Of a stretch of DNA of 64,000 nucleotides, positions 1 through 64,000 are shown one piece after another. Positions within the stretch are counted from its first letter, which is position 1. Each line of letters starts with the position of its first letter. The stretch is taken from assembly GCA_000092065.1 (NCBI GenBank), contig CP000589.1; one strand, 5' to 3'. The notes beneath the pieces were generated by a model. The model saw only the letters and a program-made list of their open reading frames with translations, was not told where the DNA came from and made no database searches. A program made the translations under genes and the position numbers. This stretch comes from Ostreococcus lucimarinus (lineage: Eukaryota).

Positions 1-43
1 CACGCCTACGAAGAATTCGAACGCGCGCGGTAGCGGTCGTGGA

Positions 44-1585
44 ATGAAGACGTTGCGCGCGGAAGCGCCCCCGTCGACATCCGCGGCGGCGCGGCAAAGG
101 CAACCGACAGCGGCACCGCCCGCGACGCAACCCAATCGCGCGTCGGACGTCGCTGCCTCAACAAACGGAAACATTACGAACGAACAGATCGACGCTATCG
201 TGCGCGTCATCCGCACGCACTCGAGCGGGCTCGCGGGACGTCGTATGGAGAGCACGATTCGAAATTTGAGCGCCGAATGGACGCGAATGGCCAGCGCGCA
301 CGAAACGATTCTCGAAGAGTTCTCCGTGCTCGAAGACCAACTTTTAGCTGCGCAAACTCGTGAAGACGAGGCGGTGCAATATGCCGAACAAGTCGCCGCT
401 GATCTCGCGGTGACTTCGAGGTGGTGCGAGACGCTCGAAGCGGAGCAAGCGAGCGCAAAAGCGCTCGCGGAAAAGGCGGCGAAGGATGCGGCGCGAGTAG
501 CTGAAACGCGTGCCGTGGAGTTGGAGAATCGCATCAAGGAATTAGAACTAGAGCTTTTGCGTAATTCTGTGCCGGAAATGGAGCGTACGCGAGATGAAGC
601 GGAGAAAGCAGCGCGAGAGGCGCGCGAAAAGTATCAAGAAGCGCACGATCAACGCGAGAGCGCTTTGGAGGCGCTGGAGAACGAAACCGCCGCCAAGCGA
701 GAGTTGATGGAGCAAGTCGCCACCTTACAGCGTCAATTGGAAGATGTGGAACGTGTCCGCGCGAACGATCGGGCGGAAATCGATCGTACTCGCGAAGAGC
801 TACGTGCTCGATACCAAGCGGAGAAAGACTCGCAAGATCGCTTCGCCAAGGCACAGAGAGAACACGAATTGGAGCTGAAGACGGCGCGCGAAGCAGTCGC
901 AGAACGCGAGGATCAGTTGATTAAAATGCGTCGTGATCGCGACGACGTGCTGCACAAGCTACATCTCAAAGAAGAGGAAGTCGTCGAGGCGCGAGCAAAC
1001 ATGCGCGCGAGTTTATTAAACGTCGAGGCGCTGCAGACGGCGACAAATGAAGCCAAAGAGACGCGGCAAGCTTCAAACAAGGAACTCGAAGACCTCAGGT
1101 TATGCAACTCCGACTTGCTCGTTCAAGTCAAGCACGCAAAGCGAGAGCTCGAAGACACATCGGTGGCCCTGAACAAACTGACAGAGAAATTACAAGACCT
1201 CGAGGACGGATCGGAGAGTGCGATTCGCAAACGCCGAGAAGCTGAGGATGAGATTCACGATCTCAAGCACTCCATAATCGATCTCGAAGCCAAGAACAAG
1301 GCACTTGAAATGGACCGCGAGGTGGCTTATCAAGCCGCCGACGTGGCGCGCACGGAGAACGCGAAGGTTTCGGCGTCTGTTTTGGATCTGACTGAGGAAG
1401 TCGCGCGACTCAAATCCGCCCTCGTTGCGGCTCAAGATTCCACGCGCGCGCTTCTCGATGAAGAAGCCGCGCGGTTACAACGACTCGCGCCAACGGTTCA
1501 AGATAGCGATTACGTCAGTCCGGCGTGGTTACATGATAATAGCTGGCAGCAGCCGAGCGTAACGCTTGTATCGTCGTCCTCGTAG
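44..1585 (+). CDS. Coiled-coil protein (E/A/R/L/K-rich heptad-like sequence), function unknown
   Basis: Complete ATG-to-stop ORF of 513 aa. The composition is balanced and charged rather than Arg/Ala junk. Codon third positions follow the local G/C bias. No recognisable catalytic motif. Confidence 0.5.
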   Translation: MKTLRAEAPPSTSAAARQRQPTAAPPATQPNRASDVAASTNGNITNEQIDAIVRVIRTHSSGLAGRRMESTIRNLSAEWTRMASAHETILEEFSVLEDQLLAAQTREDEAVQYAEQVAADLAVTSRWCETLEAEQASAKALAEKAAKDAARVAETRAVELENRIKELELELLRNSVPEMERTRDEAEKAAREAREKYQEAHDQRESALEALENETAAKRELMEQVATLQRQLEDVERVRANDRAEIDRTREELRARYQAEKDSQDRFAKAQREHELELKTAREAVAEREDQLIKMRRDRDDVLHKLHLKEEEVVEARANMRASLLNVEALQTATNEAKETRQASNKELEDLRLCNSDLLVQVKHAKRELEDTSVALNKLTEKLQDLEDGSESAIRKRREAEDEIHDLKHSIIDLEAKNKALEMDREVAYQAADVARTENAKVSASVLDLTEEVARLKSALVAAQDSTRALLDEEAARLQRLAPTVQDSDYVSPAWLHDNSWQQPSVTLVSSSS

Positions 1586-1738
1586 GCTCGTAGGCGCGTT
1601 TGTAAAGATTTGAACCGTCACCGAGACAGAGACAGAGACGACACGAGACGACGCGGTGCGCACAGTGACGCGCGTGACGAAACAGCGCGTCAACCTTCCG
1701 AGAGACATAACGAATAGTCCGATACTCGAGCGCGCGAG

Positions 1739-4222
1739 ATGTCGTCACGCGGTGGGCGTCAAGACACCGCGAGGGAAGCGCACGTGGAGGACGTTGCGCG
1801 AGTTTTCTCGAGCGCTTACGCAGGGAAAAACACAGTTGGCTTTTGCACGTTCGATCGAGACGCGAACGCGTTCTCGTTGGCGCAGGCGATCGTGAGAGAT
1901 GATGACGAGGATGTGCTGAAGCTATTCTTTCGTACGAGTGGTGCGGACGTCGTGTATTGTTCGAGTGAGTTCAAAGCCGCAATCGAGAAGATGAGCGACG
2001 CGCGCGCGACTACGATTGTGGGAATGCCACGAAGGGAGTTTGGAAACTCAATCGACGCCATGGAAAAGCTACGCGACGTTGGGAAGTTTGAGAGTCGCGG
2101 AGATTTGGCTTCGGTGATAGAGTTGCACGACAACGAAGACGCGGTCATCGCCGCGGGCGGTCTGATCGGCGCCTTGCGGCGAAACGAAGGTCTGAACTTG
2201 CAATTGAAGACGTTCCCGGCAAACGTACAAGAGTTCAACGTCGCAAACTACCTCAGCATTGATATCGAATCGCTATGCGCGATTGGCGTGTTCGTTCCGG
2301 AAGAGTTCCGCGAAAATCAGTTCACAAAAGACATGTTTCAAATCTTTCGTGAAGCCTGCGGAACGTCGAGCGGAAGGAAGCTTCTCGAGCTTTGGTTCAA
2401 GCGCCCAATCTTGAACATGGACGTGTTGCAAGAGCGCCGCGACGCGGTTGAGCATTTCGTCAAGTCTGGATGCCTGAACGCATTGCGCAAACGCATGACG
2501 CCCACGATCGACGCGCATCGTCTACTGTCCGCGATGTCATCCAATGACGCACGAGTGGTGCTACAAACGAAGAGCGACTGGACAAAAATCACAAAATACC
2601 TCGGCGCAGTCTCGTCTTTGTACGATTTCTGCGTAGACGCGTATTTTGATGAAGGTTTGAACGAGCCATCAGCCACTACACCGACCGCAATACGAGACTT
2701 CATGGCCTGTGTGATGTATCGCTTGCCCAAGCTCCGAGCAATCGTCGATCGCGTCATATGCGTAGAAGAGATTTACCCCTTGACTGAACACGAATCTGCG
2801 GTGTATACGTCGTACGTGCGCTCGGGCGTGTGTCAAGAGCTAGACGAATTACGATCGGTGTATCATGGACTGCCGGACCTACTGAAACATGTGCTGGACG
2901 CCGAGCTAACAAAGGTGCCAAACTTTCTTAGGCGCGCGAACGACGTCTGTGAGAAACTAGCAATCTGCTACCTCCCGCAAACGGGTTACCTGTTGAAGAT
3001 CGACGATGAAACCGTGCCCGACGCACTATTGGAAGAAATGGATTGGAAGTACGTGTTCGGCGACGCTACGACAAGCTATTACGAGTTTGCCGCCGGATTA
3101 TGCCTAGCGAACGAGCTCGGCGATGTGTTGCATTCCATCGTCGACTTGCAAGAATCCATATTGCGAGAGCTTCGAGAGGAAATTCTGGCACACGCATCGT
3201 TGATGCGCGATATCTCACGATGCGTGAGCGAAATCGACGTTCTACTAGCATTCGCGGACATTGCCGTCAATTACAACATGTGTCGGCCGACCCTGCGCGA
3301 CGACGACGCGTTCGAAGTCGCCGGCGCGAGGCACCCACTCTACGAATCCTTCATCGAAGGGGAATTCATTGGCAACGACGTTCACATGCCGACAGATCGC
3401 GACCGCGTCATCGTCCTTACCGGGCCTAATGGCAGTGGTAAGACTGTGATGATGCAAACGATTGGTCTTATCACGTATCTGGCGCACTGCGGATCGTTCG
3501 TTCCAGCCACTCGCGCCGTCATCGGCTTGACGGATCGCATATATACAGCGATGACTGCGCTCCGCGAAGATGCCGAGCGCAAGACAAGAGTCCCTGAGAG
3601 TGGTTTCACATACGCGCTGCATCAGGTGGCGCGCATGATTAACAACGCGACTAGACGTTCTTTATGTCTGCTGGATGAGTTCGGCATCCAGACCCAATCC
3701 ACCGACGGCGCGGCGCTCTTAGCCGCCATCGTCGAACATTTCGGGAAGCGAAAGCATCCACCGCGTGTACTCTTCACGACACACTTTCGCGAGGTGTGTG
3801 ATCCCACGATCGTCGGCCCGATCCCACACATGGTCGCACACTGGTGCATGCGCGCCATGGTAAATCCATCGGCCACCGACGATGACGACGTGCACGAAGT
3901 CGAGATGCTCTTCAAACTCGAACGCGGCGTCGCCGATTCCAGCTTCGCGCTTAGTGCGTGCAAGCGCGTCGGTTTTCCCGACGAATTCATGGACCGCTTG
4001 AAATACATCATTCAGCGCGAAAAACGCGCGCGGGCGGGCGAAGACGTTCCTCCGCTCGATCCTTGGGCCGACCCCAAACAGGACGCCAAGCAAGAGGTTT
4101 ACAAAGCCATCTGGGAGCGCTTCGAGCGCGCTCGAGCCGACCCCACCGACGCGGCGATGGAAGATTTCTTGGCCTTTTTCGACTCGCTCGCGCTCGACAA
4201 ATACGGCGTGCCCATCGTTTGA
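1739..4222 (+). CDS. MSH5: MutS homolog 5 (MSH5-like, meiosis-specific MutS family ATPase lacking the mismatch-binding domain)
   Basis: Walker A reads LTGPNGSGKT. This is followed by IGLITYLAHCGSFVPA, then NNATRRSLCLLDEFG..TDGAALLAAIVEHF, then a TTHF motif. From my memory of the human protein, these align closely with MSH5 (VGLITFMALVGSFVPA, NNATAQSLVLIDEFGKGT). The N-terminal domain has no MutS-I mismatch-binding motifs. ATG at 1739 checked. Confidence 0.8.
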   Translation: MSSRGGRQDTAREAHVEDVARVFSSAYAGKNTVGFCTFDRDANAFSLAQAIVRDDDEDVLKLFFRTSGADVVYCSSEFKAAIEKMSDARATTIVGMPRREFGNSIDAMEKLRDVGKFESRGDLASVIELHDNEDAVIAAGGLIGALRRNEGLNLQLKTFPANVQEFNVANYLSIDIESLCAIGVFVPEEFRENQFTKDMFQIFREACGTSSGRKLLELWFKRPILNMDVLQERRDAVEHFVKSGCLNALRKRMTPTIDAHRLLSAMSSNDARVVLQTKSDWTKITKYLGAVSSLYDFCVDAYFDEGLNEPSATTPTAIRDFMACVMYRLPKLRAIVDRVICVEEIYPLTEHESAVYTSYVRSGVCQELDELRSVYHGLPDLLKHVLDAELTKVPNFLRRANDVCEKLAICYLPQTGYLLKIDDETVPDALLEEMDWKYVFGDATTSYYEFAAGLCLANELGDVLHSIVDLQESILRELREEILAHASLMRDISRCVSEIDVLLAFADIAVNYNMCRPTLRDDDAFEVAGARHPLYESFIEGEFIGNDVHMPTDRDRVIVLTGPNGSGKTVMMQTIGLITYLAHCGSFVPATRAVIGLTDRIYTAMTALREDAERKTRVPESGFTYALHQVARMINNATRRSLCLLDEFGIQTQSTDGAALLAAIVEHFGKRKHPPRVLFTTHFREVCDPTIVGPIPHMVAHWCMRAMVNPSATDDDDVHEVEMLFKLERGVADSSFALSACKRVGFPDEFMDRLKYIIQREKRARAGEDVPPLDPWADPKQDAKQEVYKAIWERFERARADPTDAAMEDFLAFFDSLALDKYGVPIV

Positions 4223-4372
4223 CGACGCGTCGCGGATTAGAAACGTTGAAATGAAACTCGCGACGCGCGCTCGGCGACTGTAAAGCTCACCGCGCTGGAG
4301 GATCGCACAATTTCGTCAAACGAGCGCGCGCACGCGCGCCACGCGACCCACGAACGCGCGAAGCCCGCAAAT

Positions 4373-5182
4373 ATGATGCTCGTGAACACCAGCGCCTTCG
4401 CCGTCCCTCGTCTGGCGCGCGCGGCGCGTCGGTCGTCGACGAACGCGCGCGATGCGACGCGTGTGACGATTCCTCGCGCGCGCGGTGAATTCAGCGCGGC
4501 GACGACGAAACGCGGCGCTGTGAGGCAGACGATCTCGAGTCGGGCCGCGGTTAAGGCGCGCGCGGCGTCGAGCGAGGACGACGCGGTTGATAAGAAGGAG
4601 GGAAGCGATGAGGCGGTGGCGAACATTTCGCGAAAGGTGGCGCGAACGGCGCGCGCGTGCAAATCCCTCGGACGCTGGTCGTTTTGGTCCCAGCTCGTGC
4701 TGACCACTGTCGCGGCGGTGATCGTGGTGTTTTCGTTTCTGTACAAGGGTTTGACCAAGAGCACGGATGCTGGGTTGTATTTTATCCTGTTCGGCTTGGT
4801 CGCGGGGTACTTTACGACAGTTTGGTCGCTGGGCGTCGTGCGATTGGGCGATAAGCTTCGCAAGGGGTCGAAGGATCTGGATTTAGTGCCTCCGCGCACG
4901 GATGTCATTCGAACTCTCAGCACAGGGCTCACGGTGAACGTCATCGGACTCGGGGCGACCATCGTCGGGTTGCAAGCCACGACGGGGATGTTGTTCGCCA
5001 AGACGCTCACGGCGGCGGCGCAAATGCCCATGTACGGTGCTCCAGTCGTCGGCACGGGCGTGGCGTTGGACATTTTCTTGGTGCAAGCTGCGTCGAACGC
5101 CATGCTCGGGCACTGGTTCGGCTTGGCGACAAGCTTGTGGCTTCTCCGTACGGTTAACTTGCCTTCGCCGCCGCCGAAGTAG
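4373..5182 (+). CDS. TIC21: TIC21/PIC1-like chloroplast inner-envelope protein (DUF3611) with N-terminal Ala/Arg/Ser-rich transit peptide
   Basis: There are four predicted TM helices. Conserved blocks GRWSFWSQLVLTTV, PPRTDVIRTLSTGLTVNVIGLGATIVGLQATTGMLFAKTLT and LDIFLVQAASNAMLGHWFGLATSLWLLRTV match the TIC21/DUF3611 pattern as I recall it from the Arabidopsis protein. The first ~70 residues are a transit-peptide-like stretch. Confidence 0.65.
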   Translation: MMLVNTSAFAVPRLARAARRSSTNARDATRVTIPRARGEFSAATTKRGAVRQTISSRAAVKARAASSEDDAVDKKEGSDEAVANISRKVARTARACKSLGRWSFWSQLVLTTVAAVIVVFSFLYKGLTKSTDAGLYFILFGLVAGYFTTVWSLGVVRLGDKLRKGSKDLDLVPPRTDVIRTLSTGLTVNVIGLGATIVGLQATTGMLFAKTLTAAAQMPMYGAPVVGTGVALDIFLVQAASNAMLGHWFGLATSLWLLRTVNLPSPPPK

Positions 5183-5194
5183 TTTGCCTCCTTT

Positions 5195-5199
5195 TGTAA
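5195..5199 (+). promoter_or_regulatory. TGTAA motif 13 nt past the TIC21 stop (candidate green-algal-type poly(A) signal)
   Basis: tagtttgcctccttttgTGTAAtaag read directly. UGUAA is the polyadenylation signal described for Chlamydomonas and other chlorophytes. Confidence 0.3.
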
Positions 5200-5299
5200 T
5201 AAGAATACTCAAGCCAGCTTTTTATCATGAAGTGCTGGATGTGTGATTAAACGGTCAAATAATTCGCGCGCGCGCGTGCTAGATGATTAGTAGAAATGT

Positions 5300-6784
5300 T
5301 TAGAATTGTAGCCAAGGGTGCTCGAGCATTTGCTCGGCGCTCGCTCTCTTCGATGGATTGAAATCGAGCATGGGCGAGAGAAAGTCGCTCAACTCCTTCG
5401 AGTCTGTTTCACTCATGTTGTACTTCTCCATCAACACCCGTTCGCACGGCCAAAACTTGAGCGAGCGGATGTGTCGAAGTTCACCATTACGGTTGAAGAA
5501 CTCTTTGCTGTATTTGCCCGATAACGCAAGATGTTTGGGCATGCGTCCGATGAGCTCCATCATGAGCGCCAGGTGGTCCTCGTCGCGATCGTAGTCCTTC
5601 CCACTTCTGGGGTCGAACAACACGTCCCCGGTGGCGAGCTCGAAAACGATGCACGCGAGACTCCATATATCAGCGCTCGTGTCATACTTCGCACCGAGGA
5701 TGACCTCGGGCGAGCGATATTGTCTCGTCTGAATGTCTTGCGTGAACTGGCGATCGACCCAGCACGCGTTACCCAAATCACAAATTTTCGCGTCAAGATT
5801 CTTCAGCGTGTTGTACGGAAGTAAGTCAACGCAGTCACCGTCGTCGTCATCATCGTCATCGTCGTTGTCGTCGTCGTCGTCGCTCTCTTCTTCCGTATCG
5901 TCTTTGTCCTCTTCCATTTCGTCCGCGCGCTCGCCAGTCTCCGCGCTTCCGTTCGTCGCCGCCTTCTTCCTGAGCTTCTTCTTCAGTTTCTTCTTTTGAT
6001 TCTTCGTCAGTTCCGCCGTTGAATCACCGTTCGCTCCCGCGCCAACGTCCAAGGCCTCAATCTGGGATTCAATCGTCGGCTTCGCTTCGTCCTCGGTCGC
6101 CTTTTTCTTGCTCGACTTGCCGCGTTTCTTCCTCCTTCGCTTCTTCTCCGGAAGCTTGAAAGTCAAGAGCACGTTCTCGGGCTTCAAATCGGTGTGAATT
6201 ATATTCTTCTTTCCGTGCAAATACCTCAATCCCTTCAACATCGCCCTCGTCAGCGCCTTCACTCCCAACAACGGCACCCCCAAGTACTCGTACCGCTTGA
6301 TCAGCGTCAACAAGTTATCCCCCAACACGTCGAACACCATGCACACGTGCGTCCCATTCGGTCCTTCGTGCGTGAAACTATCGTACAAGCACACAACATT
6401 CGTCGCTTCGTCGCCGTCTCCCGTGTCTCCCTCCTTCACTTGTTTCAATATCTCAATCTCGTCCCGCGCCGCCTCGGTGTAACTCCCGCTGCTCTTCTGA
6501 ATTTTCAGCGCTCGCAGCGTCTTCACCGCGCCGTCTTCGCCCGACGCGCCGCGCGCGCGCGCGTCCTCGACGAGCCAACACGTGGAGAAGTGTCCCCAGC
6601 CCAGCTTTTTCACGACGACGTAGCGGTCGTCGTTGTATCGCTCGCCGATCGACACGGGATGGTAGCCGCCGCGCTTGTACCCGTCGGTGCCTTCGTCCTC
6701 GTCGGACGACGACGCCGAGCGCGAGTCGACGTCGTCGACGTCGCGCGCGTCGCTCGAGGACGTGTCGCTCGACGATCGCGTCAT
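5300..6784 (-). CDS. SRPK: SR-protein-specific kinase (SRPK family Ser/Thr kinase) with acidic/Lys-rich spacer insert
   Basis: GWGHFSTCWL glycine loop, HTDLKPENVLL catalytic loop and CDLGNACW DFG-equivalent are present. The C-lobe QTRQYRSPEVILGAKY..ADIWSLACIVFEL is typical of SRPK. A long K/E/D-rich spacer splits the kinase domain. ATG verified at 6784. Confidence 0.85.
   Translation of the reverse strand: MTRSSSDTSSSDARDVDDVDSRSASSSDEDEGTDGYKRGGYHPVSIGERYNDDRYVVVKKLGWGHFSTCWLVEDARARGASGEDGAVKTLRALKIQKSSGSYTEAARDEIEILKQVKEGDTGDGDEATNVVCLYDSFTHEGPNGTHVCMVFDVLGDNLLTLIKRYEYLGVPLLGVKALTRAMLKGLRYLHGKKNIIHTDLKPENVLLTFKLPEKKRRRKKRGKSSKKKATEDEAKPTIESQIEALDVGAGANGDSTAELTKNQKKKLKKKLRKKAATNGSAETGERADEMEEDKDDTEEESDDDDDNDDDDDDDDGDCVDLLPYNTLKNLDAKICDLGNACWVDRQFTQDIQTRQYRSPEVILGAKYDTSADIWSLACIVFELATGDVLFDPRSGKDYDRDEDHLALMMELIGRMPKHLALSGKYSKEFFNRNGELRHIRSLKFWPCERVLMEKYNMSETDSKELSDFLSPMLDFNPSKRASAEQMLEHPWLQF
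5838..5882 (-). repeat. Imperfect GAC/GAT trinucleotide repeat encoding poly-Asp in the SRPK spacer
   Basis: ccgtcgtcgtcatcatcgtcatcgtcgttgtcgtcgtcgtcgtcg on the plus strand, which is DDDDNDDDDDDDDGD in the minus-strand protein. Confidence 0.8.
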
Positions 6785-6910
6785 CGCGCGCGACGAACTG
6801 CGACACGAGAGTGGGAATCAAATCAAGATGCGAATCGGCGAGCGGCGAACCGGCGACGCGACGCGAGACGACGCGCCGACGCGCCGACGCGACGACGCGT
6901 CTCGCGGCGC

Positions 6911-7672
6911 TCACGCGAAGACTAACAAAACTAAGGCTAACGATACACCGAGCGCGGACGCGGCGACGGCGCGGGCGTCGCGAAAGGCGCGCGCGGACGG
7001 CGCGCCGACGTAGTTGCAGACGCAGTGACACGCCGTCGCCGCGGATAACGACTCGCGGCGCAAGAAGACGCGACACGCCGCGAGCCCGAAGGCGAACGTG
7101 AACGCGAACTGCGTCGCCGACGCGCGAAGCGCGGTTCGAGCGTCGGCGCCCTTGGCGCGCATGCCGAAATAATGATGCGCGTGCGCCGCGCCGAAGAGCG
7201 CGCTCGAGAGCGCGCTCGCGCTCGCCGCGCTCGCCCCCGATCGCATCAGCGTCGCCAGCGCGCACGCCCTGAAGCACCACTCCTCGCACAGCGGCGCGTG
7301 CGCGTAATCCCTGAACGCCGCGAGCGTCGTCCGCCTCGTCCGTCGTCCGTCTCGTCGTCCTTCTCTCGCGCGCGCCGCCGTCTCGCCGAGCGTCGCCGCG
7401 AGCGCCACGCTCATCCCGTACGCCACCGCTCGCGCCTCCCCTAACGGCGGCGCGAGCCCGAGCGTTCGACGCCAAGCGTCGAGCGTCATCGTTTCGTCGC
7501 TCGCGACGCGCGCGGGCGCCCACGCGAGCGCGCACACGACGCTCAGCGACGCAAAGCGCCGTTTCATGACCCGCGCGTCGTCTCGGTCGTCGTCGATCGC
7601 CGTCGTCGCGAACAGCGCCGCGACGTACGCGAGCGCGAGCGCGCACGCGCACGCGACGCCCAGCGCGCGCAT
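6911..7672 (-). CDS. CAAX prenyl protease 2-like (RCE1/CPBP family intramembrane metalloprotease)
   Basis: Multi-pass hydrophobic protein. It carries the three CPBP motifs in order: EExxxR (PLCEEWCFRAC), FxxxH (FGAAHAHHYF) and HxxxN (HCVCNYVG). ATG verified at 7672. The overlapping 430-aa ORF at 6453..7745 is Arg-rich antisense junk. Confidence 0.55.
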   Translation of the reverse strand: MRALGVACACALALAYVAALFATTAIDDDRDDARVMKRRFASLSVVCALAWAPARVASDETMTLDAWRRTLGLAPPLGEARAVAYGMSVALAATLGETAARAREGRRDGRRTRRTTLAAFRDYAHAPLCEEWCFRACALATLMRSGASAASASALSSALFGAAHAHHYFGMRAKGADARTALRASATQFAFTFAFGLAACRVFLRRESLSAATACHCVCNYVGAPSARAFRDARAVAASALGVSLALVLLVFA

Positions 7673-7743
7673 GACGCGCCGCGCGCGCGCGCGAGTGACG
7701 AGTGACGCGATTCATCACGTTCGTCATCACTTCGCGGCGCGTC

Positions 7744-8748
7744 ATGGCGCGCGACGACGCCGATTCGTGGTCCTACGCCCTGGACTGCGCGACGACGAGC
7801 GTGAAATCCTTCACCGCGTGCCTGCAGGCGATCAAGCTGAGCAAGCGATGCCGCGCGCGCGTCCGCGCGGACGCGCGAGGCGTGACGTTCGCGACGATGG
7901 ATGAATCGAAGAGCTGCGGGGCGAGCGTAAACTTTCGCGCGGAGACGTTCGCGCGGTACGCGTGCGATGAGACGTGCGCGGCGCTGGTCGGAGGACGAGC
8001 GCAGCGCGGCGGCGCGCGCGCGGTGGCGTTCGACGTGAACCTCGGGGCGCTGATCGACGCGCTGGGGGCGTTCGGCCGGGGCGACGGCGAGTTGGTCGCG
8101 CGGTGGCCGAATCGAGAGGGAATGCTGACGCTCGAGCTGGAGAGCGCCAAGGGACAGGGGGGGGAGAGAGAATTGAGACAGTGCGTGTACGCGGAGATCG
8201 CGCCGGAGATGGTGCCGGAGGACGAGGAACGAGGGGAGGAGGTGAGTTTTAGGGACGAGGCGAACGCGTTCATGCTGCCGACGGCGACGCTCAAGGAAAT
8301 CGTGGACGATTTGGAGTGGCCGAACGGGGACGTTTTGTTGGAGTGTGACGTGGACATGCTGAAGTTTAGCGCGCATGGGGCGGAAATAGGTGATCTAGCC
8401 GTGGACGTGGACGTCGGGGCGACCGGGAGGTTGACCGAGTTCTCGTGCGCGCAGCCGAGCGCGTCGAGGTACAAGTATCGATTCCTGAAGAGCGCGACGG
8501 CGGTGGGCGGGAGTTTCCTCGGCGGTGGGGGCGCGGGCGCAGGTGGCGGTGGAGGCGATGACACGGTGACGATGACGCGCGTGTCCATATCAAACGTTGG
8601 ATTTTTGAAAATCGTCCACCTGTTGCACCTGAGTCGCGGCCAAGTGTCGTTCGGCGCCGAGGGCGGTTTGAACGCGTTCATGGTGCCCGTGACGTACATT
8701 TTGCACCCGATCGAGGCCGACGCGGATGAATACGCGGATGAGGAGTGA
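7744..8748 (+). CDS. PCNA-like DNA-damage checkpoint clamp subunit, probable Rad1/Rec1 family (9-1-1 complex)
   Basis: The N-terminal block ALDCATTSVKSFTACLQAIKL...GVTFATMDESKSCGASVNFRAETF follows the Rad1 pattern (ATLDNVKLFT..LKAV...GI.VTVE.AK..QANAFIQAGIF). The track start at 7702 is a GTG; the first ATG is at 7744. The C-terminal part carries a Gly-rich low-complexity insert. Confidence 0.4.
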   Translation: MARDDADSWSYALDCATTSVKSFTACLQAIKLSKRCRARVRADARGVTFATMDESKSCGASVNFRAETFARYACDETCAALVGGRAQRGGARAVAFDVNLGALIDALGAFGRGDGELVARWPNREGMLTLELESAKGQGGERELRQCVYAEIAPEMVPEDEERGEEVSFRDEANAFMLPTATLKEIVDDLEWPNGDVLLECDVDMLKFSAHGAEIGDLAVDVDVGATGRLTEFSCAQPSASRYKYRFLKSATAVGGSFLGGGGAGAGGGGGDDTVTMTRVSISNVGFLKIVHLLHLSRGQVSFGAEGGLNAFMVPVTYILHPIEADADEYADEE

Positions 8749-8819
8749 TGAAATGTATGACTGTCGATTGTTTGAGAAGACGCGATGCGTCGAGTAGAGG
8801 GAAACGTTTGTTAAAAATA

Positions 8820-11411
8820 TCAACGCAAAGCCGAGGCGAGAAGCACCCACGGGAGCTGACACGCGACGCAAGTAGCCATCACCACACATCCGCGCACTCG
8901 CGCATTTCGCAGAGCCCGTCTTACGCGAACCACAGAGTCGTCTGCGACGCAGGCTTCGTCTCTATCTCGATCGTACCACGCGATGACGGCGATATCATCT
9001 ATGTTTTGTGTCAACGCAACGACGCGACCGAGGGCGTCCACAAATGGCTCGCGCGCAAAGTTCATAGACGCGTACGATAGGACGAGAAGCAACGCGCGCT
9101 GAATCCAATCGTGCGCGTAACGCTCGACAGCACACGTGGTTTCGATCGCGTGCGCGCGAAGGAGGTCGTCGATGGGACCGACGCACGAGGTCGCCGCTGA
9201 ACACGTCGGCGGCTGGCATTCGGACGCGGCGCCGCCGTCGTCGAGTTTGAACGATTCAAGTGCGCACGACTGCGCCGCGCGCGCGTGCGTTTGAAAGATC
9301 TCGCTCTCATCGCCGTGAATCACATCCACGCACGCATCGATGGCGAGTAATGTTTCACGTGAAGCGTCCAGCGTGGTTTCTAGGCGATGTCGCTCGACGT
9401 CGGCTACGTTGAATCGCTCTGCCGTCGCCACGCGCCGCGCGTCGCACGTTTTCGTGAAGTTGTACGCCAAGTACGAGTCGAACGCCAACGCTCGTGTGCG
9501 CGGTGCGGTATTGACGTAAGAGTGCGCGAATACGAAGGCGTAATCGGCCGCCAAAGTACCGTTTCTACTTTCCACGCATCCCTTCACATACGAGCGATGG
9601 GTTTGGCGATACACGTGCAGCGAAGCGACGGTGATGGCGATGAAGATGGTGAAGCGCACGAAGGCGACCATGGCCGGATCGGCAACGAATCTTGCAAACT
9701 GCTCAAGAGAACTTATTTTGCGCTCGCCGGCGTCGCGGTCGCCATCGATCAAGTTGAGCGGCTCGAGCTCGAGCGCGCCGTAAGATAAATGTTTGGACAC
9801 CACGGAGACACATCGAATGACGCGGTACGTCAGATCAATGTTTACCAAACCAGCGAATGCAAACTCGGCGATTGAGAAAAACCCGTGAATGTGTACACCA
9901 CGAAACGTGATGTTGAAGAAATCGAAATCATCTGCGTCGGGCGCAACGTCAGGTGAAGAGAAATTTGTCGTCGTCAAGTACATCACGGCGGCCGCGCTTT
10001 GGTTCAAACCAAAACGCACAAAGTCAGACGTCTGCGCCGATGAAGCGTTCGTTGATTCTACGAACAAGTCAGATCGTTCTCGAATCGCTTGGAGGGTTTC
10101 TTCACCGAATTGCGTCGAGTTGTCTGTTGTAGAGCCATCCGAGCTCTCAAACGGCGGCGGGTCATAATCACTCAAGAGCGAAGGAATGCCCAGATCGACA
10201 CCGATGTCCACAGAAGTGGCTTCAGTGAGAGCATTATTTATTGTTGAACCCGCAATCGTCGCTGAAGCAGACATTAGTGTCGTGAAGTCGTCTGAGAGCC
10301 CGTCAAACCCGCCTATTGGTAAATCCGGCGACAGCCATTGAAAATCTGGCACCGAGACGACGGGCGCGTTTGGAAGTGATATCAGGGGCGTATTCGGGAG
10401 GTTCAAGCCGTGCGAGTCTTCAAGCGACTGAATCACCGGTCTCACATTCGTTTCAAAATCATCAAACCACGTGAGAACGTTTTCAAACGTTGCATCAACG
10501 TTTATGGCGTACGCTGCCATTTCGTCTGCGATTTCGCCTACTTCGGACATCATGAGCGCCAGTGAGGCGTTGACGACGTTCGTGCGCATCGTGTCTACAG
10601 CTGTACTCACACCGTACGAAAACGCATTTAATCCAGTCCCCACGCTCGAGTTGAAGTCTTGAATCGCCTCGATCGATCTATCATGGATGGCCGCGTATCC
10701 CGATTCGGCGAATCGCTTCACATCGAGCGATACGTTTTGCAAGCGTTCTGACTTATTGTCCATGTACTCGAGGTCATACTTTGAACGGGCGTCAATATTC
10801 GTCAACAGAAGTGCGACTGAACGCTCAATATCACTCGTGTACGATTCGCTGGATGAATGATACCTCGCCATCGTCTCTCGGGCACCGCTTTCGTTCATCG
10901 CGAGCAACACCGAGCGCTTAGGAGCGGTGGTCGCGCTCGCATTCAAGCATCTCTCATTCCAGAATGTCGATGAATTCGCAACGTACGCCGGCTTGAGCTT
11001 AGCCGAGAGATTGCTCAAAGCGCGTTCGCACCGTCGAATCTTACGTCGTAGCGCGCGAAGCTTTGCGTCGTTTGCGCCGCCGACGACTTCAGCCGCCGAG
11101 CGTCGCGTCTCCGCGTCTTCGCGAGCGCGACGCGCGCATCCGTCGCGAACACGGTGCACACACGCATCATACCACGCACGCTCACGCGTCACCTCTTCTT
11201 GCGCTCCGCGCCACCGCACCGCCGCCTCTTCGAATGTCACCTTTGTATTCCCTCGAGCAAAGTCCGCGACGCGTTTCGCCGACTCGAGCGAGGCGGCCCA
11301 AATCGTCGCCGCCGACGTCGCCGCCATGACCACTCGACGCACGCGCTCCGCGCGCACCCGCTCGCGCCGTCGCATCTCTCGCTTCCACACGACATCTTCC
11401 GCGCGCCGCAT
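8820..11411 (-). CDS. Large hypothetical membrane protein (863 aa), one internal TM helix plus a hydrophobic C-terminus, many N-x-S/T sequons, Cys-rich C-terminal region
   Basis: Complete ATG-to-stop ORF. The composition is balanced, rich in S/T/D/N/F/Y and unlike the Arg/Ala-rich spurious ORFs. A TM segment MVAFVRFTIFIAITVASLHVY lies about 570 residues in. The C-terminal 270 residues hold about 15 Cys. I recognise no family. Confidence 0.5.
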   Translation of the reverse strand: MRRAEDVVWKREMRRRERVRAERVRRVVMAATSAATIWAASLESAKRVADFARGNTKVTFEEAAVRWRGAQEEVTRERAWYDACVHRVRDGCARRAREDAETRRSAAEVVGGANDAKLRALRRKIRRCERALSNLSAKLKPAYVANSSTFWNERCLNASATTAPKRSVLLAMNESGARETMARYHSSSESYTSDIERSVALLLTNIDARSKYDLEYMDNKSERLQNVSLDVKRFAESGYAAIHDRSIEAIQDFNSSVGTGLNAFSYGVSTAVDTMRTNVVNASLALMMSEVGEIADEMAAYAINVDATFENVLTWFDDFETNVRPVIQSLEDSHGLNLPNTPLISLPNAPVVSVPDFQWLSPDLPIGGFDGLSDDFTTLMSASATIAGSTINNALTEATSVDIGVDLGIPSLLSDYDPPPFESSDGSTTDNSTQFGEETLQAIRERSDLFVESTNASSAQTSDFVRFGLNQSAAAVMYLTTTNFSSPDVAPDADDFDFFNITFRGVHIHGFFSIAEFAFAGLVNIDLTYRVIRCVSVVSKHLSYGALELEPLNLIDGDRDAGERKISSLEQFARFVADPAMVAFVRFTIFIAITVASLHVYRQTHRSYVKGCVESRNGTLAADYAFVFAHSYVNTAPRTRALAFDSYLAYNFTKTCDARRVATAERFNVADVERHRLETTLDASRETLLAIDACVDVIHGDESEIFQTHARAAQSCALESFKLDDGGAASECQPPTCSAATSCVGPIDDLLRAHAIETTCAVERYAHDWIQRALLLVLSYASMNFAREPFVDALGRVVALTQNIDDIAVIAWYDRDRDEACVADDSVVRVRRALRNARVRGCVVMATCVACQLPWVLLASALR

Positions 11412-11490
11412 TCATCTCGCGCGCCGCATTCTATTTTCGTCCTCGTCCGCGGCGTCGCCCGCCCGTCGTCGGTTGTTAAGTCATGTTCAA

Positions 11491-12000
11491 ATGCCACCCA
11501 TTGTCAGAAGCCGAAGCGGCATCGCGGGCCCCTGGACGCGCGCGCGACTCGCGATGCCCGACGAACGCGCGACGGAGACGCAAAAACACCCCCGCATCGG
11601 CGTCGGCGTCATCATCCGTCGCGAAGACGGCCGCATCGTCGTCGGTCGTCGTCGCGGCTCGCACGGTTTGGGACAGCTCGCGCTGCCCGGTGGCGCTTTA
11701 GAGTGGAAAGAATCCATCGCGCAGTGCGCGAGTCGAGAGACGATGGAGGAGACGGGTCTGGACATCGCGCCCGAGGCGTGGATCGCGCCGTTCGCGATGT
11801 GCGAGTCCGTGATAGACGAGAACAATCATTGGTTGACGGTGTTCGCGCTCGCCGACGTCGCCGCGGACTGCGAGCCCGCGAACGTCGAACCGCACAAGTG
11901 CGAGGGGTGGACGTTCATGTCCATCGGCGACGTGCGCGAGGCGGATAATTTGTTTTTACCGCTTCGGAAGCTCGTGAACGATCGCACGGTGGCGCTCTAG
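11491..12000 (+). CDS. NUDIX hydrolase
   Basis: Canonical Nudix box GGALEWKESIAQCASRETMEETGL (Gx5Ex7REUxEExGU). The upstream part of the track ORF (10927..11490) is antisense to the neighbouring gene and is not coding. First ATG in frame at 11491. Confidence 0.75.
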   Translation: MPPIVRSRSGIAGPWTRARLAMPDERATETQKHPRIGVGVIIRREDGRIVVGRRRGSHGLGQLALPGGALEWKESIAQCASRETMEETGLDIAPEAWIAPFAMCESVIDENNHWLTVFALADVAADCEPANVEPHKCEGWTFMSIGDVREADNLFLPLRKLVNDRTVAL

Positions 12001-12204
12001 TCGTTCGACGGGACGCGGCGAGAGCGAGCGGGACGCCGCGCCGCGGCGACCGCAGAGTGAGACGCGCGCGGCGCGAGAGTCGTCACCACCGCGCGCGCTC
12101 TAGCGCTCGCGCGCACGGTCGCGCGGACCACGATCGTCGAGTGAGCGACGCGCGCGCGGCGAACGAGCCGAGGAGCGAGACGCGTTTGGCGACTTTCATT
12201 CGCC

Positions 12205-12906
12205 ATGCCGCCAAAGAAGGTGCTCGGAGAAAAGCGCCTGACCGCGGAGGAGAAGAAGCGCAAGGAAGAAAAGGAGAAGCGCGAGAAGGATAAAGAGCGG
12301 AAGGAGCGAAAGGCGCAGCTCGCGGCGGACAGAACGTTCGGTTTGAAGAATAAAAACGTCTCCGCGAAAGTCGCGGCCAAGGTTGATGATTTGAAACGGG
12401 ACGCGCCGACCAAGGAGGCGGAACGCGCGCGCGCCGAGGCGCGCGCGCGCGAAAAGAAGAAACAGAAGGACGCGGAAGAAGCCGCGAAGCGAGAGTTGGA
12501 AATTCTGATGGGGGTACGATCGGCGATACCGGAGCGGAGGAAAGTCGCGGCGGAGGGCGAGGACGCGTTGGCGGGCGAGCTCGAAAGTATGGTCGTCACC
12601 GCGGAGCCGAAAAACTTCGTGCGGAAGACTGTCGAGACGCAAAACGAAGCGACAGAGCCGACGAAGGAGCTCACGGAGGAGGAGCGTCGGGAAATCATAG
12701 CTAAAATTGAGTTGGAAAAGGCGCGCGTGAAGGAGGCGGAGCTCAAGGCGAAGGTGGACGTGAATCCATTCCACGTCGACGACGAGGGCTGGTACGATTC
12801 CGATGAAGATCCGTTCGAGTTGTTGAAGATGGTTGCGGGTAATAAGCGCGCGATCATCATGCCTAAAGGTTACGAAGATCCGGACGAGGACGCCATGGAA
12901 ACTTGA
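12205..12906 (+). CDS. Lys/Glu-rich protein with DFRP1/ZC3H15-like N-terminus (MPPKK...TFGLKNKN) but no CCCH zinc fingers
   Basis: ATG verified at 12205. N-terminal MPPKKV..RTFGLKNKN matches the conserved start of DRG-family regulatory protein 1 (ZC3H15/Tma46). The rest is a charged helical segment with an acidic C-terminus and no cysteines. The antisense ORFs here (11997..12860, 12196..12774) are S/F/L-rich artefacts of the purine-rich coding strand. Confidence 0.45.
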   Translation: MPPKKVLGEKRLTAEEKKRKEEKEKREKDKERKERKAQLAADRTFGLKNKNVSAKVAAKVDDLKRDAPTKEAERARAEARAREKKKQKDAEEAAKRELEILMGVRSAIPERRKVAAEGEDALAGELESMVVTAEPKNFVRKTVETQNEATEPTKELTEEERREIIAKIELEKARVKEAELKAKVDVNPFHVDDEGWYDSDEDPFELLKMVAGNKRAIIMPKGYEDPDEDAMET

Positions 12907-12950
12907 GCTTCCCGGTACCAGTACACTAAACGAATTGAAACACTACAATA

Positions 12951-13757
12951 CTAATACCTAACCGCCTTACTCTGCGTCTCTCGCTCCTCGCGAAATAGTA
13001 AAGCGAGCCTACCAACACCGTACCCATCGACACCGTTCGCTCCGACGAGCGCGCGTGCCCATTCGTCGTGCCCCACTACAGGTTCGCCCGCGAAGCCGTC
13101 GACGCTGTGAAACACACGGTCGCCGCGAAAAATGACCGCATCACCGTCGTTCACGACGATTTCGACGCCTAAATCCTGCCCCTCTACCGGTCGGCTTTGC
13201 GCGTAGGCATCGTACATCGACCCGCGAGCGGGCGGTTTACCTATAGTCATCCGCGTCGGCCGACCGCCCAGCGAAATCGAGACGACCCAACCGACTCCTC
13301 TGTCGAGGTGCGGCGCCATCGTCTCTCGCCGTTTCCCATCTCCCGAAGCCGCCTCGCCGTACACCAGCGCCCAAAAGTGACTCGCCTCGAACGGGTCGTC
13401 GTTCGCGAACGCTCGCCGTAGCGCCCCGTCGTCGTCGTCTTTCGTCTTCGCCGTCGCGACGACGCGCGCGCTCAGCTCAAACAAGTCAATCGGCGCTTCG
13501 CTCAGCGCGCCGACGTCGCCACCGCACGCGCCGGTGCATCGCTTCAATCCGCACGCGCGCACGCACGCCATCGCGCGCTCGCGCTGCCCTCGCGCGTGCG
13601 AGGCGACGATTGTCGGGTGGTCGTTCGCCGCCGCGCGCGCCCAGGCCTCGCGCGAGGCGTACCGCGCGACGGATTCCGTCGCCCGCGCGCGCTCGCGCGC
13701 GTCGAGCGCGTCGCGCAGGACGTAACACTCGAACGGCAATCGCTCGAGGCGCGCCAT
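12951..13757 (-). CDS. AlkB-like 2-oxoglutarate/Fe(II)-dependent dioxygenase
   Basis: HLD (HxD) is followed by SISLGGRPTRMTIG and a second His in GDAVIFRGDRVFHSV. This mirrors the AlkB HxD...SLG...GDxxxxxGxxRxxxHxV core. ATG verified at 13757. Confidence 0.5.
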   Translation of the reverse strand: MARLERLPFECYVLRDALDARERARATESVARYASREAWARAAANDHPTIVASHARGQRERAMACVRACGLKRCTGACGGDVGALSEAPIDLFELSARVVATAKTKDDDDGALRRAFANDDPFEASHFWALVYGEAASGDGKRRETMAPHLDRGVGWVVSISLGGRPTRMTIGKPPARGSMYDAYAQSRPVEGQDLGVEIVVNDGDAVIFRGDRVFHSVDGFAGEPVVGHDEWARALVGANGVDGYGVGRLALLFREERETQSKAVRY

Positions 13758-13843
13758 GACGCGCGCGCGCGCGCGCGCCGCGAGGTGACGCTTCGGGACA
13801 CTTTATCCAACTCGCGTCCTGGACAGCAGACACGCGCGCGCGC

Positions 13844-14887
13844 ATGCGCGACGGCGCCGTCGTCGACAGCACGGGCGTGGACGCGGTGCTCGATACCATG
13901 GGCGCGATCCGCCAGCGGTTCTCGCGCGCGCATCGCGCGCAGTGCGCGCGCGCGGTGATTCTGTCGCTGCTCTGGGCCTGCGCGAGCTCGAGCTTGATCT
14001 TCCTGAACAATCATCTCCTGCGCGAGCGCGGGTTTTCGTACCCGATGATGCTGTGCACGATGGGCATGTTGAGCTCTTGGTTGATCGCGTGCGCGCTGGT
14101 GCACACGGGGCGGGTGAAGTTGAAGCACGAGGCGGTGGTGACGCGAAGGTGGTACGCGAGGCACATCTTACCCATCGGGAGCTTGGGCGCGGTTTCACTC
14201 GGGTTTGGGAATTACGTGTACTTGTATCTCAGCGTTAGTTTCATACAAATGCTGAAGAGCGCGGTGCCGGCGGTGACGCTGGTGGTGATGACGACGGCGG
14301 GGCTGGAAAAGTTGCACGGGACGACGCTGCTGGGCGTCGGCATCGTGACGCTCGGCACTTTCATAGCGGCGTACGGGGAGGTGAAGTTCAGCGCGATTGG
14401 AGTGGTGATGATGATAGTAAGTGAATTCGCGGAGGCGATAAGGATGGCGTTTTATCAGTACGTTCTCGGGAATTTGAAGTTTGATTTGATCGAAGGCTTG
14501 TATGTGATGGGACCGGCGGCGTTGCTGTTTCTCGGACTCGGAATCGTGATGTTTGAGCTGAGAGACTTTTTGGATAACGGAGCGTGGTACATCCCGATGG
14601 ACTCGCCGCACCATTTTTTCGCCGCGGCGCTACTGGGCTTTGGAGTGAATTATTTGACACTTGGCGTTATCAAGGCCACAAGCGGGTTGACGTTCAAAGT
14701 CATGGGCCAGGTCAAGAACGCCGTGGTCATCCTGCTCGCTGTCGTCATCTTCGGCAATCCCGTGACCAGTATTCAACTGTTTGGTTACACGTTGTCGTTA
14801 GTTGGGTTTTTCATCTATCAGCGCGGGAAGTCTCAACAGCTCGTCGCCGCAATTCGAGACCGAGACGCCGCTTCTGCCAAGGAATGA
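13844..14887 (+). CDS. Triose-phosphate/nucleotide-sugar transporter family (TPT/NST, DMT superfamily) membrane protein
   Basis: Eight to ten TM helices. The C-terminal KVMGQVKNAVVILLAVVIFGNPVT motif with conserved Lys is typical of TPT/NST-KT transporters. ATG verified at 13844. Confidence 0.75.
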   Translation: MRDGAVVDSTGVDAVLDTMGAIRQRFSRAHRAQCARAVILSLLWACASSSLIFLNNHLLRERGFSYPMMLCTMGMLSSWLIACALVHTGRVKLKHEAVVTRRWYARHILPIGSLGAVSLGFGNYVYLYLSVSFIQMLKSAVPAVTLVVMTTAGLEKLHGTTLLGVGIVTLGTFIAAYGEVKFSAIGVVMMIVSEFAEAIRMAFYQYVLGNLKFDLIEGLYVMGPAALLFLGLGIVMFELRDFLDNGAWYIPMDSPHHFFAAALLGFGVNYLTLGVIKATSGLTFKVMGQVKNAVVILLAVVIFGNPVTSIQLFGYTLSLVGFFIYQRGKSQQLVAAIRDRDAASAKE

Positions 14888-15010
14888 CAAAGTTCGAGCG
14901 CGTTGTTGAACACATAGTTGCCAGTTTCATAGTCCGTACCGTTTGTATGACAATGTTGAGCTTTCTTCTAAATCTAAAATTACCAGAACGCGCGCATGCA
15001 TGATGGACGT

Positions 15011-16156
15011 TTACTTTCGCACCGTCCCCTTGTCGGCGTGCGAACTGCGATCGTTTTGCTGCTGCTCTTGGCCCGGCATCGGCACACCCGCCGACTCGTA
15101 TTGTGCTTGTTGTTGCGCCAACAAACGCTCGTAATCTTGGGCTTCCATCACGTTCAAGCCCTTGGTGATGACCTTGTCGATTAAACCGTACTCGATCGCT
15201 TGGTTCGGGGTGAAGTAACGCGTACGGTCGAGGTCCTTGCGCACTACGTCAATGTCCTTTCCAGAGAACTCGGACATGAAACCCATATAAGTGTCTTCGT
15301 ACAGCGCGCACTCGTTGGCACGGATTTGAACGTTTTGCGTCGAGTCGAACGTGCGGTTCAACTTGGGCGGCTGCGTGGAAATTTGCACGTGCGGCAGCGC
15401 GTGTCTGCATCCTTTATCGCCCGCCGCCAAAATCAACGACGCGTTCCCGTGGCACTTCCCGACAGCCACGGTGTGAATTTTCGGTCGAATGTAACGCATG
15501 GTGTCCAAAATAGCGTACGCCTCGTTGTCCATCCCCACAACTTCGCCCTTCTCGTTCAGCGACCCCCCAGAGTTGATGTACACATAGCACGGCTTTTCCG
15601 CCTGCTCGTATCCAAGATACAACAACTCCGCCACGACTAACTCCGTCACCGCGGGCACGAGCGACATACCGATGTAACAAATGCGCGCGTTCAACAACAG
15701 CGACGGAAGATCCGGCGGTGCGACCGCACCCGCCGGCGCCATACCCCCGTGCGTCATCGTCGCCCCGCTCATCACCGTTCTGTACCTCGTCGGCTCATTA
15801 TTGTCGCTCGGCATCTCCTTCGCGTACGCCGCACGCGCGCCTAAATCAAGCGCCTTCACGCTGAATCGTTCTCTCGCCTCGCTTCCCGCCAACCCGAGCG
15901 CTTCGATTTGATTCTTAGTCAGCCCGCGCCCGGCGCCCTTCACGTCTGGAAACCTTTCCTCCAAAATCAAGTCCCGCTCCGTGCCCACGACGTCGAAAAA
16001 GTCCTCGTGTCCAAAGTTCATACTCTTCGTCACATTTACCGCGCCTCGATTCGCGCGCGCGGGCGTCACCGCGCGCGTCGCGAGCGCATTCTTCGCGATG
16101 TGGCCTCTTAGGGTTACTCGCTGCGTCGTCGTCGACGTCGCGCGCGCGCCGAGCAT
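15011..16156 (-). CDS. clpR: ClpP-family protein lacking the catalytic serine (ClpR-type, plastid Clp protease core subunit) with N-terminal transit-peptide-like extension
   Basis: Overall ClpP fold is conserved (YINSGGS..AYAILDTMRYIRPKIHTVAVG...LILAAGDKGCR). In the nucleophile motif GQAASMGA the Ser position is Gly (GKCHGNAS). ATG verified at 16156. Confidence 0.75.
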   Translation of the reverse strand: MLGARATSTTTQRVTLRGHIAKNALATRAVTPARANRGAVNVTKSMNFGHEDFFDVVGTERDLILEERFPDVKGAGRGLTKNQIEALGLAGSEARERFSVKALDLGARAAYAKEMPSDNNEPTRYRTVMSGATMTHGGMAPAGAVAPPDLPSLLLNARICYIGMSLVPAVTELVVAELLYLGYEQAEKPCYVYINSGGSLNEKGEVVGMDNEAYAILDTMRYIRPKIHTVAVGKCHGNASLILAAGDKGCRHALPHVQISTQPPKLNRTFDSTQNVQIRANECALYEDTYMGFMSEFSGKDIDVVRKDLDRTRYFTPNQAIEYGLIDKVITKGLNVMEAQDYERLLAQQQAQYESAGVPMPGQEQQQNDRSSHADKGTVRK

Positions 16157-16418
16157 CGTTGGACTCGTTCGCGCCTTCGTTCGGCGTGTTTAAAGTCTTT
16201 CGATCGATCGAGCGCGTTTACGACGAGGCGTGAACGTCGCGCGTACGAATGTGAGGACGATGTCGCGATGCGCGCTGAAGCTTCGGGCTGGGCGCGCGCG
16301 CGCTTCGTTGCGAAACAGCGCGGCCGAGCGCTCGATCTGTACAGGAAAAGTCCAATATTCCAATATTATTGCGAAGAAACAATACGAAGACTAGTGAAAC
16401 GACCACACTACGCGACTA

Positions 16419-17315
16419 TCAATCGATCTTACGGCTTCGAGTGCGCCTGGTTGCCGGTTTGGCGGCGGAGACGCGCGTCGAGGATTTGCCCGACGGTTTG
16501 GCGGCGTACGCCTTGAGGTAGAAGTTACCGAATAACACGAGCATGTTCGCCATGACGAACATTTGCGCCCATGGTAATGAGACTGGGCAGTGCTTTTCTC
16601 GTAAGACGAACACGGCGTGGACGAAAACGATGACAAATTGTAACATTTGCGCCTGCGTGATGTAACGCTTCCAGGGGCATCGCACGCCGAGCGCCGCCAT
16701 TAAATAGTACGAGTACATCACGATGTGAATGAACGAGTTACACGCCGCACCAAAGTACGCGTCGACGCAATCGTTCGTCGCCATCAGATGACACACGAAC
16801 CACCATGCCCAAATCAACAGTGCGTGATGATACACGTGCAAAAAGCTCAGTTGATTCGTCTTCTTGCGGGCAATCATAAACGCCGTGTCCAGCAATTCCA
16901 AATACTTGTTGTTGTAATGAAACCACACCCCGAGCAAGATGTTAAACGACCGTTTATCGCTCCACGGCATCTTCGACCCCCACGTCGGTTGTTTCAGCGT
17001 CACGATCTCCCGAATAAACATCCCGAGCACGCACACGTTGAACGCCGTCTGATACGCGTTGTACGCCAGCATGAGCCCTTTCGGATCGAACGCCTCTCGC
17101 TTCGCCATCACGCGCGGCCCGACGAGGCAAAACATCAAGTACGCCGTCGTCGCGCACGCCGGGAGCGCGAACGAGAGATCACCGATCCATCGCTGCGCGT
17201 CGACGTTCGCCAAACCTCCGGGCGTGCGCGCGTGCGACCATTCGAACGCGTACGCGTACGTCGCGTAGCCGTACACCGCGAAAGCACACAGCGAAACGAG
17301 CGGAAACTGCGCCAT
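16419..17315 (-). CDS. ELO: ELO-family fatty acid elongase (3-ketoacyl-CoA synthase, ELOVL-like)
   Basis: Histidine box LHVYHHALLIWAWW (HxxHH), multiple TM helices and the KxxExxDT-like region are present. ATG verified at 17315. Confidence 0.9.
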   Translation of the reverse strand: MAQFPLVSLCAFAVYGYATYAYAFEWSHARTPGGLANVDAQRWIGDLSFALPACATTAYLMFCLVGPRVMAKREAFDPKGLMLAYNAYQTAFNVCVLGMFIREIVTLKQPTWGSKMPWSDKRSFNILLGVWFHYNNKYLELLDTAFMIARKKTNQLSFLHVYHHALLIWAWWFVCHLMATNDCVDAYFGAACNSFIHIVMYSYYLMAALGVRCPWKRYITQAQMLQFVIVFVHAVFVLREKHCPVSLPWAQMFVMANMLVLFGNFYLKAYAAKPSGKSSTRVSAAKPATRRTRSRKID

Positions 17316-17493
17316 GTCTCCGCGTGCGCGCGCGCGAGCGACGAGCGACGGGCGACGCGCGCGTCAGTGGCGACGATGTCGCGGTGGCGAACGGATAGCG
17401 CACGCTCGGCGACATTTCGCGGCGCTCGACGCACGACGCGCGCGAGAGAGACGGAGCGACGCGCGCGAGACGGCGGCGAACGTAACGTTTGAC

Positions 17494-19437
17494 ATGTCGG
17501 CGTTCGCGCGACGCGCGACGACGGCGCAGTGCGCGACGGCGCGCGGTGGGCGAAAAAGTGCGCGCGCGATGACGACGTCGTGCGCGACCTCGCACGCGTC
17601 GCGAGCCGCGGCGTGCGCGGTCGTCGTGACGCCGAACGCGCGATGGTCGCGCGCGCGCGCGACCGCGCGCCGTGGACGCGCGATCGGTGCGATCGAAGAC
17701 CCGTCGGAGGTGTTCAAAGAGGAGGACCTGGATAACATCGTCTTCGTCGACCTCGCGAACGAGGAGGCGGCCATCTCGAATAAGTCTGGCGCCGGTGCGA
17801 CGATGGCGGCGCCGGATTGGATGACCCAGTTGAACCGACTGTGGGGTGGGGCGTCGGAGATTCCCGTGGCGGACGCGAAACTGGAGGATATCACGGGATT
17901 GCTCGGAGGCGGGTTGTTTCAGCCGCTGTTCAAGTGGATGCGAGAGAGCGGGCCGGTGTATTTGCTTCCCACGGGACCCATCACGTCGTACGTCGTCGTG
18001 AGCGATCCCGACTGCATTAAACAGGTGTTATTCAACTACGGAAGCCGGTACATCAAGGGCACAATCGCGGAGGCGGGTGAATTTTTGTTTGGATTGGGCG
18101 TCGCGTTGCAAGAGTTGGAGCCGTGGAAGATTCGACGGAAGGCGGTGGCGCCCTCTTTGCATCGCAAATACGTCGAAGCGATGGTGGATAGATGCTTTGG
18201 TCCGTGCGCCGATCGGATGGTGAGTATTTTGGAGGGCGAAGCTGGCGCTGGCGGCGTCGGTGGCGTGAACATGGAGAGTCGATTTAGCAAGACGGCGCTC
18301 GACATCATCGGCATCTCCGTGTTCAATTACGACTTTGAGGCGCTCACGACGGCGGCGCCGGTGATTCAAGCCACGTATACTGCGCTCAAGGAGGTCGAGA
18401 CACGATCGATGGATCTTTTGCCCACGTGGCGCTTGCCTGAGAAGTTCTTGCGCGTCGTTAGCCCGCGCCAACGCGACGCGCAAGACGCCGTCACCGTCAT
18501 TCGCGACGTCACCCAGCGACTCGTGGACGACTGCAAGCGCATGGTCGAGGAGGAAGAAAAGGTCGGTGGCGCTGAAGAGTGGGCTCGCGATTACTTGAAC
18601 GAGTCAAATCCTTCGGTGTTGCGCTATCTCATCGCTGCGCGCGAAGAAGTGTCTTCGACGCAGCTCAGAGACGATTTGCTCTCGCTTCTCGTCGCCGGTC
18701 ACGAAACCACCGCATCGGTGCTCACGTGGGGCACGTACGAGCTTCTCAAGCCTGAAAACGCGGAGCAGCTTCGCTTACTTCGAGCCGAGCTCGATGAAGT
18801 GCTAGGCACGCGTCCGTTCCCGACGTTTGCGGATTTACCAAAGATGCCCTACCTCGAGCGATGCTTTCACGAGTCCATGCGGCTTTATCCGCAACCTCCC
18901 GTGTACACGCGACGCGCCGTCGTGGAGGATGTCTTGCCCAACGGCATGACGATACCAAAGAACCAAGATTTATTGGTATCGATTTACAACCTCCACCGTT
19001 CGCCCACGAGTTGGGGGCCGACATCGCAAGAGTTCGAGCCCATGCGCTTCGGACCGCTGGCGAACGGGCAACCGAACGAGTTAAACACGGACTACCGCTA
19101 CGTGCCGTTTAGCGCCGGACCGAGGCGATGCCCCGGGGATAAGTTTGCCGTCTACGAGGGCATCGTCATTTGGGCCACGATGTTCAGGCGATTAGACTTG
19201 GAGTTAAAGGCTGGTCACGACGTTGTCATGACGTCTGGGGCGACGATTCACACGAAGAGCGGTTTGTTAGCCACCGTCAAAGCGCGCGCCATGCGAGAAG
19301 TCGCCGAGGCGGACCGTGTCGACTGGGCTAACTTGAAGCCTGCGAAGGATATCGGCGAGGAGTGGATGGAAAAGGCACTCTTCAATAGCGAAGCGACCGG
19401 TGCGGTGAGCGCGGGTAAATGCCCCATGGGTCATTAA
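17494..19437 (+). CDS. CYP97: Cytochrome P450, CYP97-like (carotenoid hydroxylase clan) with transit-peptide-like N-terminus
   Basis: Heme-binding loop FSAGPRRCPGDKFAVYEGIV, I-helix VAGHETTASVLTW, ExxR in HESMRLYP and PxRF. FA..E.IV....F.RL..EL after the Cys loop resembles CYP97. The track start 17314 lies in an Arg-rich upstream region. The first plausible ATG is 17494. Confidence 0.8.
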   Translation: MSAFARRATTAQCATARGGRKSARAMTTSCATSHASRAAACAVVVTPNARWSRARATARRGRAIGAIEDPSEVFKEEDLDNIVFVDLANEEAAISNKSGAGATMAAPDWMTQLNRLWGGASEIPVADAKLEDITGLLGGGLFQPLFKWMRESGPVYLLPTGPITSYVVVSDPDCIKQVLFNYGSRYIKGTIAEAGEFLFGLGVALQELEPWKIRRKAVAPSLHRKYVEAMVDRCFGPCADRMVSILEGEAGAGGVGGVNMESRFSKTALDIIGISVFNYDFEALTTAAPVIQATYTALKEVETRSMDLLPTWRLPEKFLRVVSPRQRDAQDAVTVIRDVTQRLVDDCKRMVEEEEKVGGAEEWARDYLNESNPSVLRYLIAAREEVSSTQLRDDLLSLLVAGHETTASVLTWGTYELLKPENAEQLRLLRAELDEVLGTRPFPTFADLPKMPYLERCFHESMRLYPQPPVYTRRAVVEDVLPNGMTIPKNQDLLVSIYNLHRSPTSWGPTSQEFEPMRFGPLANGQPNELNTDYRYVPFSAGPRRCPGDKFAVYEGIVIWATMFRRLDLELKAGHDVVMTSGATIHTKSGLLATVKARAMREVAEADRVDWANLKPAKDIGEEWMEKALFNSEATGAVSAGKCPMGH

Positions 19438-19508
19438 GCGATAGCGCGAATGTTTTAGTACGAAGCGAAAAAGCCCGAAAATAATTTCTCAAACCGTGCG
19501 TCGCGTCA

Positions 19509-19513
19509 TTACA
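19509..19513 (-). promoter_or_regulatory. TGTAA (ttaca on plus) about 50 nt downstream of the RPS9 stop on the minus strand
   Basis: cgtcaTTACAatc on the plus strand. Confidence 0.3.
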
Positions 19514-19563
19514 ATCTAGACGTTAATTATCACGCGACCACCCCCAATCGACCGAAGAATCCT

Positions 19564-20142
19564 CTATTCATCTTCTTCTTCTTCATCACCGTCGCCACCG
19601 GCGGCCGCAGCCATGCGCTTTCTCTTGACGCGACCCGGTCGACCGCCGCCCAACGGAGAGTTGAGCGCGAAGTCGATGTGCTTTTGGCTGTCCGTGCGCA
19701 CCAAAAAGCTCGGCACATTCACGATTTGCTTACCGACGCGGATGTGACGTTGACGAATCAACACACGCGCGTGGTGCACAGACTTCGCCAAGCCAAGCTT
19801 GAAGACGAGCGTCTGCAAGCGGCGTTCCAAGAATTGCTCCGGCCCGAGCGCCAAGACGTAATCGAGCTTGTCCTGCGTCTCGTCCAACAACCCATAGTTG
19901 CGCATGCGTCGCATGATGGCCTCGCCTTCGAAGATTCGCTTCGGGTCCTTCTCATCGAGCGTCAACAAAACGCGCGCCGCGTTACGAAGCTTGTTCAGCG
20001 CGAATTGCACGCGCCACAACTCGCGCTTGTTGCGCAAGCCAAACTCACCGACGATCTTCAACTCGGCATCCAAACGTTCCTTCTCGAACGGACGTCTCGG
20101 CTTCTTGAACGTCTTCCCGTCTGCGCGCGTACGAAAATACAA
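19564..20142 (-). CDS. RPS9: 40S ribosomal protein S9 (uS4), main exon; initiator Met in an unlocated upstream exon
   Basis: Near-identity to eukaryotic RPS9 ([37 protein letters not shown]...[23 protein letters not shown]). The track 'M' at 20142 is a TTG codon. The frame is closed by TGA three codons upstream and holds no ATG. A CAG 3' splice-like site immediately precedes the conserved GKTFKK. Confidence 0.9.
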
Positions 20143-20776
20143 ATCACAGTCAGTCTTTCATTCCCTCTCGCACTCGCGCGTCGTTCCACGTCGCCATCGC
20201 GACGCCGACGCCGCGTCCGCCCGCGCCGACGGAAACCCCACGCGACCCGCGTCGTGGCGCGAACATCCCCACCCTCGCCGCCTCCGAGCGCGCCGCGCCC
20301 CGTTCGCCGCCCGCGAACGCGCGATCGCAAATGTTTCCATCGTCCCACGCCATCGCATCGCCCGCCCGCGCATCGCCCGCGCGCCCGCGCGTCGCATCGC
20401 TCGCTCCCGCGCCAAAGCCCTAACGATGCGATCGATCGACGCGCGCGCGCGTCGTCCTCGCGCGTCGCGCGCGCGCCGCGTCCGCGCGTCGCGCGCGCCG
20501 TCGCATCGCTCGATACGCGCACGTACAGTTACGGTAGTAGGTGGACGACGGCATCTTGCGGCTGTCGCGTCACGAAGAGACGGACCGCGCGCGCGCGCGC
20601 GCGAGGTTCGGTCGGCCGCGCGCGGCGAGTCCTCGACGCTTTGAGTCGCGAACCGTCGATTTCACGGGTCACGTATTTTATGGATGAAACGCCCATGTGC
20701 GCGAAAGTAAACGGATCGCCCGGTCGGTCGCCCGACCGGGCGGTTGGGCAGTCGACGACGCGTCGGCCGCGTCGCC

Positions 20777-21682
20777 ATGGCGACGTGCGGCGTCGCCGCG
20801 CCGAGGGCCGTCGTGGACGTCGTCCTGAGCCGCGAGCAGGGCGAGGGACGCGGCGCGCGCGTGCGGCGATCGATCGGCACGGCGCGCTTGAAGCACTTCG
20901 ACCCATTCGTGATGCTCGACGAGTTCAAGGTGGCCACGCCGGCGGGGTTTCCCGATCACCCGCACCGCGGGATGACGACCGTGACGTACGTGCTGCCGAA
21001 TGCGGGGAACGGGTGCGTGGAGCACGAGGACAGCGTCGGGAACGCCGGGATGCTGCGACCCGGGGATCTGCAGTTCATGACGGCGGGACGAGGGATTTTG
21101 CACGCCGAGGTGCCGGAGAACGAGACGACGTGTCACGGGTTGCAGCTTTGGGTGAATTTGCCGGCGAAACATAAGATGGACGCGCCGGAGTATCAAGAGC
21201 TGCGAGCGAGCGAACTGCGGGAGGCGTCGAAGGACGGCGTTCGCGCCGTCGTCATCGCGGGCGAGGCGTTCGGGGCGGAGAGCCAGATTCGGACGAAACA
21301 AGCGCCCATGCATTACATTCACTTCACCATGTCGCCGTCGTCGCGGTTGGTGCAAAACGTGCCCGAAGGTTGGAACTGCTTGGCGTACACGCTGCGAGGA
21401 CGCGCGGATTTCGGTCGCTGCGAGGACGTGGACGCGCACAACACGGTGACGTTTAGCAATGAACCCGGCCAAGACGGCGTCGTGGTGCAAACGACGAGCG
21501 AAAGCGCGGAGTTCGTGCTCATTTCCGGGCGCCCCAACGACGAACCGATCGTCCAGCACGGACCGTTCGTGATGAACACGCGAGAGGAAATCTCTCAAGC
21601 GTTCGCCGACTTTCAGGGCGGCAAGAACGGCTTCGAATCCGTTCGAGGTTGGCGAAGCGAGATTCAATACCGAACGCGATAG
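20777..21682 (+). CDS. Pirin (bicupin, Fe-binding)
   Basis: PFVMLDEF..GFPDHPHRGMTTVTYVL...HEDSVGNAGMLRPGDLQFMTAGRGILHAE..HGLQLWVNLP reproduces the pirin N-terminal cupin signature. The track start 20744 is TTG. The first ATG is at 20777 and gives about 301 aa. Confidence 0.9.
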   Translation: MATCGVAAPRAVVDVVLSREQGEGRGARVRRSIGTARLKHFDPFVMLDEFKVATPAGFPDHPHRGMTTVTYVLPNAGNGCVEHEDSVGNAGMLRPGDLQFMTAGRGILHAEVPENETTCHGLQLWVNLPAKHKMDAPEYQELRASELREASKDGVRAVVIAGEAFGAESQIRTKQAPMHYIHFTMSPSSRLVQNVPEGWNCLAYTLRGRADFGRCEDVDAHNTVTFSNEPGQDGVVVQTTSESAEFVLISGRPNDEPIVQHGPFVMNTREEISQAFADFQGGKNGFESVRGWRSEIQYRTR

Positions 21683-21800
21683 CTCGACGCGAAGATGCTC
21701 CATTTGTATTTTACATTCCTTCTTATTTCCGTCGCTCGCCCTCGTCCGCCCGTCGCCCGCCCTCATCGTTCCCGCACACGCCGACGCGACGCGCGGCGGC

Positions 21801-22578
21801 ATGGCCAACGCCCTCAGGCGTCTCGCGACCGCGTCGTCGCGAGTCGCGCTCTCGCGCGTCGCCGCGGGCGCACCACGCGCGTTCGTCTCCGACGCCAGCG
21901 CGACCGCGACGCCGTGCTGGAGCTGCGACGCGCGAACGACGGCGTTGAATGATGACGCGTCGGCAAACTTTTTCTGCGACGCGTGCGGGGCGATTCAACC
22001 GCCCGTCGCCGCGGATTACTTCGCGCTGCTCGGAGTGTGCGTTTGCGATGTGACCGCGCGCGTTTTGCCCCGGACTGACGCGCGCGCGCGCGATGGACAG
22101 GGAACCAAAGTACGCGCTCGAGTCGGCGGCGCTCGAGGACGCGATGAAGCGTCGACAGAAACTGTTGCATCCGGATAAGTTTAGCACGAAGAGCGAACGC
22201 GAGCGAAGGTACAGCGCGGATCAAGCGTCGGCGGTGAACGAGGCGTACGGCACGCTGAGGGATCCGCTGCGAAGGGCGAAGTATATTTTGGAGGCGCGCG
22301 GTTGGGGGGTGACGGAGCGCGACGGGAGAGACGCGCCCGTGGATCCGGGGCTGTTGATGGAAGTCATGGAGGCTCGCGAGGCGATCGATGAGGCGAATGG
22401 GGACGCGGAGAAGCTGCGAGAGCTGTTGAGGGAGCACAGCGCGCGAGTGACTGCGTGTGAGGAGGAGACTCGCGCGGCGCTGGACGCGACGCCGATGGTT
22501 GGGGAGTCGGCAAAGGAAGCCGTCGTACGCTTGACGTACTTCGTTCGCATCGTAGAAGAAATAAAGGCGCTGCTTTGA
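21801..22578 (+). CDS. HSCB: HscB/Jac1-type J-domain co-chaperone for Fe-S cluster assembly (mitochondrial), two exons 21801..22036 and 22101..22578
   Basis: Exon 1 carries the targeting peptide, a tetracysteine CWSCD...FFCDACG module and DYFALLGV. Exon 2 carries KYALESAALEDAMKRRQKLLHPDKF (the HPD J-domain) and a helical C-domain. From my memory of human HSC20 (CWNCG..FFCPQC..DYFSLMDC + 22 aa + HPD), the spacing matches only after removing a 64-nt GT...AG intron. Confidence 0.8.
22037..22100 (+). other. Intron (64 nt, GTGTGC...CTGAC...GACAG) in HscB gene
   Basis: Removing it restores the frame and the conserved spacing between DYFALLGV and the HPD motif. A CTRAY branch-like CTGAC lies about 25 nt upstream of the AG. 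Confidence 0.7.
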
Positions 22579-22633
22579 TGCCGTTGCCGCTACATTAGCT
22601 TGATTATTTAGATATTACTACTCGTTGCTCGCC

Positions 22634-25009
22634 TTAAAACGAAATCAGATCGTCGTCTACTGACACGGCCGAGACAGAAGTTTCACTCGCTTTGGATTCT
22701 TCGCGCATTCGCTTGGACAATTTTCGGATGTGATCCTCCACGATCGAGATCGCTGCCTGTAGCTCGGGATGCGTGACAAATTTTCGCCCGTAATCCAACG
22801 AGTTTGCGCTGCGCGGAATGTGCATTTCTGCGTTTTCGGAACCAAATTTATTGAAGTCGCGCAGTGTCTGCGTCTCCATCTTTGTGCAACGATCGTCGAC
22901 GTATGTGCGAAGCTCAGTGAGCGTACGTTTCGTCTTGCTGCGTTCAACTTTGTCCCACTCGATACTCTCTTGCATCGCTTCGACACGCTTGGAGACATCG
23001 TCAAAGAGCTCACGGACCGTTGACGTCGACGGTCGATCCTTGATGGTGCGTTCCATGCTCTCATGCATGCTGTGAATGATGAGATCCTGCTCTTCTTGCT
23101 TTCTCGTCAAGTTTGCGATGCGAGACTGCATTGATCCCGACTGTTCGGAATACGCTGACACCGAGTACACTTCAAGGTGCGTCAACTTGCTAGGCGTGCC
23201 CAAAGGCGAGCCCGCGGGGGAGTAGGCGTATTCGCTGCGCGCGCCACCGACGCCGCCGAAGACGGCGTCTTGGATCATCATCAACTCCTTTCTGAACTCG
23301 TTCGTCGAACGGTCGGACGCGAGGCGCAGCTCTTCGCGCAAATCTCTCTCCACAGCGGCAACAGCATGGTTTAGTCTCTTCTCTACCGTTTGGAGAGCGA
23401 CGGCTTGCGCCTCGGCGTTTGGTTTGGCCGCCTGCCTCTCGAGTTTCATCGACACCTCGCAAGATTCCACGCGAAGCTCACTCGCAGCGACGCGCGCCTC
23501 AAATCTCTCGAACCGTTCATCTAACCGATCGATTCGCGTCTTGTGTCCCGCATCCGTGATGCCACGCGTCGCCTCGGCTTCACCCAACACGCGCTTCATC
23601 GCCCTGGTGTGCTCCTCGGAGACCTTGGACAACATGTCGACAGAATTCTTCTCGCTTCCTCTCAAAGCCGCGATGCTTTCCTCGCGTAATTCCGCGAACG
23701 ATGTGAACTGATTGTTGATCCACTGTTTTAACTCATCCGCGCGTTCCGACGCAGCCTTCATTTGATTCACGCTCGAGAGTACGCTCTCCTTGAACGCGTT
23801 GTTTTCGTCATCCGCTTTGCGCATCGCCTCTTCCGCGAGCGCGACGCACTTTCGCGTCTCTTGTGCGGCCCGCTCGGCGTTTCGCGCGGCGGCGCTATCC
23901 GTCGACGACTCAATTTCTCGAATTCGATATTCCATGACTTCTGTCACGGCTGATTCAGCCTTTTGGGTGACTTTCTCCACAACCTTTGCGCCCCACTCCT
24001 TGAGCTGAGACGACAAAACTTCGCCTTGCTCCTGTACCAAGCTCGCGTGTTGCTCAGCCGTCGATGCAATTTCATCGCCCAACGTCCCGATACGCTGGAC
24101 GTCCTTCTCTATGCGATCGATAGTTTGCTGGCCTCGAGACTCGATGCGTTCGACAAAGTCATTTGCCATCGATTCCATCTTCTCCGTCTGCGCCAACGCT
24201 TCTTTGAACCGCGCATACGTCTGGTCGACGTGCTCACATCGATCGTGCACTCGCTTAGCATCCTCGGCACAATCATCACTCAAACGCTCCATGGAATTCG
24301 CGAGCTCGCGCACCTCGAGTAGAGCCTCGCTGACGGTGTTGGCGTCTTGCGAAGCGCGCGCCGCACGCGCCTTCACGATTTCCAACTCGCTCGCGATGGA
24401 CGGCACGTCCGCCGCAGCGAGTGACAGCGCAGTTTGATTCGCCTTTAGTCGCGTCTCCTGCACTTCAACCTCCAACTCTCGCACGAGCGTGGTGACGTCT
24501 GACATCTCGCCCGCCATGGTCTCCAGTCGAGCGTCCACGGCTTTCGCCGCCGCCGCCGCGCCCTCCGTCGCCTTCACACTAATCTGCGTCTCGAGTTCAA
24601 ACAAGTCCACCGCTACCTTACTCGCCGTTGACGCGTGCAGCGTCTCCAGCGCCGCCAAGCGATCGAGCGTCGCCGCGTGTATCGCCCTCGACGCTTGCAA
24701 CTCCTCTCGCAGCGCGTTCGTCGCGTCCTCCAGCGCCTCCACCCTTCGTTCCGCCGCCTCGTGTCTCGCCTCCGCCAGCTCCAACTTCAGCGCGTCGACC
24801 TCCGATCGCGCCGCGTTCGAAGCCACGATCGCCGTTTCCGCGCCAGCGCTCATCGAGCGCGTTCTCAGCGCCTCCAGCTCCGCGCGCGTCGCCTCGGCGC
24901 CGCGCTCGTGGCGACGCAGCACGTACGCCATTCCCTCAAACGCCCTCCGCACGCACGGTCGCACGCTCTGCCAGTCCCGTTCGCCCTTGACGACGTCTTC
25001 GACGCGCAT
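22634..25009 (-). CDS. Large coiled-coil protein (at least 790 aa), function unknown
   Basis: Long helical, E/A/R/L/S-rich sequence with balanced composition over more than 2 kb. The in-frame ORF continues upstream to 25507 through Arg/Ala/Pro-rich sequence that also overlaps the cystathionine beta-lyase 5' region. 25009 (MRVEDVV) is a conservative start; the true start is uncertain. Confidence 0.45.
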   Translation of the reverse strand: MRVEDVVKGERDWQSVRPCVRRAFEGMAYVLRRHERGAEATRAELEALRTRSMSAGAETAIVASNAARSEVDALKLELAEARHEAAERRVEALEDATNALREELQASRAIHAATLDRLAALETLHASTASKVAVDLFELETQISVKATEGAAAAAKAVDARLETMAGEMSDVTTLVRELEVEVQETRLKANQTALSLAAADVPSIASELEIVKARAARASQDANTVSEALLEVRELANSMERLSDDCAEDAKRVHDRCEHVDQTYARFKEALAQTEKMESMANDFVERIESRGQQTIDRIEKDVQRIGTLGDEIASTAEQHASLVQEQGEVLSSQLKEWGAKVVEKVTQKAESAVTEVMEYRIREIESSTDSAAARNAERAAQETRKCVALAEEAMRKADDENNAFKESVLSSVNQMKAASERADELKQWINNQFTSFAELREESIAALRGSEKNSVDMLSKVSEEHTRAMKRVLGEAEATRGITDAGHKTRIDRLDERFERFEARVAASELRVESCEVSMKLERQAAKPNAEAQAVALQTVEKRLNHAVAAVERDLREELRLASDRSTNEFRKELMMIQDAVFGGVGGARSEYAYSPAGSPLGTPSKLTHLEVYSVSAYSEQSGSMQSRIANLTRKQEEQDLIIHSMHESMERTIKDRPSTSTVRELFDDVSKRVEAMQESIEWDKVERSKTKRTLTELRTYVDDRCTKMETQTLRDFNKFGSENAEMHIPRSANSLDYGRKFVTHPELQAAISIVEDHIRKLSKRMREESKASETSVSAVSVDDDLISF

Positions 25010-25301
25010 GAAGTCATCCACGGTGAACACGCGTCGCGTCGTCGCGTCCGCGCGCGTCGGCGTCGCGTTTTCGTTCGCCGTTGGCGAATGCGATGTCCCG
25101 CGTCGCGCGGCGTCATCGCGTCTGGGCGTCGCGCGCGCGCCCGGCGTCGCGCGCGCGCTCGGCGACGCCGCGGGCGACGCCGCGGGCGTCGTCTCCGCCG
25201 ACATGCGCCGCCTCGACGCGCCTCGACGCGAGTCGCTGTCTGCGGTCGCGGCCGCGCGCCCAACGGCCGCGATCGCGACACCGCGACGCCGCGCCGTCGG
25301 C

Positions 25302-26720
25302 ATGCTCGCGACGACGACGACGTCGACGACGTCGCGCGCGATCGTTCCGCGCGCCGCGCGCGCGCGCGCGGGCGCGCGCGCGGGCGCGGCGCCGGTGGCT
25401 CGGTCGAGGGCAAGCGCGGCGCCGACGGCGCGAAACCGCGGTCGAGGCGCGCGAGGGATCGCGCGCGCGCGCGATCGACGCGAGGACGCGCGAGGGGGAG
25501 TCGTCATGAGCGCCGGGACGAGCGGCGACGAGCCCGTGGCGCGAGATCCGAAGGATTATAAGATCGCGACGAAGCTCGCGCACGCGAAGACGAGCGTGAC
25601 GGACCCGTACGGGGCGTCGGCGCCGCCGTTGTATCAAACGGCCACGTTCGCGCAGCCGAGTGCGACTGAAAATGGACCGTATGATTACACGCGCAGTGGG
25701 AACCCGACGAGGACGCAGTTGGAGGAACAGATGGCGAATTTGGAATGCGCGGACCGGGCGTTTGCGTTTTCTTCGGGGATGTCGGCGTTGATGTGCGTCA
25801 CGCGATTGGTGAACGCGGGCGAGAGGATCGTGACGGGGGATGATATATATGGTGGGACGTCGAGGTTGCTCGCGCAAGTGGTGCCGAAGGTTGGGATCGA
25901 GGTGGTTAACGTCGACATGAACGACCACGACGCGGTGCGCGCGGCGATTCAGGGCGGGAACACGACGATGGTGATGATGGAGTCGCCCACGAACCCTCGT
26001 TTGCAAGTGATTGACATCAAGGCTATCTGTGATATGGCACACGAAAAGGGCGCGCTCGTGTGCGTCGATAACTCCATCATGTGCCCGACGTTTCAGGCGC
26101 CGCTCGCGCTTGGTGCGGATATTTCCATGACGTCGGCGACGAAGTTTATCGCGGGTCACTCCGACGTCACGGGTGGATTGCTCGCGTGCAACGGCGAAGA
26201 GCTTGGAAATCGTATTTACTTTCACCAAAACGCCGAAGGTTTGCATCTCGGCCCGTTCGATTGTTGGTTGGCGCTTCGCGGTTTGAAGACGATGCAGTTG
26301 CGCATGGAGCGTCAACAAGAAAACGCGATGAAACTCACGGCGTGGCTTGAATCGCACCCCCGCGTGAACAAGGTGAACTACCCGGGTCTGAAGGCAAACG
26401 TTGGGCACGAACTGCACTCGAAGCAAGCCTCCGGCGCGGGGTCGATCTTTTCCTTTACCACCGGCGACGTCGAATTTTCCAAAATCGTCGTCGAAGAGAC
26501 AAAGCTTCACAAAATCACCGTCTCGTTCGGGGGCACGACGTCCTTGATCTCTCTTCCGTGCTTCATGTCCCATGCCAGTATACCCGCCGAGGTTCGCGCC
26601 GCGCGTGGCTTGCCAGACGATCTCGTTCGCATTAGCTGTGGCATCGAGGACGCCGACGACTTGTTGGCTGACTTGCAGTACGCTTTCGCCGTCGCCGAAA
26701 AGCGCGTGGGTAAGGCGTAA
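25302..26720 (+). CDS. metC: Cystathionine beta-lyase (Cys/Met-metabolism PLP-dependent enzyme family) with plastid transit-peptide-like N-terminus
   Basis: YDYTRSGNPTR is the CBL hallmark. The PLP-lysine region is SATKFIAGHSDVTGG. There is a conserved DNSIMCP block and a C-terminal SLGGTTSLISLP. The track ORF (from 24489) includes non-coding antisense sequence. 25302 (MLATTTT) is a candidate start and 25507 (MSAGTSG) is an alternative. Confidence 0.85.
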   Translation: MLATTTTSTTSRAIVPRAARARAGARAGAAPVARSRASAAPTARNRGRGARGIARARDRREDARGGVVMSAGTSGDEPVARDPKDYKIATKLAHAKTSVTDPYGASAPPLYQTATFAQPSATENGPYDYTRSGNPTRTQLEEQMANLECADRAFAFSSGMSALMCVTRLVNAGERIVTGDDIYGGTSRLLAQVVPKVGIEVVNVDMNDHDAVRAAIQGGNTTMVMMESPTNPRLQVIDIKAICDMAHEKGALVCVDNSIMCPTFQAPLALGADISMTSATKFIAGHSDVTGGLLACNGEELGNRIYFHQNAEGLHLGPFDCWLALRGLKTMQLRMERQQENAMKLTAWLESHPRVNKVNYPGLKANVGHELHSKQASGAGSIFSFTTGDVEFSKIVVEETKLHKITVSFGGTTSLISLPCFMSHASIPAEVRAARGLPDDLVRISCGIEDADDLLADLQYAFAVAEKRVGKA

Positions 26721-26964
26721 ATCGATGCTATCACGCCGAGAAGACCCATAGTACGGTCTTGAATGGCCACGCTCAACGCTAAACTTCTTATTTTTTCATT
26801 GAATCAAACCAATCCCAAACTTCTCCGCGTCGGCGTCTCCCGATATCGACCTGAACCGACATTCCTCGGAAGTCAGGCGGCAAACTGAGCCACACATTTC
26901 AACGCACGTAGCGCGCTCAGACCGCAGCGCGCGTACACCAAACCTCCAAACAAAATTCAACAGA

Positions 26965-28034
26965 ATGCGTGCACGCGGACGAGTACAGACGACGAAGCTG
27001 GCGACGAGGGCGGCGTCGTTCTCGAACCGTCACGCAGGGACGGCGAAGCTTCGTGCGCACTGTGCGACGAGGAGGATGACGTCGACGCGCACGCACGTGC
27101 GCGCGGCAAGCATTGACGAGGGTATAAGCGAACCAGTAAAAATAAATGGACGCGATTCTTCGCGCTCGCCGGCGTTCATGAACGTCGACGCCGAGTTAGA
27201 GGTGTTGGAGCGAGGCGCTTCCGCCGAGCCGCCAGCGACTCGAAGCGACAGGCTGCGGAGCCGGTGGTCGAATTCGTTTTGGGATGAGCTCGAGTTGAAC
27301 GCCATCGAGCCTTGGATGATGTGTAACGACGAACCGACGCCTGATGGTTTGCTTCGCTCGGACTCCTTGCTCAGTCCGGCTTGGCGAATGATGCTGCTGT
27401 CGGATGGTTCGGTGACGGTGCGTCGAATTCTCGACGCCTTTGTATTTCACCTTCAGACTAACATTCGCATCGTGTGTTCGCCTCACAGCGTCACTTAAAG
27501 CTGCTCACCGGGCGTGCTGATGTTAAAACGGATGTCCTGTGGCAGGGTAAGATCGATCTCGACCACCGAGGTGCGCGCGAGATCGGCGTTCCGGACGACG
27601 TCCACAAGCGACTCCTCGCCGCGTCTTCGGGCACGCTCCTACAACGCGAGGTGGACCTGTGTGATGCACACGGTGATCCGCTGTGTTACGCCGCGAGCTG
27701 GTGGAACACGAACACCTCCGATACGATCGTCCTCGACACCGACGCCGATAACGCGTACGGTGCGCTCGATCGTCCGGTATGGCTCAAACTCGCCGAGGAC
27801 AAGACGGAGCTCTTTCGCGAAGTCCGCCGCGTCTACCGCGGTCAATCCGAGCGCCTATCCTCAGCCTGGGGCCTTCCCACCGACACCTACTTCTGGGGTC
27901 GTCACTACATCTTCTGGCTCGCTCGCAAACCGCTGTGCGTGATCCACGAAGTCATGAGTCCCGCGCTCGAGACGTACCTCGGCCCGGCCGCGCCCGCGCC
28001 TCGCGCGCGTCGCGCGCGCTCGCGCCGAACCTAA
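26965..28034 (+). CDS. Chorismate-lyase-like (UbiC/DUF98 family) protein, two exons 26965..27417 and 27489..28034
   Basis: Joining ...MMLLSDGSVT (exon 1) to RHLKLLTGRADV (exon 2) recreates LLSDGSVTRHLxLLTG, which I recall as a DUF98 motif. The downstream FWGRHYIFW...PLCVIHEV block is consistent. The two halves are in different frames separated by a GT-AG intron. Confidence 0.5.
27418..27488 (+). other. Intron (71 nt, GTGCGT...CTAAC...CACAG)
   Basis: Consensus-like 5' site GTGCGT and a branch CTAAC 18 nt before the CAG. Removal joins two frames into a conserved motif. Confidence 0.65.
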
Positions 28035-28080
28035 CTCACGACACGACGCCGAGCGACGCATCTCGCGCGCACACGAACGA

Positions 28081-28143
28081 CCACGCACACGACGACCACG
28101 CACACGACGACCACGACGACCACGACGACCACGACGACGACGA
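28081..28143 (+). repeat. Imperfect (GACGACCAC)n / (CACGAC)n microsatellite, intergenic
   Basis: cgacgaccacgcacacgacgaccacgcacacgacgaccacgacgaccacgacgaccacgacgacga read directly. It would encode a His/Asp repeat in one frame but sits outside any supported gene. Confidence 0.8.
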
Positions 28144-28286
28144 TTGTAATCCAGCCGCCGCCGTCGCGACTTCGCGCGAGCGCCCGATCACACACGCCAC
28201 CAGAATCCCGCGTAAACGTCGTCGCGCCGCGGCGCCGCCGCGACGTCACTACCACGCACACACTCACACCACCGCATCCACGCACC

Positions 28287-30156
28287 ATGAGCTCGTCCAT
28301 GTGCGTCGTCGAAACCTCCACCGCCGGTCGCGAATACAAAGTTCGCGACATGGCCCAAGCCGACTTCGGGTACGCGCGACGACGACGCGACGACGCGATG
28401 CGATGCGACGCGAAGCGATGCGCGCGACTTTTGCGCGATGGCGGCTGCGGACGATCGCGCGCGGTGACGGCGCGCGACGCGCGAAGACGGCGGGAGACGC
28501 GAGAAAACGATCGAGGAAAATTGTGACGATCGATGCGAGCGGTCGCGGTGCGCGTTGGACGGTCGACGGGGGCGGTGGATGCGCGAATGGATGATTATTC
28601 CGATTTCGATCGAGATCTATCCACAGCGGCGTTACTTTATCCACCCGACCGGCGACGAGTCGACGCGCGGAGGCTCGGCGGCGAGGATCGGGAAAGACGC
28701 GAAGACGACGGCGATTATGGGGGAAAAGTAGGAGATAACGATCGATGACTGACGATGCATGGGTTTTCGCCGCGATAGTCGCATGGAAATTGAACTCGCG
28801 CAAGTCGAAATGCCGGGTCTCATGTCGTGCATCGCCGAATTCGGGCCGGCGCAACCGCTCGCGGGCGCGAACATCTCCGGTTCTTTGCACATGACCATCC
28901 AAACCGCGGTGCTAATCGAAACGCTCGTTGCGCTCGGTGCCAACGTGCGTTGGTGCTCGTGCAACATCTTCTCTACGCAAGATCACGCCGCCGCCGCCGT
29001 CGCGCGCGACTCGGCCGCCGTCTTCGCGTGGAAGGGCGAGACGCTCGAGGAGTACTGGTGGTGCACGGACCAAATGCTCAACTGGGGCGAAGGCTCCTTG
29101 GACATCATCGTTGATGACGGTGGTGATGCCACCTTGTTGATCCACGAAGGTTACAAGGCTGAGCTCGAGTTCGCCAAGTCTGGCGCCATCCCGGACCCGG
29201 CGTCCACGGACAACGCCGAGATGAAGTGCGTGTTGAAGATCATCGCCGAAAACTTGAAGACCAACCCGAAGCGCTGGCAAAAGATCGTTTCCACCTGCGT
29301 CGGTGTCTCCGAAGAGACCACGACTGGTGTGAAGCGTCTTTACGAAATGCAAAAGGCGGGCGAACTCTTGTTCCCGGCCATCAACGTCAACGACTCCGTC
29401 ACCAAGTGCAAGTTCGACAACCTCTACGGTTGCCGTCACTCTTTGCCGGATGGTATCATGCGCGCCACTGACGTCATGATCGCGTCCAAGACGTGCTGGG
29501 TCGCTGGCTACGGTGATGTCGGTAAGGGTTCCGCCGCCGCGCTCAAGGCTGCCGGCGCTCGCGTCATCGTGTCTGAAATCGACCCGATTTGCGCGCTCCA
29601 AGCCGCCATGGAAGGTTACCAAGTCGCCCCGATCGAAGACGTCGTCGACCAAGTCGACATCTTCATCACCACCACGGGTAACAAGGACATCATCATGGTC
29701 CAACACATGGAAAAGATGAAGAACAACGCCATCGTCGGTAACATCGGTCACTTCGACAACGAAATCGACATGGCTGGCCTCGAATCGTACCCGGGCATCA
29801 AGCGCCAAAACATCAAGCCGCAATGCGACCGCTTTGAATTCCCGGATGGCCACGGTATCATCATGCTCGCCGAAGGTCGTCTCCTCAACCTTGGCTGCGC
29901 CACCGGTCACCCGTCCTTCGTCATGTCGTGCTCCTTCACCAACCAAGCCATCGCTCAGCTCGAGCTTTGGAACGAGCGCAAGTCCGGCAAGTACGAAAAG
30001 AAGGTGTACGTCCTCCCGAAGCACTTGGACGAAAAGGTTGCCATGCTCCACCTCGCGAAGATTGGTGTCAAGCTCACCAAGCTCTCCACCGATCAAGCGC
30101 AGTACATCAACGTCCCGGTCGAGGGTCCGTACAAGCCCGCGGCGTACCGCTACTAG
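28287..30156 (+). CDS. SAHH: S-adenosyl-L-homocysteine hydrolase (adenosylhomocysteinase), two exons 28287..28369 and 28779..30156
   Basis: Exon 1 ([28 protein letters not shown]) plus exon 2 ([15 protein letters not shown]...[21 protein letters not shown]...) reproduces the plant SAHH N-terminus ([32 protein letters not shown]). The Rossmann NAD motif, C-terminal PKHLDEKVA and YRY end are all present. The spliced product is 486 aa. Confidence 0.9.
28370..28778 (+). other. Intron (409 nt, GTACGC...CTGAC...GATAG) in SAHH gene
   Basis: Required to join the conserved ADFG|RMEIELA junction (phase 2). It contains internal short repeats (gcgatgcgatgcgacgcgaagcgatgcg). Confidence 0.7.
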
Positions 30157-30450
30157 ATCCAGTGACCTTGCAGTCACCGTCGCCGAGCCTCGACGCCGCG
30201 CTTCGCGTCGTCGTCGCCTCGCGAGACATTTACCGCGCCCTCGCATTTCACCGGGGGAATCACGCGGTGTATCTACGTGAAACCAATGTTTGCTCAAGCG
30301 ACTAGTAGAGATTCTTCCATAAAACAACAAAACTAGGTTCAGTCGTTGTGATACATACGATACCAAACCTTCAAACGTCGCCGTCGCGGATACAGTCCAT
30401 CCGCCTTCGCCTTCGCCGTCGTCGTCACACCTCCGCGCCTTCGACTCGCG

Positions 30451-31416
30451 ATGTCGCTCGATTCGATCGTCGCCGCCATGACGGCCGCGTTCGGCGCCCT
30501 CGCGTCCGACGTCGACGCCGCGCGCGTCGACGTCGCCGCCTTCGCGCCCTCGCCCGCGGGACTGCGCGCGCTCGACGACCACCTCGCGTCGCGCGCCGCG
30601 CTCGCGGGCCACGCGCTGTCGCGCGCCGACGCCGCGTGCTACGCGAGCGTCGTCGACGCGCTGAACGCGTCGCCCGAGGCGCTGACGCACGCGAGACGGT
30701 GGGCGGCGCACGTGAGCGCGCGCGGCGACGCGGCGCGCGCGGGCGCGGCGACGGCGAGGACGCTCGAGGGCGCGGCGGCGCCGACGTTCGAAAGACCGGC
30801 GGCGACGGCGAACGCGGAAGACGCGAGCGCGAGCGAAGACGGGAAGAAGAAGAAGGAGAAGGAGAAGGAGAAGAAGACGAAGAAGGCGAGCGAGGGAAAG
30901 GCGGCGACGGCGTCGACGAAACGCGTGGACGTGTCGACGCTGGACGTACGCGTCGGCCGAGTGACGAAGGCGTGGGAACACCCGGACGCGGACAAATTGT
31001 GGTGCGAGAACATCGATCTCGGGGAGAAAGGCGTGCGACAGATTTGCAGTGGGTTGCGCGCGTTTAAGACGAAGGAACAGATGGAGGGCGCGCGCGTGTG
31101 CGTCATCGTCAACGTGAAGCCGGGGAAGCTTCGCGACGTCAAGTCGGACGGTTTGGTGCTGTGCGCGTCCAACGCCGACCACACCGAGGTTGATTTCGTG
31201 ATTCCGCCCGAAGGCGCGGCGATCGGCGAGCGCGTCGCGTTCCCGGGCTTCGAGGGCGAGCCGGAGGAAGTGCTCAATCCGAAGAAGAAGCAACTCGACG
31301 CGGTGTGTCTGGACTTGAAGACGAACGCGGAGGGCGTGGCGTGCTACAAAGACGTCCCGTTTACGACGTCGGCGGGCGCGTGCACTTCGTCGCTCAAGAA
31401 CTGCTTCATCAAGTAG
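30451..31416 (+). CDS. tRNA-binding (EMAP-II/Arc1p/Trbp111-type OB-fold) aminoacyl-tRNA-synthetase cofactor-like protein
   Basis: The C-terminal domain LDVRVGRVTKAWEHPDADKLWCENIDLGE..RQICSGLRAF..EGARVCVIVNVKP is the Myf/EMAP-II tRNA-binding signature. A K/E-rich linker (GAAGAG-type repeat) precedes it. ATG verified at 30451. Confidence 0.75.
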   Translation: MSLDSIVAAMTAAFGALASDVDAARVDVAAFAPSPAGLRALDDHLASRAALAGHALSRADAACYASVVDALNASPEALTHARRWAAHVSARGDAARAGAATARTLEGAAAPTFERPAATANAEDASASEDGKKKKEKEKEKKTKKASEGKAATASTKRVDVSTLDVRVGRVTKAWEHPDADKLWCENIDLGEKGVRQICSGLRAFKTKEQMEGARVCVIVNVKPGKLRDVKSDGLVLCASNADHTEVDFVIPPEGAAIGERVAFPGFEGEPEEVLNPKKKQLDAVCLDLKTNAEGVACYKDVPFTTSAGACTSSLKNCFIK

Positions 31417-31494
31417 ACGATGACCGCATCGGTGTGAATGATAATACACCTACTCGTCGTTTTGTTGAAAAAATCTCGCTACTCGCGCGCTACG

Positions 31495-32367
31495 CTATTC
31501 ACCGCACATGATTTCGACGTTGTCGAGCAAACGCACGCTACCAAACTTTGCCGCGACGGCTATCACGCACGGTGAATCCAGCACGCCCACGTACGGCGTC
31601 AACGATTCCGGTTCCATCGCCTGCACGTAATCTACCTCCCCTCCACCGTCTCTGATGCGTTCGCTCACTCGCGTCACGAGCGCGTCGCTCGTCGTCGGCG
31701 CGCGCTCCGCCGTCGCCTTCGCTTCGCTCAAACTTTGATAAATAACCGTCGCCTTCTCTCGATTCTCCGTCGTCAGCAACAAATTCCTCGAGCTCATCGC
31801 CAACCCATCGCTCTCTCGCACGATCTCCCCCCCCACGACGTCGATGTCAAAATCTAAATCTCGCGCCATCCTTCGTATCACGCGCCACTGCTGATAATCC
31901 TTCTTCCCGAACACCGCCGCGTCCGGCTCGACGACGTTGAACAATTTCGTCACGATCGTCGCCACGCCCTTGAAGAAGTGCGGTCGCGTTTTCGCGCACA
32001 GTCCTTTACTCAGCTCGGCGACCTCGACGTACGTCTCGTGCGCCGCGCCTTCGCCTTCGCCTTCGTTCGCGTACATGCGCTTCGGCGCGAAGACGCAATC
32101 CACGCCCCGCGCCCGCGCCGCGCGCTCGTCCGCGTCCCCGACCCTCGGATACGCGTCGAAGTCCTCCCCGGGCGCGAACTGGGTCTCGTTGACGTACACC
32201 GACAGCACGACCGCGTCGCACGCGCACCGCGCGCGCGCGATGTCGACGAGCGCGAGGTGTCCTTCGTGCAGCGCGCCCATCGTCGGGACGAAGGCGACGC
32301 GCTCGCCGCGCGCTCGCCGCGCGCGCGTCCACGCGCGCATCTCGCGCGCGTCGGTGATGATCTCCAT
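31495..32367 (-). CDS. panC: Pantoate--beta-alanine ligase (pantothenate synthetase)
   Basis: [17 protein letters not shown] (PTMGxLHxGH), [19 protein letters not shown] and LAMSSRN motifs. The track start 32424 is GTG. The first ATG (MEIITDA) is at 32367. Confidence 0.85.
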
Positions 32368-32564
32368 CGCACCGGCGCGTCGCGCGACGTCGCGTCGCGT
32401 CGCGCACTGCCGATGGATCCGCACTCGACGACGGACGCGCGTCGTTCGTCTCGCGCCGCGTCGAGCGCGACGCCGCGGCCGCGCGACGCGCGCGCGACGC
32501 GCGGTTCGCGCGAAGGCGCGCGCGAGGGCGCGCGCGACGAAGACGCGACGAAGACGCGGGCGAG

Positions 32565-34880
32565 ATGGATTTCAACGAATTGGAACGACGCGAGGGCGTG
32601 CGGTTGTCGTGGAACGCGTGGCCGTGCTCGCGGATCGAAGCCACGCGCGTGGTGCTGCCGATCGGCGCGCTCGTGACGCCGGGACGCGATCTCGGGGACG
32701 CCGCGCCGACGCTGCCGTACGAACCGGTGGTGTGCGAGGGGTGCCAGGCGGCGTTGAATCCGTACTGCTCGGTGGATTACTACGGCAAGACGTGGCGATG
32801 CTCGCTGTGCGATGGGCTGAATAAATTGCCGAGGAATTACGAACAGATCAGCGAAAATAACCTGCCGGCGGAGCTGTTTCCGACGTACACGAGCGTGGAG
32901 TACACGATGACGAATAAGACGCCGACGGCGCCGTGCTTCGTGCTGTGCGTGGATTGCGCGTGCGGGAGCGCGGAGGAGTTGCAGGACGCGAAGGACAGCG
33001 TGATGCAGTTGGTGAGCTTGTTGCCGGAGGATGCGTTCGTGGGGTTGGTGACGTTCGGGTCGACGGTGCGCGTGCACGAGTTGGCGGAGACGAACGGGGC
33101 GATGCGGCGATCGTACGTGTTTCGCGGGACGAAGGATTGCGAGCAGGAAGATTTGCGCAAGATGTTAGGGCTGGATTTCAATCGTCAGCGCGCGGGGATG
33201 AATGGAATGAATGGAATGAACGGCGCTGCGGCGATGATGCCGAATGGCGTGGACGCCAAGCCGGTGAGACGATTCGTCGCGCCCATCAGCGAGTGCGAGT
33301 TCACGCTGCAGAGCGTCCTCGACGAGGTGACACTGGACGAGGAGAAGACAGAGCGCGGGAAGCGCGCGCTACGGGCGATGGGTGCGGCTATCAGCATCGC
33401 CGCCGGACTTTTAGCCGAATCGCACTCGTCGCAAGGGGGTCGTGTGCTCACGTTCACCTCCGGGCCGTGCACCGTAGGGCCTGGCGCCGTCGTGGGGACG
33501 GATATGAGCGAGAATTTGCGCTCGCACCAAGACTTGGAAAAGAACGCGGCTAAGCATTACAAGGAGGCGTGTAAAGTTTATAACGCGATCGGAATTCGAC
33601 TAGCAACGAATTCTCATACATTGGACGTCTTCGCGTGCTCTCTGGATCAAGTCGGACTGGCGGAGATGAAAATAGCGGTGGATCAAACAGGCGGGAACAT
33701 GATTCTCGCCGAGCAGTTCCGCGCAGAGACTTTCAGGCAATCATTAGCGAAGATGTTTGCGAGAGATCCGAAAACTGGTGCCTTGGAGATGAAGTTCAAC
33801 GGAACTTTTAGCGTGTTCTGCACGCCGCAAATCATGGTGTGCGGCGCCATCGGGCCAATTAGCGCTTTGGCGGTCAAGTCGCAGCGAATTAGTGAAAACG
33901 AAATCGGTTTGGGACAAACCACATCGTGGCGCATGTGTTCGTTCACGCCCACTTCAACCATAGCGGTCTACTACGAAGTCGTCAACCAGCACAGCAATCC
34001 GATCCCCAACGGGCAACCATTCTTTCTGCAGTTTTGCACGAGATTTAAGACGAGTGACGGGCAGATTCGCCTGCGAGTCACCACCGTGGCGAGACGCTGG
34101 GTCGAAAGTAGTTTGGCGCCCGAAATCGTGGGCGGGTTCGACCAAGAGGCGTGCGCTGTACTCATGGCGAGAATTGCAACGTTTAGAACTGAGAATGAAG
34201 AGTCCTTCGACTTGTTGAGGTGGCTCGATCGCACACTCATTCGCGTTGGCGCAAAGTTTGGGGAATATCAGCGAGACGCGCCGGATAGCTTCCGCATGCC
34301 ACCGAGCATGTCCATCTATCCACAGTTCATTTTCCACTTGCGCCGCTCACAGTTCTTACAGACCGCGAATAACTCACCGGATGAAACAGCGTTTTATCGC
34401 ATCATGCTCTCTCGCGAGACGGTGACAAACTCGTTGGTGATGATTCAACCGACGCTGTTGAGTTATTCCTTCAACGGCCCACCCCAACCGGTGCTTTTGG
34501 ACGTCAGCGCAATCACGCCCGATACGATCTTGCTGTTAGACTCATACTTCTTGATAGTCGCACATAGAGGCAGCACGATCGCGGCGTGGCACAAAGCCGG
34601 ATACCAGGATCAACCAGAACACGAGGCGTTCCGCGCCCTGCTCGCGGCGCCGGTACGCGACGCGAAAGCTTTGGCGGCAGATAGATGTCCGACGCCGCGT
34701 CTCGTGGAGTGCAATCAAGGGGGGTCGCAGGCGAGGTTCTTGCTCGCCAAGTTGAACCCTTCGGCAACGCACAACACCGACCTCGGGTACGGTCAAAGTG
34801 GTGGAGAGATCATCTTCACCGATGATATAAGCATGAACGTATTCGTCGACCATTTAGCCAAGCTCGCAGTTAGTTCGTAG
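32565..34880 (+). CDS. SEC23: COPII coat protein Sec23
   Basis: N-terminal zinc finger [12 protein letters not shown]...WRCSLC, a trunk domain with [14 protein letters not shown], a gelsolin-like C-terminus and the signature [24 protein letters not shown] verified at 32565. (GAATG)5 encodes an MNGMNGMNG insert. Confidence 0.9.
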
Positions 34881-34929
34881 ATCATATCATCAATGAATGC
34901 GCAAGTACATTAATCACTACATTTCGCTT

Positions 34930-37572
34930 CTATTCTGGCCACGCCACCGCCGGGGCCAATTCTTCATCGAGCGTTGGCGTGGCGAAATCTGGCACGCTTA
35001 CCGATCGCTTGTGCATCGATCGCTGCGGTGTTTCGAACGCTGCAACGGTGGTCGTCTTTTCAACGTGCAACTCCGCGATACCCTTTTGTCGCCACTCCAA
35101 ACCGGGCACGATTTCTGAGGCCCTGGTCGGTTGACGACGCGGCGACAAAATGCCAGCTTCTTTCTTCACGGGTATGTTGCCCCCTTCATCAGCCTTCTTC
35201 ACGGAGAGCGCGCGACCAGTGGATCTCGCCACTGAACGAACCCTCTTCCCGACGTTGTTGATCACTCCAGGTTTTTTGCCCGGCACCACCGTCACCTGTG
35301 GTGTCGCCTGTGGTGCCGCGTGTGGTTGTTCCTGCAGAATGTCTGTTGGCGTACCGCCCAACTTTGAACGCGTTCGTGCATGCTTCTTCGTCGGAGACCG
35401 AGGAGAGACGACGAGTGGTGAGTCAGCTGTTTCGACGTGTCTCGGTACTGGCGTCGAACGAACTTGCTTGACTATCGGACTCCCGTAAGTGGTGACGTCC
35501 TCACGAGAAGGCTTCTTTTCGATCAATCCCTTCTTCTTTCTCGAAAACATTCTGCTAGTCATTCTGCTCAACGTGCTTGGCTTCCTTTCAGTCTTCTTCT
35601 CGCGCGCTTTTTCCTCGGCAACCCGCTCAGCGACATCTCCCTTGACTTCAGGGTGCAGTAACACGGAAAGAAACTCGAACTCAAACGTCAACGAGCCAGA
35701 CGGCGTGTTCGTGAGCTCGAAGACCTCCTCCACGGGCGTGCCGATGAGCGTGCAACGAGACAGGACGGCTCGTGTGTCAAGTTCGAGATGGCCGAGCGAT
35801 GTCTTCACACCGAATGCGTCGCGATCCCATACTTCGAGCAGGATATTATTCGAGTTTTCGAGCTCTTGCTCGCCGATGATGAACTCAAACTCTTCTTCCC
35901 AGACCGGTTGACGCGTGTTAAACTTGGTACTGCTCTTCCGCTTTTGTCGGTTCATGCGCATCTTCACGAAGGGGTCGGGTGCCTCGCCAACGCCGGCTAA
36001 ATTCTCGCCGCGCAACAGTCGCACGTACAACACACCAGAAAACTGTTCCATCATCATTTTGTTGTCAGTTTCCGCAGAAACCATTGTAGTCGCGGGCACG
36101 GTCTTCGGTGGATGCGCCGCGGCTTCCCCGTGAGGTTGTTCCCTTTTCTTGAATGGATGATACGAAACTGAGATGTTAATTGTCGGGCCGTCAGGAGCGT
36201 TGAACCCGTGCGGCCCGGATGCCCTGGGCGATGACCCACCACCGGTCGGAATAGAGAGCGCGCGTTTCGCCAAGCCAGCGCCGTACAACAACGGTGCCAC
36301 TGCGAGACTGAGCGCCGTCATATCCTTAGCCCTTACCAACGGTACTTGCAGTGCAACTGTCTGTAATGGCGTGTCGTGGCACAAAGAAACATCACACATG
36401 GCCGAACCGATGCTCGGTTTATTCGCTCGCAGCTGCTCGCCGTCGTACTTAGAACTCATGCCTCGTGTGTTACTCCGATTCAACAGCGCGCTCGGCGCTC
36501 GAATAGTGGATCCCACCGTCACGCGAGTATCGATGACGTTGAGACGAAGTTTTGCACTGTGAATATCCGTAACGGTAAACTCGAACGTCTCCTCCCAAAT
36601 CGGGTCTGAGCCTCGCTTAATCGTCGTAGACCGCTTTACGTCCGCGCGTTGGGTCAAGCTAACCTCGACCGCCGCTTTCGGCGGCATCCCCAACCTCCCC
36701 GGCAACTGGCTCGCGCTATGGACGGTGACGCGGAGCAAGCCACTGTTGTGCGCAACTTCATCAGGCTGCCAATCCGACACCGCGCACCACAGACGCGCGG
36801 GCCAGACCATCAAATCTACGAGCTGGTTCTTGATCAAATCGCGCAACATCGAAGCGACCAACGGAACGGCTGTGATATCGCCACCTACGAGCTTTAGCGA
36901 AAAATCGATCGCCGGCTTGTCCACGAATGCAAGTTTCAACGCGCTAAACGACGGCCACCAAGGCACGAGTGGACCAAAAACCAATCGAAACGTCCCGTAC
37001 GCCTCCACGTTGTTCATCTCTATCGGCAACTTGATGCCCAGCGTCGACACGTCCAACACTATGCTCGCATCCTTCGCCGCCCACTTGAACTCGATATCGA
37101 GAATCACCTCACCCTCGCTCTCCGTGCTCACCTTGACGCTCGCCAATATCGGCGGCTCCACTCCACACGTAAACTTTTTAAAATTCATCGACATGCCCGT
37201 CGATTTCGCCAAATCGTTCAACGTCGGTTCCAGCGCCTCCACGACGGACACCGCGATCGCCTTATCCAGCGACGGCCACATCTGTCTCGCCGCCTTATTC
37301 AACCACGGCACCCTGTCGACGTCCGCGTACTTGATCCACTTCGGCAGGTGTCCGATCAATCGTCGCAGCGTGCGTCCGTTCGCGACGACGCTCCCGCTCG
37401 CCGTCTCGTCGCTCAACTGTCGCACGACGCTCGCGAGCTCGCTCCGTTCGCGCCGGCTCGAGCGCGCGCCGATCGCGACGCCGAGCGCCAACGCGCCGGC
37501 GAGCGCCGCGCACGCGAGGCACAGCGCGACGAGCGCGACGAGCGCGACGAGCGGCGTCGGCGTCGGCGACAT
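34930..37572 (-). CDS. Extended-synaptotagmin/tricalbin-like protein (N-terminal TM hairpin, SMP lipid-transfer domain, two C2 domains)
   Basis: Hydrophobic N-terminus, then an SMP domain (WLNKAARQMWP...FKKFTCGVEPPILASVKV...WPARLW), then C2 domains (LLRVTVHSASQLPG...DPIWEETFEF; VLYVRLLRGENL...QPVWEEEFEF). The track start 37587 is TTG. The ATG (MSPTPTP) is at 37572. Confidence 0.8.
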   Translation of the reverse strand: MSPTPTPLVALVALVALCLACAALAGALALGVAIGARSSRRERSELASVVRQLSDETASGSVVANGRTLRRLIGHLPKWIKYADVDRVPWLNKAARQMWPSLDKAIAVSVVEALEPTLNDLAKSTGMSMNFKKFTCGVEPPILASVKVSTESEGEVILDIEFKWAAKDASIVLDVSTLGIKLPIEMNNVEAYGTFRLVFGPLVPWWPSFSALKLAFVDKPAIDFSLKLVGGDITAVPLVASMLRDLIKNQLVDLMVWPARLWCAVSDWQPDEVAHNSGLLRVTVHSASQLPGRLGMPPKAAVEVSLTQRADVKRSTTIKRGSDPIWEETFEFTVTDIHSAKLRLNVIDTRVTVGSTIRAPSALLNRSNTRGMSSKYDGEQLRANKPSIGSAMCDVSLCHDTPLQTVALQVPLVRAKDMTALSLAVAPLLYGAGLAKRALSIPTGGGSSPRASGPHGFNAPDGPTINISVSYHPFKKREQPHGEAAAHPPKTVPATTMVSAETDNKMMMEQFSGVLYVRLLRGENLAGVGEAPDPFVKMRMNRQKRKSSTKFNTRQPVWEEEFEFIIGEQELENSNNILLEVWDRDAFGVKTSLGHLELDTRAVLSRCTLIGTPVEEVFELTNTPSGSLTFEFEFLSVLLHPEVKGDVAERVAEEKAREKKTERKPSTLSRMTSRMFSRKKKGLIEKKPSREDVTTYGSPIVKQVRSTPVPRHVETADSPLVVSPRSPTKKHARTRSKLGGTPTDILQEQPHAAPQATPQVTVVPGKKPGVINNVGKRVRSVARSTGRALSVKKADEGGNIPVKKEAGILSPRRQPTRASEIVPGLEWRQKGIAELHVEKTTTVAAFETPQRSMHKRSVSVPDFATPTLDEELAPAVAWPE

Positions 37573-37737
37573 CGCGAATCGCACCAACCGAATCTATCCT
37601 CCGCGCGGCGTTCGTCCACCGTCCTCGCGACGCGCGCGCGCGCGCGCGGCGAGCGCGCGCCGACGCGCGTCGCGCGCGTCGCCCGCGTCGCGGTCGCGTC
37701 GCGGTGTGCGACGCGCGACGCGTCACTCCGCGCCTCG

Positions 37738-38349
37738 ATGCCGACGACGCCGACGACGCAAACATCGCGCGTCGCGCCGCGCGCGCGCGCGCCGCGAACC
37801 GCGAGCGCGCGCGCGAACGCGCGAACGACGCGCGCGCGCGCGGGGAAGCTCGTCGGCGAGAGCTGGGTCGAACTGAGCGACGCGTCGTACGCCATCGAAA
37901 ACGGACGCGAACTGTACGCCGCGGGTGACGTCGCGTCGGCGCTCAAAGAGTTCGAACGCGCGCTGACGCTGCCGGGAAGCGGCACGAAACGCGATCGCGC
38001 GAAACCGGCGGAGCTGTCGAACGGCGAGCGACAGGCGGCGCTGTATAACATCGCGAGCGCGCGGTGCGCGTTGGACGACCGGAGCGGCGCGCTCGAGGCG
38101 CTGGACGGATGTTTCAGAGCGGGGTACGCGAACCCGCGCGCGTACGGCGCGGCGAGAGGGATGCGAGATTTGGACGCGATGTGGGCGGACGAGGACTTGA
38201 CGCTCGCGACGCGCACGGATGAGTTTCGGGCGATGGTGAAAAAGTACAAGGTGACGCCGAACGCGATGGCGTTGCAGTTCGATTTCAACAACTCCATCAT
38301 CGGCGGCGTCGTGGGCGCGGTGAGCGACAAGATGACGCCGAAAAAGTAA
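37738..38349 (+). CDS. Small hypothetical protein with organellar presequence-like N-terminus and TPR-like helical region
   Basis: First ATG in frame at 37738. The upstream part of the track ORF is antisense to the synaptotagmin gene. The first 35 residues are rich in Thr, Arg, Ala and Pro, followed by balanced helical sequence. No family recognised. Confidence 0.35.
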   Translation: MPTTPTTQTSRVAPRARAPRTASARANARTTRARAGKLVGESWVELSDASYAIENGRELYAAGDVASALKEFERALTLPGSGTKRDRAKPAELSNGERQAALYNIASARCALDDRSGALEALDGCFRAGYANPRAYGAARGMRDLDAMWADEDLTLATRTDEFRAMVKKYKVTPNAMALQFDFNNSIIGGVVGAVSDKMTPKK

Positions 38350-38477
38350 CCCACGAGAAAGTAACCCGCGAGCGCGACGCGATTCAGCGCTCGCGTAGAC
38401 GCGCGTAGACGCTCGTGACGGACGCTAAAACTAAAACTAAAAGCGTCCTCTCTCTCTCTCGCGCGCCGCACTTACCG

Positions 38478-38927
38478 ATGCTCCCTCGCGCCGTCCTCCG
38501 CCGCGCGCCGCCGCTCGCGCGCGCGTCCGCGCACGCCTACGCCTCCACCTCGCGCGTCGCCGACGCCATCGTGCTCCGCGACATGGAATTCTTCGCCAAA
38601 CACGGCGCGCTCGCGCCCGAGCGCGAGCTCGGTCAAAAGTTCACCGTCAACGTCGAGCTCGCGCTGTGCCTGCGCCGCGCCGGCGCGTCGGACGCCTTAG
38701 AAGACACCGTAGATTACGCCCGCGCCTGGGCGCTCGTGCGCGACGTCGTGCAGCGCGGACCGACGCGCGTGACGATCGAAGCCGTCGCCGAGGACGTGAG
38801 TCGAACGTTACTAGAAACCTTCGCGGACGTCCGCGCGTGCGTCGTGAGCGTCGACAAGCGCGAGGTGGCGATCGAGGGGCATCTCGGGTCGCTCGGCGTG
38901 CGCGTCGCCCGCGCGCGCGACGCGTGA
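38478..38927 (+). CDS. folB: Dihydroneopterin aldolase (FolB) with presequence
   Basis: IVLRDMEFFAKHGALAPERELGQKFTVNVEL...SDALEDTVDYARAWALVRDVV...IEAVAEDV matches the FolB pattern (GxxFxGxHGVxxEExxxGQxFxVD...SDDLxDTVNY). The track start 38415 is GTG. The ATG is at 38478. Confidence 0.7.
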   Translation: MLPRAVLRRAPPLARASAHAYASTSRVADAIVLRDMEFFAKHGALAPERELGQKFTVNVELALCLRRAGASDALEDTVDYARAWALVRDVVQRGPTRVTIEAVAEDVSRTLLETFADVRACVVSVDKREVAIEGHLGSLGVRVARARDA

Positions 38928-38941
38928 CGGGGCGAAAACGT

Positions 38942-38946
38942 TGTAA
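38942..38946 (+). promoter_or_regulatory. TGTAA motif about 15 nt past the FolB stop (candidate poly(A) signal)
   Basis: ggcgaaaacgttgTGTAAcgcg read directly. Confidence 0.3.
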
Positions 38947-39052
38947 CGCGATGCGTTGAGCGCTCGACGAGAGCACGAATCGCCGCACTCGCGCGCGCGC
39001 GCGACGCGGATCGCGCGCGCGACGCCGCGCGAAGCGACGAAACGCGCGCGCG

Positions 39053-40036
39053 ATGGCGAGCGCGCGCGGCGCGAGCGGCATGCCGCGCGAGGTGGACTGG
39101 GAGCGGTTGGATAAGCGGAAGTTTTTCATCACCGGTGTCGGCGTCTTCAGCGGTGTCACCATGGCGCTGTACCCGCTGAGCGTGATCAAGACGCGGCAGA
39201 TGGTTTCTGCGCACGCCACGCAGGCGCGAGTGACGGACATCGCGCGAGAGGTGATGCGAGAGCGAGGGGTTCGTGGGTTTTATAGAGGATTCGGCACCAT
39301 CGTCGTCGGGGCGATTCCCATACGGGTGGTGTATCTGAGCACGCTGGAGGCGGTCAAGGCGTACACGAACGCGGCGTTCGACGCGTGGGATGTGCCGGTG
39401 ATGTATAGGGGAGCGGCGGACGCCGCGGGGGGGGCGACGGCGAGTTTGGTTTCGCAGGCGTTGGCGGTACCCGTGGACGTTATTTCGACGCGGCAAATGG
39501 TGCAGGGGATGCGGAGCGGCGGCGCGGTCGGCGCCGAGGACGCGGTGTTCGTGGGATATAGGAACGGGTTCGACGCCGTGCGGACGATCGTGGCGAAGGA
39601 AGGCGTGCGAGGGCTGTATCGAGGATTCGGCGTGAGCGTGGCGACGCTCGTGCCGGGGAGCGCGCTGTGGTGGGGATTTTACGGAACGTACAAGCGCGCG
39701 CTGTGGCAAGTCGCCCCAGAGGATTGGCGCGATGAGGCGACGACGAGCGATGCGAAGGTGATCGCGGTGCAAGCCGCAAGCGGGGTGTGCGCGGGGATGT
39801 CGAGCGGGTTTCTCACCACGCCTCTGGACGTCGTCAAGACGCGCCTCCAAGTTCTTAGCGGGCAGCCGGGAGGGGAGAAGAATAACTTGTCGAGCACGGT
39901 AAGCACTATTTATCGCGAGCACGGCGCGCTCGGGTTCTTTCGAGGCGTCCGGCCTCGCATGGTGAGTGTATCCATATGGGGCACGGTGATGGTGAACGTT
40001 TACGAGATAACGAAGAGAATGGCCATCAAAGAATAA
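39053..40036 (+). CDS. Mitochondrial carrier family protein, SLC25A44-like
   Basis: Three Mito_carr repeats (PLSVIKTRQMV, PVDVISTRQMV, PLDVVKTRLQV). The N-terminal VDWERLDKRKFF and SALWWGFY match my recollection of SLC25A44 (IEWEHLDKKKFY, SAVWWPFY). ATG verified. Confidence 0.8.
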   Translation: MASARGASGMPREVDWERLDKRKFFITGVGVFSGVTMALYPLSVIKTRQMVSAHATQARVTDIAREVMRERGVRGFYRGFGTIVVGAIPIRVVYLSTLEAVKAYTNAAFDAWDVPVMYRGAADAAGGATASLVSQALAVPVDVISTRQMVQGMRSGGAVGAEDAVFVGYRNGFDAVRTIVAKEGVRGLYRGFGVSVATLVPGSALWWGFYGTYKRALWQVAPEDWRDEATTSDAKVIAVQAASGVCAGMSSGFLTTPLDVVKTRLQVLSGQPGGEKNNLSSTVSTIYREHGALGFFRGVRPRMVSVSIWGTVMVNVYEITKRMAIKE

Positions 40037-40159
40037 AGCAACGTTTCGGCAAACGAAAACAAATCGCTAGCATTATTATCATCCATCATTTTTCGCCGTC
40101 TTTAGTCTCGACGGCTCCTTGTAGCGAGCGTATGCTCCGTGTAGAAAACTAAAATCGGA

Positions 40160-40705
40160 TCAAGTCGTGGCGTGCACGTCGTGCAGCTGCGCTATGTATG
40201 CTTTCGCCTCCGCTACGCGATTACTCATCGCCTCAACGCGATCGGCACGTTCAAGACTGTCCAAAACGATTTTCCACGCGGTGCGCTCTATATCAGCCTC
40301 CATTTCGTCGAAGATCTCTTCCGCTCGCTCGTGCAATTCTCTCATCGTTTGTCTCGCCGCGTGGAGGCTCGACATCGCGTTATCAATCGCTTGCGCCGCC
40401 TCGACGGCGCTCTCGCGACACTCATCATCATCATCGCCCTCAAACCGCGATGTGAACTGAGAGAGTGCCTTCTCGAGTTCGGCGAGCCGCGAATCATCCG
40501 GCGTCGTGGACCCCTCGAGCACTCGCGTCGCCGGTTCATCTTCCCTCGCGCGTGCGTCCATGGCGTCGTCCATGGCCTCGTCGTCCACTGCGCTCACCGT
40601 TCGATCGCTTCGCGCGCTCCCTTCGACGTGATCGTCGTTCTCGCGCGGGTGCTTCGGTCGAGGAGTCGTGTCGTTCTCACGCGGGCGCTTCGATCGAGGA
40701 GGCAT
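40160..40705 (-). CDS. Small acidic hypothetical protein (181 aa)
   Basis: Complete ATG-to-stop ORF with balanced acidic helical composition. The N-terminus carries a 35-nt tandem duplication (RSKRPREND / RPKHPREND). No family recognised. Confidence 0.35.
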   Translation of the reverse strand: MPPRSKRPRENDTTPRPKHPRENDDHVEGSARSDRTVSAVDDEAMDDAMDARAREDEPATRVLEGSTTPDDSRLAELEKALSQFTSRFEGDDDDECRESAVEAAQAIDNAMSSLHAARQTMRELHERAEEIFDEMEADIERTAWKIVLDSLERADRVEAMSNRVAEAKAYIAQLHDVHATT

Positions 40706-40772
40706 CGCGCGTCGAAGTGTGCTTGCTTATTCTTTACATTGGTGGTTGACATCGTCGTCTGTGATCGTGGAG

Positions 40773-41867
40773 CTATTCAGAGCGGCGCCACTCCGCGTTG
40801 TCGATCGCACGGCTTCGATCGGTATCGAAAATCCTGAATAGTAAATCAAATACTTCCGTCTCGCTCGGCGCTCCGACGTTCCCGGCTTCGGTGCGCATGA
40901 CGTCGCGAAGCGCCTCGCGAGTCACCGAAGATCCGTCGACGCCGGAAAAGGCGTTGTCGAGCGAATCGAGATTCCCGAGAATATACTGCATCGACGCTAG
41001 CTCGCCCGCGCGAGCGCTCGTAAGCTCACCAGCCTTGCGGAATCTGCGCATGAACGCGTACCAAACCGCAGTGGAACCGATGAGGATACCGCCAGCGACG
41101 CTCCAGAATACTCCAATCGGCGCGGTTTCCAAGCCGTGCGGCATATTCATGCCTCCGAGACCCGCCGGCACCGCGGCTACGGCGGCGGAGAGGGCGAAGA
41201 CAGTTGCCCTAAAGTTCATCTGTACGGTACGATTCCTATCACCGTCGAGCTGAAGTTCCCAGAGTTCGCGCGCGCTGTCTAGATCCGCACTAAGCTCTCG
41301 CACTAAGCCTCCGACGGCTGCCAAGCGTCTGGCGTGGCTCGCCAGCACGTCCGTCACCGCGTCGTTTCGCTCCTCCGCCGCCTTTTCGTCGAACACAACA
41401 TCCATGGGTGTCGGTACCAAGTTTGTCGTCGTCATCGCCGCGTTTAACGCTTCCGAGGCTTCGCGAGCGTCTTGCTCAAACTCCTTAATCGCGCGACGAA
41501 TCGGCGGCAACTTTTGCCACTGCGCCGCGTTGTAATTCAAGCTCCCTCCCGTCACGATCCCGCTCTTCCCATCGCCTCGCAAATCGCTCGAGATCTCATC
41601 CACGCAGTGCCTCGCCAACCGCCGCAACCTAAATATTTTTTCTTCAAAATATCGCGAGCTCGCCTCGAGCGCGCACTCGAGCGCCGCCAGCGGAAAATCC
41701 TTCACCGTCCGCGCCTCCGCCCCCGCGCTTCCCTCCGCCGCGTCTCGTTCGCCGACCCACGTCCGCAGCGTATCCACGATGTTCTTCGCCACGCGCGTCG
41801 CCGGTTCGAACACGTACGCGCACTTCGGTCCGACGAGCGTCGTCGTCGGCCCCATTCGCACAACCAT
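40773..41867 (-). CDS. MRS2: CorA/MRS2-family magnesium transporter
   Basis: Signature GMN at the end of TM1 (AGLGGMNMPHGLE). This is preceded by LQLDGDRNRTVQMNF (the LDxxRNxxI coiled region) and followed by two C-terminal TM helices. The track start 41888 is GTG. The ATG is at 41867. Confidence 0.75.
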   Translation of the reverse strand: MVVRMGPTTTLVGPKCAYVFEPATRVAKNIVDTLRTWVGERDAAEGSAGAEARTVKDFPLAALECALEASSRYFEEKIFRLRRLARHCVDEISSDLRGDGKSGIVTGGSLNYNAAQWQKLPPIRRAIKEFEQDAREASEALNAAMTTTNLVPTPMDVVFDEKAAEERNDAVTDVLASHARRLAAVGGLVRELSADLDSARELWELQLDGDRNRTVQMNFRATVFALSAAVAAVPAGLGGMNMPHGLETAPIGVFWSVAGGILIGSTAVWYAFMRRFRKAGELTSARAGELASMQYILGNLDSLDNAFSGVDGSSVTREALRDVMRTEAGNVGAPSETEVFDLLFRIFDTDRSRAIDNAEWRRSE

Positions 41868-42160
41868 CGCCCCGTTCGCCCTTCGCACGAGCGCGCTCGG
41901 CGCGCTCGCGAACGACGCTCGGCTCGACGCGTGTTCCAGCAGCGCCCAATCCCGCGGTCGCAGCGTCGCCAGCAGTCCCGCGGCGCTCGGTCGCGCGTCC
42001 GGTCGCGCGCGGAGCGTCAGCGTCGCGACGTCCTCGTCGCGCGCGACGAGCGCGTCGTTCGCGCGCGCCGCGTCGCGCGTCGCGCGCGCGCGCGGTCGCG
42101 CGCGCGTCGCGCGACGGCGCGGACGCGGGATCCGAATCGATTCGCGTTCGTTACGACGTC

Positions 42161-43501
42161 GTGCGCGCGCGCGCGACGGCGGCGCTGCGTCGCGTCCTCG
42201 ACGACGGCGCGGACGCGAGCGCGGTGCTGCGCAAGGCGCTCAGGCCGGGAACGGCGCGCGTGACGAACGACGAGCGCGCGGCGATCGCGCGCGCGACGCT
42301 CGGCGCGACGGCGTGGCGACTCAGGTTGGAAGCCGAACTCGCGAGCGCGACGAGGCACGGAACGCGCGAGGCGCGCGCGTGCGCGGAACGCGCGGGCGAT
42401 CGAGCGGAGAAGTTGATTTTGATGTACTGGAGCGGCGATCGGGGCTCGGGGGGGAGGGCGGTGGTGCCGAGCGCGGAGGACGCGCGCGCGATGTACGGCG
42501 ACGGCGCGGCGGATTTGAGAATCGCGGCGAGGGAGGAAAACGTGCGTTGGTCGAGCGACGACGCGATCGCGGTGGGGCAGAAAACCGCGCTGCCGCGACC
42601 TTTGGTGGATGCGCTGATTCGAGAGTATGGACGAGAGGAGGCGCTGGCGTTCGGAGCGGCGATAAACGCGCCGGGACCGGTGACGTGTCGAGCCAACGGC
42701 GCGCTCGCGCGCGGGGGCGCGGATGAGGTGGCGGCGATGCTCGCGAGGGAAGGCATCAGGACGGAGAAGACGAAGTATGGACTTGCGGCGCCGCTCGCGT
42801 TCGTCCTTCCCGATGGGCCGCCGAAAAACGGCGGGATCTTTGGATGCGACGTCTGGCGTCGCGGATACTTTGAAGTCATGGACGAGGGGTCGCAGTGCAT
42901 CGCAAACGCCGTCGGCGCGCGAGAAGGCGAGCGCATCTTGGACGCGTGCGCGGGAAACGGCGGAAAAACACTCGCCATGGCGGCGAACATGAATGGACAC
43001 GGCGAAATATGCGCGTTTGACATCGACAAACGACGTTTATTGCACTTGAAGGCGAACGCGGCGCGCGCGCGCGTCGACGCGCTGGTGACGACGACGGAAT
43101 CGCTCGACGAATTAGCCTCGGAATCGTTCGATGCGATTCTCGTCGACGCTCCGTGCTCGTCCGTCGGTGCTTTACGACGAACACCATCGCTACGTCACTC
43201 GTACGACGATCCGCGCGAGCTGGCAAAGGTCCAGGCGGAAATTCTCGACGGCGTCGCTCGTTTGCTAAAGCCAGGCGGGCGATTGGTGTACGCGACGTGT
43301 TCGGTGTTGTCGATCGAAAATCAAGACGTCGCCGAGGCGTTTGAAAGAAAGCACGACGATTTTGCGCCTTGGCCGTTCGAGGACTCGGTGCTCACGTCGC
43401 CCGCGGTCGAGTTGCGATCGCACGAACGTTTGTTTCTACCACACGTGCACGGAACGGATGGATTCTTCATCGCGCGTTTTGTTCGAAGAACCGCTGATTA
43501 A
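42161..43501 (+). CDS. NOL1/NOP2/Sun-family RNA (cytosine-5)-methyltransferase (RsmB-like) with NusB-like N-terminal domain; start codon unresolved
   Basis: SAM-binding ILDACAGNGGKT, catalytic DAPCSSVGALRR and GGRLVYATCSV (TCS) motifs. The frame is open from 42161 (GTG). The first in-frame ATG is only at 42422, and there is no ATG in the 280-bp upstream spacer. Confidence 0.75.
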   Translation: MRARATAALRRVLDDGADASAVLRKALRPGTARVTNDERAAIARATLGATAWRLRLEAELASATRHGTREARACAERAGDRAEKLILMYWSGDRGSGGRAVVPSAEDARAMYGDGAADLRIAAREENVRWSSDDAIAVGQKTALPRPLVDALIREYGREEALAFGAAINAPGPVTCRANGALARGGADEVAAMLAREGIRTEKTKYGLAAPLAFVLPDGPPKNGGIFGCDVWRRGYFEVMDEGSQCIANAVGAREGERILDACAGNGGKTLAMAANMNGHGEICAFDIDKRRLLHLKANAARARVDALVTTTESLDELASESFDAILVDAPCSSVGALRRTPSLRHSYDDPRELAKVQAEILDGVARLLKPGGRLVYATCSVLSIENQDVAEAFERKHDDFAPWPFEDSVLTSPAVELRSHERLFLPHVHGTDGFFIARFVRRTAD

Positions 43502-43518
43502 AACTTCTAGTCTAGATT

Positions 43519-45834
43519 CTAGGTTGTCTTTCTAAGCCTGAGTAGCATTCTAATTTCCGCGATATTCTCGTGAGCGTGAGCTTCGAGTTCATACACGAAA
43601 TCATCAAGCGCATCTTCCGGTACGACGAGCAAATTCAGGCGAGTCGACAGAGCTTCGAATCGCTCGATGCTCTCGCGAGCTGTCATCGTCTTTCGTACCC
43701 ATGAAACGTACGCGTTGACGTCGAGCTTGAGTTGCATAGCGCCAACTATGGTATACGTATATCTGCACACGTGTCTGAAGAGCAAGGAATAAAATTGAGC
43801 GCCGATTTCATTCAAGAGCGTCGCCGCGTTTGCCGAATCCAAGCATTCGAGCGTCGTCTTCGCCAAACCGTCGAGAGCATCAACCACGGCTACGCACGCC
43901 TCTGTCTCACGCTCGGCAAACGATGATTCGTCATTGAAGTCTACCGCTCGCTGCGTACCACGGAATTTAGCGTCCACTAGCGTCATGCCGCGCGTCGTCA
44001 TGGCCTCTAAGACCTCCGACATTTCCTCGGCGAGTCGGCTTTGCGCGACGGCAAACATTTGCCGCACTGTGCCAGGAGAGAGCTCCGAGTTCATCGTATC
44101 GATCGCATCGCGCGCACGTGCGAGCCACGCGTTCATGTTCCTGGAAGCGAGCAACACGGGCTCGAACACATCGGCGCGTGCTTCTTCACGCGTCGTCCAG
44201 GCGTTGAGACGCGCGCTCGCCGACTTTGTCGCCGCAATCGATTCGCGAAGATGCCTCTGCGCGAGACGGGTGACGCGGCCCAGGAATGCCTCGGCGAGCC
44301 GTGCTCGCACGCTTTCAATCGAAGTCCCAGGCACGCACGATTCGACTCGAAGAAGCGCTTCTTTGTAACGAGCACATAAATCATCCAGAGAGAACTCAGT
44401 CGCGTCGCGCTGCGGCAAGACGTCGTCATCGCTGGGCACCGAGTCCAAACAAGCGCACTCATCGTCCACGAGCGTCTCACACCCGATGCCAAAAAACACG
44501 TCCGGATCGATCGCCTCAACGTCTGCGTCGTCGTTCGTCATTTCACGTATCGCGCGATTCAAAATCTCAATCTCGCGCAACGACAGCGCCGTGAGTGCCA
44601 GGCGCTGCCGAAGCGACGCTGCGGTGCGCAATTCGGTGGTGAGAAAAGTCTCAACGTACGCCCCGATTCGCTGCTCCGCGATCCGATGCACGAGAGTGTT
44701 AAGAACGACGATAGCGCGCGAATCGAACGCGGCGGTAATCGATTGAAATTCCCTTTTCACCGCGCTTTGAATTTGCGCAAAAAATGTGCGAACGCACTCG
44801 GTGCACAAAGATTCATCCTCGCCGAGAATCACCGATCGCTCGACGACGTTACGAAGGCGTTGAATCTCTTCCATCGCGTTCGCAGAGATGAACATTTCAC
44901 GGCTCGCGACGTACCGCGAGACGACGCTGTGTCCGCCGTTGAACTCAAATAACGCCTCAGCGTCGGCTCGCGCTGCTGCGTACGACTTATTCGCGCACGC
45001 CGCGGCAAATTTGTCCAAAAGTGCGTTTTCAACGTCTTCACAGTACCTTTGCAACGCCGTCGAGGCGTCCTTGAGCGCTAATCGCTCCGCGCCCGCGTCC
45101 TCGTCCGCGATGCGACACGACTGCGCGCGTTCGACGACGGAGAGTGATCTTTTCGCCAAGCGTCCCGCTTCGCCTCGTCGCGCCGCGTCCGCAAACAGTC
45201 CATCGCACGCCTTCGCGACCGCTTCGCCACCCTTAGAAAACGCACACACGCACTCCAAAACATCAGCCAACGTCCCCAACGCGTCGGCGCGTCGACTCGC
45301 GCTCGCAGCTTCCGCGTTCGCCGGCGACTCCAACCGTTCCAACACGCGTTCCGTCATTAACGACGCCCTCGCCATGTCCTCGCACACACTTTCGCGTTCT
45401 ACCGCGTGTTTCTTCACCGTCTCCCGCAGTGTGCGCGCCGCGCCCTCCGCGCTCGCTCGCCGAAGCTCGGCGCGCGCCGCGCTCTCCGCCCTTCGTCGCT
45501 CCAGCGCGTCAACCACCTTCTGCGCGCCCGCGATCGCGTCCTCCACCCCTCCGCGCGCGGCTTCGGCGCAGAGTGACACCGCGACGTCGCGCGCGCGCCT
45601 CGCGCCGTGCTGCGCGCGTCGATGCGAGTCAGTCACCGCGCGTCGTCTCGACAAAGTTCGTTGGTTCGAGTTGGTTCGAAAGACGACGCGAAACGCACCT
45701 CGGCGAAGGCTTCGAGGGACGTGGAGACATCGTCGAGCGCGCGGTCGAGGGCGGCGACATCCATGCGTCGCGCGCGCGTCGCGCGCGAGGGCCGACGCGA
45801 CGGAGTCTGTGGCTTCGCCTCGCCGTCGCGCCAA
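43519..45834 (-). CDS. Probable exocyst complex component Sec10 (EXOC5)-like helical protein; start uncertain
   Basis: About 770 aa and all-helical. The C-terminal FRHVCRYTYTIVGAMQLKLDVNAYVSWVRK...FEALSTRLNLLVVPEDAL fits the Sec10 C-terminal pattern from memory (h.k.f.vs.GG..L..D...Y...V...FE.L.EL.NL.LV.PENL). The track start 45834 is TTG. Confidence 0.45.
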   Translation of the reverse strand: MARRRGEATDSVASALARDARATHGCRRPRPRARRCLHVPRSLRRGAFRVVFRTNSNQRTLSRRRAVTDSHRRAQHGARRARDVAVSLCAEAARGGVEDAIAGAQKVVDALERRRAESAARAELRRASAEGAARTLRETVKKHAVERESVCEDMARASLMTERVLERLESPANAEAASASRRADALGTLADVLECVCAFSKGGEAVAKACDGLFADAARRGEAGRLAKRSLSVVERAQSCRIADEDAGAERLALKDASTALQRYCEDVENALLDKFAAACANKSYAAARADAEALFEFNGGHSVVSRYVASREMFISANAMEEIQRLRNVVERSVILGEDESLCTECVRTFFAQIQSAVKREFQSITAAFDSRAIVVLNTLVHRIAEQRIGAYVETFLTTELRTAASLRQRLALTALSLREIEILNRAIREMTNDDADVEAIDPDVFFGIGCETLVDDECACLDSVPSDDDVLPQRDATEFSLDDLCARYKEALLRVESCVPGTSIESVRARLAEAFLGRVTRLAQRHLRESIAATKSASARLNAWTTREEARADVFEPVLLASRNMNAWLARARDAIDTMNSELSPGTVRQMFAVAQSRLAEEMSEVLEAMTTRGMTLVDAKFRGTQRAVDFNDESSFAERETEACVAVVDALDGLAKTTLECLDSANAATLLNEIGAQFYSLLFRHVCRYTYTIVGAMQLKLDVNAYVSWVRKTMTARESIERFEALSTRLNLLVVPEDALDDFVYELEAHAHENIAEIRMLLRLRKTT

Positions 45835-45950
45835 AGCGACAAAACGGATTCAGTTTACAATAACAATGAAATGTGTGTGATTGAGCTGCTCGCGAACGGT
45901 TCTCGGGCGAAATGCGCGCGAGCGTTCGGTGAGCCTTCGCGCCGAACGCG

Positions 45951-47000
45951 CTAGTCGATGAAGATGCGCCGAAGCGGGTCTCTGGCGAGTTCGCGCATGC
46001 GCGCGTCGTAGTGCAACTGCGCCCAGCGCGCCTTGCCGCCGTCCGATTCCATATCCCGCCTAAACTGTCGCGCCACGTCGTCGCCGATGATGCTCAGGGG
46101 TGAACCGGTGGACATGGCTAAGATTTGCACCTCCGCCGCGCGCTCGAGATAGTACAAATCATCGAACGCCTCGGCGACGGAGGCGCCGCACACGATGACG
46201 CCGTGATGCTTGTGCATCAACACCCGTTTCCCATCCATCACCTTCACCAATCGCTCGCCCTCGGTGTTATCCAACACCAATCCGTTAAAAGTCGGGTCGT
46301 ACGCCACGTCTTCGGCGAATCGCAACGAGTTTTGATGACACATCGCCAACTCGAACGACTCCACGCAACACAGCGCGCTCGCGCGCGGCATGTGCGTGTG
46401 CAGCACGCACGCCACTCCCGCGCGGTGTATCGCGAGATGTATAAAAAACGCCGTCGCGTCCACCTCTCCCGACCCCTCGAGCAACTTCCCGCGCCCATCG
46501 ATCATCACCAGATTACTCGCCGAGACCTCGCTCCACGCCAACCCGTACGGCGCGCACAGAAACGCATCCTCTCGCCCCGGCGCCGCGCACGTCAGGTGAT
46601 TGCACACGCCCTCGTTGAATCCAAGCTTATCGCACAGCTGATAGCACGCCGCGAGCTCGACGCGCGCGCGCCAGACGTCGGCGTCGTACCCTTCGATCGG
46701 CGGCGTGAGGTCGACGTTCCGCCAGGGGTCGCGCCGCGCCGCCGCGTCGCCGTCGCCGACGCGCGGGTACGCGCGCCTCGGCGCGTCGTCCGCCATCTCG
46801 CGCGCGCGCCGGTGCCTCGCGCGCGTCGCGCGTCGCGCCGTGACGTCGTCGCGTCGAGCGCCCGCGACCGACCGATAGCCGCTGACTGTTTGCGCATACG
46901 CGTCATCCGCGACCGACGGCGCGACGCTTCGTATATCGCGCGCCGCGTCGGCGGCGACACATCGCGACGGCGCGCCGCGCGCGCGGAGGCGCGACGCCAT
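45951..47000 (-). CDS. Class II aldolase/adducin N-terminal-domain protein (fuculose-phosphate-aldolase-like)
   Basis: ELAACYQLCDKLGFNEGVCNHLT...ATAFFIHLAIHRAGVACVLHTHMPRASAL...HHGVIVCGASVAEAF matches the Aldolase_II domain, including the HTH metal-binding motif. ATG at 47000 verified. The first ~70 residues are an Arg-rich presequence or leader. Confidence 0.75.
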   Translation of the reverse strand: MASRLRARGAPSRCVAADAARDIRSVAPSVADDAYAQTVSGYRSVAGARRDDVTARRATRARHRRAREMADDAPRRAYPRVGDGDAAARRDPWRNVDLTPPIEGYDADVWRARVELAACYQLCDKLGFNEGVCNHLTCAAPGREDAFLCAPYGLAWSEVSASNLVMIDGRGKLLEGSGEVDATAFFIHLAIHRAGVACVLHTHMPRASALCCVESFELAMCHQNSLRFAEDVAYDPTFNGLVLDNTEGERLVKVMDGKRVLMHKHHGVIVCGASVAEAFDDLYYLERAAEVQILAMSTGSPLSIIGDDVARQFRRDMESDGGKARWAQLHYDARMRELARDPLRRIFID

Positions 47001-47236
47001 GCTCGACGTCGACGGCGACGAGTGCGAGGACGCGGTGCGCGCGCGATCGCGCGAGCGCGGTTCGAGCGCGCGCGCGACGCGCGAGACGCGCGATGCGCGC
47101 GAAAGATGGCGACGGCGGCGGCGACGCGGCGAGTCATCTTGCGCGCGCGAGGACGACGCGCGGCGACTGACGGCGCGAATGGCGCGCGCGATAGGGGCAC
47201 GAACGCGTGCGACGAGCGATCGAGGCGCTGGAGGTG

Positions 47237-48502
47237 ATGACGGGGGCGGCGGCGAGGCGGGAGGGGGTGGCGAGGCTGTGCGCGGAGATGACGGCTGGGG
47301 CGAGCCGGGCGTCGCTGGCGGAGGCGCTCGGCGCGAGGCCGGTGCTGATCAAGGCGCTCGATCGCGCGGTGCGGGATGACGACGAGATGATGATGGACGC
47401 GATCGGGAGCGCGCTGGGGAAGGCGTCGGAGATGGCGAAGAGGGAGAGTTCGGTGGAGTTGCGGTCGGTGGCGGGGAGTCAGGTGGGCGAACGCGCGGGG
47501 GCGAAGCCGTCGACGCTCGAGGTGCGGCTTCCGGTGTCTGATATAGTCGTTCGAGTGCACGAGAGCGAATGGCGCGACGCTGGGTTGGCCTGGCGCGTCT
47601 GGGGGTCGTCGCAGATCATGTCGAGGTGTTTAGATGCGGCGCCCGAGCTTGTGCGAGCGCTCGACGTGTTGGAAATCGGCGCCGGGTGCGGGCTCGCGGG
47701 GTTGACGGCGGCGCGTGTGGGCGCGAAGCGCGTGCGCATCACCGACGGTGCGCCGGGGGCGATAGATGCGATCGCGCGGAGCGTGAGCGAGCTGCCGCCC
47801 GAGTGTGCGGCGACCACAAAGGCGATGTTTCTAGACTTTCGCGACGACGACGACATCTTAGCGGGCGTCGTCTCGCTTGAGCAAGCCCGCGCATCGAATG
47901 AGGCGAGGCACTGGGTGCACGCGCGCTCCGCAGCGCACAAATCAATGATTGAGTCGTGTAAACTTCCCGTCGACGACGTCTTCGACGTTGTCTTGGCGAC
48001 GGATGTTTTGTATTCCGACGAACACGCTGCGCCGCTCGCCGCGAGTCTCACGCGACGAATTCGGCCGGGAGGATGCGGCTACATTCTCAACGTGTGTCGC
48101 CACGGAGGCATTCTCGCCGACTTTACGCACGCTCTGCTGTCTCGAGGGATGCGGTTGCAAATATCCGCCATCGAACGTTTCGACGGCGAGGACGACGTCA
48201 AGGAATACCAAGGCGGTCATTTGCACCGCGCCCTGCCGCCGCAAGCCGACGCCTGGTGGACGGCGAGCGCGAAAGAGCTCGTCAAGTTTGGCGCGTCCAC
48301 CATCGTCGCCGACGAAGAAGCGTCTATCGCCATGCTCGCTGACGTCGACGTCTTGCGGGAATTCATGACTTCCTTCGAAGGACGCTTCATATTCATTCGC
48401 GTCTCGAGACCGGATATCGACGCCACCGAGACGCCGGCGATATCCGACCGCGCGCCCTCCACGCGAGCGTCCTCGCCCGAAGACGCCACGGCGTCGTCGT
48501 AA
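47237..48502 (+). CDS. Putative protein-lysine methyltransferase (Methyltransf_16 / METTL21-FAM86-like seven-beta-strand MTase)
   Basis: GLAWRVWGSSQIMSRCL...VLEIGAGCGLAGLTAARVGAKRVRITDG is motif I with the upstream W-rich lid of the family. There is a post-I acidic Asp (DVLYSDE). The track start 47207 is GTG. The ATG is at 47237. Confidence 0.6.
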   Translation: MTGAAARREGVARLCAEMTAGASRASLAEALGARPVLIKALDRAVRDDDEMMMDAIGSALGKASEMAKRESSVELRSVAGSQVGERAGAKPSTLEVRLPVSDIVVRVHESEWRDAGLAWRVWGSSQIMSRCLDAAPELVRALDVLEIGAGCGLAGLTAARVGAKRVRITDGAPGAIDAIARSVSELPPECAATTKAMFLDFRDDDDILAGVVSLEQARASNEARHWVHARSAAHKSMIESCKLPVDDVFDVVLATDVLYSDEHAAPLAASLTRRIRPGGCGYILNVCRHGGILADFTHALLSRGMRLQISAIERFDGEDDVKEYQGGHLHRALPPQADAWWTASAKELVKFGASTIVADEEASIAMLADVDVLREFMTSFEGRFIFIRVSRPDIDATETPAISDRAPSTRASSPEDATASS

Positions 48503-48627
48503 TATTTATTATTTGAAGGTTTGTACCAAGACCGTCTTTAGCACATTAAACATTGCACTATTCTTTCGCGCGAGCGCGACTCGCAGTCGTGGTGGTGGAT
48601 GTTACCTCACAATCGACCTCGCTCACG

Positions 48628-49554
48628 ATGCTCAACCCGCGATCGTCTCGATCCGAGCGCTCGCGCCGACGCACCGCGATCGCGCTCACCGTATGCCTCG
48701 CATTGACGACTCGCCGAGCGTTCATCGCGCACGTCGACGCCGGTGAAGTCGACCCCGCGATCGACATGGTGGACGAACACTCCGACAACTATCGCTCACT
48801 CGTCTACGGCATACGCTGCGGTGCGTGCAAGGCGGTGGTGAAAGAGATTGGCGATACGTTTGATACCGTCGCGGCGAAGCATAAGCGCGACGCGGGACCG
48901 ACGAATGTGTTCGGATCGCGATACGTGTCGCTGTTTCGGAGCACGCTGACGCGAGAGGTGGACGGCGTGTGCGCGGCGAACGGGGCGATCGAACGCGATT
49001 GGGGGTACAGCGAGAAGGGGGCGGAAAACATTATCGCCACAAGTCGCGTGTTCGATCGCATGGGGAAGAACTTGACCAAGGAGGAATCATCGATGATACA
49101 GTTGACGGTGTACGGCTTGGGACTGTTCACAAAGAATCCGAGCGAACGATTTCATTATCAAGGCCCACCGGGCAGCGAGATCTCGGGAAGCGATAACTTT
49201 TCGATGATCTCGAACACGTTTGCCAGGCAAACGTTGCGCACGGCGTGTCAAGCGGTGAGCGATAGCTTAGAATTCGACGACGCCATTGACGCGGCTGTGG
49301 CCGACATGGAGAGCGGCTTCGATTACAGCGTGCAGCACAAACTGTGCCTCGACCTGGACTATTGCAAAGTCAAGAATCGTAAATCAGGTCGGAGTGCCCC
49401 GGTGCAGCGCATCGAACAGGACGACGGTACGGTGGCGTACGAGACGGAAGCGACGGAAGCCGACGAGGACCTCGGCGACCAAGGCGTGAGAATCGATCCC
49501 GAAGAGCTCGCGAAGCGAGGCGCCGCCGTCGGCGAAGAGAAAACCGAGCTGTGA
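48628..49554 (+). CDS. Predicted secreted protein with signal peptide and conserved cysteines (tentatively saposin-like/DUF3456 canopy-type)
   Basis: First ATG at 48628 gives MLNPRSSRSERSRRRTAIALTVCLALTTRRAFIAHVDA, with an n-region plus h-region signal peptide. It contains CGACKAVVKEIGD and LCLDLDYC. Family assignment is weak. Confidence 0.4.
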   Translation: MLNPRSSRSERSRRRTAIALTVCLALTTRRAFIAHVDAGEVDPAIDMVDEHSDNYRSLVYGIRCGACKAVVKEIGDTFDTVAAKHKRDAGPTNVFGSRYVSLFRSTLTREVDGVCAANGAIERDWGYSEKGAENIIATSRVFDRMGKNLTKEESSMIQLTVYGLGLFTKNPSERFHYQGPPGSEISGSDNFSMISNTFARQTLRTACQAVSDSLEFDDAIDAAVADMESGFDYSVQHKLCLDLDYCKVKNRKSGRSAPVQRIEQDDGTVAYETEATEADEDLGDQGVRIDPEELAKRGAAVGEEKTEL

Positions 49555-49727
49555 GCGCCCTTGTAACATCCTCCCCGCGCCGCGGTCTCACCATCGCGCA
49601 CCAACGCGTTTCCCTCGAATCCTCATCCATCGACGCGTCGCCGCGCCCGCGGGCTGAAGTGAAAAATCTCCAGACCGACACCGCGATCCAGCCAGCTCGT
49701 GGCGCGCCGTCATAACGCGACGCTTGC

Positions 49728-52700
49728 ATGCGACGCGCCGCGCACGCACTAAAACAAAGCGCGACAACTCTCACTACGCACACATCGCACGCGAACGCGC
49801 CCTCGCGCGCGCGTTTCGCGGTAAAGAACGCCGTCGTCGACGGATTCGGTCGACGCATTCAGGGTGGGAATTGTCGACGCGAATTCTCGCTAACGATGGC
49901 GCACGCGGTGCGCGCGAGCGCGATACACGCGCAGGACGCGCGAGTGAATGAACGACTTTCCGCAGCGCGCGCGGGACGCGGACGAAGGGCGTACGCGGTG
50001 CGCGCGGGGACGTCGCGGGGACTCGACGATCGGCGACGGACGGCGACGACGAGCGCCGCGAGCTCGACGACTCGATGGGCGTTCGGACGACAGTACGCGA
50101 TTTCGCCCGCGAGTCAAGAGGCGAGTGAGATGGAGGATGATTCGGGAGGAGAAAGCGACGAGGATAGCGATGAAGATCTCACGGGTGAGTACCGAGGGGC
50201 GGTGCTGGTGCGTTCGAATGGCCAGAAAGGCTTGGCGACGACAAATAGGACAAACAACGGCCGGATCGGTGGGAGCTGGAAAAAGGCGCTGGGAGATTTC
50301 GACGTGAGAACGAACGGGGCGATGACGGTGAATGGGGCGAAGGGAGATGCCAAGGTAACGGATGATGATGAAATCGCGACGGGATTACGAGACGAGGTGC
50401 AGACGGTTGAGACGGTGGAGGAAGCGAGGCGAGTGTTGAAGATATTGCTCGACAACGCCGGAACCGAGGATCAACCGATGTATCACGCGTGTGATACCGA
50501 AGTTGCGTACATAAGCGTCGCGGATCAAACGCCTGTTGGCCACGGGCAAGTTACGTGCTTCTCCGTCTACGTAGGACCGGATGTCAACTTCGCTCCCGAA
50601 GGCGAAAGCAAGAGGAGTTTGTTGTGGGTCGACACCTTGCGTGGTGGCGACGGCGTTTGGGAGGTGTTCAAGGAGTACTTTGAGAACGCAAACGTCAAGA
50701 AAGTTTGGCACAACTATAGCTTCGATCGCCACGTAGTGGAGAACCATCACGGCATCAAACTCGCCGGGTTCGCGGCGGATACCATGCACATGGCACGTCT
50801 ATGGAACTCAAACAGAAAACTCGACGGTGGCTACAGCTTGGAAGCTTTGTCTTCGAGCGCAGACGCAATGAGCGAATGCGCTGAGATGCTCGGTGCGGGA
50901 GCGGAGATGATGCGTGCGAAAAGAGGTATGAAGAAAATCTTTGGCAAGCCCAAGCTCAAAAAGGATGGGACTCCTGGGAAGACGATGATTCTGCCACCGA
51001 TTGAAGAAATTCAAGAAGCTCGCGATTCGCGTGATAGATGGATTGAGTACTCCGCGCTCGACGCGCAAGCGACGTGGTTCTTGCGCGAATCTCTCGAAGC
51101 GAAACTCCGCGGGATGTCGTGCGAAGCGTGTCCGATTTTGGCGAGCAAGCCTGGATACCGCAAGTGCGTCACGCTTTGGGACTTTTACACGTTCTACCTC
51201 GCCGAATTCGGCAATTTGTTGACGCAGATGGAACGAAATGGCCTTCTTGTCGATAAAGCTCATTTGGCGCACGCGGAGAAGATGGCGCACGAAGATAAGC
51301 GCGTGGCGGAAGACTACTTTAGAAACTGGGCTGCTTCGAAATGCGAAGGCGCGCGAATCATGAATGTCGGTTCAGGGTTGCAAGTTCGTCAGCTTTTATT
51401 CGCCGGTGCGAAGAACAAGCGTCGTGACAAACCTGGGGTTGAGCTCACCCGCGAGTTCACGCAAGAGTCTTCCGAATGGATCGCTTGGGATGCCGCCGGT
51501 CGAGAAGGCAAGGCGCCGAAGAAGACGATGAAGGTTGCTCTTCACGGTATCACGGTGAAGCCGATCCAAGTGCAGACGTTCACCGCAACTGGACTTCCTG
51601 CTGTCAGCAGTGTTGTTCTGCGCGCTCTTGCGGGCAAACCTGGCGCCGCTCGCGCCATCATGGATACTTGGGACTCGCTCGCGGACGCCGAGAAAACCGA
51701 AGATGTGTTGAAGAAGGCGTGCGGCACCGCATTTGAAGCCTTTGGCGGCGGTAAAGAGGGCGTACAAGCGTGTGCCGCTATCGATGCGTTGAACGACGTG
51801 GCGGCCATCGACACTTTATTGTCGAACTTTATCATTCCTCTGCAAGGGGATGATATTCGTGGACCCGAAGGCCGCGTGCACGGCGCGCTGAACATCAACA
51901 CCGAGACCGGACGCCTATCCGCTCGTCGGCCGAGTTTGCAAAATCAGCCCGCGCTCGAAAAGGACCGTTATGGTATCCGTAAGGCGTTCACCGCGGGGCC
52001 TGGGAATATTCTCGTCGTCGCCGATTATGGTCAGCTCGAGCTTCGCCTTTTGGCGCACATGGCTGATTGTAAGTCGATGCAAGAAGCCTTTGAAGCCGGC
52101 GGCGATTTCCACAGCCGAACGGCGCTCGGAATGTACTCCAACATTAAGGAAGCCATCGATAAGGGCGAAGTTGTCTTGGAATACGGCGAACAAGAGGAAA
52201 CCGTGGACGAGAAAGATCGCCCTGCGCTCGTAAAGGATGTGTTCGCGAGCGAACGTCGCAAGGCCAAGGTACTCAACTTCAGTATCGCATACGGCAAAAC
52301 TGCGCACGGCTTGGCGAAGGATTGGGGCACGTCTCTCGAGGAAGCCGCCAACACGGTTGAGCTTTGGTACGCCGACCGCCCAGAAGTTCGAGAATGGCAA
52401 GAAGTGCAGAAGAAGATGGCGGTGGAAAAGAACCTGGTGCGCACCCTCCTCGGGCGCGTTCGCAACTTACCCGACGCCTCGAGCAAGAACGAAGCCTTCA
52501 AATCGCACGCGCTTCGCGCATCCATCAACACCCCGATTCAAGGCGGCGCCGCCGACATCGCCATGTTAGCCATGCTTCAGATTCAACGCTGTCCACGCCT
52601 AAAAGAGCTCGGTTACAAGCTCTTGATGCAAATTCACGACGAAGTCATCTTAGAAGGTCCCGAAGAGCACAAAGATGAGGCGTTGGCGCTCACCAAGTAT

Positions 52701-52796
52701 CACATGGAGAACCCATTTCCCGGCCACGTCAACTTGTTGAACGTCGCGCTAGCCGTCGACGGCGATTACGCCAAGACGTGGTACGAGGCTAAATAA
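49728..52796 (+). CDS. POP: Family-A DNA polymerase of the plant-organellar type (POP / PolI-like with 3'-5' exonuclease domain)
   Basis: Exo I HACDTEV and Exo II WHNYSFDRHV are followed by a polymerase domain. Motif A is DYGQLELRLLAH, motif B is RRKAKVLNFSIAYGKT and motif C is LLMQIHDEVILE. ATG at 49728 verified. The N-terminal ~150 residues are a presequence-like extension with an acidic patch. Confidence 0.9.
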   Translation: MRRAAHALKQSATTLTTHTSHANAPSRARFAVKNAVVDGFGRRIQGGNCRREFSLTMAHAVRASAIHAQDARVNERLSAARAGRGRRAYAVRAGTSRGLDDRRRTATTSAASSTTRWAFGRQYAISPASQEASEMEDDSGGESDEDSDEDLTGEYRGAVLVRSNGQKGLATTNRTNNGRIGGSWKKALGDFDVRTNGAMTVNGAKGDAKVTDDDEIATGLRDEVQTVETVEEARRVLKILLDNAGTEDQPMYHACDTEVAYISVADQTPVGHGQVTCFSVYVGPDVNFAPEGESKRSLLWVDTLRGGDGVWEVFKEYFENANVKKVWHNYSFDRHVVENHHGIKLAGFAADTMHMARLWNSNRKLDGGYSLEALSSSADAMSECAEMLGAGAEMMRAKRGMKKIFGKPKLKKDGTPGKTMILPPIEEIQEARDSRDRWIEYSALDAQATWFLRESLEAKLRGMSCEACPILASKPGYRKCVTLWDFYTFYLAEFGNLLTQMERNGLLVDKAHLAHAEKMAHEDKRVAEDYFRNWAASKCEGARIMNVGSGLQVRQLLFAGAKNKRRDKPGVELTREFTQESSEWIAWDAAGREGKAPKKTMKVALHGITVKPIQVQTFTATGLPAVSSVVLRALAGKPGAARAIMDTWDSLADAEKTEDVLKKACGTAFEAFGGGKEGVQACAAIDALNDVAAIDTLLSNFIIPLQGDDIRGPEGRVHGALNINTETGRLSARRPSLQNQPALEKDRYGIRKAFTAGPGNILVVADYGQLELRLLAHMADCKSMQEAFEAGGDFHSRTALGMYSNIKEAIDKGEVVLEYGEQEETVDEKDRPALVKDVFASERRKAKVLNFSIAYGKTAHGLAKDWGTSLEEAANTVELWYADRPEVREWQEVQKKMAVEKNLVRTLLGRVRNLPDASSKNEAFKSHALRASINTPIQGGAADIAMLAMLQIQRCPRLKELGYKLLMQIHDEVILEGPEEHKDEALALTKYHMENPFPGHVNLLNVALAVDGDYAKTWYEAK

Positions 52797-52828
52797 GTAG
52801 TGAACGTCGCTCTTTCGCTTCGTTCGTT

Positions 52829-52833
52829 TGTAA
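52829..52833 (+). promoter_or_regulatory. TGTAA motif about 35 nt past the organellar DNA polymerase stop (candidate poly(A) signal)
   Basis: cgttcgtttgTGTAAatcactt read directly. Confidence 0.3.
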
Positions 52834-52931
52834 ATCACTTAGCTTTCACTCAAATGACCCTCAGCCTCGAAAGTCGACGCTGAGTGCGCCAGTCATCAGA
52901 CCAAACCTTACATTTTGCCTCGGCGCGCGCC

Positions 52932-55823
52932 ATGTCCGCGCCTGAATGGCACGGCTACGCCGATGGCGCGAATGGTGACGATCCCTACACCGCTGCCGCG
53001 CGATCGTACGACGAGACGCACGCGACGAGCGACGCGAACGCCGACGCCACGCTGCAATCAGACTTCGAGCACATGTCGATCAACCACGCGCACACACTCG
53101 TCCACGATCTACTGGACGAGGACGATGACGAGGAGTACGACTACGTCGACGGGGAGCACGCCGGCGGTGCGCGACGGAGCGAGTTCGCGTGCGCGTACTG
53201 TGGGATATCCAACGTCTCGTGCGTGGCGCAGTGCGTGAAGACAAAGAAATGGTTTTGCAACGGGCGATCGAATGGATTGCCGGCGAGCTGCTTGATATAT
53301 CATCTCGTGCGGTCAAGAAACAAGGAGGTTCGACTGCATGAGTCGTCGCCGCTGGGCGATATGACGCTGGAGTGTTACGTGACGGGGGCGACGAACGTGT
53401 TCAACCTCGGGTTCGTCCCGTGCAAAGACGAAAACGTGGTGGTTCTCGTGACGAGAGAAGCAGCGCAGAGTAATCCGGCAACTCTTAAGGAATTGAATTT
53501 AGACTTAGCGCTCTGGGAGCCGCTGATTCAGGACAAGGTGTTCTTGCCTTGGTTGTTGCAGATGCCGGACAAGAAGGAGATTGATCGCGCTCGGCCGGTG
53601 AACCCAGGAAAAGTCATCAAATTGGAGGAACTATGGAAAACAAATCCCGAGGCTACGCTAGACGACGTAGAGAACGATGACGGTGACGGCGAGGTACGTC
53701 CTGTAGCGCTGACGTACGAGGACGCGCATTTATACCAAGGCGTCTTTGGACCGTTGATACAGCTCGAGGCAGATTACGACAAGGCGCAGCGAGAGAGCCA
53801 AACGAAGGACGACGTCACAGTCCGCTGGGACATTGGCTTGAATAAGCGTAGGATTGCGTATTTCAGTTTTGGTGCCGATGAAAATGCGGTGTCAGTGACG
53901 TTGGGAGATTCTTTGCAGTTGCGACTGCTGATACAGACAAAGAACGAACAGCGAAGTTGGCAAGGACAAGGCGTCGTGATCAAGTTCACCGCACAAGAGG
54001 AAGTCGGGGTGGAAATGTACGGCATGGATGCCCCCGTGGAATACACCAATGGCTACAGTGTCGACTTTTTGTGGAAAGGGACGAGTTATGAGCGCGCGCA
54101 ACAGGCGTTGGAATCTTTCGCTGAAGATGAAACTTCGGTTTCGGGGTACATTTACCTCAAGCTCATGGGCAAAGACCCGGAAGATATGTTCTTATCCGGA
54201 GATTTTCCGAAGAAGTTAACCGCCCCGGGGCTGCCTGAGCTCAACCAAAGCCAACACGATGCGGTTAAAACGGTCCTCCAGCGACCACTGAGTCTAGTTC
54301 AAGGTCCACCGGGGACTGGGAAGACGGTGACGTCGGCGACGCTCGTGTACCATTTAGCCAAGCGCGGCAACGGTCAAGTCATCGTGTGCGCGCCATCAAA
54401 CGTCGCAGTAGATCATTTGGCCGAGAAGATCGAAAAGACGGGCCTAAAAGTCGTTAGAATCAGTAGTAGAAGTAGAGAGCATTTGGTGTCTTCGGTTGAG
54501 CACCTGACGCTGCACTATCAAGTAGCCAACATTGGTGGGTCGACGCACAAAGCGTTTCAGAAGTTGCAGCAGCTGAAGAACGAGCTCGGCGAATTGAGCG
54601 CTGGAGACGAGAAGAAGTATCGCAACGCTCAAAAGAAACTTGAGCGCGAAATCCTCGAGAACGCGGATGTCATTTGCACCACAGCAGTCGGTGCCGGTGA
54701 TCCGCGACTCGCAAACTTCCGCTTCCGCATGGTGCTCATCGATGAGTCGACGCAAGCCACCGAACCGGAGTGTTTGATCCCAATCGTCATGGGTGCGAAA
54801 CAAGTCGTCATGGTTGGCGATCACAAACAGCTCGGCCCGGTTGTGACGTGCAAGCAAGCGTACGCCGCGGGTCTGGCGCAGTCGTTGTTTGAACGCCTCA
54901 TTGCGCTCGGTATACAGCCCATCCGCTTACAGATTCAGTATCGTATGCATCCATGCCTGTCCGAGTTTCCGAGCAATACATTCTACGATGGAACGCTGCA
55001 AAACGGTGTGTCTGCGATCGAACGAACGCTTTCACACATCGACTTTCCTTGGCCCGTACCATCCAAACCGATGATGTTTTGGAGTCAAACCGGACAAGAA
55101 GAAATGAGCGCGAGCGGGACGTCATTCCTCAATCGCGCGGAGGCGTCGGCGGTCGAAAAGTGCGTCACGCATCTGCTGAACGCCGGGGTGAGTCCTGAAC
55201 AGATCGGGGTGGTGACGCCGTACGAAGGACAGCGCGCGTACGTGGTACAACACATGACGCGTGTTGGTGTGCTGCATCCGCAACTGTACAAGGACATTCA
55301 AGTCGCAAGTGTCGACTCGTTCCAAGGAAAAGAAAAAGACTTCATTATTATGACCTGCGTGCGCTCGAATGAAAAGTCTGGAATTGGGTTCTTGAGCGAT
55401 CCAAGACGTTTGAACGTCGCCATAACACGCGCGCGAAGTGGGCTTATCGTCATCGGCAATCCAAAGGTTTTGAACAAACAACACCTATTCCACGAGATGT
55501 TAACGCACTTCAGAGAGAACGGGTGCCTCGTTGAAGGGACGTTAGGCTCATTAAAGGAGTGCATGGTGGCCCTTCCTGCCGAACACCCGGACAAGGACCC
55601 TTGGAAGCGATTCGAATCGCGCCAAAATGGTGGTCGCGACCGTCGAGCCGCGGCGGAGCAGCGCGCACAGCACGAATTTCCAGACCTCGCCGCCGCCTAC
55701 GGGCGCTTTGGAAACTATCGCGACATCGATTCCGAGTCCGAGGCTTCCTACGGGAGCGAGTACTCCTACCAACCGCCGAGCGAAATCGATCACGGTTCGT
55801 CCCGAAACGCGTACGAGTTTTAA
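52932..55823 (+). CDS. UPF1: UPF1 (regulator of nonsense transcripts 1) superfamily-1 RNA helicase
   Basis: CH zinc-knuckle domain EFACAYCGISNVSCVAQCVKTKKWFCNGRS...ASCLIYHLVRSRNKEV. Helicase motifs [33 protein letters not shown] and VI RLNVAITRARSGLIVIGN. The track start 52884 is GTG. The ATG is at 52932. Confidence 0.95.
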   Translation: MSAPEWHGYADGANGDDPYTAAARSYDETHATSDANADATLQSDFEHMSINHAHTLVHDLLDEDDDEEYDYVDGEHAGGARRSEFACAYCGISNVSCVAQCVKTKKWFCNGRSNGLPASCLIYHLVRSRNKEVRLHESSPLGDMTLECYVTGATNVFNLGFVPCKDENVVVLVTREAAQSNPATLKELNLDLALWEPLIQDKVFLPWLLQMPDKKEIDRARPVNPGKVIKLEELWKTNPEATLDDVENDDGDGEVRPVALTYEDAHLYQGVFGPLIQLEADYDKAQRESQTKDDVTVRWDIGLNKRRIAYFSFGADENAVSVTLGDSLQLRLLIQTKNEQRSWQGQGVVIKFTAQEEVGVEMYGMDAPVEYTNGYSVDFLWKGTSYERAQQALESFAEDETSVSGYIYLKLMGKDPEDMFLSGDFPKKLTAPGLPELNQSQHDAVKTVLQRPLSLVQGPPGTGKTVTSATLVYHLAKRGNGQVIVCAPSNVAVDHLAEKIEKTGLKVVRISSRSREHLVSSVEHLTLHYQVANIGGSTHKAFQKLQQLKNELGELSAGDEKKYRNAQKKLEREILENADVICTTAVGAGDPRLANFRFRMVLIDESTQATEPECLIPIVMGAKQVVMVGDHKQLGPVVTCKQAYAAGLAQSLFERLIALGIQPIRLQIQYRMHPCLSEFPSNTFYDGTLQNGVSAIERTLSHIDFPWPVPSKPMMFWSQTGQEEMSASGTSFLNRAEASAVEKCVTHLLNAGVSPEQIGVVTPYEGQRAYVVQHMTRVGVLHPQLYKDIQVASVDSFQGKEKDFIIMTCVRSNEKSGIGFLSDPRRLNVAITRARSGLIVIGNPKVLNKQHLFHEMLTHFRENGCLVEGTLGSLKECMVALPAEHPDKDPWKRFESRQNGGRDRRAAAEQRAQHEFPDLAAAYGRFGNYRDIDSESEASYGSEYSYQPPSEIDHGSSRNAYEF

Positions 55824-55851
55824 TGCAGTTCTGACGCCGACACATCGCGGC

Positions 55852-57303
55852 ATGCCCCCGATCCCGCGATGTCTCCTCACGACCACCGACCCGAGCGCGC
55901 TGAACCAGGCCGACTTACCGCGCCCCTCTGTGTCGTCCGTGTCGTCCGAGTCGGAAACGGCGTCGGAATCGCCGTCGACGTCTCGCCGAGACGAAAAGTT
56001 GAGCGGGACGGTGCCGAACCTGTTTTGGCGCGCCGTCGCCATGGATGACCTTCGCGCGGCGCGAAACTTCGTAGGATTACCGGAAGAGTCGCAGGTGACG
56101 TTAGCAGGGGCGAAATCATTCGCGTACGTGCGTCAGGGCACGGAGGTCTGGGACGCGTTGCACGATGGCCGCCTGACGACGGGAGTCCTTAAAGCGGCGC
56201 TCGGCTTCGTTGAAGATGGTGTCGATAAACGCGCGCTAGGACTCGGCAAGCGGCACGGTGGACACAACGCGATATTGAGTGCATGCCGTCGATTGCAACG
56301 AGAAAAGTGGTGCGATGACGACGAAGTGGGGGACGTAGCAGACGCGAGACGTCGAAACGAAGCGGCGACGGCGGCGTTTAATCGACAGATAGACGGGGAC
56401 GATGACGACGAGACTGAAGATGAATGTGACGATGTCGGACTATGCGATGATAGTGCCGGCGAACTGTTGAGCGGCGTTGGATCGAACGCGTCGGCGATGG
56501 ATATCTTGGCGGCGTCTCTGGCGTCGGCAGCCAAGAAGAAGACATCGAAGAAAGGGAAGAAGAAGAAGAAACGTGGGAGCGGGAAGAAGAACAGAGTCGC
56601 GGGCGATAGCTCCATGCTCACGAACGCGCAGTACTCTCGAGCGCTCGCGCGAGGTGGAGAGCACGCCATACGCTTAGCGTGGGGATCAGCGCAGGAAGCG
56701 TCGACGCTTTGTTCCATGATGGTTCATTTCAAAGGATCCACTGTGTACGAAGCCGGGCTGTGCATGCTCGATGCTGCATCAGACGTTCCAAAAGCGTGGG
56801 GCGTTGGTCCACTCCCACCCGTCGGCGCCAGCCCGGACGGATTGATAACCATGGCGAGCGGTGAACGTTTTGTGGTCGAGGTGAAGAATTCATCGCCGTT
56901 TCGCCAAATGCCAGGTCGATACGTTGTCGCCGACCGCGAGCCGTATGCCAAACCACCCGCGTATCACATGCCTCAAGTTCAATTAGAGATGCTCTGCACG
57001 GGGACGCGCTCAGCGTTATTGGCGATGCAAAGTATGACGTACGGAATAAAAATATTTCGCGTCGAGCGAGACGACGACTTCATAGCGAGTATGCTCCGGA
57101 GAATTTCGCGTCTGTACACCACGTACGCGCGTAAGGGTAAAGACCCACCCATGAACTGGGAGGTTCGATCGATAGAACACAAGAAAATGGTGGGCGCTGC
57201 CGTTCGACTCGCTGGCGCAGCAACGGTGTACGATCACATTCCTACGTCTTTAGTTCCTAACGATGGATCGATTCATGTCGAAGAGAACGCCTTCGTCGCG
57301 TAA
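55852..57303 (+). CDS. YqaJ/lambda-exonuclease-like (PD-(D/E)XK) nuclease-domain protein with long N-terminal extension and Lys-rich linker
   Basis: The C-terminal about 200 aa run WGSAQEASTLCSMM...GASPDGLITMASGERFVVEVKNSSP...PPAYHMPQVQLEMLCTGTRSALLAMQ...GIKIFRV. These fit the YqaJ viral-recombinase-type exonuclease pattern (D...E.K...Q.Q). The first ATG in frame is 55852, just after the UPF1 stop. The upstream portion of the track ORF overlaps the UPF1 3' end. Confidence 0.55.
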   Translation: MPPIPRCLLTTTDPSALNQADLPRPSVSSVSSESETASESPSTSRRDEKLSGTVPNLFWRAVAMDDLRAARNFVGLPEESQVTLAGAKSFAYVRQGTEVWDALHDGRLTTGVLKAALGFVEDGVDKRALGLGKRHGGHNAILSACRRLQREKWCDDDEVGDVADARRRNEAATAAFNRQIDGDDDDETEDECDDVGLCDDSAGELLSGVGSNASAMDILAASLASAAKKKTSKKGKKKKKRGSGKKNRVAGDSSMLTNAQYSRALARGGEHAIRLAWGSAQEASTLCSMMVHFKGSTVYEAGLCMLDAASDVPKAWGVGPLPPVGASPDGLITMASGERFVVEVKNSSPFRQMPGRYVVADREPYAKPPAYHMPQVQLEMLCTGTRSALLAMQSMTYGIKIFRVERDDDFIASMLRRISRLYTTYARKGKDPPMNWEVRSIEHKKMVGAAVRLAGAATVYDHIPTSLVPNDGSIHVEENAFVA

Positions 57304-57328
57304 GGGCGGTATTGTTTTTTTTCCTAGC

Positions 57329-57353
57329 TTACAGTTAGAATTGCAGAGTGTAA
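57329..57353. promoter_or_regulatory. Convergent 3' ends of the YqaJ-nuclease gene (+) and MFS transporter (-) with TGTAA on each strand (ttaca 57329-33; tgtaa 57349-53)
   Basis: AT-richer 150-bp spacer tagcTTACAgttagaattgcagagTGTAAaattt between two stop codons. Confidence 0.3.
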
Positions 57354-57453
57354 AATTTGTTACGCGCGGCTATCTAGATTGTACAGACTCCATATTAATG
57401 AGTTCATTAAGCGATTGATTCGCTGCACGTCGGCAGTGTGTAACATTTGTCGT

Positions 57454-59160
57454 TTACGCATAAGCGACCTCCCCCTCGTCTGTCGATTTACGCTCGTCAT
57501 CGTCCGTGTCAGCGTCCAAATACTTGGGGTTCGTCGATGCGAGCATGGTGACGATTGAAAGCGCGCTGAGAACAGCGAGCGTGACGAAAAGTGCGCCCCA
57601 TCCGTACTTTTCAGCGATCACCGCGGTAAGCGCGCCTTGCAGCACGGCGCCGACTGATCCCATACCGTTCACCACACCCGCTGCGGTTCCGAGAACTTCT
57701 TGGCCGTAACCCGCTTGTTCGCAGCAGTCAGAGACTGCGGTCGAACCCAGCATAGCGTCGGGACCGGCGACTAAGAAACCGATGAGACCCATGACGATGG
57801 CGTTGGTGAGCATTCCCATGCTGCATGCCGTTTGGTAGCCCCCGATCGCAAAAGTGAGCAAGGCGCACGACAACGCGCCGAGCACCGTGCGCTTGCCTTC
57901 GAAATACTTGTCACCAATAATGCCGCACGCGAGTCCTCCCAGTACGCCGCCCAAATCGTATATGCACGACATGTAGCCAGCAATGGCGACGGACATCTTG
58001 TACTCTTGCGATAAATAAAATGGCAACCAGAAAAGCAAACAATAACGAACGATCTTCACGAAGAAGTAGGACAGCATGAGCATCTTTAACCTAGGGATGG
58101 CCAAAATTTCCATGAAGGAAACATTTTTGGACGCCGGCTCGATGTCCGCGCGCTTCTTCGTCGACGTCAAAGCTTCTTGCTTATACGTCGTCGTTTGCAA
58201 CCACGGCGGATCGAGCTGCATCGCGGCGACGAGCGCCGCAGTACACAAAGCGAATGTCGCCGGCAAACTAATCGACAGTCTCCATCCAACCTTACCCAAT
58301 AAAAATGCGGTGGCAACGGTAGCCAGCGTCGCGCCGACTTGTTGGCTCGTCGCCCAAATCCCCATCGCCGTTCCTCGCTCCTTCGAACTGAACCACGGAT
58401 TGAGGAGCTTCACGTGTAACGGATACGATGCGGCTTGCGCGAGACCATTCAACGCCCACAGCCCCATGAGAATGTACGGCACCGAGATATATCCAAAAGC
58501 GAGACAACAGGCAAACGACACCACGCCGCCGACGACGATGACCGCCTTCGCGCCAATCTTATCCCCAATCGAAGGCATCACAAACTGCCCCAGCGCATAC
58601 GTGAGCAAAAACGCACTGTCGATTAACCCCATCGTCCCCGTGGTGAGCCCGAGCGCTTCCTTGACCGGCGCCTTCACCACGCTCAACGGCTTGCGCACAA
58701 AGTACGCCGACGAGTACGAAATAAACATCCCAGCAAGCGTCAACCGCTGCAACCGCGTCACCTCCGAACGAGGAAACTCTTCCTCGATCACCGTTCCCGG
58801 TTTACATTCCTCTCCGGCGCTTTCCCACAGGCATTCATCGTCTTCGGGCGGGAAAGTATACGTGACCGCCTCCTCCAGCGCCGTCGCCGCAGTCGCCTCG
58901 GGTTCTCCCGCGTCCCTCACCACCTCGTCCGCCGCCGCGCGCGTCCCCGCGTCGCGTCGTCGACGCGCGCGTACGATTTCGTGCGTTCCGCGCGTCTGTG
59001 CCCTCGACGGCGTCCTTCGCGGCGCGTCCAGCGCGCCGCGAACGCTTCGAGCGCGCGGGATCGCGGCGACCCGTTTCTCCGCTCGACGCGCTCGCGACGC
59101 GCGCGCGGGCGCGGCGCGCGATCGATCGACCGCGCGCGGCGCGGACGCGAGCGCGAGCAT
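57454..59160 (-). CDS. MFS transporter of the organophosphate:phosphate antiporter (GlpT/UhpC, glycerol-3-phosphate permease-like) family
   Basis: Twelve TM helices. The TM1 region LAGMFISYSSAYFVRKPLSVVK and the loop GLIDSAFLLTYALGQFV are GlpT-like. An Arg-rich N-terminal extension of about 130 aa is present. ATG verified at 59160. Confidence 0.75.
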   Translation of the reverse strand: MLALASAPRAVDRSRAAPARASRARRAEKRVAAIPRARSVRGALDAPRRTPSRAQTRGTHEIVRARRRRDAGTRAAADEVVRDAGEPEATAATALEEAVTYTFPPEDDECLWESAGEECKPGTVIEEEFPRSEVTRLQRLTLAGMFISYSSAYFVRKPLSVVKAPVKEALGLTTGTMGLIDSAFLLTYALGQFVMPSIGDKIGAKAVIVVGGVVSFACCLAFGYISVPYILMGLWALNGLAQAASYPLHVKLLNPWFSSKERGTAMGIWATSQQVGATLATVATAFLLGKVGWRLSISLPATFALCTAALVAAMQLDPPWLQTTTYKQEALTSTKKRADIEPASKNVSFMEILAIPRLKMLMLSYFFVKIVRYCLLFWLPFYLSQEYKMSVAIAGYMSCIYDLGGVLGGLACGIIGDKYFEGKRTVLGALSCALLTFAIGGYQTACSMGMLTNAIVMGLIGFLVAGPDAMLGSTAVSDCCEQAGYGQEVLGTAAGVVNGMGSVGAVLQGALTAVIAEKYGWGALFVTLAVLSALSIVTMLASTNPKYLDADTDDDERKSTDEGEVAYA

Positions 59161-59355
59161 CGCGCTCGGCGTCCGCGTGAGCGCGCGAGTGGTGGGCGCG
59201 CGCGCGAGCGTGTGCGGGAGGCGAGTGACGGCGATAACCTCGAACGACGCGCTTTTTGATCTTTACCTCTTCGCGTCTCGCGGCGCGAGGGCGGATTCGC
59301 GGATGATTACAACGCGTACAAGACGAAAAGATCGCGCGAGGGCGCGAAGAGAGGA

Positions 59356-61656
59356 CTAACGCGCGTTGCGCGGTTTGGGGATGGCGACGCCGCTGCGAGT
59401 GCGAGGAAGCTCGGACTGAGGGACGACGCGCGACGCCGGCGGCGAACCGCCGGCGGCGAGATCGGGCGGCGAGCGGACGCCGAGATCGGGTGGAGGTGCG
59501 TGGACGTTTGAGCCGAACATGGACATGCCGGTGGCAAAATGCTGGGAGATTTCGTCGACGGCGTGCGCGGTCGGCGGCGGCGGATTGGATTGGCGCGCCG
59601 GGGCGTCGAAAAATAAGCCGCCGCCGCCGGAGGCGATGCTCGAGAAGACGCCGCCGCCGAGGCCGCCGTTCGAAAAGCCACCGTTGGCCGGAGGGGGTGC
59701 GCCAAACGAAGGTAGCGCCGTTGCCATCGGCATCTGTGGCTGCGGTGGTGGCATCTGCAGCTGCGAAGTCGGACCGAAACCGGGCGGTAGGCCGCGCTGT
59801 TGCTGCGGCTGTTGCTGCGGCTGCCCAAACAAACTCGCCACCGGGATCTGCGTCGTGCGACCTGGCTGCGGTGGCGGCTGTCCCTGTTGCATGTGCTGCT
59901 GGATTTTTGCTTGTTCCATGCGCAAAAGCTCTTGCTGCCGTCGCAGCAACAACATCTGCTGCTCGCTCGGTTGCGACTGGTCTCGCTGCGCCTCCGCTTG
60001 CACCTGTCGTTGACGCGTCAACATCGCCAAAATCTCCTCCGCCGACGCTCCTGGCGCGACTTGTCTGCCGAGCATATCCAACGTGTGTTCATTGAGCGAC
60101 TTTGCTGGCTGTTGAAGCATCACAGGTGGGCCTTGAGGAGGTCGCGGTGCTCCCGGCAACCCCGGCGGCTGCGGCGCGCCGCCCATGCCGGGGAGCGTCG
60201 GTCTGAGACGCGCCAAGACTTCGGATGGTACGCTCTTATCACCGAGCAAGCACAGTAACGAGCGCATGAACTGTACGTTGTCCGTGGCGTGCAGCATCTT
60301 GGATATATCTGCACACGCCGCAGGAAAAGCGTTCAACACGTAATCTCTCGTGCGCATTTGAACCGCTCGAGCGACGTTGTCGCCGGCGGCAAACGGATCT
60401 TCCACACCGAGTGGATATTTGAACGCTTGCCAAGAGCTACCGACGATGAACGTACCATGATACGTGGACGCGTTCACCGCGTTCCGAAACAAATCTTTGA
60501 TGGCGCACAAGTGCGCGAAGAAGCTCACAAAGAGTTCCGCGAGCGTCTCGGTGTTTTCCTTTCCGAAACCCGCGAACTTATCGGCGCGGTACTTTACCGC
60601 CGCGATGTCCCTCGATGCATCACTCACGACGCGAGCTTTACTAACTTTCCAAGTATCGAACTGGTCGTCCTCACTTTTCAAATGCTCCTCGAGTTCGCGC
60701 TTTTCCGATTCCACCAAATCGGGACGAGGAAGCGTGAGCAGCATCGTCGGCGGCAGAATTGGCACTGGTCGGCGCTGCAAATGATGCATACAAAGCAAAC
60801 ACAACGAGTACGAGTTGAACGATCCCTCCATGGCGTTGTTCACATCGTAATGCTTGGCCCAAAGCTTTATCAAGAACACCAAGTCGCGATAACGTTGATC
60901 GATATCCGCGACGACGCCGAGCACGGCGCTCTTGTACACCCCGTCGTTCTCGATGCACACATCGCACGCGACGCCCGTCTGCGGGTCTTTGAACTTGATC
61001 AAAGGCACCCGAGCCTTGGAGATGAGTTGGACGTCGCGGTAATTGCGATACCGCAACTCCGAGGCGACTTTGCGCAACAATTGCGCGCGTTTCGTTCGAC
61101 CCTGGCGCTGTTGTCGACGCGCGCGCACCCCGCCCCGCTGCGATCGGCGCGCCTGCGCTTCTTCCTTTTCATCGTACCACGGTCCATTCTTGTCTATCTG
61201 CAGCGAAATATCTATATCGCTCCCCGCCGAGTGAAACGCGCTCACGTACGACCCAAACGGCGCCACCCGCACGCCCTCGAACCGCGTGCTGATCATCGTT
61301 TTAAACTTATTCATCAGCGCCTGTCGCTTCGCATCGTCCTGCGGCGTCGTCTTCAACGAATTCACTATCCTACGCAACTCCGAGTCTAACTTTTCCATCG
61401 CCTCTCGCGTCGGCGTCCCCGCGCTCGTCCCCGCGCTCGCCTCCTCGCGCGCCTCCTCGCCCCATCGCCCGTCCCCGTCCGTCGTCACGCGCGCGTCCGC
61501 CATCGCGATCCTCGCCCGCACGCGTCCCAGCACCGTCGCCGGCGACACCCACTCCCGCGGATCCCGCGCGTCGTCGTCCTCCTCCTCGCGCGCGTCCGCC
61601 TCCTCGTCCGAGCGCCCGTCGCTCGACGACCGCGCGTCCTCCTCGCGCGTCGACAT
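59356..61656 (-). CDS. Cid1/GLD2/TRF4-family non-canonical poly(A) polymerase or terminal uridylyltransferase with Gln/Pro-rich C-terminal low-complexity tail
   Basis: Nucleotidyltransferase core FGSYVSAFHSAGSDIDISL (GS...DxD) and PAP/25A-associated domain (VFLIKLWAKHY...NSYSLCLLCMHHLQ). The track start 62052 is GTG. The ATG (MSTREED) is at 61656. Confidence 0.8.
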   Translation of the reverse strand: MSTREEDARSSSDGRSDEEADAREEEDDDARDPREWVSPATVLGRVRARIAMADARVTTDGDGRWGEEAREEASAGTSAGTPTREAMEKLDSELRRIVNSLKTTPQDDAKRQALMNKFKTMISTRFEGVRVAPFGSYVSAFHSAGSDIDISLQIDKNGPWYDEKEEAQARRSQRGGVRARRQQRQGRTKRAQLLRKVASELRYRNYRDVQLISKARVPLIKFKDPQTGVACDVCIENDGVYKSAVLGVVADIDQRYRDLVFLIKLWAKHYDVNNAMEGSFNSYSLCLLCMHHLQRRPVPILPPTMLLTLPRPDLVESEKRELEEHLKSEDDQFDTWKVSKARVVSDASRDIAAVKYRADKFAGFGKENTETLAELFVSFFAHLCAIKDLFRNAVNASTYHGTFIVGSSWQAFKYPLGVEDPFAAGDNVARAVQMRTRDYVLNAFPAACADISKMLHATDNVQFMRSLLCLLGDKSVPSEVLARLRPTLPGMGGAPQPPGLPGAPRPPQGPPVMLQQPAKSLNEHTLDMLGRQVAPGASAEEILAMLTRQRQVQAEAQRDQSQPSEQQMLLLRRQQELLRMEQAKIQQHMQQGQPPPQPGRTTQIPVASLFGQPQQQPQQQRGLPPGFGPTSQLQMPPPQPQMPMATALPSFGAPPPANGGFSNGGLGGGVFSSIASGGGGLFFDAPARQSNPPPPTAHAVDEISQHFATGMSMFGSNVHAPPPDLGVRSPPDLAAGGSPPASRVVPQSELPRTRSGVAIPKPRNAR

Positions 61657-61827
61657 CGCGCCGTCGCCGGCGCCCGCGCCGTCGACGGCCGTCCGTCGCC
61701 GCGCGCGTCGTGTGCGGCGCGTCGCGCCGCGCGCGCGCGGTCGCGCGACCGAATCGTCGATCGGGCGATTGTCGACGACGAGTCGGGACTCGAGCGCGAC
61801 CCCCTCGCGCGCCGCCCTCGTATTCGC

Positions 61828-61975
61828 GCGCGAAAACGTCCGTGCTCGCGAAAACGTCCGTGCTCGCGAAAACGTCGATCGCGCGGACCCGCGCGATCGA
61901 TCGATCGTCGATCGCGCGAAATCGAAAAACCTCGCGCGATCGATCGATCGTCGATCGCGCGATCGATCGCGCGAC
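61828..61975 (+). repeat. Tandem repeats in divergent intergenic region: (CGCGAAAACGTCCGTGCT)x~2.7 then two copies of CGATCGATCGATCGTCGATCGCGCG
   Basis: Read directly in lines 61801-61980. They lie between the poly(A) polymerase start (61656, minus) and the FtsH 5' region. Confidence 0.8.
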
Positions 61976-62540
61976 GTCGTCCGACGGCGTGACGTCGACG
62001 TCACGCGCGACGCGCGCGTCGGCACACACGCGCGCGAGTTTCGACGACGCACGATGCACGCCGCGAGCGCGCGAACGATCGCGACGACCGCGCCGCGGGC
62101 GAATAAAAATGTTTCCGAGCGCCGCGCGCGACGGGGGGCGCACGCGCGACGCGCGGCGGCGAGAGAGGTGCGCGAACGATGCGACGCGACGCGCGATGCG
62201 GGCGCGTGGGGTCGGGGGGGGACGCGACGCGCGATGCAGGCGCGCGCGAACGCGCGCGGGGGACGAAGGCGCGCGAATGCGATGGGGGACGTTTGCGCGA
62301 CGCGAACGGCGGCGCGCGCGGCGGTGGATCGCGCGGGCGTCGTCGGGAAGGGGTGGATAAGCGAGATGACGATGGATGACGACGTGGCCCTGGACCGGGG
62401 CGACGACGCGCGGGCGGGCGGCGACGCTCGCGACGATTGGCGAACGCGGGTGACTGACGGTGATGATTGGGTTTGTGAACGCGTAGGATACGACGAACGA
62501 TGTCGCTAAAGTGGCGGCGACGCTCGCGGCGGTGGCGGCG

Positions 62541-64000
62541 ATGACGAACGGCGCGTTCGCCGGGGCGGCGCGCGCGGACGCGTTCAACGCGGCGCCGACG
62601 GAACAAGTGCAACAACAGCGCGGTGAGGCGGTGTCCGCGTTCGCGGATGCGTCCAAGGAAGCACCGGCGGTGAACGCCGATGGGTTGCCGGAAGGGAACA
62701 ACTGGCGTTACAGCGAATTCATCAAGGCGGTGATGAGCGGCAAGGTTGAGCGCGTGCGCTTCTCCAAGGATGGCTCCGCGTTGCAGTTGACCGCGGTCAA
62801 CGGTGCGCGCGCGACCGTCATCTTGCCCAACGATCCGGAACTCGTCGACATCCTGGCCAAGAATGGTGTCGACATCTCCGTCAGCGAAGGCGAGCAACAG
62901 GGCAACGCCGCCTCTTTGGTCGGCAACTTGTTGTTCCCGCTCGTGGCGTTCGGAGGTTTGTTCTTCTTGTTCCGCCGCGCGCAAGGTGGCGATGGCGGCA
63001 TGGGTGGCATGGGTGGTATGGGCGGTGGACCCATGGACTTCGGTAAGTCCAAGTCCAAGTTCCAAGAAGTTCCGGAAACCGGTGTGACGTTCGCGGACGT
63101 CGCCGGCGTCGAAGGCGCCAAGTTGGAATTGCAAGAAGTCGTCGACTTTTTGAAGAACCCAGACAAGTACACCGCGCTCGGTGCCAAGATCCCGAAGGGT
63201 TGCCTTTTGGTCGGTCCGCCGGGTACCGGTAAGACCCTGATCGCCAAGGCGGTCGCCGGTGAAGCCGGTGTGCCGTTCTTCTCTTGCGCCGCGTCCGAGT
63301 TCGTCGAACTCTTCGTCGGCGTTGGCGCGTCTCGCGTTCGCGACTTGTTCGAAAAGGCCAAGGCCAAGGCTCCGTGCATCATCTTCATCGATGAAATCGA
63401 CGCCGTCGGTCGCCAACGTGGCTCCGGTATGGGTGGTGGCAACGACGAGCGCGAACAGACCATCAACCAGCTTCTCACCGAGATGGATGGTTTCGAAGGC
63501 AACACGGGCGTCATCGTCCTTGCGGCGACGAACAGACCGGACGTGCTCGATAGCGCGCTCCTTCGCCCGGGACGTTTCGATCGTCAAGTTACCGTCGATC
63601 GTCCGGACGTCGCTGGTCGCATCCGCATCCTCAAGGTGCACGCCCGTGGCAAGACTTTGGCCAAGGACGTCGACTTCGACAAGATCGCTCGCCGTACGCC
63701 GGGTTTCACGGGTGCCGATTTGGAAAACCTCATGAACGAGTCCGCGATTCTCGCCGCGCGCCGTGAACTCACGGAAATCTCCAAGGAAGAAATCGCCGAT
63801 GCTCTCGAGCGCATCATCGCCGGTGCCGCCAGAGAAGGTGCCGTCATGTCTGAGAAGAAGAAGAAGCTCGTGGCGTACCACGAAGCTGGCCACGCGCTCG
63901 TCGGGGCCCTCATGCCGGATTACGACGCCGTGACGAAGATTTCCATCGTCCCGCGCGGTAACGCCGGTGGTTTGACTTTCTTCGCCCCGAGCGAAGAGCG
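62541..64000 (+). CDS. ftsH: ATP-dependent zinc metalloprotease FtsH, thylakoid type (partial, runs off window end); 5' end unresolved
   Basis: FtsH extracellular region, TM ([15 protein letters not shown]), AAA Walker [10 protein letters not shown], Walker [37 protein letters not shown] and zinc site [11 protein letters not shown]. It is highly similar to plant FtsH2/8. The frame is open back to 62487 (stop at 62484-86). The first in-frame ATG is 62541. No stop before the window end. Confidence 0.9.

Follow-up and report, generated by a model that had tools for sequence, protein, structure and literature searches.

The 863-codon open reading frame at 8820..11411, on the minus strand of the 64,000-nucleotide stretch of Ostreococcus lucimarinus DNA analysed here (the window), probably encodes a polytopic membrane glycoprotein that belongs to an unnamed algal family and has the topology and the surface role proposed below, a reading to which we give a probability of about 0.55. 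Its features are listed in Table 1.

Table 1. Features of the 863-aa gene and its predicted product (positions in the window; membrane orientation as predicted)
Feature	Residues	Position	Strand	Basis
Complete single-exon CDS	863 aa + stop codon (8820-8822)	8820..11411	-	ORF list
Arg-rich N-terminal tail, predicted cytosolic	1-26	11334..11411	-	K+R content, WW domain of relatives
TM1, predicted signal anchor	27-43	11283..11333	-	family-mean hydropathy 1.85
Exoplasmic loop 1 (predicted), all-helical	44-510	9882..11282	-	13 sequons; Cys 84, 92, 128, 155
Family signature D-Y-x-P-P, here DYDPPPF	415-421	10149..10169	-	42-sequence alignment
TM2	511-535	9807..9881	-	family-mean hydropathy 1.25
Cytosolic loop 1 (predicted), basic	536-580	9672..9806	-	K+R 13.6%; 0.55 sequons/100 aa
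TM3, strongest hydrophobic segment	581-597	9621..9671	-	family-mean hydropathy 2.44
Exoplasmic loop 2 (predicted), Cys-rich	598-769	9105..9620	-	Cys and sequon density
TM4	770-786	9054..9104	-	family-mean hydropathy 1.83
Cytosolic loop 2 (predicted), basic	787-842	8886..9053	-	K+R 16.5%; 0.19 sequons/100 aa
TM5 and 4-residue C-terminal tail	843-863	8823..8885	-	family-mean hydropathy 2.02
Intergenic region, 142 bp, divergent, between the 863-aa and NUDIX genes		11412..11553	.	gene positions

Evidence for a genuine gene

Judged by sequence conservation, the frame is a genuine gene and a feature far beyond chance, because full-length orthologues exist and dN/dS is below 1. The first-pass annotation had placed it correctly, from ATG to stop, and had also rightly remarked on its protein-like composition, which is ordinary, the overlapping ORFs being by contrast Arg/Ala-rich. 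A search for orthologues elsewhere, whose absence would point to a spurious ORF, returned an identical protein (P0001) and two full-length orthologues with 43% and 40% identity. Collinear, single-exon positional orthologues were found on seven contigs, from four Ostreococcus-like, one Bathycoccus-like and one Micromonas-like lineage (labels assigned from GC content). They are flanked by NUDIX and Rad1 genes at L001 and L003-L007, and the L002 locus has only a 233-aa neighbour in common. Between L003 and L004, dS of the 863-aa gene is 0.30 and dN/dS is 0.447. Many long non-coding ORFs do arise on both strands in the GC-rich DNA of this region, and the frame could in principle be one of them. 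Against this stand the full-length orthologues in conserved synteny, the dN/dS of 0.45, 95 remote homologues whose alignment has columns invariant for Cys and motif residues, and a confident alignment-based AF2 model; the conservation data refute this reading, and the chance we leave it is negligible.

An unnamed family in several algal groups

The earlier description of a real gene of the membrane glycoprotein type, outside any curated or recognisable family, still stands. The 863-aa protein has no match in Pfam, even at E<=10, and none in a PDB sequence search; a PDB profile search with the 42-sequence family alignment (A2) gave coiled-coil noise only, and comparison with solved and viral structures gave no convincing match. 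Word-indexed homology searches went no further than three Ostreococcus-like clusters, whether the query was the single protein, A1 or A2, and the wider family surfaced only through an exhaustive profile search, which gave 95 matches (E<=1e-3) that include many full-length proteins of 850-1150 aa. Taxon labels were looked up for 23 clusters of relatives, where the names found were Haptolina ericina (a haptophyte) and Ditylum brightwellii (a diatom), so that the protein is not lineage-specific, as had first been supposed. Its family thus appears, from these sequence matches, to be eukaryotic and algal, spanning green picoalgae, haptophytes and diatoms. A scan of bacterial and archaeal genomes found no relatives, and a scan of IMG/VR viral contigs with A1 found neither relatives nor a viral copy. 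In the literature on PRM1-, GEX1- or HAP2-related candidates in Mamiellales and diatoms, nothing was found on this family. One of the 29 further members (A4) that, with A2, make up the 71 Pfam-scanned sequences has an SprB/Por-tail match; it is a bacterial-type protein that the profile search probably picked up in error.

Family members share five hydrophobic segments, the D-Y-x-P-P signature of loop 1, the motifs G-C-V-x4-N-G-T (after TM3) and N-x-S-R (after TM4), and eight Cys that are conserved in loop 2. The 863-aa protein has all of these except for the Ser of N-x-S-R, a motif that here reads N-F-A-R. Ten positions are invariant in the 42 sequences (C84, C155, Y212, Y416, P418, P419, C612, C694, C743 and C760), and D415 is conserved in at least 90% of them. 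Conservation extends into the membrane segments: W38, S41 and L42 of TM1 are invariant in the three Ostreococcus-like orthologues, W38 being nearly invariant in the 42-sequence family, as are D526 and R530 near the cytosolic end of TM2 and both N784 and R787 of the N784-x-x-R787 motif that follows TM4. P854 and W855, which form a conserved P-W in TM5, are invariant in the three orthologues, and so is ER.RRVVM in the N-terminal tail. Among the Ostreococcus-like orthologues, conservation is highest over residues 521-560 (68% of positions invariant), where TM2 gives way to the following loop.

Membrane topology

The protein was first described as having a single internal TM and a second hydrophobic segment at its end. 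The strong TM (residues 580-598) and the C-terminal segment (841-859) are both present, but five hydrophobic segments (residues 27-43, 511-527, 581-597, 770-786 and 843-859) are conserved among the orthologues and across the wider family; some of these had been missed because three of the five are weak in the 863-aa protein itself. TM3 has a Kyte-Doolittle hydropathy of 2.14-2.22 in this protein. Since TM2 and TM4 are only weakly hydrophobic there, the 863-aa protein, taken alone, might conceivably have a three-TM topology.

The N-terminus and cytosolic loop 2 probably face the cytosol, because relatives carry WW or ubiquitin-like domains at these places: P0078 and P0082 have a WW domain (residues 15-45) in their longer N-terminal tails, and in P0080 a ubiquitin-like domain (residues 816-888) lies between hydrophobic segments 4 and 5, these three proteins accounting for all domain fusions among the 71 sequences scanned. 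Lys and Arg make up 12 of the 25 residues preceding TM1 and, across the family, 7.4-7.8% of the two large loops (7.8% in loop 1) versus 13.6-16.5% of the presumed cytosolic parts. Sequons (N-x-S/T) show the opposite distribution, with 1.6-1.8 per 100 aa in the large loops (1.79 in loop 1 and 1.56 in loop 2) versus 0.2-0.55 in the presumed cytosolic parts. The richness in sequons to which the first-pass annotation drew attention is borne out by shuffling: the whole protein has 15, versus 5.3 +/- 2.1 expected, and none of 20,000 shuffles reached this number. All 15 lie in the two large loops, together with 12 Cys. In loop 1, the sequons at 219 and 470 are retained in 25 and 35 of the 42 relatives, respectively, and loop 2 has an N-G-T sequon at 617-619.

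In the arrangement that we propose, the Arg-rich N-terminus would stay in the cytosol, with TM1 acting as a signal anchor, residues 44-510 and 598-769 would lie on the lumenal or extracellular side and be N-glycosylated, the short basic loops of the TM1-TM5 base would face the cytosol, and the C-terminus is predicted to be outside. This N-in topology, in which two glycosylated, disulfide-cross-linked exoplasmic loops form a stalk, is well supported and, in our estimation, highly probable.

Cysteines and predicted fold

About 15 Cys had been attributed to the C-terminal domain; there are in fact 12 after the internal TM and 17 in the entire protein. The view of the N-terminal domain as Cys-poor also needs amending, since the four Cys of loop 1 are conserved in the family. 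Loop 2 has 4.5 Cys per 100 aa, and all eight (C612, C656, C694, C716, C732, C737, C743 and C760) are invariant or nearly so, the last of them forming part of a C-x2-E-x3-H motif at 760-767. The number of ectodomain Cys is even throughout, with 12 here, 10 in P0002 and P0003 and 14 in typical members, which suggests intramolecular pairing. In addition, joint loss of C92 and C737 is seen in at least three lineages with just 19-24% identity among them, P0055 and P0095 lack both C128 and C716, and P0054 and P0055 lack both C656 and C732; exceptions to such joint loss are P0056 and P0106 for C92, and P0071, P0102 and P0054 for C128/C716. Because Cys are lost together in distant lineages, these sequence patterns suggest disulfides bridging loop 1 and loop 2. 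Six disulfides would then cross-link the exoplasmic loops, with C92-C737 and probably C128-C716 as inter-loop bridges; C656-C732, within loop 2, is a further predicted pair.

An AF2 model from the 42 sequences is all-helical (pLDDT 74.5, pTM 0.50), with about 18% of it, chiefly distal loop 1, at pLDDT <50; a model from three sequences was useless (pLDDT 33.7). The helices predicted at 60-145, 178-266 and 279-334 include one of 89 residues, the longest, and helices of 75-89 residues would each exceed 10 nm if straight. Both exoplasmic loops together could thus form one long all-helical stalk atop the TM1-TM5 base.

The model also bears on HAP2/GCS1, whose likeness to the 863-aa protein is limited to the idea of a surface protein in a sexual protist. 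HAP2 belongs to the beta-rich class II fusion proteins and has a single-pass anchor, unlike the 863-aa protein, which is predicted to be all-helical and polytopic. The HAP2-GCS1 Pfam model had no match in the 863-aa protein at E<=10, in the 42 A2 sequences at E<=0.1 or in the 29 A4 members at E<=0.001. The first-pass annotation had already rejected a HAP2/GCS1 identity, and the all-helical model, the five hydrophobic segments and the lack of a Pfam match in the protein and its 70 relatives uphold that rejection.

Sequons and disulfides would be explained equally well by the lumen of the ER, Golgi, vacuole or nuclear envelope, and a lumenal protein of the ER or nuclear envelope, for instance a nuclear fusion factor of the KAR5/GEX1/Brambleberry type or a lumenal spacer, would also account for the long helices and the conserved Cys of the N-terminal region. 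The likeness to KAR5/GEX1 comprises lumenal Cys, long helices and a suspected role in sexual fusion. GEX1/KAR5 proteins are defined by a signal sequence, an N-terminal six-Cys CRD, a pair of coiled coils and, at the C-terminus, two or three TMs (PMC7586128). The 863-aa protein has instead an Arg-rich tail and a signal anchor, four conserved Cys spread over 70 residues of helix, TMs that alternate with loops, and most of its Cys between TM3 and TM4. None of the 71 sequences scanned matches Tht1 (PF04163), which we take to be the Pfam model for KAR5, and a core organelle protein would hardly be expected to diverge so quickly. With the defining architecture absent and no Tht1 match, a KAR5/GEX1 identity is rejected, and a lumenal role of this kind as a whole seems very unlikely.

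Resemblance to PRM1 and to prominin/TTYH proteins

In PRM1, a first TM and a large glycosylated helical loop are followed by two TMs, a second large loop that bears Cys, and a last TM (PMC2868043), and this core layout is the same in the 863-aa protein, for which hydropathy, sequons, charge and domain insertions all give a PRM1-type multipass topology, the N-terminus lying in the cytosol and two large loops outside. PRM1 has, and the 863-aa protein is predicted to have, N-glycosylated, largely helical exoplasmic loops, and the loop Cys of PRM1 are functionally important. PRM1 itself, known from S. cerevisiae as Prm1p, is a pheromone-regulated plasma-membrane fusion protein that is induced in mating, is required for membrane fusion and forms homodimers covalently linked by disulfides between the two chains. 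The 863-aa protein could then be a divergent member of the PRM1 family, that is, a disulfide-linked multipass glycoprotein stabilising the fusion zone at gamete merger. The Prm1p sequence used for comparison was matched to the residue numbers and 12-Cys count in PMC2868043. It has Y-V-P-P some 30 residues before TM2, which recalls the invariant D-Y-x-P-P, and the rapid evolution of the ectodomain would also fit. An hmmsearch against this one PRM1 sequence gave a marginal 6.6 bits, a score that none of 2000 shuffles reached, but the match covers a 120-residue helical stretch alone, short of the motif and the TMs, and hhalign of the 42-sequence profile with Prm1p gave a probability of 0.19% and aligned a different region.

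Other differences weigh against PRM1 as well. Prm1p has three lumenal Cys (PMC2868043), versus 12 in the 863-aa protein, which is also about 200 aa longer and has one more TM, at the C-terminal end. In loop 1 of the 863-aa protein there is no conserved, non-spanning hydrophobic segment adjoining a Cys, such as the one adjacent to Cys-120 in PRM1; a weak hydrophobic segment at 279-295 occurs in the 863-aa protein only. PRM1 is fungal, whereas the labelled relatives found here are algal, Haptolina and Ditylum being the only labels among the 23 clusters looked up (the table of 95 matches carries no taxonomy). Given a marginal HMMER and a negative hhalign result, the protein is not filed here as PRM1, the resemblance being one of architecture, and membership of the PRM1 family is distinctly unlikely.

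The description of a five-TM protein with a glycosylated helical ectodomain made from two loops applies to TTYHs as well, in which this ectodomain is disulfide-stabilised (PMC8361169), and Prominin 1 is described as a five-pass protein that remodels membranes (PMC11405016). The structural score of the 863-aa protein against solved TTYH structures was not above background. A housekeeping membrane organiser of this kind, with no mating role, would use its helical ectodomain as a lipid-binding cavity or as a curvature-sensing scaffold at the plasma membrane, and the presence of family transcripts in Ditylum and Haptolina culture transcriptomes is in keeping with it. However, neither the 42 A2 sequences (E<=0.1) nor the 29 A4 members (E<=0.001) have a Prominin or Tweety Pfam match. 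The predicted orientation differs too, being N-in/C-out and having the odd TM C-terminally, versus N-out/C-in in TTYH (PMC8361169), and loop 1 is far longer (467 aa) in the 863-aa protein. A gene that evolves faster than any other in its neighbourhood would also be unusual for a housekeeping scaffold, and we consider this reading rather unlikely. If the family does prove to be housekeeping, the finding is that of an ordinary unannotated membrane protein.

Rate of evolution and possible function

Among 15 syntenic genes, the 863-aa gene is the most diverged (40-43% identity versus 48-99%), and its dN/dS is the highest of 14 genes. The Bathycoccus-like positional orthologue retains 18% identity, when the other alignable neighbours there have 33-56%. 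Windows of dN/dS peak at 0.8-0.9, in the N-terminal tail, in loop 2 and in one part of loop 1, none of the windows exceeding 1, and all nine polymorphic residues among eight alleles fall within the two large loops. The ectodomain may thus be weakly constrained, which would fit a protein exposed to mates or viruses; the high dN/dS can reflect relaxed constraint instead of an arms race.

Returning to the surface glycoprotein that we favour, we infer, with the odds somewhat against it, a protein of cell-surface contact, recognition or membrane organisation that would work like PRM1 or prominin/TTYH and not as a HAP2-type fusogen. The gamete or organelle fusion factor evoked in the first-pass annotation is pure speculation. 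Any leaning towards a fusion role draws on PRM1-like topology and rapid ectodomain evolution, and on nothing else. Strictly gamete-limited expression is disfavoured because the culture transcriptomes of Ditylum and Haptolina include members of the family. It would be an improbable outcome for the 863-aa protein to be the first described member of an ancient five-pass family with a helical stalk, spread over Mamiellales, haptophytes and diatoms, whose rapidly evolving ectodomain serves in picoalgal mating recognition or fusion, as a counterpart of PRM1, or in giant-virus docking. To our knowledge, neither Ostreococcus nor its relatives have ever been seen to mate, and we know of no prasinovirus receptor identified in them. 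A gene that is conserved, probably exposed, predicted to be glycosylated and the fastest-evolving of its neighbourhood is thus a concrete candidate for mating or virus reception. Its family has neither a Pfam model nor a solved or viral structural relative, and appears to span three of the major groups of phytoplankton. Testable structural predictions follow from the topology and from the pattern of Cys co-loss, and gene targeting is available in O. tauri.

The 142 bp that separate the 863-aa gene from the divergently oriented NUDIX gene are presumed to be a bidirectional promoter. GTGAC is invariant there, in a GGTGAC(R)TTT context, and TAAC(A/C) is present at three of the four Ostreococcus-like loci.

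A conserved gene in a conserved neighbourhood

The target ORF is a genuine, conserved gene: 5.8 billion proteins were searched and yielded an identical one, whose cluster has 119 members, along with two orthologues of full length at 43% and 40% identity. On the contigs encoding these proteins and two further relatives, a common gene order was read: NUDIX / target / Rad1 / Rce1-like / kinase / DUF3611 / MutS. It is kept in four loci of 58–62% GC (contigs L001, L003, L004 and L005) and also in two of 43.5% GC (L006 and L007), where the counterpart of the target is 1040 aa long and just 18% identical, while a 66% GC contig (L002) retains the neighbouring 233-aa gene. Their GC content, their gene density and the synteny suggest that these loci come from Ostreococcus-like, Bathycoccus-like and Micromonas-like genomes. 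Between L003 and L004, the target has a dS of 0.30 and a dN/dS of 0.447, and its frame is therefore under purifying selection, which, together with conserved synteny and full-length orthologues, excludes a spurious ORF.

As the first-pass annotation had it, the composition is protein-like: it is ordinary (A 13.4, R 8.9, S 8.6, V 8.6%), in contrast to that of the Arg/Ala-rich ORFs overlapping the target in other frames. The view that the protein falls in no curated family also stands, since both Pfam (even at E ≤ 10) and PDB sequence searches gave zero matches.

Features of the target locus and its surroundings
Feature	Position	Strand	Remark
Target, 863 aa	8820..11411	-	ATG to stop, from ORF listing
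MutS homologue, 827 aa	1739..4222	+	MutS_III and MutS_V domains only
Target/NUDIX intergenic region, 142 bp	11412..11553		divergent
Lys/Glu-rich protein, 233 aa	12205..12906	+	no Pfam match
268-aa protein	12951..13757	-	no Pfam match
Arg/Ala/Ser-rich ORF	10927..12000	+	overlaps real gene(s)
Arg/Ala/Ser-rich ORF	9387..9788	+	overlaps real gene(s)
Arg/Ala/Ser-rich ORF	6453..7745	-	overlaps real gene(s)

The long Arg/Ala/Ser-rich ORFs, which lie in other frames or strands, we take to be artefacts of GC-rich composition rather than genes. One of them, a 357-aa GTG ORF, prolongs the 148-aa NUDIX gene at its upstream end and runs antisense into the target.

Membrane topology and ectodomain

Family-averaged hydropathy gives five conserved hydrophobic segments, at residues 27–43, 511–527, 581–597, 770–786 and 843–859. 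In the target itself, a strong segment is seen at 580–598 and another at 841–859; three of the five are weak, which accounts for the single internal TM helix of the first-pass annotation, now superseded. Four independent lines agree on a predicted cytosolic N-terminus and on exoplasmic loops at 44–510 (loop 1) and 598–769 (loop 2). The richness in N-x-S/T sequons noted at first pass is confirmed (15, versus 5.3 +/- 2.1 in shuffles, with 0 of 20,000 shuffles reaching 15), and all 15 are located in the two loops. Family sequon density per 100 aa is 1.79 in loop 1, 1.56 in loop 2 and 0.19–0.55 elsewhere, with sequons at positions 219, 470 and 617 retained in 25, 35 and 22, respectively, of the 42 sequences of the family alignment. 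The K+R content, 13.6–16.5% in the short loops and 7.4–7.8% in the large ones, fits the positive-inside rule. WW and ubiquitin-like domains are cytosolic domain types; a WW domain occupies residues 15–45 of a longer N-terminal tail in two relatives, and another relative, P0080, has a ubiquitin-like domain at 816–888, between its fourth and fifth segments. Conserved Cys are confined to the two loops and even in number (12 in the target, 10 in the relatives P0002 and P0003, 14 in typical members). The C-terminal part is indeed Cys-rich, with 12 of the 17 Cys of the target after residue 598 rather than the about 15 first counted. These features point to a five-segment protein whose two exoplasmic loops are Cys-rich and glycosylatable.

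Loss of C92 goes with loss of C737 in P0002/P0003, P0088 and P0101, representing at least three independent events because these lineages share only 19–24% identity; we infer from this a C92–C737 disulfide linking loop 1 to loop 2. C128 and C716, both absent from P0055 and P0095, probably form another inter-loop disulfide, and C656 and C732 are both absent from the Bathycoccus-like pair P0054/P0055. Exceptions to the co-loss pattern are P0056 and P0106, and P0071, P0102 and P0054. Such inter-loop disulfides would make the two loops a single ectodomain.

AlphaFold reached a pLDDT of 33.7 with three sequences, and of 74.5 (pTM 0.50) with the 42-sequence alignment; pLDDT exceeds 80 at 11–170 and 571–863, except for one block at 75, and is low in parts of distal loop 1. 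The target is predicted to be all-helical, with very long helices at 60–145, 178–266, 279–334, 620–694 and 748–801; those of 75–89 residues would each exceed 10 nm if straight, and the modelled TM helices are continuous with ectodomain helices. Foldseek found zero matches below E=1e-3 in the PDB and only SMC/Rad50-type coiled coils in BFVD.

An undescribed algal family

Searched exhaustively with an HMMER profile, 1.84 billion representatives yielded 95 proteins at E ≤ 1e-3, 29 of them at E ≤ 1e-10, many being 850–1150 aa long and aligned end to end. In the 42-sequence alignment, C84, C155, Y212, Y416, P418, P419, C612, C694, C743 and C760 are invariant and 18 further positions are at least 90% conserved. 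Positions of these two classes include a D-Y-x-P-P motif; conservation also marks G-C-V-x4-N-G-T after the third hydrophobic segment, and C-x2-E-x3-H before and N-x-S-R after the fourth. Sequences labelled Haptolina ericina (UniRef A0A7S3EX51) occur in the clusters of relatives, as do MMETSP/EukProt transcripts labelled Ditylum brightwellii. Green algae, haptophytes and diatoms thus all have members of the family, contrary to the lineage specificity first supposed, and it is transcribed in cultures. No Pfam family is common to the 71 members scanned, and neither viral relatives (IMG/VR viral contig scan, Foldseek against BFVD) nor bacterial ones (bacterial/archaeal genome scan) were found. The target belongs, as a genuine member, to an algal family of membrane glycoproteins hitherto undescribed. 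Among the 29 further members from weaker profile matches, one bears SprB repeats plus a Por secretion tail, which mark it as bacterial in type, and was probably picked up falsely by the profile search; the scan gave no member name, and we suspect that it is P0134, matched in 6 short stretches.

HAP2, already dismissed at first pass, is again rejected, given zero Pfam matches and the helical model. KAR5/GEX1 is defined by a signal sequence, a six-Cys CRD, coiled coils and a C-terminal TM cluster (PMC7586128), and is rejected since these defining features are absent from the target. The topology resembles that of PRM1 (PMC2868043). A Prm1p sequence agreeing with PMC2868043 in E104, D112, C120, C277, C545 and a 12-Cys total, matched the family HMM at 6.6 bits (E 8e-5 as a single comparison) over a helical stretch only; 0 of 2000 shuffled controls reached 6.6 bits, the reversed sequence scored 0.1 and hhalign gave a probability of 0.19%. 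The target belongs to neither HAP2 nor KAR5/GEX1 and probably not to PRM1 either, and at most works like these proteins.

Rate of evolution and proposed role

The target evolves fastest within its neighbourhood. None of the other 14 of the 15 syntenic genes has diverged as far: comparing the window's species with two others, the target is 40.0% and 42.6% identical (the rest, 48–99%), and it again diverges most between L003 and L004 (76.7%), for which its dN/dS is the highest of 14 genes (others, 0 to 0.41). Windows of 0.8–0.9 cover loop 2, residues ~390–480 of loop 1 and the N-terminal tail, and values of about 0.15 extend across TM2, cytosolic loop 1 and TM3. Eight alleles of the window's species differ at nine residues, all of them in the two loops (P about 0.07, not significant alone).

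The protein would sit at the cell surface and act in contact, recognition or membrane organisation; its exoplasmic loops may instead face the endomembrane lumen, and its function may be a housekeeping one.

Neighbouring genes

The MutS homologue, in which a domain scan found no mismatch-binding domain I, has what we take to be the domain set expected of meiosis-type MSH4/MSH5, and, at 48–50% identity, ranks with the most divergent of the 15 syntenic genes. In the intergenic region, the ACGT-core-like element GTGAC is invariant in 4/4 Ostreococcus-like loci, where it lies within GGTGAC(R)TTT, and a Myb-like TAAC(A/C) is kept in 3/4; both may be shared promoter elements. A gene similar in size to that of the 233-aa protein is present two genes upstream from the target (adjoining it in L002) in the Ostreococcus-, Bathycoccus- and Micromonas-like loci examined, identity to the L001 copy having been measured for L003, L004, L006 and L002. 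A weak zf-CCCH match is seen in the copy of L002. The 268-aa protein is 58–62% identical across Ostreococcus-like loci, and BLASTP gave zero match to the same-position 271-aa gene of the Bathycoccus-like locus. Relative to the window, coordinates on L001, the metagenome contig encoding the identical target protein, are shifted by 9 bp. The shift originates at some point between MutS and Rad1 (window ~4222–7744) and implies a small indel between the two sequences.

What the first reader, a model, noticed from the sequence alone, without database searches (positions are those of the whole stretch)
28370..28778. 409-nt intron in the SAHH gene, far longer than the other introns here and internally repetitive
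The other two introns I could define are 64 and 71 nt. This one is 409 nt, starts GTACGC, has a CTGAC branch-like site and contains short direct repeats (gcgatgcgatgcgacgcgaagcgatgcg). In some Mamiellophyceae genomes, families of repeated 'introner elements' account for many introns. I cannot test family membership from one window.
Basis: partly seen in the sequence, partly recalled or inferred. Interest (0 to 1): 0.5.

Follow-up and report, generated by a model that had tools for sequence, protein, structure and literature searches.

The report
Ordinary old intron in SAHH gene
The 409-base interruption near the start of the S-adenosylhomocysteine hydrolase gene of the tiny marine alga Ostreococcus lucimarinus is a real, already annotated, single-copy ordinary intron. 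Related algae have an intron at the same spot, so it is not a mobile "introner" element.

Summary

**The intron is real.** Bases 28370-28778 are a GT...AG intron of 409 nt in phase 2. Removing it yields a full-length SAHH. The product read from the second ATG is identical to Ostreococcus lucimarinus CCE9901 protein XP_001419579.1. Two short environmental contigs that look like transcripts lack exactly these 409 bases.

**Its signals are canonical for this genus.** The 5' splice site is GTACGCG (published consensus GTGCGTG). The extended branch point GACTGACG(A) has its branch A 26 nt before the AG.

**It is old.** An intron sits at the same codon position in three other Ostreococcus-like lineages (330-475 nt), a Micromonas-like lineage (280 nt) and another member of the Mamiellales (651 nt). 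The interiors hardly align.

**It looks single-copy.**
- Its only matches in the window (60-70% identity) are to GC-rich, microsatellite-like tracts at gene 5' ends. Those tracts match each other better than they match the intron.
- A 20-mer from the intron centre hit six metagenome stretches, all this same locus.
- I found no target-site duplication, no terminal inverted repeats, no Rfam match and no unusual RNA fold.

**Its length is unremarkable genome-wide.** Published values are a mean of 168-188 nt, SD 274 and a maximum of 1,773 nt, and intron number and mean intron length both rise with expression.

Interest is low.

The parts
28287..28369 (+). SAHH exon 1, coding part ([28 protein letters not shown] plus the first two bases of a Gly codon). 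The annotated protein XP_001419579.1 starts at the second ATG, 28299.
   Evidence: Translation. Exact match of the 482-aa spliced product to XP_001419579.1. Transcript-like contigs L034/L035 cover 28247/28269-28369 at 100% identity.
28370..28778 (+). The intron: 409 nt, GT...AG, phase 2, GC 0.63.
   Evidence: It is skipped exactly in L034/L035. It is present and 409 nt long in 12 of 13 environmental copies of the locus; the 13th is 412 nt.
28370..28376 (+). 5' splice site GTACGCG. It matches 5 of 7 positions of the published Ostreococcus non-chromosome-2 consensus GTGCGTG.
   Evidence: Consensus from PMC2483917. Orthologous introns start GTGCGTG, GTGCGTC and GTACGTG.
28375..28427 (+). Microsatellite-like tract with CGA/CGACG/CGATG units of period 3-15.
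   Evidence: TRF rows. Shuffle control and comparison with GC-rich tiles.
28458..28579 (+). Two short 20-nt-period tandem repeats: 28458-28509 (2.6 copies) and 28540-28579 (2 copies).
28452..28459 (+). CGATCGCG. This short collinear anchor is shared by the orthologous introns of all four Ostreococcus lineages, 75-109 nt from the 5' splice site.
   Evidence: The closely related octamer GCGATCGC is not enriched in the window.
28612..28618 (+). GAGATCT. This short collinear anchor is shared by all four Ostreococcus orthologous introns, 236-286 nt from the 5' splice site. Its function is unknown.
   Evidence: It is not enriched in the window overall: 8 matches found against 7.1 expected.
28747..28755 (+). 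Extended branch-point motif GACTGACGA. The branch A at 28752 lies 26 nt upstream of the 3' splice site.
   Evidence: It is identical in all four Ostreococcus orthologues. GACTGACG is the published extended branch point of canonical Ostreococcus introns (PMC2483917, PMC3879977).
28776..28778 (+). 3' splice site TAG.
28779..30156 (+). SAHH exon 2, coding part through the stop codon.
   Evidence: Precomputed Pfam hits AdoHcyase and AdoHcyase_NAD on the exon-2 ORF product. L034/L035 continue to about 30372-30375, about 217 nt past the stop.

Best explanation
This is a regular U2-type spliceosomal intron, the only one in the S-adenosylhomocysteine hydrolase gene of Ostreococcus lucimarinus. It lies 83 nt into the coding sequence.

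**How it is removed.** The spliceosome uses the 5' site GTACGCG, the genus-typical extended branch point GACTGACG(A) with its branch A 26 nt upstream of the acceptor, and the acceptor TAG. The splice joins GG|T to restore a Gly codon (...ADFG-RMEIEL...).

**Age and copy number.** It is single-copy and old. An intron was already at this codon position in the common ancestor of Ostreococcus and Micromonas. Since then the interior has drifted almost beyond alignment and has varied in length (280-651 nt).

**Origin of the repeats (inferred).** The extra length and the internal repetitiveness come from slippage-prone, GC-rich, CGA/GCG-type microsatellite-like sequence. The same kind of sequence fills the 5' ends of many genes in this genome. 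The repeats do not come from a mobile element.

**Why it persists (inferred).** Its retention in a very compact genome fits the published trend that highly expressed O. lucimarinus genes keep more and longer introns. Any function is most likely that of a 5'-proximal intron that boosts expression. That step is not shown here.
For: **Splice structure and reading frame.**

**Match to the public annotation.** The 482-aa spliced product is identical to XP_001419579.1/ABO97872.1 of O. lucimarinus CCE9901.

**Exact excision.** Transcript-like contigs L034 and L035 skip 28370-28778 precisely.

**Canonical signals.** The published consensus for EST-confirmed introns outside chromosome 2 is GTGCGTG at the 5' end; 87% carry ACTGAC and 66.5% carry GACTGACG (PMC2483917). 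This intron carries GTACGCG and GACTGACGA.

**Orthologous introns at the same site and phase.**
- L001 9564-10038, 475 nt
- L027 5557-5996, 440 nt
- L030 348-677, 330 nt
- L018 5346-5996, 651 nt
- Micromonas-like L042 4690-4969, 280 nt

**Diverged interiors.** Flanking exons are 87-88% identical, yet the interiors give no blastn match at E < 1e-5. They share only collinear anchors: CGATCGCG, GAGATCT and GACTGACGA.

**Fixed within the species.** All 13 environmental copies carry the intron, with only two single-base substitutions. One further copy has three single-A insertions.

**No second copy.**
- Window matches are generic. GC-rich tiles (GC >= 0.70) have a median best hit of 77 bits to each other, against 64 bits for the intron.
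- The 20-mer scan returned only this locus.

**Length and repeats are ordinary for this genome.**

**Expression trend.** Expression correlates positively with intron number and mean intron length in this species (PMC2367439).
Against: - Within this 64-kb window the intron is 4.6-6.4 times longer than the other candidate introns (64, 71 and a possible 89 nt). Locally it does stand out.
- Its matches to the rest of the window exceed those of dinucleotide shuffles: best 64 bits against 42.6 +/- 4.8, and 22 hits of >= 40 bits against 1.45. There is therefore higher-order similarity, which I attribute to shared microsatellite-type composition.
- The window is only about 0.5% of a 13.2-Mb genome, and the metagenome scan needed an exact 20-mer. 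A small or diverged family would be missed.
- I did not verify that the JGI samples behind L034 and L035 are metatranscriptomes.
- The proposed expression-enhancing role is untested.
- Bathycoccus-like relatives have their long 5' intron 29 nt upstream. The history of this site is therefore not a simple story of conservation.
Confidence: 0.9

Rival explanations
1. The intron is a copy of an introner element. That would be a repeated, transposon-like sequence that inserted into the SAHH gene and is spliced out, as in Micromonas pusilla CCMP1545.
For: - It lies in a mamiellophycean genome and is long for this window.
- It is internally repetitive.
- It matches other parts of the window better than shuffled versions do.
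- The Micromonas commoda RCC299 introner class IE-C carries the same GACTGACG branch motif (PMC3879977).
Against: - There is no discrete second copy in 64 kb. The matches are 60-70% identical, lie on both strands, fall in GC-rich tracts at gene 5' ends and are not reciprocal.
- The best-matching region, 62149-62502, lies among minus-strand genes and does not align in register with the splice signals.
- All six metagenome hits to a 20-mer from the intron centre are this same locus.
- The intron position is shared across genera while the sequence is not conserved. This is the reverse of the introner definition (PMC3879977).
- There is no target-site duplication and there are no terminal inverted repeats.
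- Introner elements were reported absent from published mamiellophycean genomes other than Micromonas (PMC3879977).
Confidence: 0.03
2. The intron is kept long because it carries a cis-regulatory element or acts as an expression-enhancing 5'-proximal intron for a very highly expressed gene. The short motifs conserved among Ostreococcus species (GAGATCT, CGATCGCG) would be candidate sites. This is compatible with the best explanation and adds a function to it.
For: - Every member of the Mamiellales examined has a long intron (280 to more than 800 nt) within the first about 85 nt of the SAHH coding sequence, and Chlamydomonas has one nearby.
- GAGATCT and CGATCGCG sit at collinear positions in all four Ostreococcus introns, whose remaining interior gave no blastn match.
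- Shared 7-mers number 15, against 2.5 expected from first-order Markov resamples of the four introns.
- In O. lucimarinus, expression correlates positively with intron number and mean intron length (PMC2367439).
Against: - GAGATCT is not enriched in the window (8 found, 7.1 expected). The related octamer GCGATCGC is not enriched either (11 found, 13.4 expected).
- GAGATCT is absent from the L018 intron and is not seen in the L042 intron as printed.
- Shared k-mers may simply be residual orthology. Most of the shared 7-mers are CG-rich low-complexity words.
- There are no expression data.
Confidence: 0.25
3. The intron hosts a non-coding RNA such as a snoRNA, or a protein-coding gene on the opposite strand.
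For: - Introns of highly expressed housekeeping genes often host snoRNAs (general knowledge).
- A GGATGAT near 28589 and the CTGA at 28750 loosely resemble C and D boxes.
- A 212-aa ORF runs through the intron on the minus strand at 28264-28902.
Against: - There is no credible Rfam match even at E <= 10; the best hit in the intron has E = 5.4.
- The RNA fold is no better than shuffles: z = +0.86, and 76 of 100 shuffles fold at least as well.
- The interior is not conserved among species, including around the box-like motifs.
- The CTGA is part of the branch-point motif.
- The minus-strand ORF has no Pfam match. Long ORFs in all frames are usual in the GC-rich parts of this window.
Confidence: 0.03
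4. There is no intron. Translation would start inside the region at the ATG of the 465-aa ORF at 28759, and the upstream ORF would be unrelated.
For: Prokaryote-style gene callers on metagenome contigs call exactly this 465-aa ORF.
Against: - Exon 1 encodes the conserved SAHH N-terminus ([15 protein letters not shown]), which is present in all homologues.
- The spliced product equals the public protein.
- Transcript-like contigs join the two exons.
Confidence: 0.01

Closest known systems
Canonical (regular) spliceosomal introns of Ostreococcus outside chromosome 2, as characterised by Irimia and Roy 2008 (PMC2483917)
   Same: - GT...AG boundaries.
- A 5' site close to the consensus GTGCGTG.
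- The extended branch point GACTGACG a short distance (26 nt) from the acceptor.
- Location on an ordinary chromosome. One record carrying the annotated protein is 670,853 bp long and the window GC is about 0.60. I did not map it to a numbered chromosome.
- Removal in transcript-like contigs.
   Different: At 409 nt it is longer than the published median (111 nt) and mean (168-188 nt). It is still within about one standard deviation (274) and far below the longest known intron (1,773 nt).
Micromonas introner elements: IE-A/B/D in M. pusilla CCMP1545 and IE-C/ABC-IE in M. commoda RCC299 (Worden 2009 as cited in PMC3879977; PMC3879977; PMC4540971; PMC4815162)
   Same: Both are spliceosomal introns in a mamiellophycean alga. 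The branch motif GACTGACG is shared with IE-C.
   Different: Introner elements occur in hundreds to thousands of copies with recognisable shared sequence, at positions not shared with relatives. This intron shows no second copy in the data available. Its sequence is not conserved even between sister species, and its position is shared across genera.
5'-proximal expression-enhancing introns (intron-mediated enhancement), for example Arabidopsis UBQ10 intron 1 and Chlamydomonas RBCS2 intron 1 (my own knowledge, not checked here)
   Same: It is the first intron, close to the start of a very highly expressed housekeeping gene. A 5'-proximal intron is retained across a whole order despite extreme genome compaction.
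   Different: No expression test exists for this intron. The resemblance rests on position only.

Membership tests
Regular U2-type spliceosomal intron (Ostreococcus canonical class) | GT...AG boundaries whose removal restores an uninterrupted, homologous reading frame | tested here: met
   The spliced product is a full-length 486-aa SAHH, and read-through meets stop codons.
Regular U2-type spliceosomal intron (Ostreococcus canonical class) | Removed from mature RNA at exactly these boundaries | tested here: met
   L034 and L035 align as two blocks that skip 28370-28778. The public protein XP_001419579.1 uses the same junction. I did not verify that the source samples are RNA.
Regular U2-type spliceosomal intron (Ostreococcus canonical class) | Genus-typical signals: 5' site near GTGCGTG and branch point ACTGAC/GACTGACG close to the acceptor | tested here: met
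   GTACGCG matches 5 of 7 consensus positions. GACTGACGA has its branch A 26 nt from the AG. Consensus values are from PMC2483917.
Introner elements (Micromonas type and introners generally) | Many copies in the same genome with recognisable sequence identity over most of the element | tested here: not met
   No discrete copy was found in the 64-kb window. There is only generic similarity to GC-rich tracts. The 20-mer scan of metagenome contigs returned six stretches, all this locus. Limits: the window is about 0.5% of the genome, the scan needed an exact match, and a full-genome BLAST was not possible.
Introner elements (Micromonas type and introners generally) | Sits at a novel position not shared with related species or strains (recent gain) | tested here: not met
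   Four Ostreococcus lineages, Micromonas-like L042 and L018 share the same site and phase.
Introner elements (Micromonas type and introners generally) | Sequence conserved among copies, unlike canonical introns | tested here: not met
   Orthologous interiors give no blastn match at E < 1e-5, while the flanking exons are 87-88% identical.
Introner elements (DNA-transposon type, Huff et al. 2016; my own knowledge) | Target-site duplication and/or terminal inverted repeats at the element ends | tested here: not met
   There is no direct repeat across the two junctions (CTTCGG|GTACGC against GATAG|TCGCAT) and no inverted repeat at the termini.
Intron-hosted snoRNA or other Rfam family | Match to a covariance model, or a conserved and stable structure | tested here: not met
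   One search gave no credible hit. One search gave z = +0.86.
Expression-enhancing 5'-proximal intron (intron-mediated enhancement) | Presence of the intron raises expression of the host gene | not testable with these tools
   Only position and retention across lineages are known. The published trend links expression to intron number and length (PMC2367439).

The most novel reading that the evidence does not exclude
The SAHH gene of green algae may be under selection to keep a long intron very close to its start codon. The Mamiellales examined all have one (280 to more than 800 nt), but at two sites 29 nt apart, and Chlamydomonas has one at a third site 6 nt from the Bathycoccus site. This would mean repeated replacement or relocation of a functionally required 5' intron. 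The Ostreococcus version would carry short conserved motifs (GAGATCT, CGATCGCG) that act in expression control.
Probability: 0.15. Interest if true: 0.4.

Novelty: already known. Interest (0 to 1): 0.1.

Why it matters
It matters little beyond tidy annotation. The intron is already part of the public gene model of a genome published in 2007, and it belongs to the well-described canonical intron class of Ostreococcus.

Showing that it is not an introner removes a false lead. Introner elements would have been new for Ostreococcus and relevant to how introns spread.

The residual point of interest is modest. A very compact genome keeps a fairly long 5'-proximal intron in one of its most highly expressed genes. 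Related green algae have their 5' intron at slightly different sites, which could make SAHH a small case study for intron retention, sliding or replacement.

Tried and rejected
1. **Sensitive blastn of the intron against the window.** It gave many 60-70% hits that at first looked like a family. I rejected this after two controls. Dinucleotide shuffles showed the signal is above composition. An all-tiles comparison then showed that every tile with GC >= 0.70 cross-matches the others more strongly than the intron does. The best-hit region does not return the intron as its own best hit.
2. **The best hit, 62149-62502.** It overlaps a signal-based plus-strand intron candidate at 62168-62486. The local gene with a Pfam match is on the minus strand, and the alignment is out of register with the splice signals. 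I treated the candidate as spurious.
3. **Possible long intron ending at 47194.** The region is the divergent start of an aldolase-II gene and a methyltransferase gene. The candidate was not supported.
4. **snoRNA or other ncRNA idea.** Rejected by Rfam, the fold z-score and the lack of conservation.
5. **Minus-strand ORF 28264-28902.** It has no Pfam match.
6. **Direct look-up of the spliced protein's contigs.** I got round this with an exact cluster look-up and then used P0163.
7. **Global pairwise alignment scores of orthologous introns against shuffles.** The permissive gap costs and mononucleotide shuffling inflate both identity and z-scores. These numbers are not used.
8. **Micromonas-like L042 intron 2 as a positive control for a multi-copy introner.** It found no extra copies in the few kilobases available, so it gave no control.
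9. **Motif enrichment.** Neither GAGATCT nor GCGATCGC is enriched in the window.

Full report
**What is there.** The window carries an S-adenosylhomocysteine hydrolase (SAHH) gene on the plus strand.

- The coding sequence starts at 28287 and runs to 28369.
- It is interrupted by 28370-28778, which begins GTACGCG and ends GATAG.
- It resumes at 28779 and ends with the stop codon at 30154-30156.
- Removing the 409 nt joins GG|T and gives ...[30 protein letters not shown]..., a full-length 486-aa SAHH. Reading through the interruption meets stop codons.

**Whose gene it is, and whether the intron was known.** The spliced product read from the second in-frame ATG (482 aa) is identical to XP_001419579.1/ABO97872.1 of Ostreococcus lucimarinus CCE9901. 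The window is therefore from that species, and the public gene model already uses exactly this junction.

The exon-2 ORF occurs in hundreds of marine metagenome blocks. Two short environmental contigs, L034 (2,575 nt) and L035 (1,787 nt), encode the uninterrupted 482-aa protein. They align to the window as two blocks, 28247 or 28269 to 28369 and 28778 to about 30372-30375, and skip the 409 nt precisely. They look like assembled transcripts. I could not check the sample type.

**Splicing signals.** Published analysis of EST-confirmed O. lucimarinus introns outside chromosome 2 gives three figures (PMC2483917):

- an unusual 5' consensus, GTGCGTG;
- ACTGAC in 87% of introns;
- the extended branch point GACTGACG in 66.5%.

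This intron has GTACGCG at its 5' end. Its GACTGACGA lies at 28747-28755, with the branch A 26 nt from the acceptor. The "CTGAC branch-like site" is thus the standard branch point of this genus. The same motif was also noted in the Micromonas commoda RCC299 introner class IE-C (PMC3879977).

**Length in context.** Within the window the other signal-defined candidate introns are short:

| Coordinates | Length | Gene |
|---|---|---|
| 22037-22100 | 64 nt | HscB-like |
| 27418-27488 | 71 nt | gene with an Rv2949c-like Pfam domain |
| 45610-45698 (minus strand) | 89 nt, unverified candidate | Sec10-like |

The 409-nt intron therefore stands out locally. Genome-wide it does not. Published values are median 111, mean 168, SD 274 (PMC2483917), and mean 187-188, shortest 26, longest 1,773 nt (PMC2367439). 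The second study also reports that intron number and mean intron length both rise with expression level.

**Internal repeats.** Tandem Repeats Finder reports low-scoring arrays of period 3-20. They cover 145 of the 409 nt. Dinucleotide shuffles give 18.8 +/- 21.5 nt, and none of 200 reached 145, so the repetitiveness is real.

The window's GC-rich tiles (GC >= 0.70) show the same level: median best TRF score 62 and median coverage 146 nt. These tracts are about 0.4-1 kb long and number roughly 15 in the window. They lie at gene 5' ends and in divergent intergenic regions. The 5' third of the intron begins 83 nt after the start codon and has the composition of these tracts.

**Test for a repeat family.** A sensitive blastn of the intron against the window gave many hits of 60-70% identity on both strands.

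- These hits exceed dinucleotide shuffles: best 64 bits against 42.6 +/- 4.8.
- An all-tiles comparison shows that tiles with GC >= 0.70 hit each other with a median best score of 77 bits. That is stronger than anything the intron achieves.
- The intron's best partner, 62149-62502, has its own best match elsewhere.
- That partner lies among minus-strand ORFs, one of which has a Pfam match.
- It also aligns out of register with the splice signals.

This is shared low-complexity composition, not a discrete element.

It returned six stretches. All are collinear with the window at 99.4-99.8% identity, so all are this same locus.

No target-site duplication or terminal inverted repeat is present. 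The literature reports introner elements as absent from published mamiellophycean genomes other than Micromonas (PMC3879977).

**Age.** An intron occupies the same site and phase (ADFG^R, phase 2) in the following lineages.

| Locus | Lineage | Intron coordinates | Length |
|---|---|---|---|
| L001 | Ostreococcus-like | 9564-10038 | 475 nt |
| L027 | Ostreococcus-like | 5557-5996 | 440 nt |
| L030 | Ostreococcus-like | 348-677 | 330 nt |
| L018 | more distant Mamiellales | 5346-5996 | 651 nt |
| L042 | Micromonas-like (GC 0.67) | 4690-4969 | 280 nt |

- The SAHH of L042 is closest to the cluster that contains Micromonas pusilla CCMP1545.
- Protein sequences from short, transcript-sized contigs of these relatives show the same exon junction (P0131 and P0147).
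- Flanking exons are 87-88% identical between O. lucimarinus and L001, yet the interiors give no blastn match at E < 1e-5.
- Only three short collinear anchors are shared by all four Ostreococcus introns: CGATCGCG, GAGATCT and the branch motif.
- Within O. lucimarinus populations the intron is fixed and nearly invariant in 13 environmental copies.

A conserved position with an unconserved sequence is the signature of an old ordinary intron. It is the opposite of the introner definition.

**Other functions considered.**

- Rfam gave no credible hit.
- The RNA folds no better than shuffles, z = +0.86.
- The minus-strand ORF across the intron has no Pfam match.
- GAGATCT and GCGATCGC are not enriched in the window.

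A role as an expression-enhancing 5'-proximal intron is plausible from its position and its retention. It fits the published link between expression and introns in this species (PMC2367439). It remains an inference.

**Verdict.** The introner interpretation is not supported. The feature is an already annotated, canonical, single-copy, ancient spliceosomal intron. Its extra length is made of the slippage-prone GC-rich sequence typical of gene 5' ends in this genome. The main limit is that a full-genome similarity search could not be run. A small, old, diverged family cannot be formally excluded, and I put that at about 3%.

**Side observation.** Two Bathycoccus-like lineages have their long 5' SAHH intron 29 nt upstream, at EYK|VRD in phase 0 (L021, 711 nt; L024, more than 800 nt). 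Chlamydomonas has one a further 6 nt upstream, at GRE|YK in phase 0. A land plant (kiwifruit) has none there. That makes three positions within 35 nt, which hints at relocation or repeated gain of a 5'-proximal intron in this gene. I did not follow this up further.

Noticed in passing
window, e.g. 25001-25600, 30401-31009, 32001-32800, 37400-38000, 41800-42600, 46600-47400, 61400-62600: About 15 GC-rich (0.70-0.79), microsatellite-like tracts of 0.4-1 kb lie at gene 5' ends and in divergent intergenic regions. They cross-match each other at 62-70% identity on both strands and give the window its saw-tooth GC profile. Their cause was not examined. Candidates include low-complexity N-terminal coding sequence, promoter composition and biased gene conversion.
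   Followed up: partly
L021 5281-5991; L024 upstream of 6001; L045 about 1537-1871; compared with window 28370-28778: The 5'-proximal SAHH intron sits at three different sites within 35 nt:
- GRE|YK (phase 0) in Chlamydomonas;
- EYK|VRD (phase 0) in two Bathycoccus-like lineages;
- ADFG^R (phase 2) in Ostreococcus, a Micromonas-like lineage and L018.

A kiwifruit SAHH gene (L046) has no intron there. This suggests intron relocation or repeated gain near the start of this gene.
   Followed up: partly
L021 around 5272-5290 and 5985-6000: The Bathycoccus-like intron is bounded by the same sequence, AG|GTTCG(C/T)G, at both ends. This could be a remnant of a target-site or repair duplication, or it could be chance. 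The B. prasinos-type L024 intron does not show it.
   Followed up: no
window 28287-28301: The public protein XP_001419579.1 starts at the second ATG (28299, MCVVETS). The upstream in-frame ATG at 28287 (MSSS-) is conserved in all four Ostreococcus lineages and lies inside transcript-like contig L034. The true start may therefore be four codons earlier.
   Followed up: partly
window 28452-28459 and 28612-28618: CGATCGCG and GAGATCT lie at collinear positions in the SAHH intron of all four Ostreococcus lineages, although the intron interiors gave no blastn match. Neither GAGATCT nor the related octamer GCGATCGC is enriched in the window as a whole.
   Followed up: partly
L042 about 5352-5720: The Micromonas-like SAHH gene has a second intron of about 370 nt at ...LLIHEG|YKAE... 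that Ostreococcus lacks. No further copy was seen in the roughly 12 kb available, so whether it is an introner element remains open.
   Followed up: partly
window 28068-28143: A 15-nt tandem repeat (CGCACACGACGACCA, 4.8 copies, also readable as ACGACG units) sits just upstream of the SAHH 5' UTR, directly after the stop codon of the upstream gene.
   Followed up: no
window 45610-45698 (minus strand): A candidate 89-nt intron (GTGCGTT...GACTGACTC...AG) lies near the 5' end of the Sec10-like gene. It was found by signal scan only.
   Followed up: no
window 28409; L014: Base 28409 is C in the window, T in 12 of the 13 environmental copies of the intron, and A in one. One contig (L014) has three single-A insertions, possibly long-read errors.
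   Followed up: no
L034 1-27 and 1748-2575; L035 1-93: Both transcript-like contigs carry unrelated sequence at an end. L034 runs into a bacterial-type Mur ligase gene. They are probably chimeric assemblies.
   Followed up: no

Follow-up and report, generated by a model that had tools for sequence, protein, structure and literature searches.

The gene for an RsmB-like m5C RNA methyltransferase in the window – that is, the whole stretch of 64,000 nucleotides analysed here, part of the reference sequence of Ostreococcus lucimarinus CCE9901 – has no start codon because the reference lacks a 198-bp segment in which the ATG resides. This segment, its content and its boundaries can be read directly from near-identical environmental relatives: it comprises the ATG and codons 1–39 of a divergent Mrs2-like gene, a 20-bp spacer, and the ATG and codons 1–18 of the methyltransferase gene. 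No unusual initiation mechanism or hidden exon is needed. As for how the segment was lost, we infer that it probably disappeared as an artefact of cloning, PCR or finishing of the reference.

In the methyltransferase frame, which is open from well upstream on the plus strand and whose stop codon ends at 43501, the first GTG is found at 42161–42163 (the start of the 446-aa ORF returned by ORF finders), and the first in-frame ATG at 42422–42424, as codon 88 of that ORF. The initial annotation had placed the first ATG 87 codons in, which the frame scan bears out, and had rightly stated that the stretch back to the divergent MRS2 gene contains none. A scan of the plus strand gives zero ATG from 41779 to 42422, and one of the minus strand (read as CAT) gives none above 41865–41867 up to at least 42500; across 41868–42421, ATG is thus absent from both strands. 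Taken alone, this absence is not statistically striking: the 554-bp ATG-free stretch has a GC content of 77%, and simulations under a first-order Markov model put the chance of finding no ATG in 554 bp at P ~0.30 for one strand and ~0.10 for both. The absence becomes meaningful because the 87 codons upstream of 42422 are conserved.

By its sequence, the window gene is assigned to the NOL1/NOP2/Sun (RsmB/F) family of m5C RNA methyltransferases (Pfam PF01189). The window ORF scores 140.8 bits against a cut-off of 27, the intact protein scores 143 bits, and the ORF contains both catalytic Cys motifs – DAPCS (the Pro-Cys of motif IV) and ATCS (the Thr-Cys of motif VI) – which are invariant in 12 as well as in 42 homologues. 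The equivalog cut-offs for RsmB proper are not reached (NCBIfam NF011494, 215 versus 319 bits; TIGR00563, 178 versus 269 bits). In the alignments with these models, residues 119–443 of the GTG ORF correspond to profile positions 126–445, and the first ~118 residues of the ORF therefore fall opposite the RsmB N-terminal domain.

What the window retains of this gene (42062–43501, plus strand) corresponds to codons 19–497 and the stop codon of an intact counterpart, P0001, a protein of 497 aa that was found to be 99% identical by homology search and is encoded at 4809–6302 of an environmental locus, L001. A second homologue, P0002, has 500 aa and 89% identity. Each of the two starts with Met and then has an Arg/Ala-rich leader ~50 residues long, and the GTG at 42161 corresponds to an internal residue, Val52, around which P0001 reads ...RYDVVRARATAAL.... 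At 43041 (codon 294 of the GTG ORF), the window has TTG (Leu) and ten of ten intact environmental loci have TCG (Ser); this is the sole window-private substitution in the methyltransferase.

In RefSeq and UniProt, the gene is modelled as a shorter protein of 359 aa that starts at Met 42422 (XP_001419585.1 / A4S2S3 by exact look-up), which would make the upstream part of the ORF non-coding. Despite these entries, we regard such a reading as scarcely credible, and the orthologue alignment refutes it. Across the 12 Mamiellophyceae sequences aligned, the 87 codons before 42422 hold invariant residues throughout; the column of Met 42422, by comparison, is variable (M/C/A/T), directly before an invariant Tyr-Trp. 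In the intact protein this residue is Met139, and conspecific contigs encode the full 497 aa. The initial annotation had itself considered that orthologues might start at the equivalent Met, and none of those aligned does.

Structure prediction speaks to the same region. An AlphaFold2 model of P0001 (mean pLDDT 87, residues 1–42 disordered) contains a six-helix NusB-like N-terminal domain at residues 49–142 (42152–42433, plus strand), with helices at 49–66, 70–77, 87–102, 104–117, 120–128 and 132–142 (pLDDT ~83–97). The codons upstream of Met139 lie inside this helical domain, at pLDDT ~90, and the annotated start would fall in its last helix. The best PDB matches found by Foldseek over the full length are 1sqf (E. 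coli Fmu/RsmB) and 2yxl (PH0851 of P. horikoshii), with 464–477 aligned columns, a span that takes in the NusB-like N-terminal domain; for relatives with the catalytic part only, the alignment is ~330 columns long. A search for this domain with Pfam NusB, NCBIfam or PDB profiles returned no match. Based on the model, we assign to the protein a predicted NusB-like RNA-binding domain ahead of the catalytic core, in support of the initial annotation, which had considered such a domain genuine.

The intact form of the locus recurs in environmental assemblies. At least 13 independent contigs, 99.4–99.9% identical to the window, carry the 198 extra bases, and a head-to-head layout of a 470-aa gene, a 20-bp spacer and a 497-aa gene is present in L001, L016–L020, L022–L025 and L027, one of these contigs, Ga0494228_00068 (JGI 3300046167), being 662,958 bp long. 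Over ~11 kb, these intact loci share 99.4–99.6% identity with the window. In the assembly collection, 65 index blocks contain the 470-aa protein, and among the ten places listed for it eight have the 470-aa / 20-bp / 497-aa layout; in L019, the same 20-bp spacing comes with a 500-aa model of the methyltransferase. Within the two genes, the intact loci differ from the window at 0–4 positions (L023, for instance, has 0/1218 and 2/1372 mismatches), and L032 matches it perfectly over the 1218 + 147 nt compared, yet has both ATGs.

The deletion junction reads GTCGTTCGCGCGCGCCGCGTCG, and GGCATCGTCGCGCGCGCGTGTGCCGATGG marks the intact form. Of the 39 fetched loci, 19 contain a 33-mer that includes both ATGs; the window lacks it, even with three mismatches allowed. 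Conversely, the 31-mer of the window junction was found in none of the fetched loci and in no JGI metagenome contig, although the latter search has little power, because a control with the intact start region matched only one contig there. Exact-protein look-ups intended to reach CCE9901's own contigs returned environmental samples only, none of them demonstrably the strain.

The head-to-head arrangement also extends beyond the closest relatives. The two ATGs – of the methyltransferase gene and of the 470- or 469-aa gene beside it – are 20 bp apart in L001 and 16 bp apart in L002, and Ostreococcus lineages further removed (protein identity 56% and 53%) have the same synteny and the same head-to-head pair, with ATGs 29 and 66 bp apart. 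As the pair is intact in both near and distant Ostreococcus, the presence of the segment is ancestral and represents the norm. The spacer between the ATGs, at 4789–4808 in L001, is likewise short in L002, L037 and L038. With start codons only 20 bp apart, the promoter and 5′ UTR of each gene must lie within the coding sequence of the other.

The junction itself lies at 42060–42068 (no strand assigned) and consists of one copy of a 9-bp repeat, CGCGCGCGC. This repeat occurs once in the window and twice in L001 (4663–4671 and 4861–4869), the two copies being 198 bp apart, and in the intact relatives both start codons sit between them. In exact identity walks, the window and L001 agree up to 42068 when read from the left and down to 42060 when read from the right, and DNA alignments show the window to be collinear with L001, L002 and ten further loci save for ~198 bp; across ~11 kb, no other indel sets it apart from all ten intact loci. 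The missing segment has 85.9% GC and 69 CpG, and the richest 200-bp stretch within the whole 64 kb, at 82.5% GC, is below it. The 18 and 39 codons lost are the start of the Arg/Ala-rich presequences of the two genes. A collapse on a long tandem repeat, initially indicated by a ~98-bp duplicated block in BLAST, was considered and rejected: exact mapping leaves only the 9-bp perfect repeat, and the remainder of the apparent duplication is low-complexity CG similarity.

These comparisons bear on the causes that the initial annotation had offered without choosing among them. Its suggestion of an assembly indel holds in substance, given that 198 bp with the ATG are absent relative to near-identical conspecific contigs. 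The other two – a non-AUG start (GTG 42161, or an upstream CUG or ACG) or an ATG in a spliced, unrecognised upstream exon – both take the sequence to be complete, and we consider them very improbable. Such readings could draw on the frame being open far upstream and the N-terminal domain being conserved, and roughly 16–20% of O. lucimarinus genes have introns (PMC2367439). However, all orthologues, even the 99% identical ones, have an ordinary ATG in a continuous ORF collinear with the window, ~50 codons upstream of the GTG, which is thus an internal codon; no relative has the donor/acceptor arrangement that an upstream exon would need; and the methyltransferase frame, once past the junction in the upstream direction, reads the antisense strand of conserved coding sequence in the neighbour. 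Nor is the 280 bp that the initial annotation had described as a spacer intergenic: it consists of remaining coding sequence from the two genes, which meets at the deletion junction, and both RefSeq models are therefore truncated.

The second of these genes, which encodes a Mrs2/CorA-like Mg2+ channel, is retained in the window at 40773–42068 on the minus strand, as codons 40–470 plus the stop codon. That it is beheaded by the same event had escaped the initial annotation, which had also placed its start at 41868; the annotated ATG is at 41865–41867 (minus strand). This ATG, the start of XP_001419796.1 / A4S2S2 (364 aa modelled, by exact look-up), corresponds to internal Met107 of an intact protein of 470 aa, which is encoded at 3376–4788 of L001 and in many other contigs. 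Upstream of the annotated ATG the frame stays open and homologous as far as the junction, and ...ARANDALVARDEDVATLTLRARPDARPSAAGLLATLRPRDWALLEH... is common to the window frame and the intact 470-aa protein. A GMN motif is present (GLGGMNMP), followed by a hydrophobic stretch, the transmembrane helices being judged by eye. The human MRS2 match is found by phmmer at E=1.7e-5 over residues 203–379, a match to the Mrs2 channel has E=0.006, and Pfam CorA gives no match at E<5 in this protein. Its N-terminal region resembles the Mrs2 motif pattern (...RPRD..LL...PSALV.R..A...). A tail at 40773–40920 (minus strand) shows weak Pfam EF-hand matches (E ~0.01–0.06), and UniProt names the protein 'EF-hand domain-containing protein'; if genuine, a Ca2+-sensing tail of this kind would be unusual for a CorA/Mrs2-type channel.

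The GC-rich start region is a trouble spot for sequencing and assembly well beyond the reference. Between fixed anchors on either side, the interval measures 456 bp when intact (including in L019), and 460 bp in L021, which has the look of a noisy assembly from long reads. In other assemblies of this population, made from short reads, it measures 228, 304, 348, 388 (with Ns), 400, 416, 425 and 434 bp, each of these eight lengths reflecting a different deletion at CG-rich microhomologies, several of them frame-breaking; lengths vary even between samples of one study, and at least nine contigs end inside the stretch. Contigs that appear, from their naming and error pattern, to be long-read assemblies give the full length. 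The troubled loci are L003–L015 and L028–L036 (equivalent to window 41990–42130), and the gene calls made from these assemblies (variants of 364, 446, 538, 566 and 570 aa) are unreliable.

In L001, 321 nt that span the missing segment fold at −176 kcal/mol; however, this is no better than dinucleotide shuffles of it (z = −0.74), so the stability comes from composition and not from a particular structure, and a specific hairpin was rejected as the cause. Over 41780–43030 of the window, the CGC/GCG codons of both presequences lie on opposite strands. The DNA is consequently quasi-palindromic and nearly stop-free in all six frames, which in turn accounts for spurious ORFs at 41779–42726 (plus strand), 42017–43000 (minus strand) and 42151–43029 (minus strand).

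Against the artefact reading, one can set the view that the deletion is real and recent, and arose in CCE9901 by microhomology-mediated loss (replication slippage) between the CGCGCGCGC repeats; both genes would then be silenced, or would be translated only from internal AUGs, into untargeted proteins that lack their N termini. A deletion between short direct repeats classically leaves a junction of this kind, and deletions flanked by microhomology also arise in vivo, which counts against an artefact. The O. lucimarinus reference is a finished Sanger genome, and an overlap assembler would not be misled by a repeat of only 9 bp, which makes an assembly collapse on it implausible; the deletion must therefore have been carried by the molecules sequenced (clones or PCR products) or by the genome itself. 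The quasi-palindromic, CpG-rich stretch could also be fragile in vivo, and laboratory strains of the sister species have fixed small gene-disabling deletions (PMC4378021).

Even so, a real deletion strikes us as unlikely. It would have decapitated two conserved genes at once, precisely where cloning and sequencing are hardest, and its junction was seen in no other contig. The remaining 2.7 kb of both genes show no decay: relative to the ten intact loci, private substitutions number zero in the Mrs2-like part and one in the methyltransferase part, the retained parts have no frame disruption, and there is no other private indel in 11 kb, so a real event would have to be very recent. Moreover, the deletions in laboratory-evolved O. 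tauri measured only 1 and 6 bp over ~6000 generations (PMC4378021). A broader version of the same idea – in which the start region is a natural fragile site, CCE9901 a strain in which both genes were spontaneously knocked out or truncated to untargeted forms, and the deletions in the metagenomes partly real variants – seems to us more doubtful again.

If the loss is, as we think probable, a defect of the reference sequence, a very GC-rich, hairpin-prone insert may have been deleted while it was being cloned in E. coli; another candidate route is a template jump from one 9-bp repeat to the other in a product of PCR or finishing. On this reading, both genes would be intact in the living strain. 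With the segment gone from the reference, both frames run into each other's antisense without an ATG, and annotators fell back on the internal methionines Met139 and Met107.

The benefit of recognising the gap is mainly one of curation. In RefSeq/UniProt, two entries of this widely used reference alga are truncated at the N terminus, and both gene models lack their targeting presequences, which misleads localisation predictions and orthologue alignments; both should be extended or flagged. More generally, extremely GC-rich start regions are places where the CCE9901 reference can be incomplete and where metagenome assemblies from short reads cannot be relied on. Were the deletion real, CCE9901 would be a natural double mutant in an organellar rRNA methyltransferase and a Mrs2-like Mg2+ channel. 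As a separate observation, the adjacent Sec10-like gene (43519–45834, minus strand) appears in the window as a 771-aa ORF from TTG, compared with 705 aa in environmental contigs (686 in one); the mechanical ORF start probably lies upstream of the true ATG.

The closest parallel to the missing segment is found in the sister species O. tauri, where resequencing corrected 3342 indels in the reference (PMC4378021). The first and second O. tauri versions likewise set indels of a Sanger-era reference against later data and show how these distort gene models. The present case differs in that conspecific environmental contigs, instead of new sequence data for the same strain, provide the evidence, and in that the lesion is large (198 bp).

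As regards the two proteins, eukaryotic mitochondrial Mg2+ channels of the Mrs2/CorA type (human MRS2, 8ip3/8tul; Mrs2 channel, 8q8p) have the GMN motif between two C-terminal transmembrane helices, as does the neighbour, which, unlike them, has an extra C-terminal EF-hand-like tail (weak matches). The methyltransferase, for its part, most closely resembles bacterial RsmB/Fmu, the enzyme responsible for m5C967 of 16S rRNA (1sqf/1sqg, 2yxl): a NusB-like domain, a ferredoxin-like linker and a Rossmann-type catalytic domain are common to both, as are the two catalytic Cys motifs. Bacterial RsmB/Fmu is the best full-length structural match (TM 0.71–0.76, normalised to the target), and the NCBIfam models that match best, those for RsmB, align over nearly their whole length. 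In contrast to its bacterial relatives, the window gene is nuclear and eukaryotic, its protein scores below the NCBIfam equivalog cut-offs and has a putative rRNA target, and it bears a disordered Arg/Ala-rich presequence of ~45 residues that presumably serves organelle import.

Follow-up and report, generated by a model that had tools for sequence, protein, structure and literature searches.

A predicted lambda-exonuclease/YqaJ-type nuclease encoded next to UPF1 in Ostreococcus lucimarinus and its family in plastid-bearing algae

The window analyzed here, a stretch of 64,000 nucleotides from Ostreococcus lucimarinus (contig CP000589.1), carries directly downstream of UPF1 a gene for a predicted nuclease (Table 1). 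Its plus-strand reading frame is uninterrupted, and its ATG lies 29 nt after the UPF1 stop codon (55821-55823), the latter as described in an earlier note on this DNA. The same note had placed the gene between the organellar DNA polymerase and UPF1, which has to be corrected: the order is PolA, UPF1 and nuclease on the plus strand, followed by an MFS transporter on the minus strand. Of the head-to-tail ORF pairs called in the window, UPF1 and the nuclease are the most closely spaced, all other pairs being at least 90 nt apart. On other contigs their spacer measures 39-42 nt (L001, L002 and L004, all encoding the same protein), 44 nt (L013), 67 nt (L014) and 196 nt (the Micromonas-like L005). 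Gene calls on at least 24 environmental contigs include the identical protein of 483 amino acids. The ATG at 55852 is the true start: spacer indels of 11-14 nt in strains with the identical protein break the upstream reading frame. The N-terminal peptide MPPIPRCLLTTTDP is kept in orthologues at 57-65% identity. The upstream ATG at 55627 was rejected as a start; it would overlap UPF1, and its frame is not kept among strains.

Table 1. Coordinates of the nuclease gene and its parts (positions in the window)
Feature	Position	Strand	Remarks
Intergenic spacer, UPF1 stop to nuclease ATG	55824..55851	+	28 nt; length polymorphic between strains
Nuclease CDS	55852..57303	+	intronless, complete, 483 aa + stop codon
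Residues 1-46, Ser/Thr-rich disordered tail	55852..55989	+	AF2 pLDDT <50
Residues 47-89, folded family-specific N-terminal module PNLFWRA...LR...F..LP	55990..56118	+	pLDDT 92-95
Residues 90-150, nuclease domain part 1	56119..56301	+	alignments, invariant columns
Residues 151-268, insertion within domain	56302..56655	+	directly before RLAWG wedge motif
Lys-rich run KKKTSKKGKKKKKRGSGKK, aa 228-246	56533..56589	+	imperfect 27-nt AAG-rich tandem duplication
Residues 269-424, nuclease domain part 2	56656..57123	+	pLDDT 91-99; lambda exonuclease alignments
Catalytic PD-(D/E)XK motif GASPDG...VVEVK, aa 325-345	56824..56886	+	invariant residues in alignments
Residues 425-483, family-specific C-terminal extension	57124..57300	+	pLDDT 89-98; family-wide conservation

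The gene behaves as an ordinary resident of its chromosome. The order of five genes is retained in a genome whose orthologue shows just 40% identity, and the tandem with UPF1 is retained in Micromonas-like genomes; a more distant alga lacks the linkage to UPF1 and PolA. The adjacency to UPF1 and PolA is thus ordinary synteny of Mamiellales-like genomes and gives no sign of a functional link. Comparison with orthologues yields dN/dS of 0.16-0.17 over the whole CDS, with 0.055-0.087 for residues 269-483 and 0.19-0.43 for the insertion at residues 151-268, and a pseudogene is ruled out by the overall value of 0.17. Synonymous divergence is unusually low over residues 1-46. GC content is in line with that of the neighboring genes. 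No flanking inverted or terminal repeats and no second copy of the gene were found in the window, and the 10 kb to each side of the gene contain no transposase. A scan of IMG/VR returned no relatives of the algal family among viral contigs; a scan of GTDB genomes returned none either, the signature motifs of the family occurring in no prokaryotic genome. The nuclease gene is a stable part of the genome of its Mamiellales-type picoalgal host, passed on by vertical inheritance.

The assignment to the YqaJ type is carried by several profiles. Pfam YqaJ (PF09588) is matched at its gathering cut-off of 22 with 22.0 bits (E=2.1e-4), a hit that is borderline alone and covers only profile positions 89-149, in the C-terminal half of the model; 22 of the 43 homologues match it. 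PHROG 434, "RecE-like recombination exonuclease", is matched at E=2.5e-14, the score for TIGR03033 (phage-related nucleases) is 14 bits, far under its cut-off of 68, and the profile PF01771 of herpesvirus and baculovirus alkaline exonucleases gives no match. When the insertion is trimmed, the family profile aligns continuously with residues 13-208 of lambda exonuclease (E=3e-4); the full-length profile gives a marginal result against PDB (E=0.04) because the insertion splits the alignment. The sole match of a single-sequence PDB search was a spurious histone hit on the Lys-rich run and was discarded. A structural search of BFVD has phage and baculovirus proteins as top matches (E ~1e-4), and the fold computed for the monomer is of the lambda-exonuclease type. 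The earlier note had asked for such a profile search and for the catalytic residues; the triad is intact, and the motifs it quoted are in place (GASPDGL at aa 325-331, VEVK at 342-345, YHMPQVQLEM at 371-380 and the Lys-rich run). The protein is to be classified as a YqaJ/lambda-exonuclease-type PD-(D/E)XK nuclease.

Residues D329, E343, K345, E282 and Q375 are invariant in a 43-sequence alignment and in two more diverse ones of 20 and 15 sequences, and so are G325 and P328. In lambda exonuclease numbering the first five correspond to D119, E129, K131, E85 and Q157, and W277/G278 correspond to W80/G81. The order of motifs (QG..W..L.G.[IL]T, AWG...E, SPDG, E.K, Q.Q) is shared with lambda exonuclease (Red-alpha; PDB 1avq, 3slp) and LHK-Exo (3syy). 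In lambda exonuclease, Leu-78 is the wedge residue and Arg-28 binds the 5'-phosphate (PMC11611040). The wedge is kept in the alga as L275 of RLAWG, the family members displayed having Leu, Met or, in a few cases, Cys. The arginine is not kept: H104 (nt 56161-56163) takes its place, invariant in the 43 sequences and present in at least 90% of those in the two wider alignments. Since Arg-28 serves 5'-phosphate binding and processivity, substrate preference and processivity may differ from those of the phage enzyme. Arg107, almost invariant and three residues past H104, might act as a stand-in.

The earlier note described a 280-residue N-terminal region fused to the nuclease domain, which does not hold. 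The domain begins already near residue 90, where QGTEVWDALHDGRLTTG is matched to residues 19-35 of lambda exonuclease (W100, H104, G106 and T109 being aligned with W24, R28, G30 and T33), and the acidic and Lys-rich stretch is an internal insertion. This insertion contains an acidic block (151-200, net charge -16, with a confident helix at 162-182) and, after it, a basic one (201-268, net +13). The insertion is weakly conserved and of variable occupancy across the family; it amounts to 55-120 extra amino acids before the wedge in comparison with lambda exonuclease. The Lys-rich run sits in a disordered loop and has an alignment occupancy of just 0.26, so it is specific to Mamiellales-like members. 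The N-terminal module (~45 aa) has no counterpart in lambda exonuclease and lies outside the alignment with it; its L67, L76 and P77 are almost invariant in alignment A1, and the last two of these do not vary at all in A2 and A3. The C-terminal extension (~60 aa), made of PP.N, a helix (441-456), a strand (458-463) and a terminal F-x-x, is found beyond the end of the same alignment. Approximately half of the ordered structure is without a lambda exonuclease counterpart. The disordered tail opens with MPPIPRCLL, a degenerate copy of a short N-terminal motif of the family, L-[VI]-P-S-Q-V.

Homologues at E<1e-30 form at least 474 clusters at 50% identity. Among the matches listed (for the search with the trimmed alignment, the best 120 of 398), all named members come from green algae or ochrophytes, including Chlamydomonas, Picochlorum, Mesostigma, chrysophytes and many diatoms. 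It was the insertion-trimmed alignment that proved effective; a second search with the full-length alignment brought almost no new members, presumably because low-complexity words filled its candidate list. We conclude that this is a eukaryote-only subfamily of green algae and ochrophytes, in which the phage-type core is supplemented by a folded N-terminal module, a variable pre-wedge insertion, a C-terminal extension and a short linear motif at the N-terminus, and that it is an old acquisition. The ancient horizontal acquisition suggested in the earlier note is thus upheld as to age: the event is old and not recent, with a family spanning both groups. Its statement that eukaryotic YqaJ-domain proteins are mostly uncharacterized agrees with the literature searched, which contained no characterization of any cellular eukaryotic member.

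In phages such exonucleases work with an annealing protein. No partner of this style is found among the neighbors UPF1, MFS transporter, PolA and an MTPAP-like gene. Adjacency of exonuclease and annealase genes is not expected in eukaryotes, and the algal gene differs from that of lambda exonuclease in being a eukaryotic nuclear gene that lacks an adjacent annealase.

As to the compartment in which the protein acts, its ochrophyte relatives carry plastid-type bipartite presequences. Among 45 members with a signal-peptide-like N-terminus, 34 have a junction of a small residue with Phe, against 4.9 expected, in agreement with the ASAFAP rule (PMC4329603). The family is not named in the main text of a paper on the ochrophyte plastid proteome. 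Taking all members together, a plastid role is the one we favor. For the Ostreococcus protein itself a nuclear role is possible. Its N-terminus is acidic and Ser-rich (in the first 45 residues K+R 3, D+E 5, S+T 16), unlike the basic, Arg/Ala-rich presequences of the adjacent organellar polymerase and MFS transporter, which argues against its plastid import and fits the reading of the Lys run as a nuclear localization signal suggested in the earlier note. That this run is a classical signal and that the enzyme serves repair or recombination of nuclear DNA in Mamiellales is a serious proposition, though one we hold to be the less probable. It gains from the location of KKKTSKKGKKKKKRGSGKK in a disordered loop and from equivalent basic runs, shared by every Ostreococcus-like orthologue and the majority of Micromonas-like ones. 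On the other hand, the named family members are all from plastid-bearing lineages, and strong basic patches, present in about half of the family at differing positions, are found also on some ochrophyte orthologues with plastid-type presequences. A basic patch alone does not therefore imply nuclear import, and because of its varying position and these presequences it could equally be a DNA-binding tether.

Explanations that take the gene away from host DNA metabolism fare much worse. YqaJ genes are reportedly present in ISL2EU transposons, and the gene might be a resident or recently captured nuclease of such an ISL2EU/Harbinger-type element, or else of a giant virus, where YqaJ recombinase genes are likewise known (PMC3493329). 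The nearest non-family sequence that we found, P0299, even lies on a 6.9-kb contig ~2.6 kb from DDE_Tnp_4 and THAP genes, and the ISL2EU/PHIS YqaJ is, like ours, a eukaryotic one. P0299 is nevertheless very distant (E=7e-7, compared with at most 1e-90 inside the family), and the algal gene is single-copy and syntenic across genera, lacks a nearby transposase and terminal or inverted repeats, is under purifying selection and matches its neighbors in GC content. The YqaJ-like nucleases of giant viruses (NCVOG1192; mimivirus R354, PDB 5yet) share 14% identity with it, its own context consists of host genes, and IMG/VR holds no relatives. A transposon or viral origin is thereby largely refuted, and we give it hardly any credence.

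Equally little can be said for two other roles. The short spacer and its retained tandem in Micromonas-like genomes could indicate an RNase co-transcribed and coupled with UPF1, performing 5' to 3' RNA decay like some herpesvirus alkaline nucleases; but another alga does not keep the two genes linked, the Micromonas-like spacer measures 196 nt, DNA exonucleases are the top matches in structure as well as in sequence, and the plastid presequences in ochrophytes sit badly with a cytosolic NMD role, so that we consider this very improbable. Linear DNA ends are the target of lambda-exonuclease-type enzymes, and a host defense that degrades the linear double-stranded DNA of invading viruses such as prasinoviruses is therefore conceivable. 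Its probability is slight: a defense-island context is absent, strong purifying selection and broad, stable conservation are unlike fast-evolving defense genes, and the ochrophyte members bear plastid presequences.

What we consider rather probable is a catalytically competent, metal-dependent nuclease of the lambda-exonuclease/YqaJ fold, vertically inherited and engaged in DNA-end resection, with the plastid as the favored site family-wide. Going by lambda exonuclease, its most likely function would be to resect DNA ends in the 5'-to-3' direction during recombination or repair; polarity, DNA substrate, the role of the basic patch and the pathway are what we infer here. The nuclease would bind a DNA end, the Leu275 wedge would split the strands and the 5' strand would be digested, leaving a 3' single-stranded tail on which recombination or repair could draw. 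We picture the Lys-rich portion of the insertion close to the incoming duplex, where it would act as an electrostatic DNA tether and possibly also as a nuclear import signal.

The stromal proteome of tomato contains a "phage-related exonuclease", Solyc10g081050, orthologue of At1g67660 (PMC10493611). This YqaJ-type nuclease of a photosynthetic eukaryote, detected in the chloroplast stroma, may be a relative of the algal family and speaks for the plastid link. A bolder proposal, which we put forward tentatively and would rather doubt than believe, is that the algal family provides the so far missing nuclease that resects 5' ends when plastid DNA is recombined or repaired: a phage-derived enzyme with His for Arg, a basic DNA tether and an L-V-P-S-Q-V docking motif, imported into ochrophyte plastids, perhaps dually targeted in Mamiellales, and possibly having its like in plants.

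Taken together, the present annotation of the gene as hypothetical protein can be replaced by YqaJ/lambda-exonuclease-family nuclease. The family is unstudied, its enzyme class is known, and current understanding is not overturned. For enzymology the family is of interest as a phage-type core that tolerates a large charged insertion beside the DNA wedge together with a swap of a processivity residue. To our knowledge, it is poorly defined which nuclease performs DNA-end resection in the recombination-dependent replication and the repair of plastid DNA; a conserved enzyme of the lambda-exonuclease type that is restricted to algae with plastids, and whose diatom members bear plastid presequences, presents a concrete candidate for this task.

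The gene directly downstream of UPF1 is best explained as a conserved host gene for a DNA nuclease of the lambda-exonuclease type, predicted to be active. Its 483-codon reading frame is uninterrupted, as claimed in an earlier note, and contains all of the motifs quoted there. The YqaJ assignment made in that note has a borderline basis in Pfam itself: PF09588 matches at E=2.1e-4 with 22.0 bits against a cut-off of 22, and covers residues 323-385 only (profile positions 89-149 of 150). Beyond this hit, membership is secure from PHROG 434 'RecE-like recombination exonuclease' (residues 323-438, E=2.5e-14), from independent YqaJ matches in 22 of 43 homologues, and from an AlphaFold2 model built with 43 homologues as input (mean pLDDT 82, pTM 0.80), where low-confidence stretches are limited to residues 1-46, 192-207 and 240-252. 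Invariant positions in a 43-sequence alignment are W100, H104, G106, T109, R274, W277, G278, E282 and E300, followed by G302, G325, P328, D329, E343, K345, P349, Q375 and G398; more diverse alignments of the family give almost the same set. Among them, D329, E343 and K345, the Asp/Glu/Lys implied by the nuclease assignment, align with lambda exonuclease D119, E129 and K131. The protein thus has a lambda-exonuclease fold, a complete two-metal PD-(D/E)XK active site and a conserved wedge residue, and we are highly confident of both fold and active site.

The domain boundary has to be moved. A nuclease domain fused to a 280-aa N-terminal region had been proposed, but the conserved residues 95-111 (QGTEVWDALHDGRLTTG) align with lambda exonuclease residues 19-35 (QGDDAWHKLRLGVITAS). 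A family profile, made from a 15-sequence alignment with the poorly conserved residues 153-267 removed, matches the lambda enzyme in one continuous stretch (residues 13-208 of 226, E=3e-4). The domain therefore starts near residue 90 and is interrupted, just before the motif RLAWG, by the acidic and Lys-rich stretch, an insertion of residues 151-268. An acidic block (151-200, net -16) is followed there by a basic one (201-268, net +13); conservation is low and occupancy in the family alignment variable. Because the Lys run (aa 228-246) has an occupancy of 0.26, we regard it as a Mamiellales-type feature; its coding DNA is an imperfect 27-nt AAG-rich duplication. Unlike lambda exonuclease, the family also has a folded N-terminal module (residues 47-89, pLDDT 92-95), a helix at 162-182 and a C-terminal extension (425-483).

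Two gene calls among the homologues depart from this architecture, and a third has extra sequence. In P0014 and P0030 the nuclease is joined to RRM-type domains (PF00076, PF16367), by what could be a merged call with a neighbouring gene or a genuine fusion. In P0028, a Micromonas-like orthologue of 596 aa, about 50 extra residues interrupt the invariant WGSAQE motif (WGSAQ-VRPWAF...SHS-QEHG). The segment looks like an unspliced in-frame intron; if so, the nuclease gene contains an intron in some Micromonas-type genomes.

In the trimmed-profile alignment, L275 corresponds to lambda exonuclease Leu-78, a hydrophobic wedge which unwinds base pairs (PMC11611040, a review of recombineering exonucleases); W277/G278/E282 correspond to W80/G81/E85, and Q375 to Q157. 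Arg-28, responsible in the lambda enzyme for 5'-phosphate binding and for driving processive movement (PMC11611040), is replaced by His (H104). In the 43-sequence alignment this His never varies, and two more diverse alignments keep it in at least 90% of sequences; a near-invariant R107 lies three residues downstream. By analogy with lambda exonuclease (PMC11611040), the nuclease would engage a DNA end, separate the strands at L275 and hydrolyse the 5' strand, so that a 3' tail would be left to anneal with or invade another strand; we hold this polarity and DNA substrate with moderate confidence. The swap in the 5'-phosphate pocket may change the 5'-phosphate requirement or processivity. Since the insertion branches off directly ahead of the wedge, we speculate that it lies on the side of duplex entry, where the Lys run could grip the incoming duplex and the acidic block ahead of it could mask the Lys run.

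Genes and smaller features around the nuclease gene
Feature	Coordinates	Strand	Basis
PolA	49728-52796	+	ORF + domain annotation
PolA N-terminus	49728-49862		
UPF1	52884-55823	+	ORF + domain annotation
UPF1-nuclease spacer	55824-55851		
Nuclease	55852-57303	+	ORF, 483 aa
Nuclease aa 1-9	55852-55878		
MFS transporter	57454-59160	-	ORF + domain annotation
MFS N-terminus	59026-59160	-	
MTPAP-like nucleotidyltransferase	59356-62052	-	ORF + domain annotation
18-nt tandem repeat	61829-61876		

The gene order also differs from that reported, where the nuclease had been placed between the organellar DNA polymerase and UPF1: its actual neighbours are UPF1 and the MFS gene. The distance to UPF1 was given correctly, the ATG beginning at the 29th base after the TAA at 55821-55823, so that the spacer is 28 nt. 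A longer in-frame ORF from 55627 overlaps UPF1 and was rejected as the start, because 11-14-nt spacer indels in contigs of other strains place an in-frame stop 39 nt upstream of the ATG while the encoded 483-aa protein is identical. In a Micromonas-like relative no ATG occurs from the upstream in-frame stop to the annotated start, and the peptide MPPIPRCLLTTTDP, kept in orthologues at 57-65% identity, supports the start used here.

The spacer is the shortest head-to-tail gap among ORF pairs called within the window; related strains and species have 39-67 nt at this place, and a Micromonas-like genome has 196 nt. Synonymous divergence in the first 46 nuclease codons is about 3-4-fold below that of the rest of the gene (0.057 vs 0.15-0.26, and 0.57 vs 1.7-2.1), which suggests, from few codons sampled, constraint at the nucleotide level; the UPF1 3' end, or the promoter or 5' UTR of the nuclease gene itself, might for instance extend over these codons. 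Starts of two neighbours differ between calls: UPF1, listed with a GTG start and 979 aa, is called on identical contigs from an ATG 48 nt downstream (963 aa), and the MTPAP-like ORF of 898 aa is called from further downstream as 766 aa. Its upstream extension contains a perfect tandem repeat of 2.7 copies, CGCGAAAACGTCCGTGCT, encoding TFSRAR repeats.

YqaJ/lambda-exonuclease domains are known in ISL2EU transposons. They are also known in giant viruses (PMC3493329), and eukaryotic examples already figure in a survey of the PD-(D/E)XK superfamily (PMC3424549). The nearest sequence outside the family, P0299 (E=7e-7), looks like a transposon-borne YqaJ nuclease, with DDE_Tnp_4 and THAP genes about 2.6 kb away on its contig. 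The Ostreococcus nuclease gene belongs to the host and is not part of a mobile element. No transposase was found near it, no inverted repeats flank it, and the window holds no second copy; its GC content is that of the neighbouring genes. The identical protein is called with the same neighbours on at least 24 marine metagenome contigs, and the PolA-UPF1-nuclease-MFS-MTPAP block recurs, with PolA inverted, in a genome carrying a 40%-identical orthologue. Compared with orthologues that are 6% and 31% divergent in amino-acid sequence, the whole gene has dN/dS of 0.17 and 0.16; the values are 0.055 and 0.087 for residues 269-483, and 0.43 and 0.19 for the insertion. Neither the IMG/VR viral contigs nor prokaryotes searched at one genome per species (185,579 species) yielded a relative. 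The block 49728-62052 is common to Ostreococcus-like and Micromonas-like genomes (contigs L005 1363-16074, L013 and L014), the Micromonas-like version having PolA inverted and one extra gene inserted; it was not found in a more distant picoalga, which has DUF1499 and Vps35 genes beside the nuclease gene.

When 1.84 billion cluster representatives were searched exhaustively with a profile, 474 matched at E<1e-30 and 2158 matched at E<1e-3; among the matches listed, coverage runs from the N-terminal module through the C-terminal extension. All taxon-named members belong to plastid-bearing lineages: Chlamydomonas reinhardtii (CHLRE_11g467596v5), Picochlorum and Mesostigma viride in the green lineage, the chrysophytes Ochromonadaceae sp. 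CCMP2298 and Chlorochromonas danica, and the diatoms Mayamaea, Fragilaria, Pseudictyota, Cylindrotheca and Chaetoceros. This spread describes the best 120-150 matches, most of them without a name, and leaves room for land plants, animals and fungi. UniRef names one diatom protein 'YqaJ viral recombinase domain-containing protein' and the others 'hypothetical'.

Family-wide, the pathway is most likely plastid DNA recombination or repair. A signal-peptide-like hydrophobic N-terminus is present in 45 members, and in 34 of them a small residue and Phe follow directly (4.9 expected by shuffling), as in '...DLSAYA/FAPP' and '...GVEA/FG', the slash marking the junction. Such ASAFAP-type bipartite presequences belong to algae with red-lineage secondary plastids (PMC4329603), so the ochrophyte members are, judging by their sequences, very probably plastid proteins. 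Chloroplast stroma of tomato was found to contain a 'phage-related exonuclease', the At1g67660 orthologue (PMC10493611), which is a possible member of the family. For the Ostreococcus protein, the composition of the first 45 residues (K+R 3, D+E 5, S+T 16) points away from plastid targeting. The N-termini of PolA (a family-A DNA polymerase) and MFS, both putatively organellar, are Arg/Ala-rich and have almost no acidic residues (K+R/D+E 8/1 and 12/3), as expected of organellar presequences; they served as internal comparison. The Lys run could instead be a nuclear import signal, as the earlier note proposed. Of 254 full-length members, 118 have a strong basic patch (at least 8 K/R in 12 residues), which precedes the domain in diatoms, chrysophytes and Mesostigma and sits within the insertion in Mamiellales-type members; as the position shifts while the presence recurs, a DNA tether is read as readily as a nuclear localisation signal. 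The role of this protein may be nuclear, and our confidence in compartment and pathway is low. Apart from domain boundary and gene order, what the earlier note observed is confirmed; its interpretation is partly supported.

The N-terminal regions of 74 of 230 members also hold 91 copies of a short motif, L-[VI]-P-S-Q-V-[IL] (for example P0313, P0315, P0348, P0361 and P0379), against 0.43 members expected by shuffling and one member with a match elsewhere in the protein; 37 of 213 members contain two copies of a looser form. In several diatom members the motif comes straight after the signal-peptide/Phe junction, and MPPIPRCLL, residues 1-9 of the Ostreococcus protein, is a degenerate copy. The motif could be a docking or processing site.

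No cellular algal member of this family turned up as the subject of a study in our literature search; the domain class being known, the gene is an uncharacterised addition to a known kind of enzyme and unsurprising to a specialist. Some features of the subfamily are unusual, namely the internal insertion, the extra modules, His in place of Arg-28 and the N-terminal motif. For the resection of DNA ends in plastids, the nuclease offers a concrete candidate.
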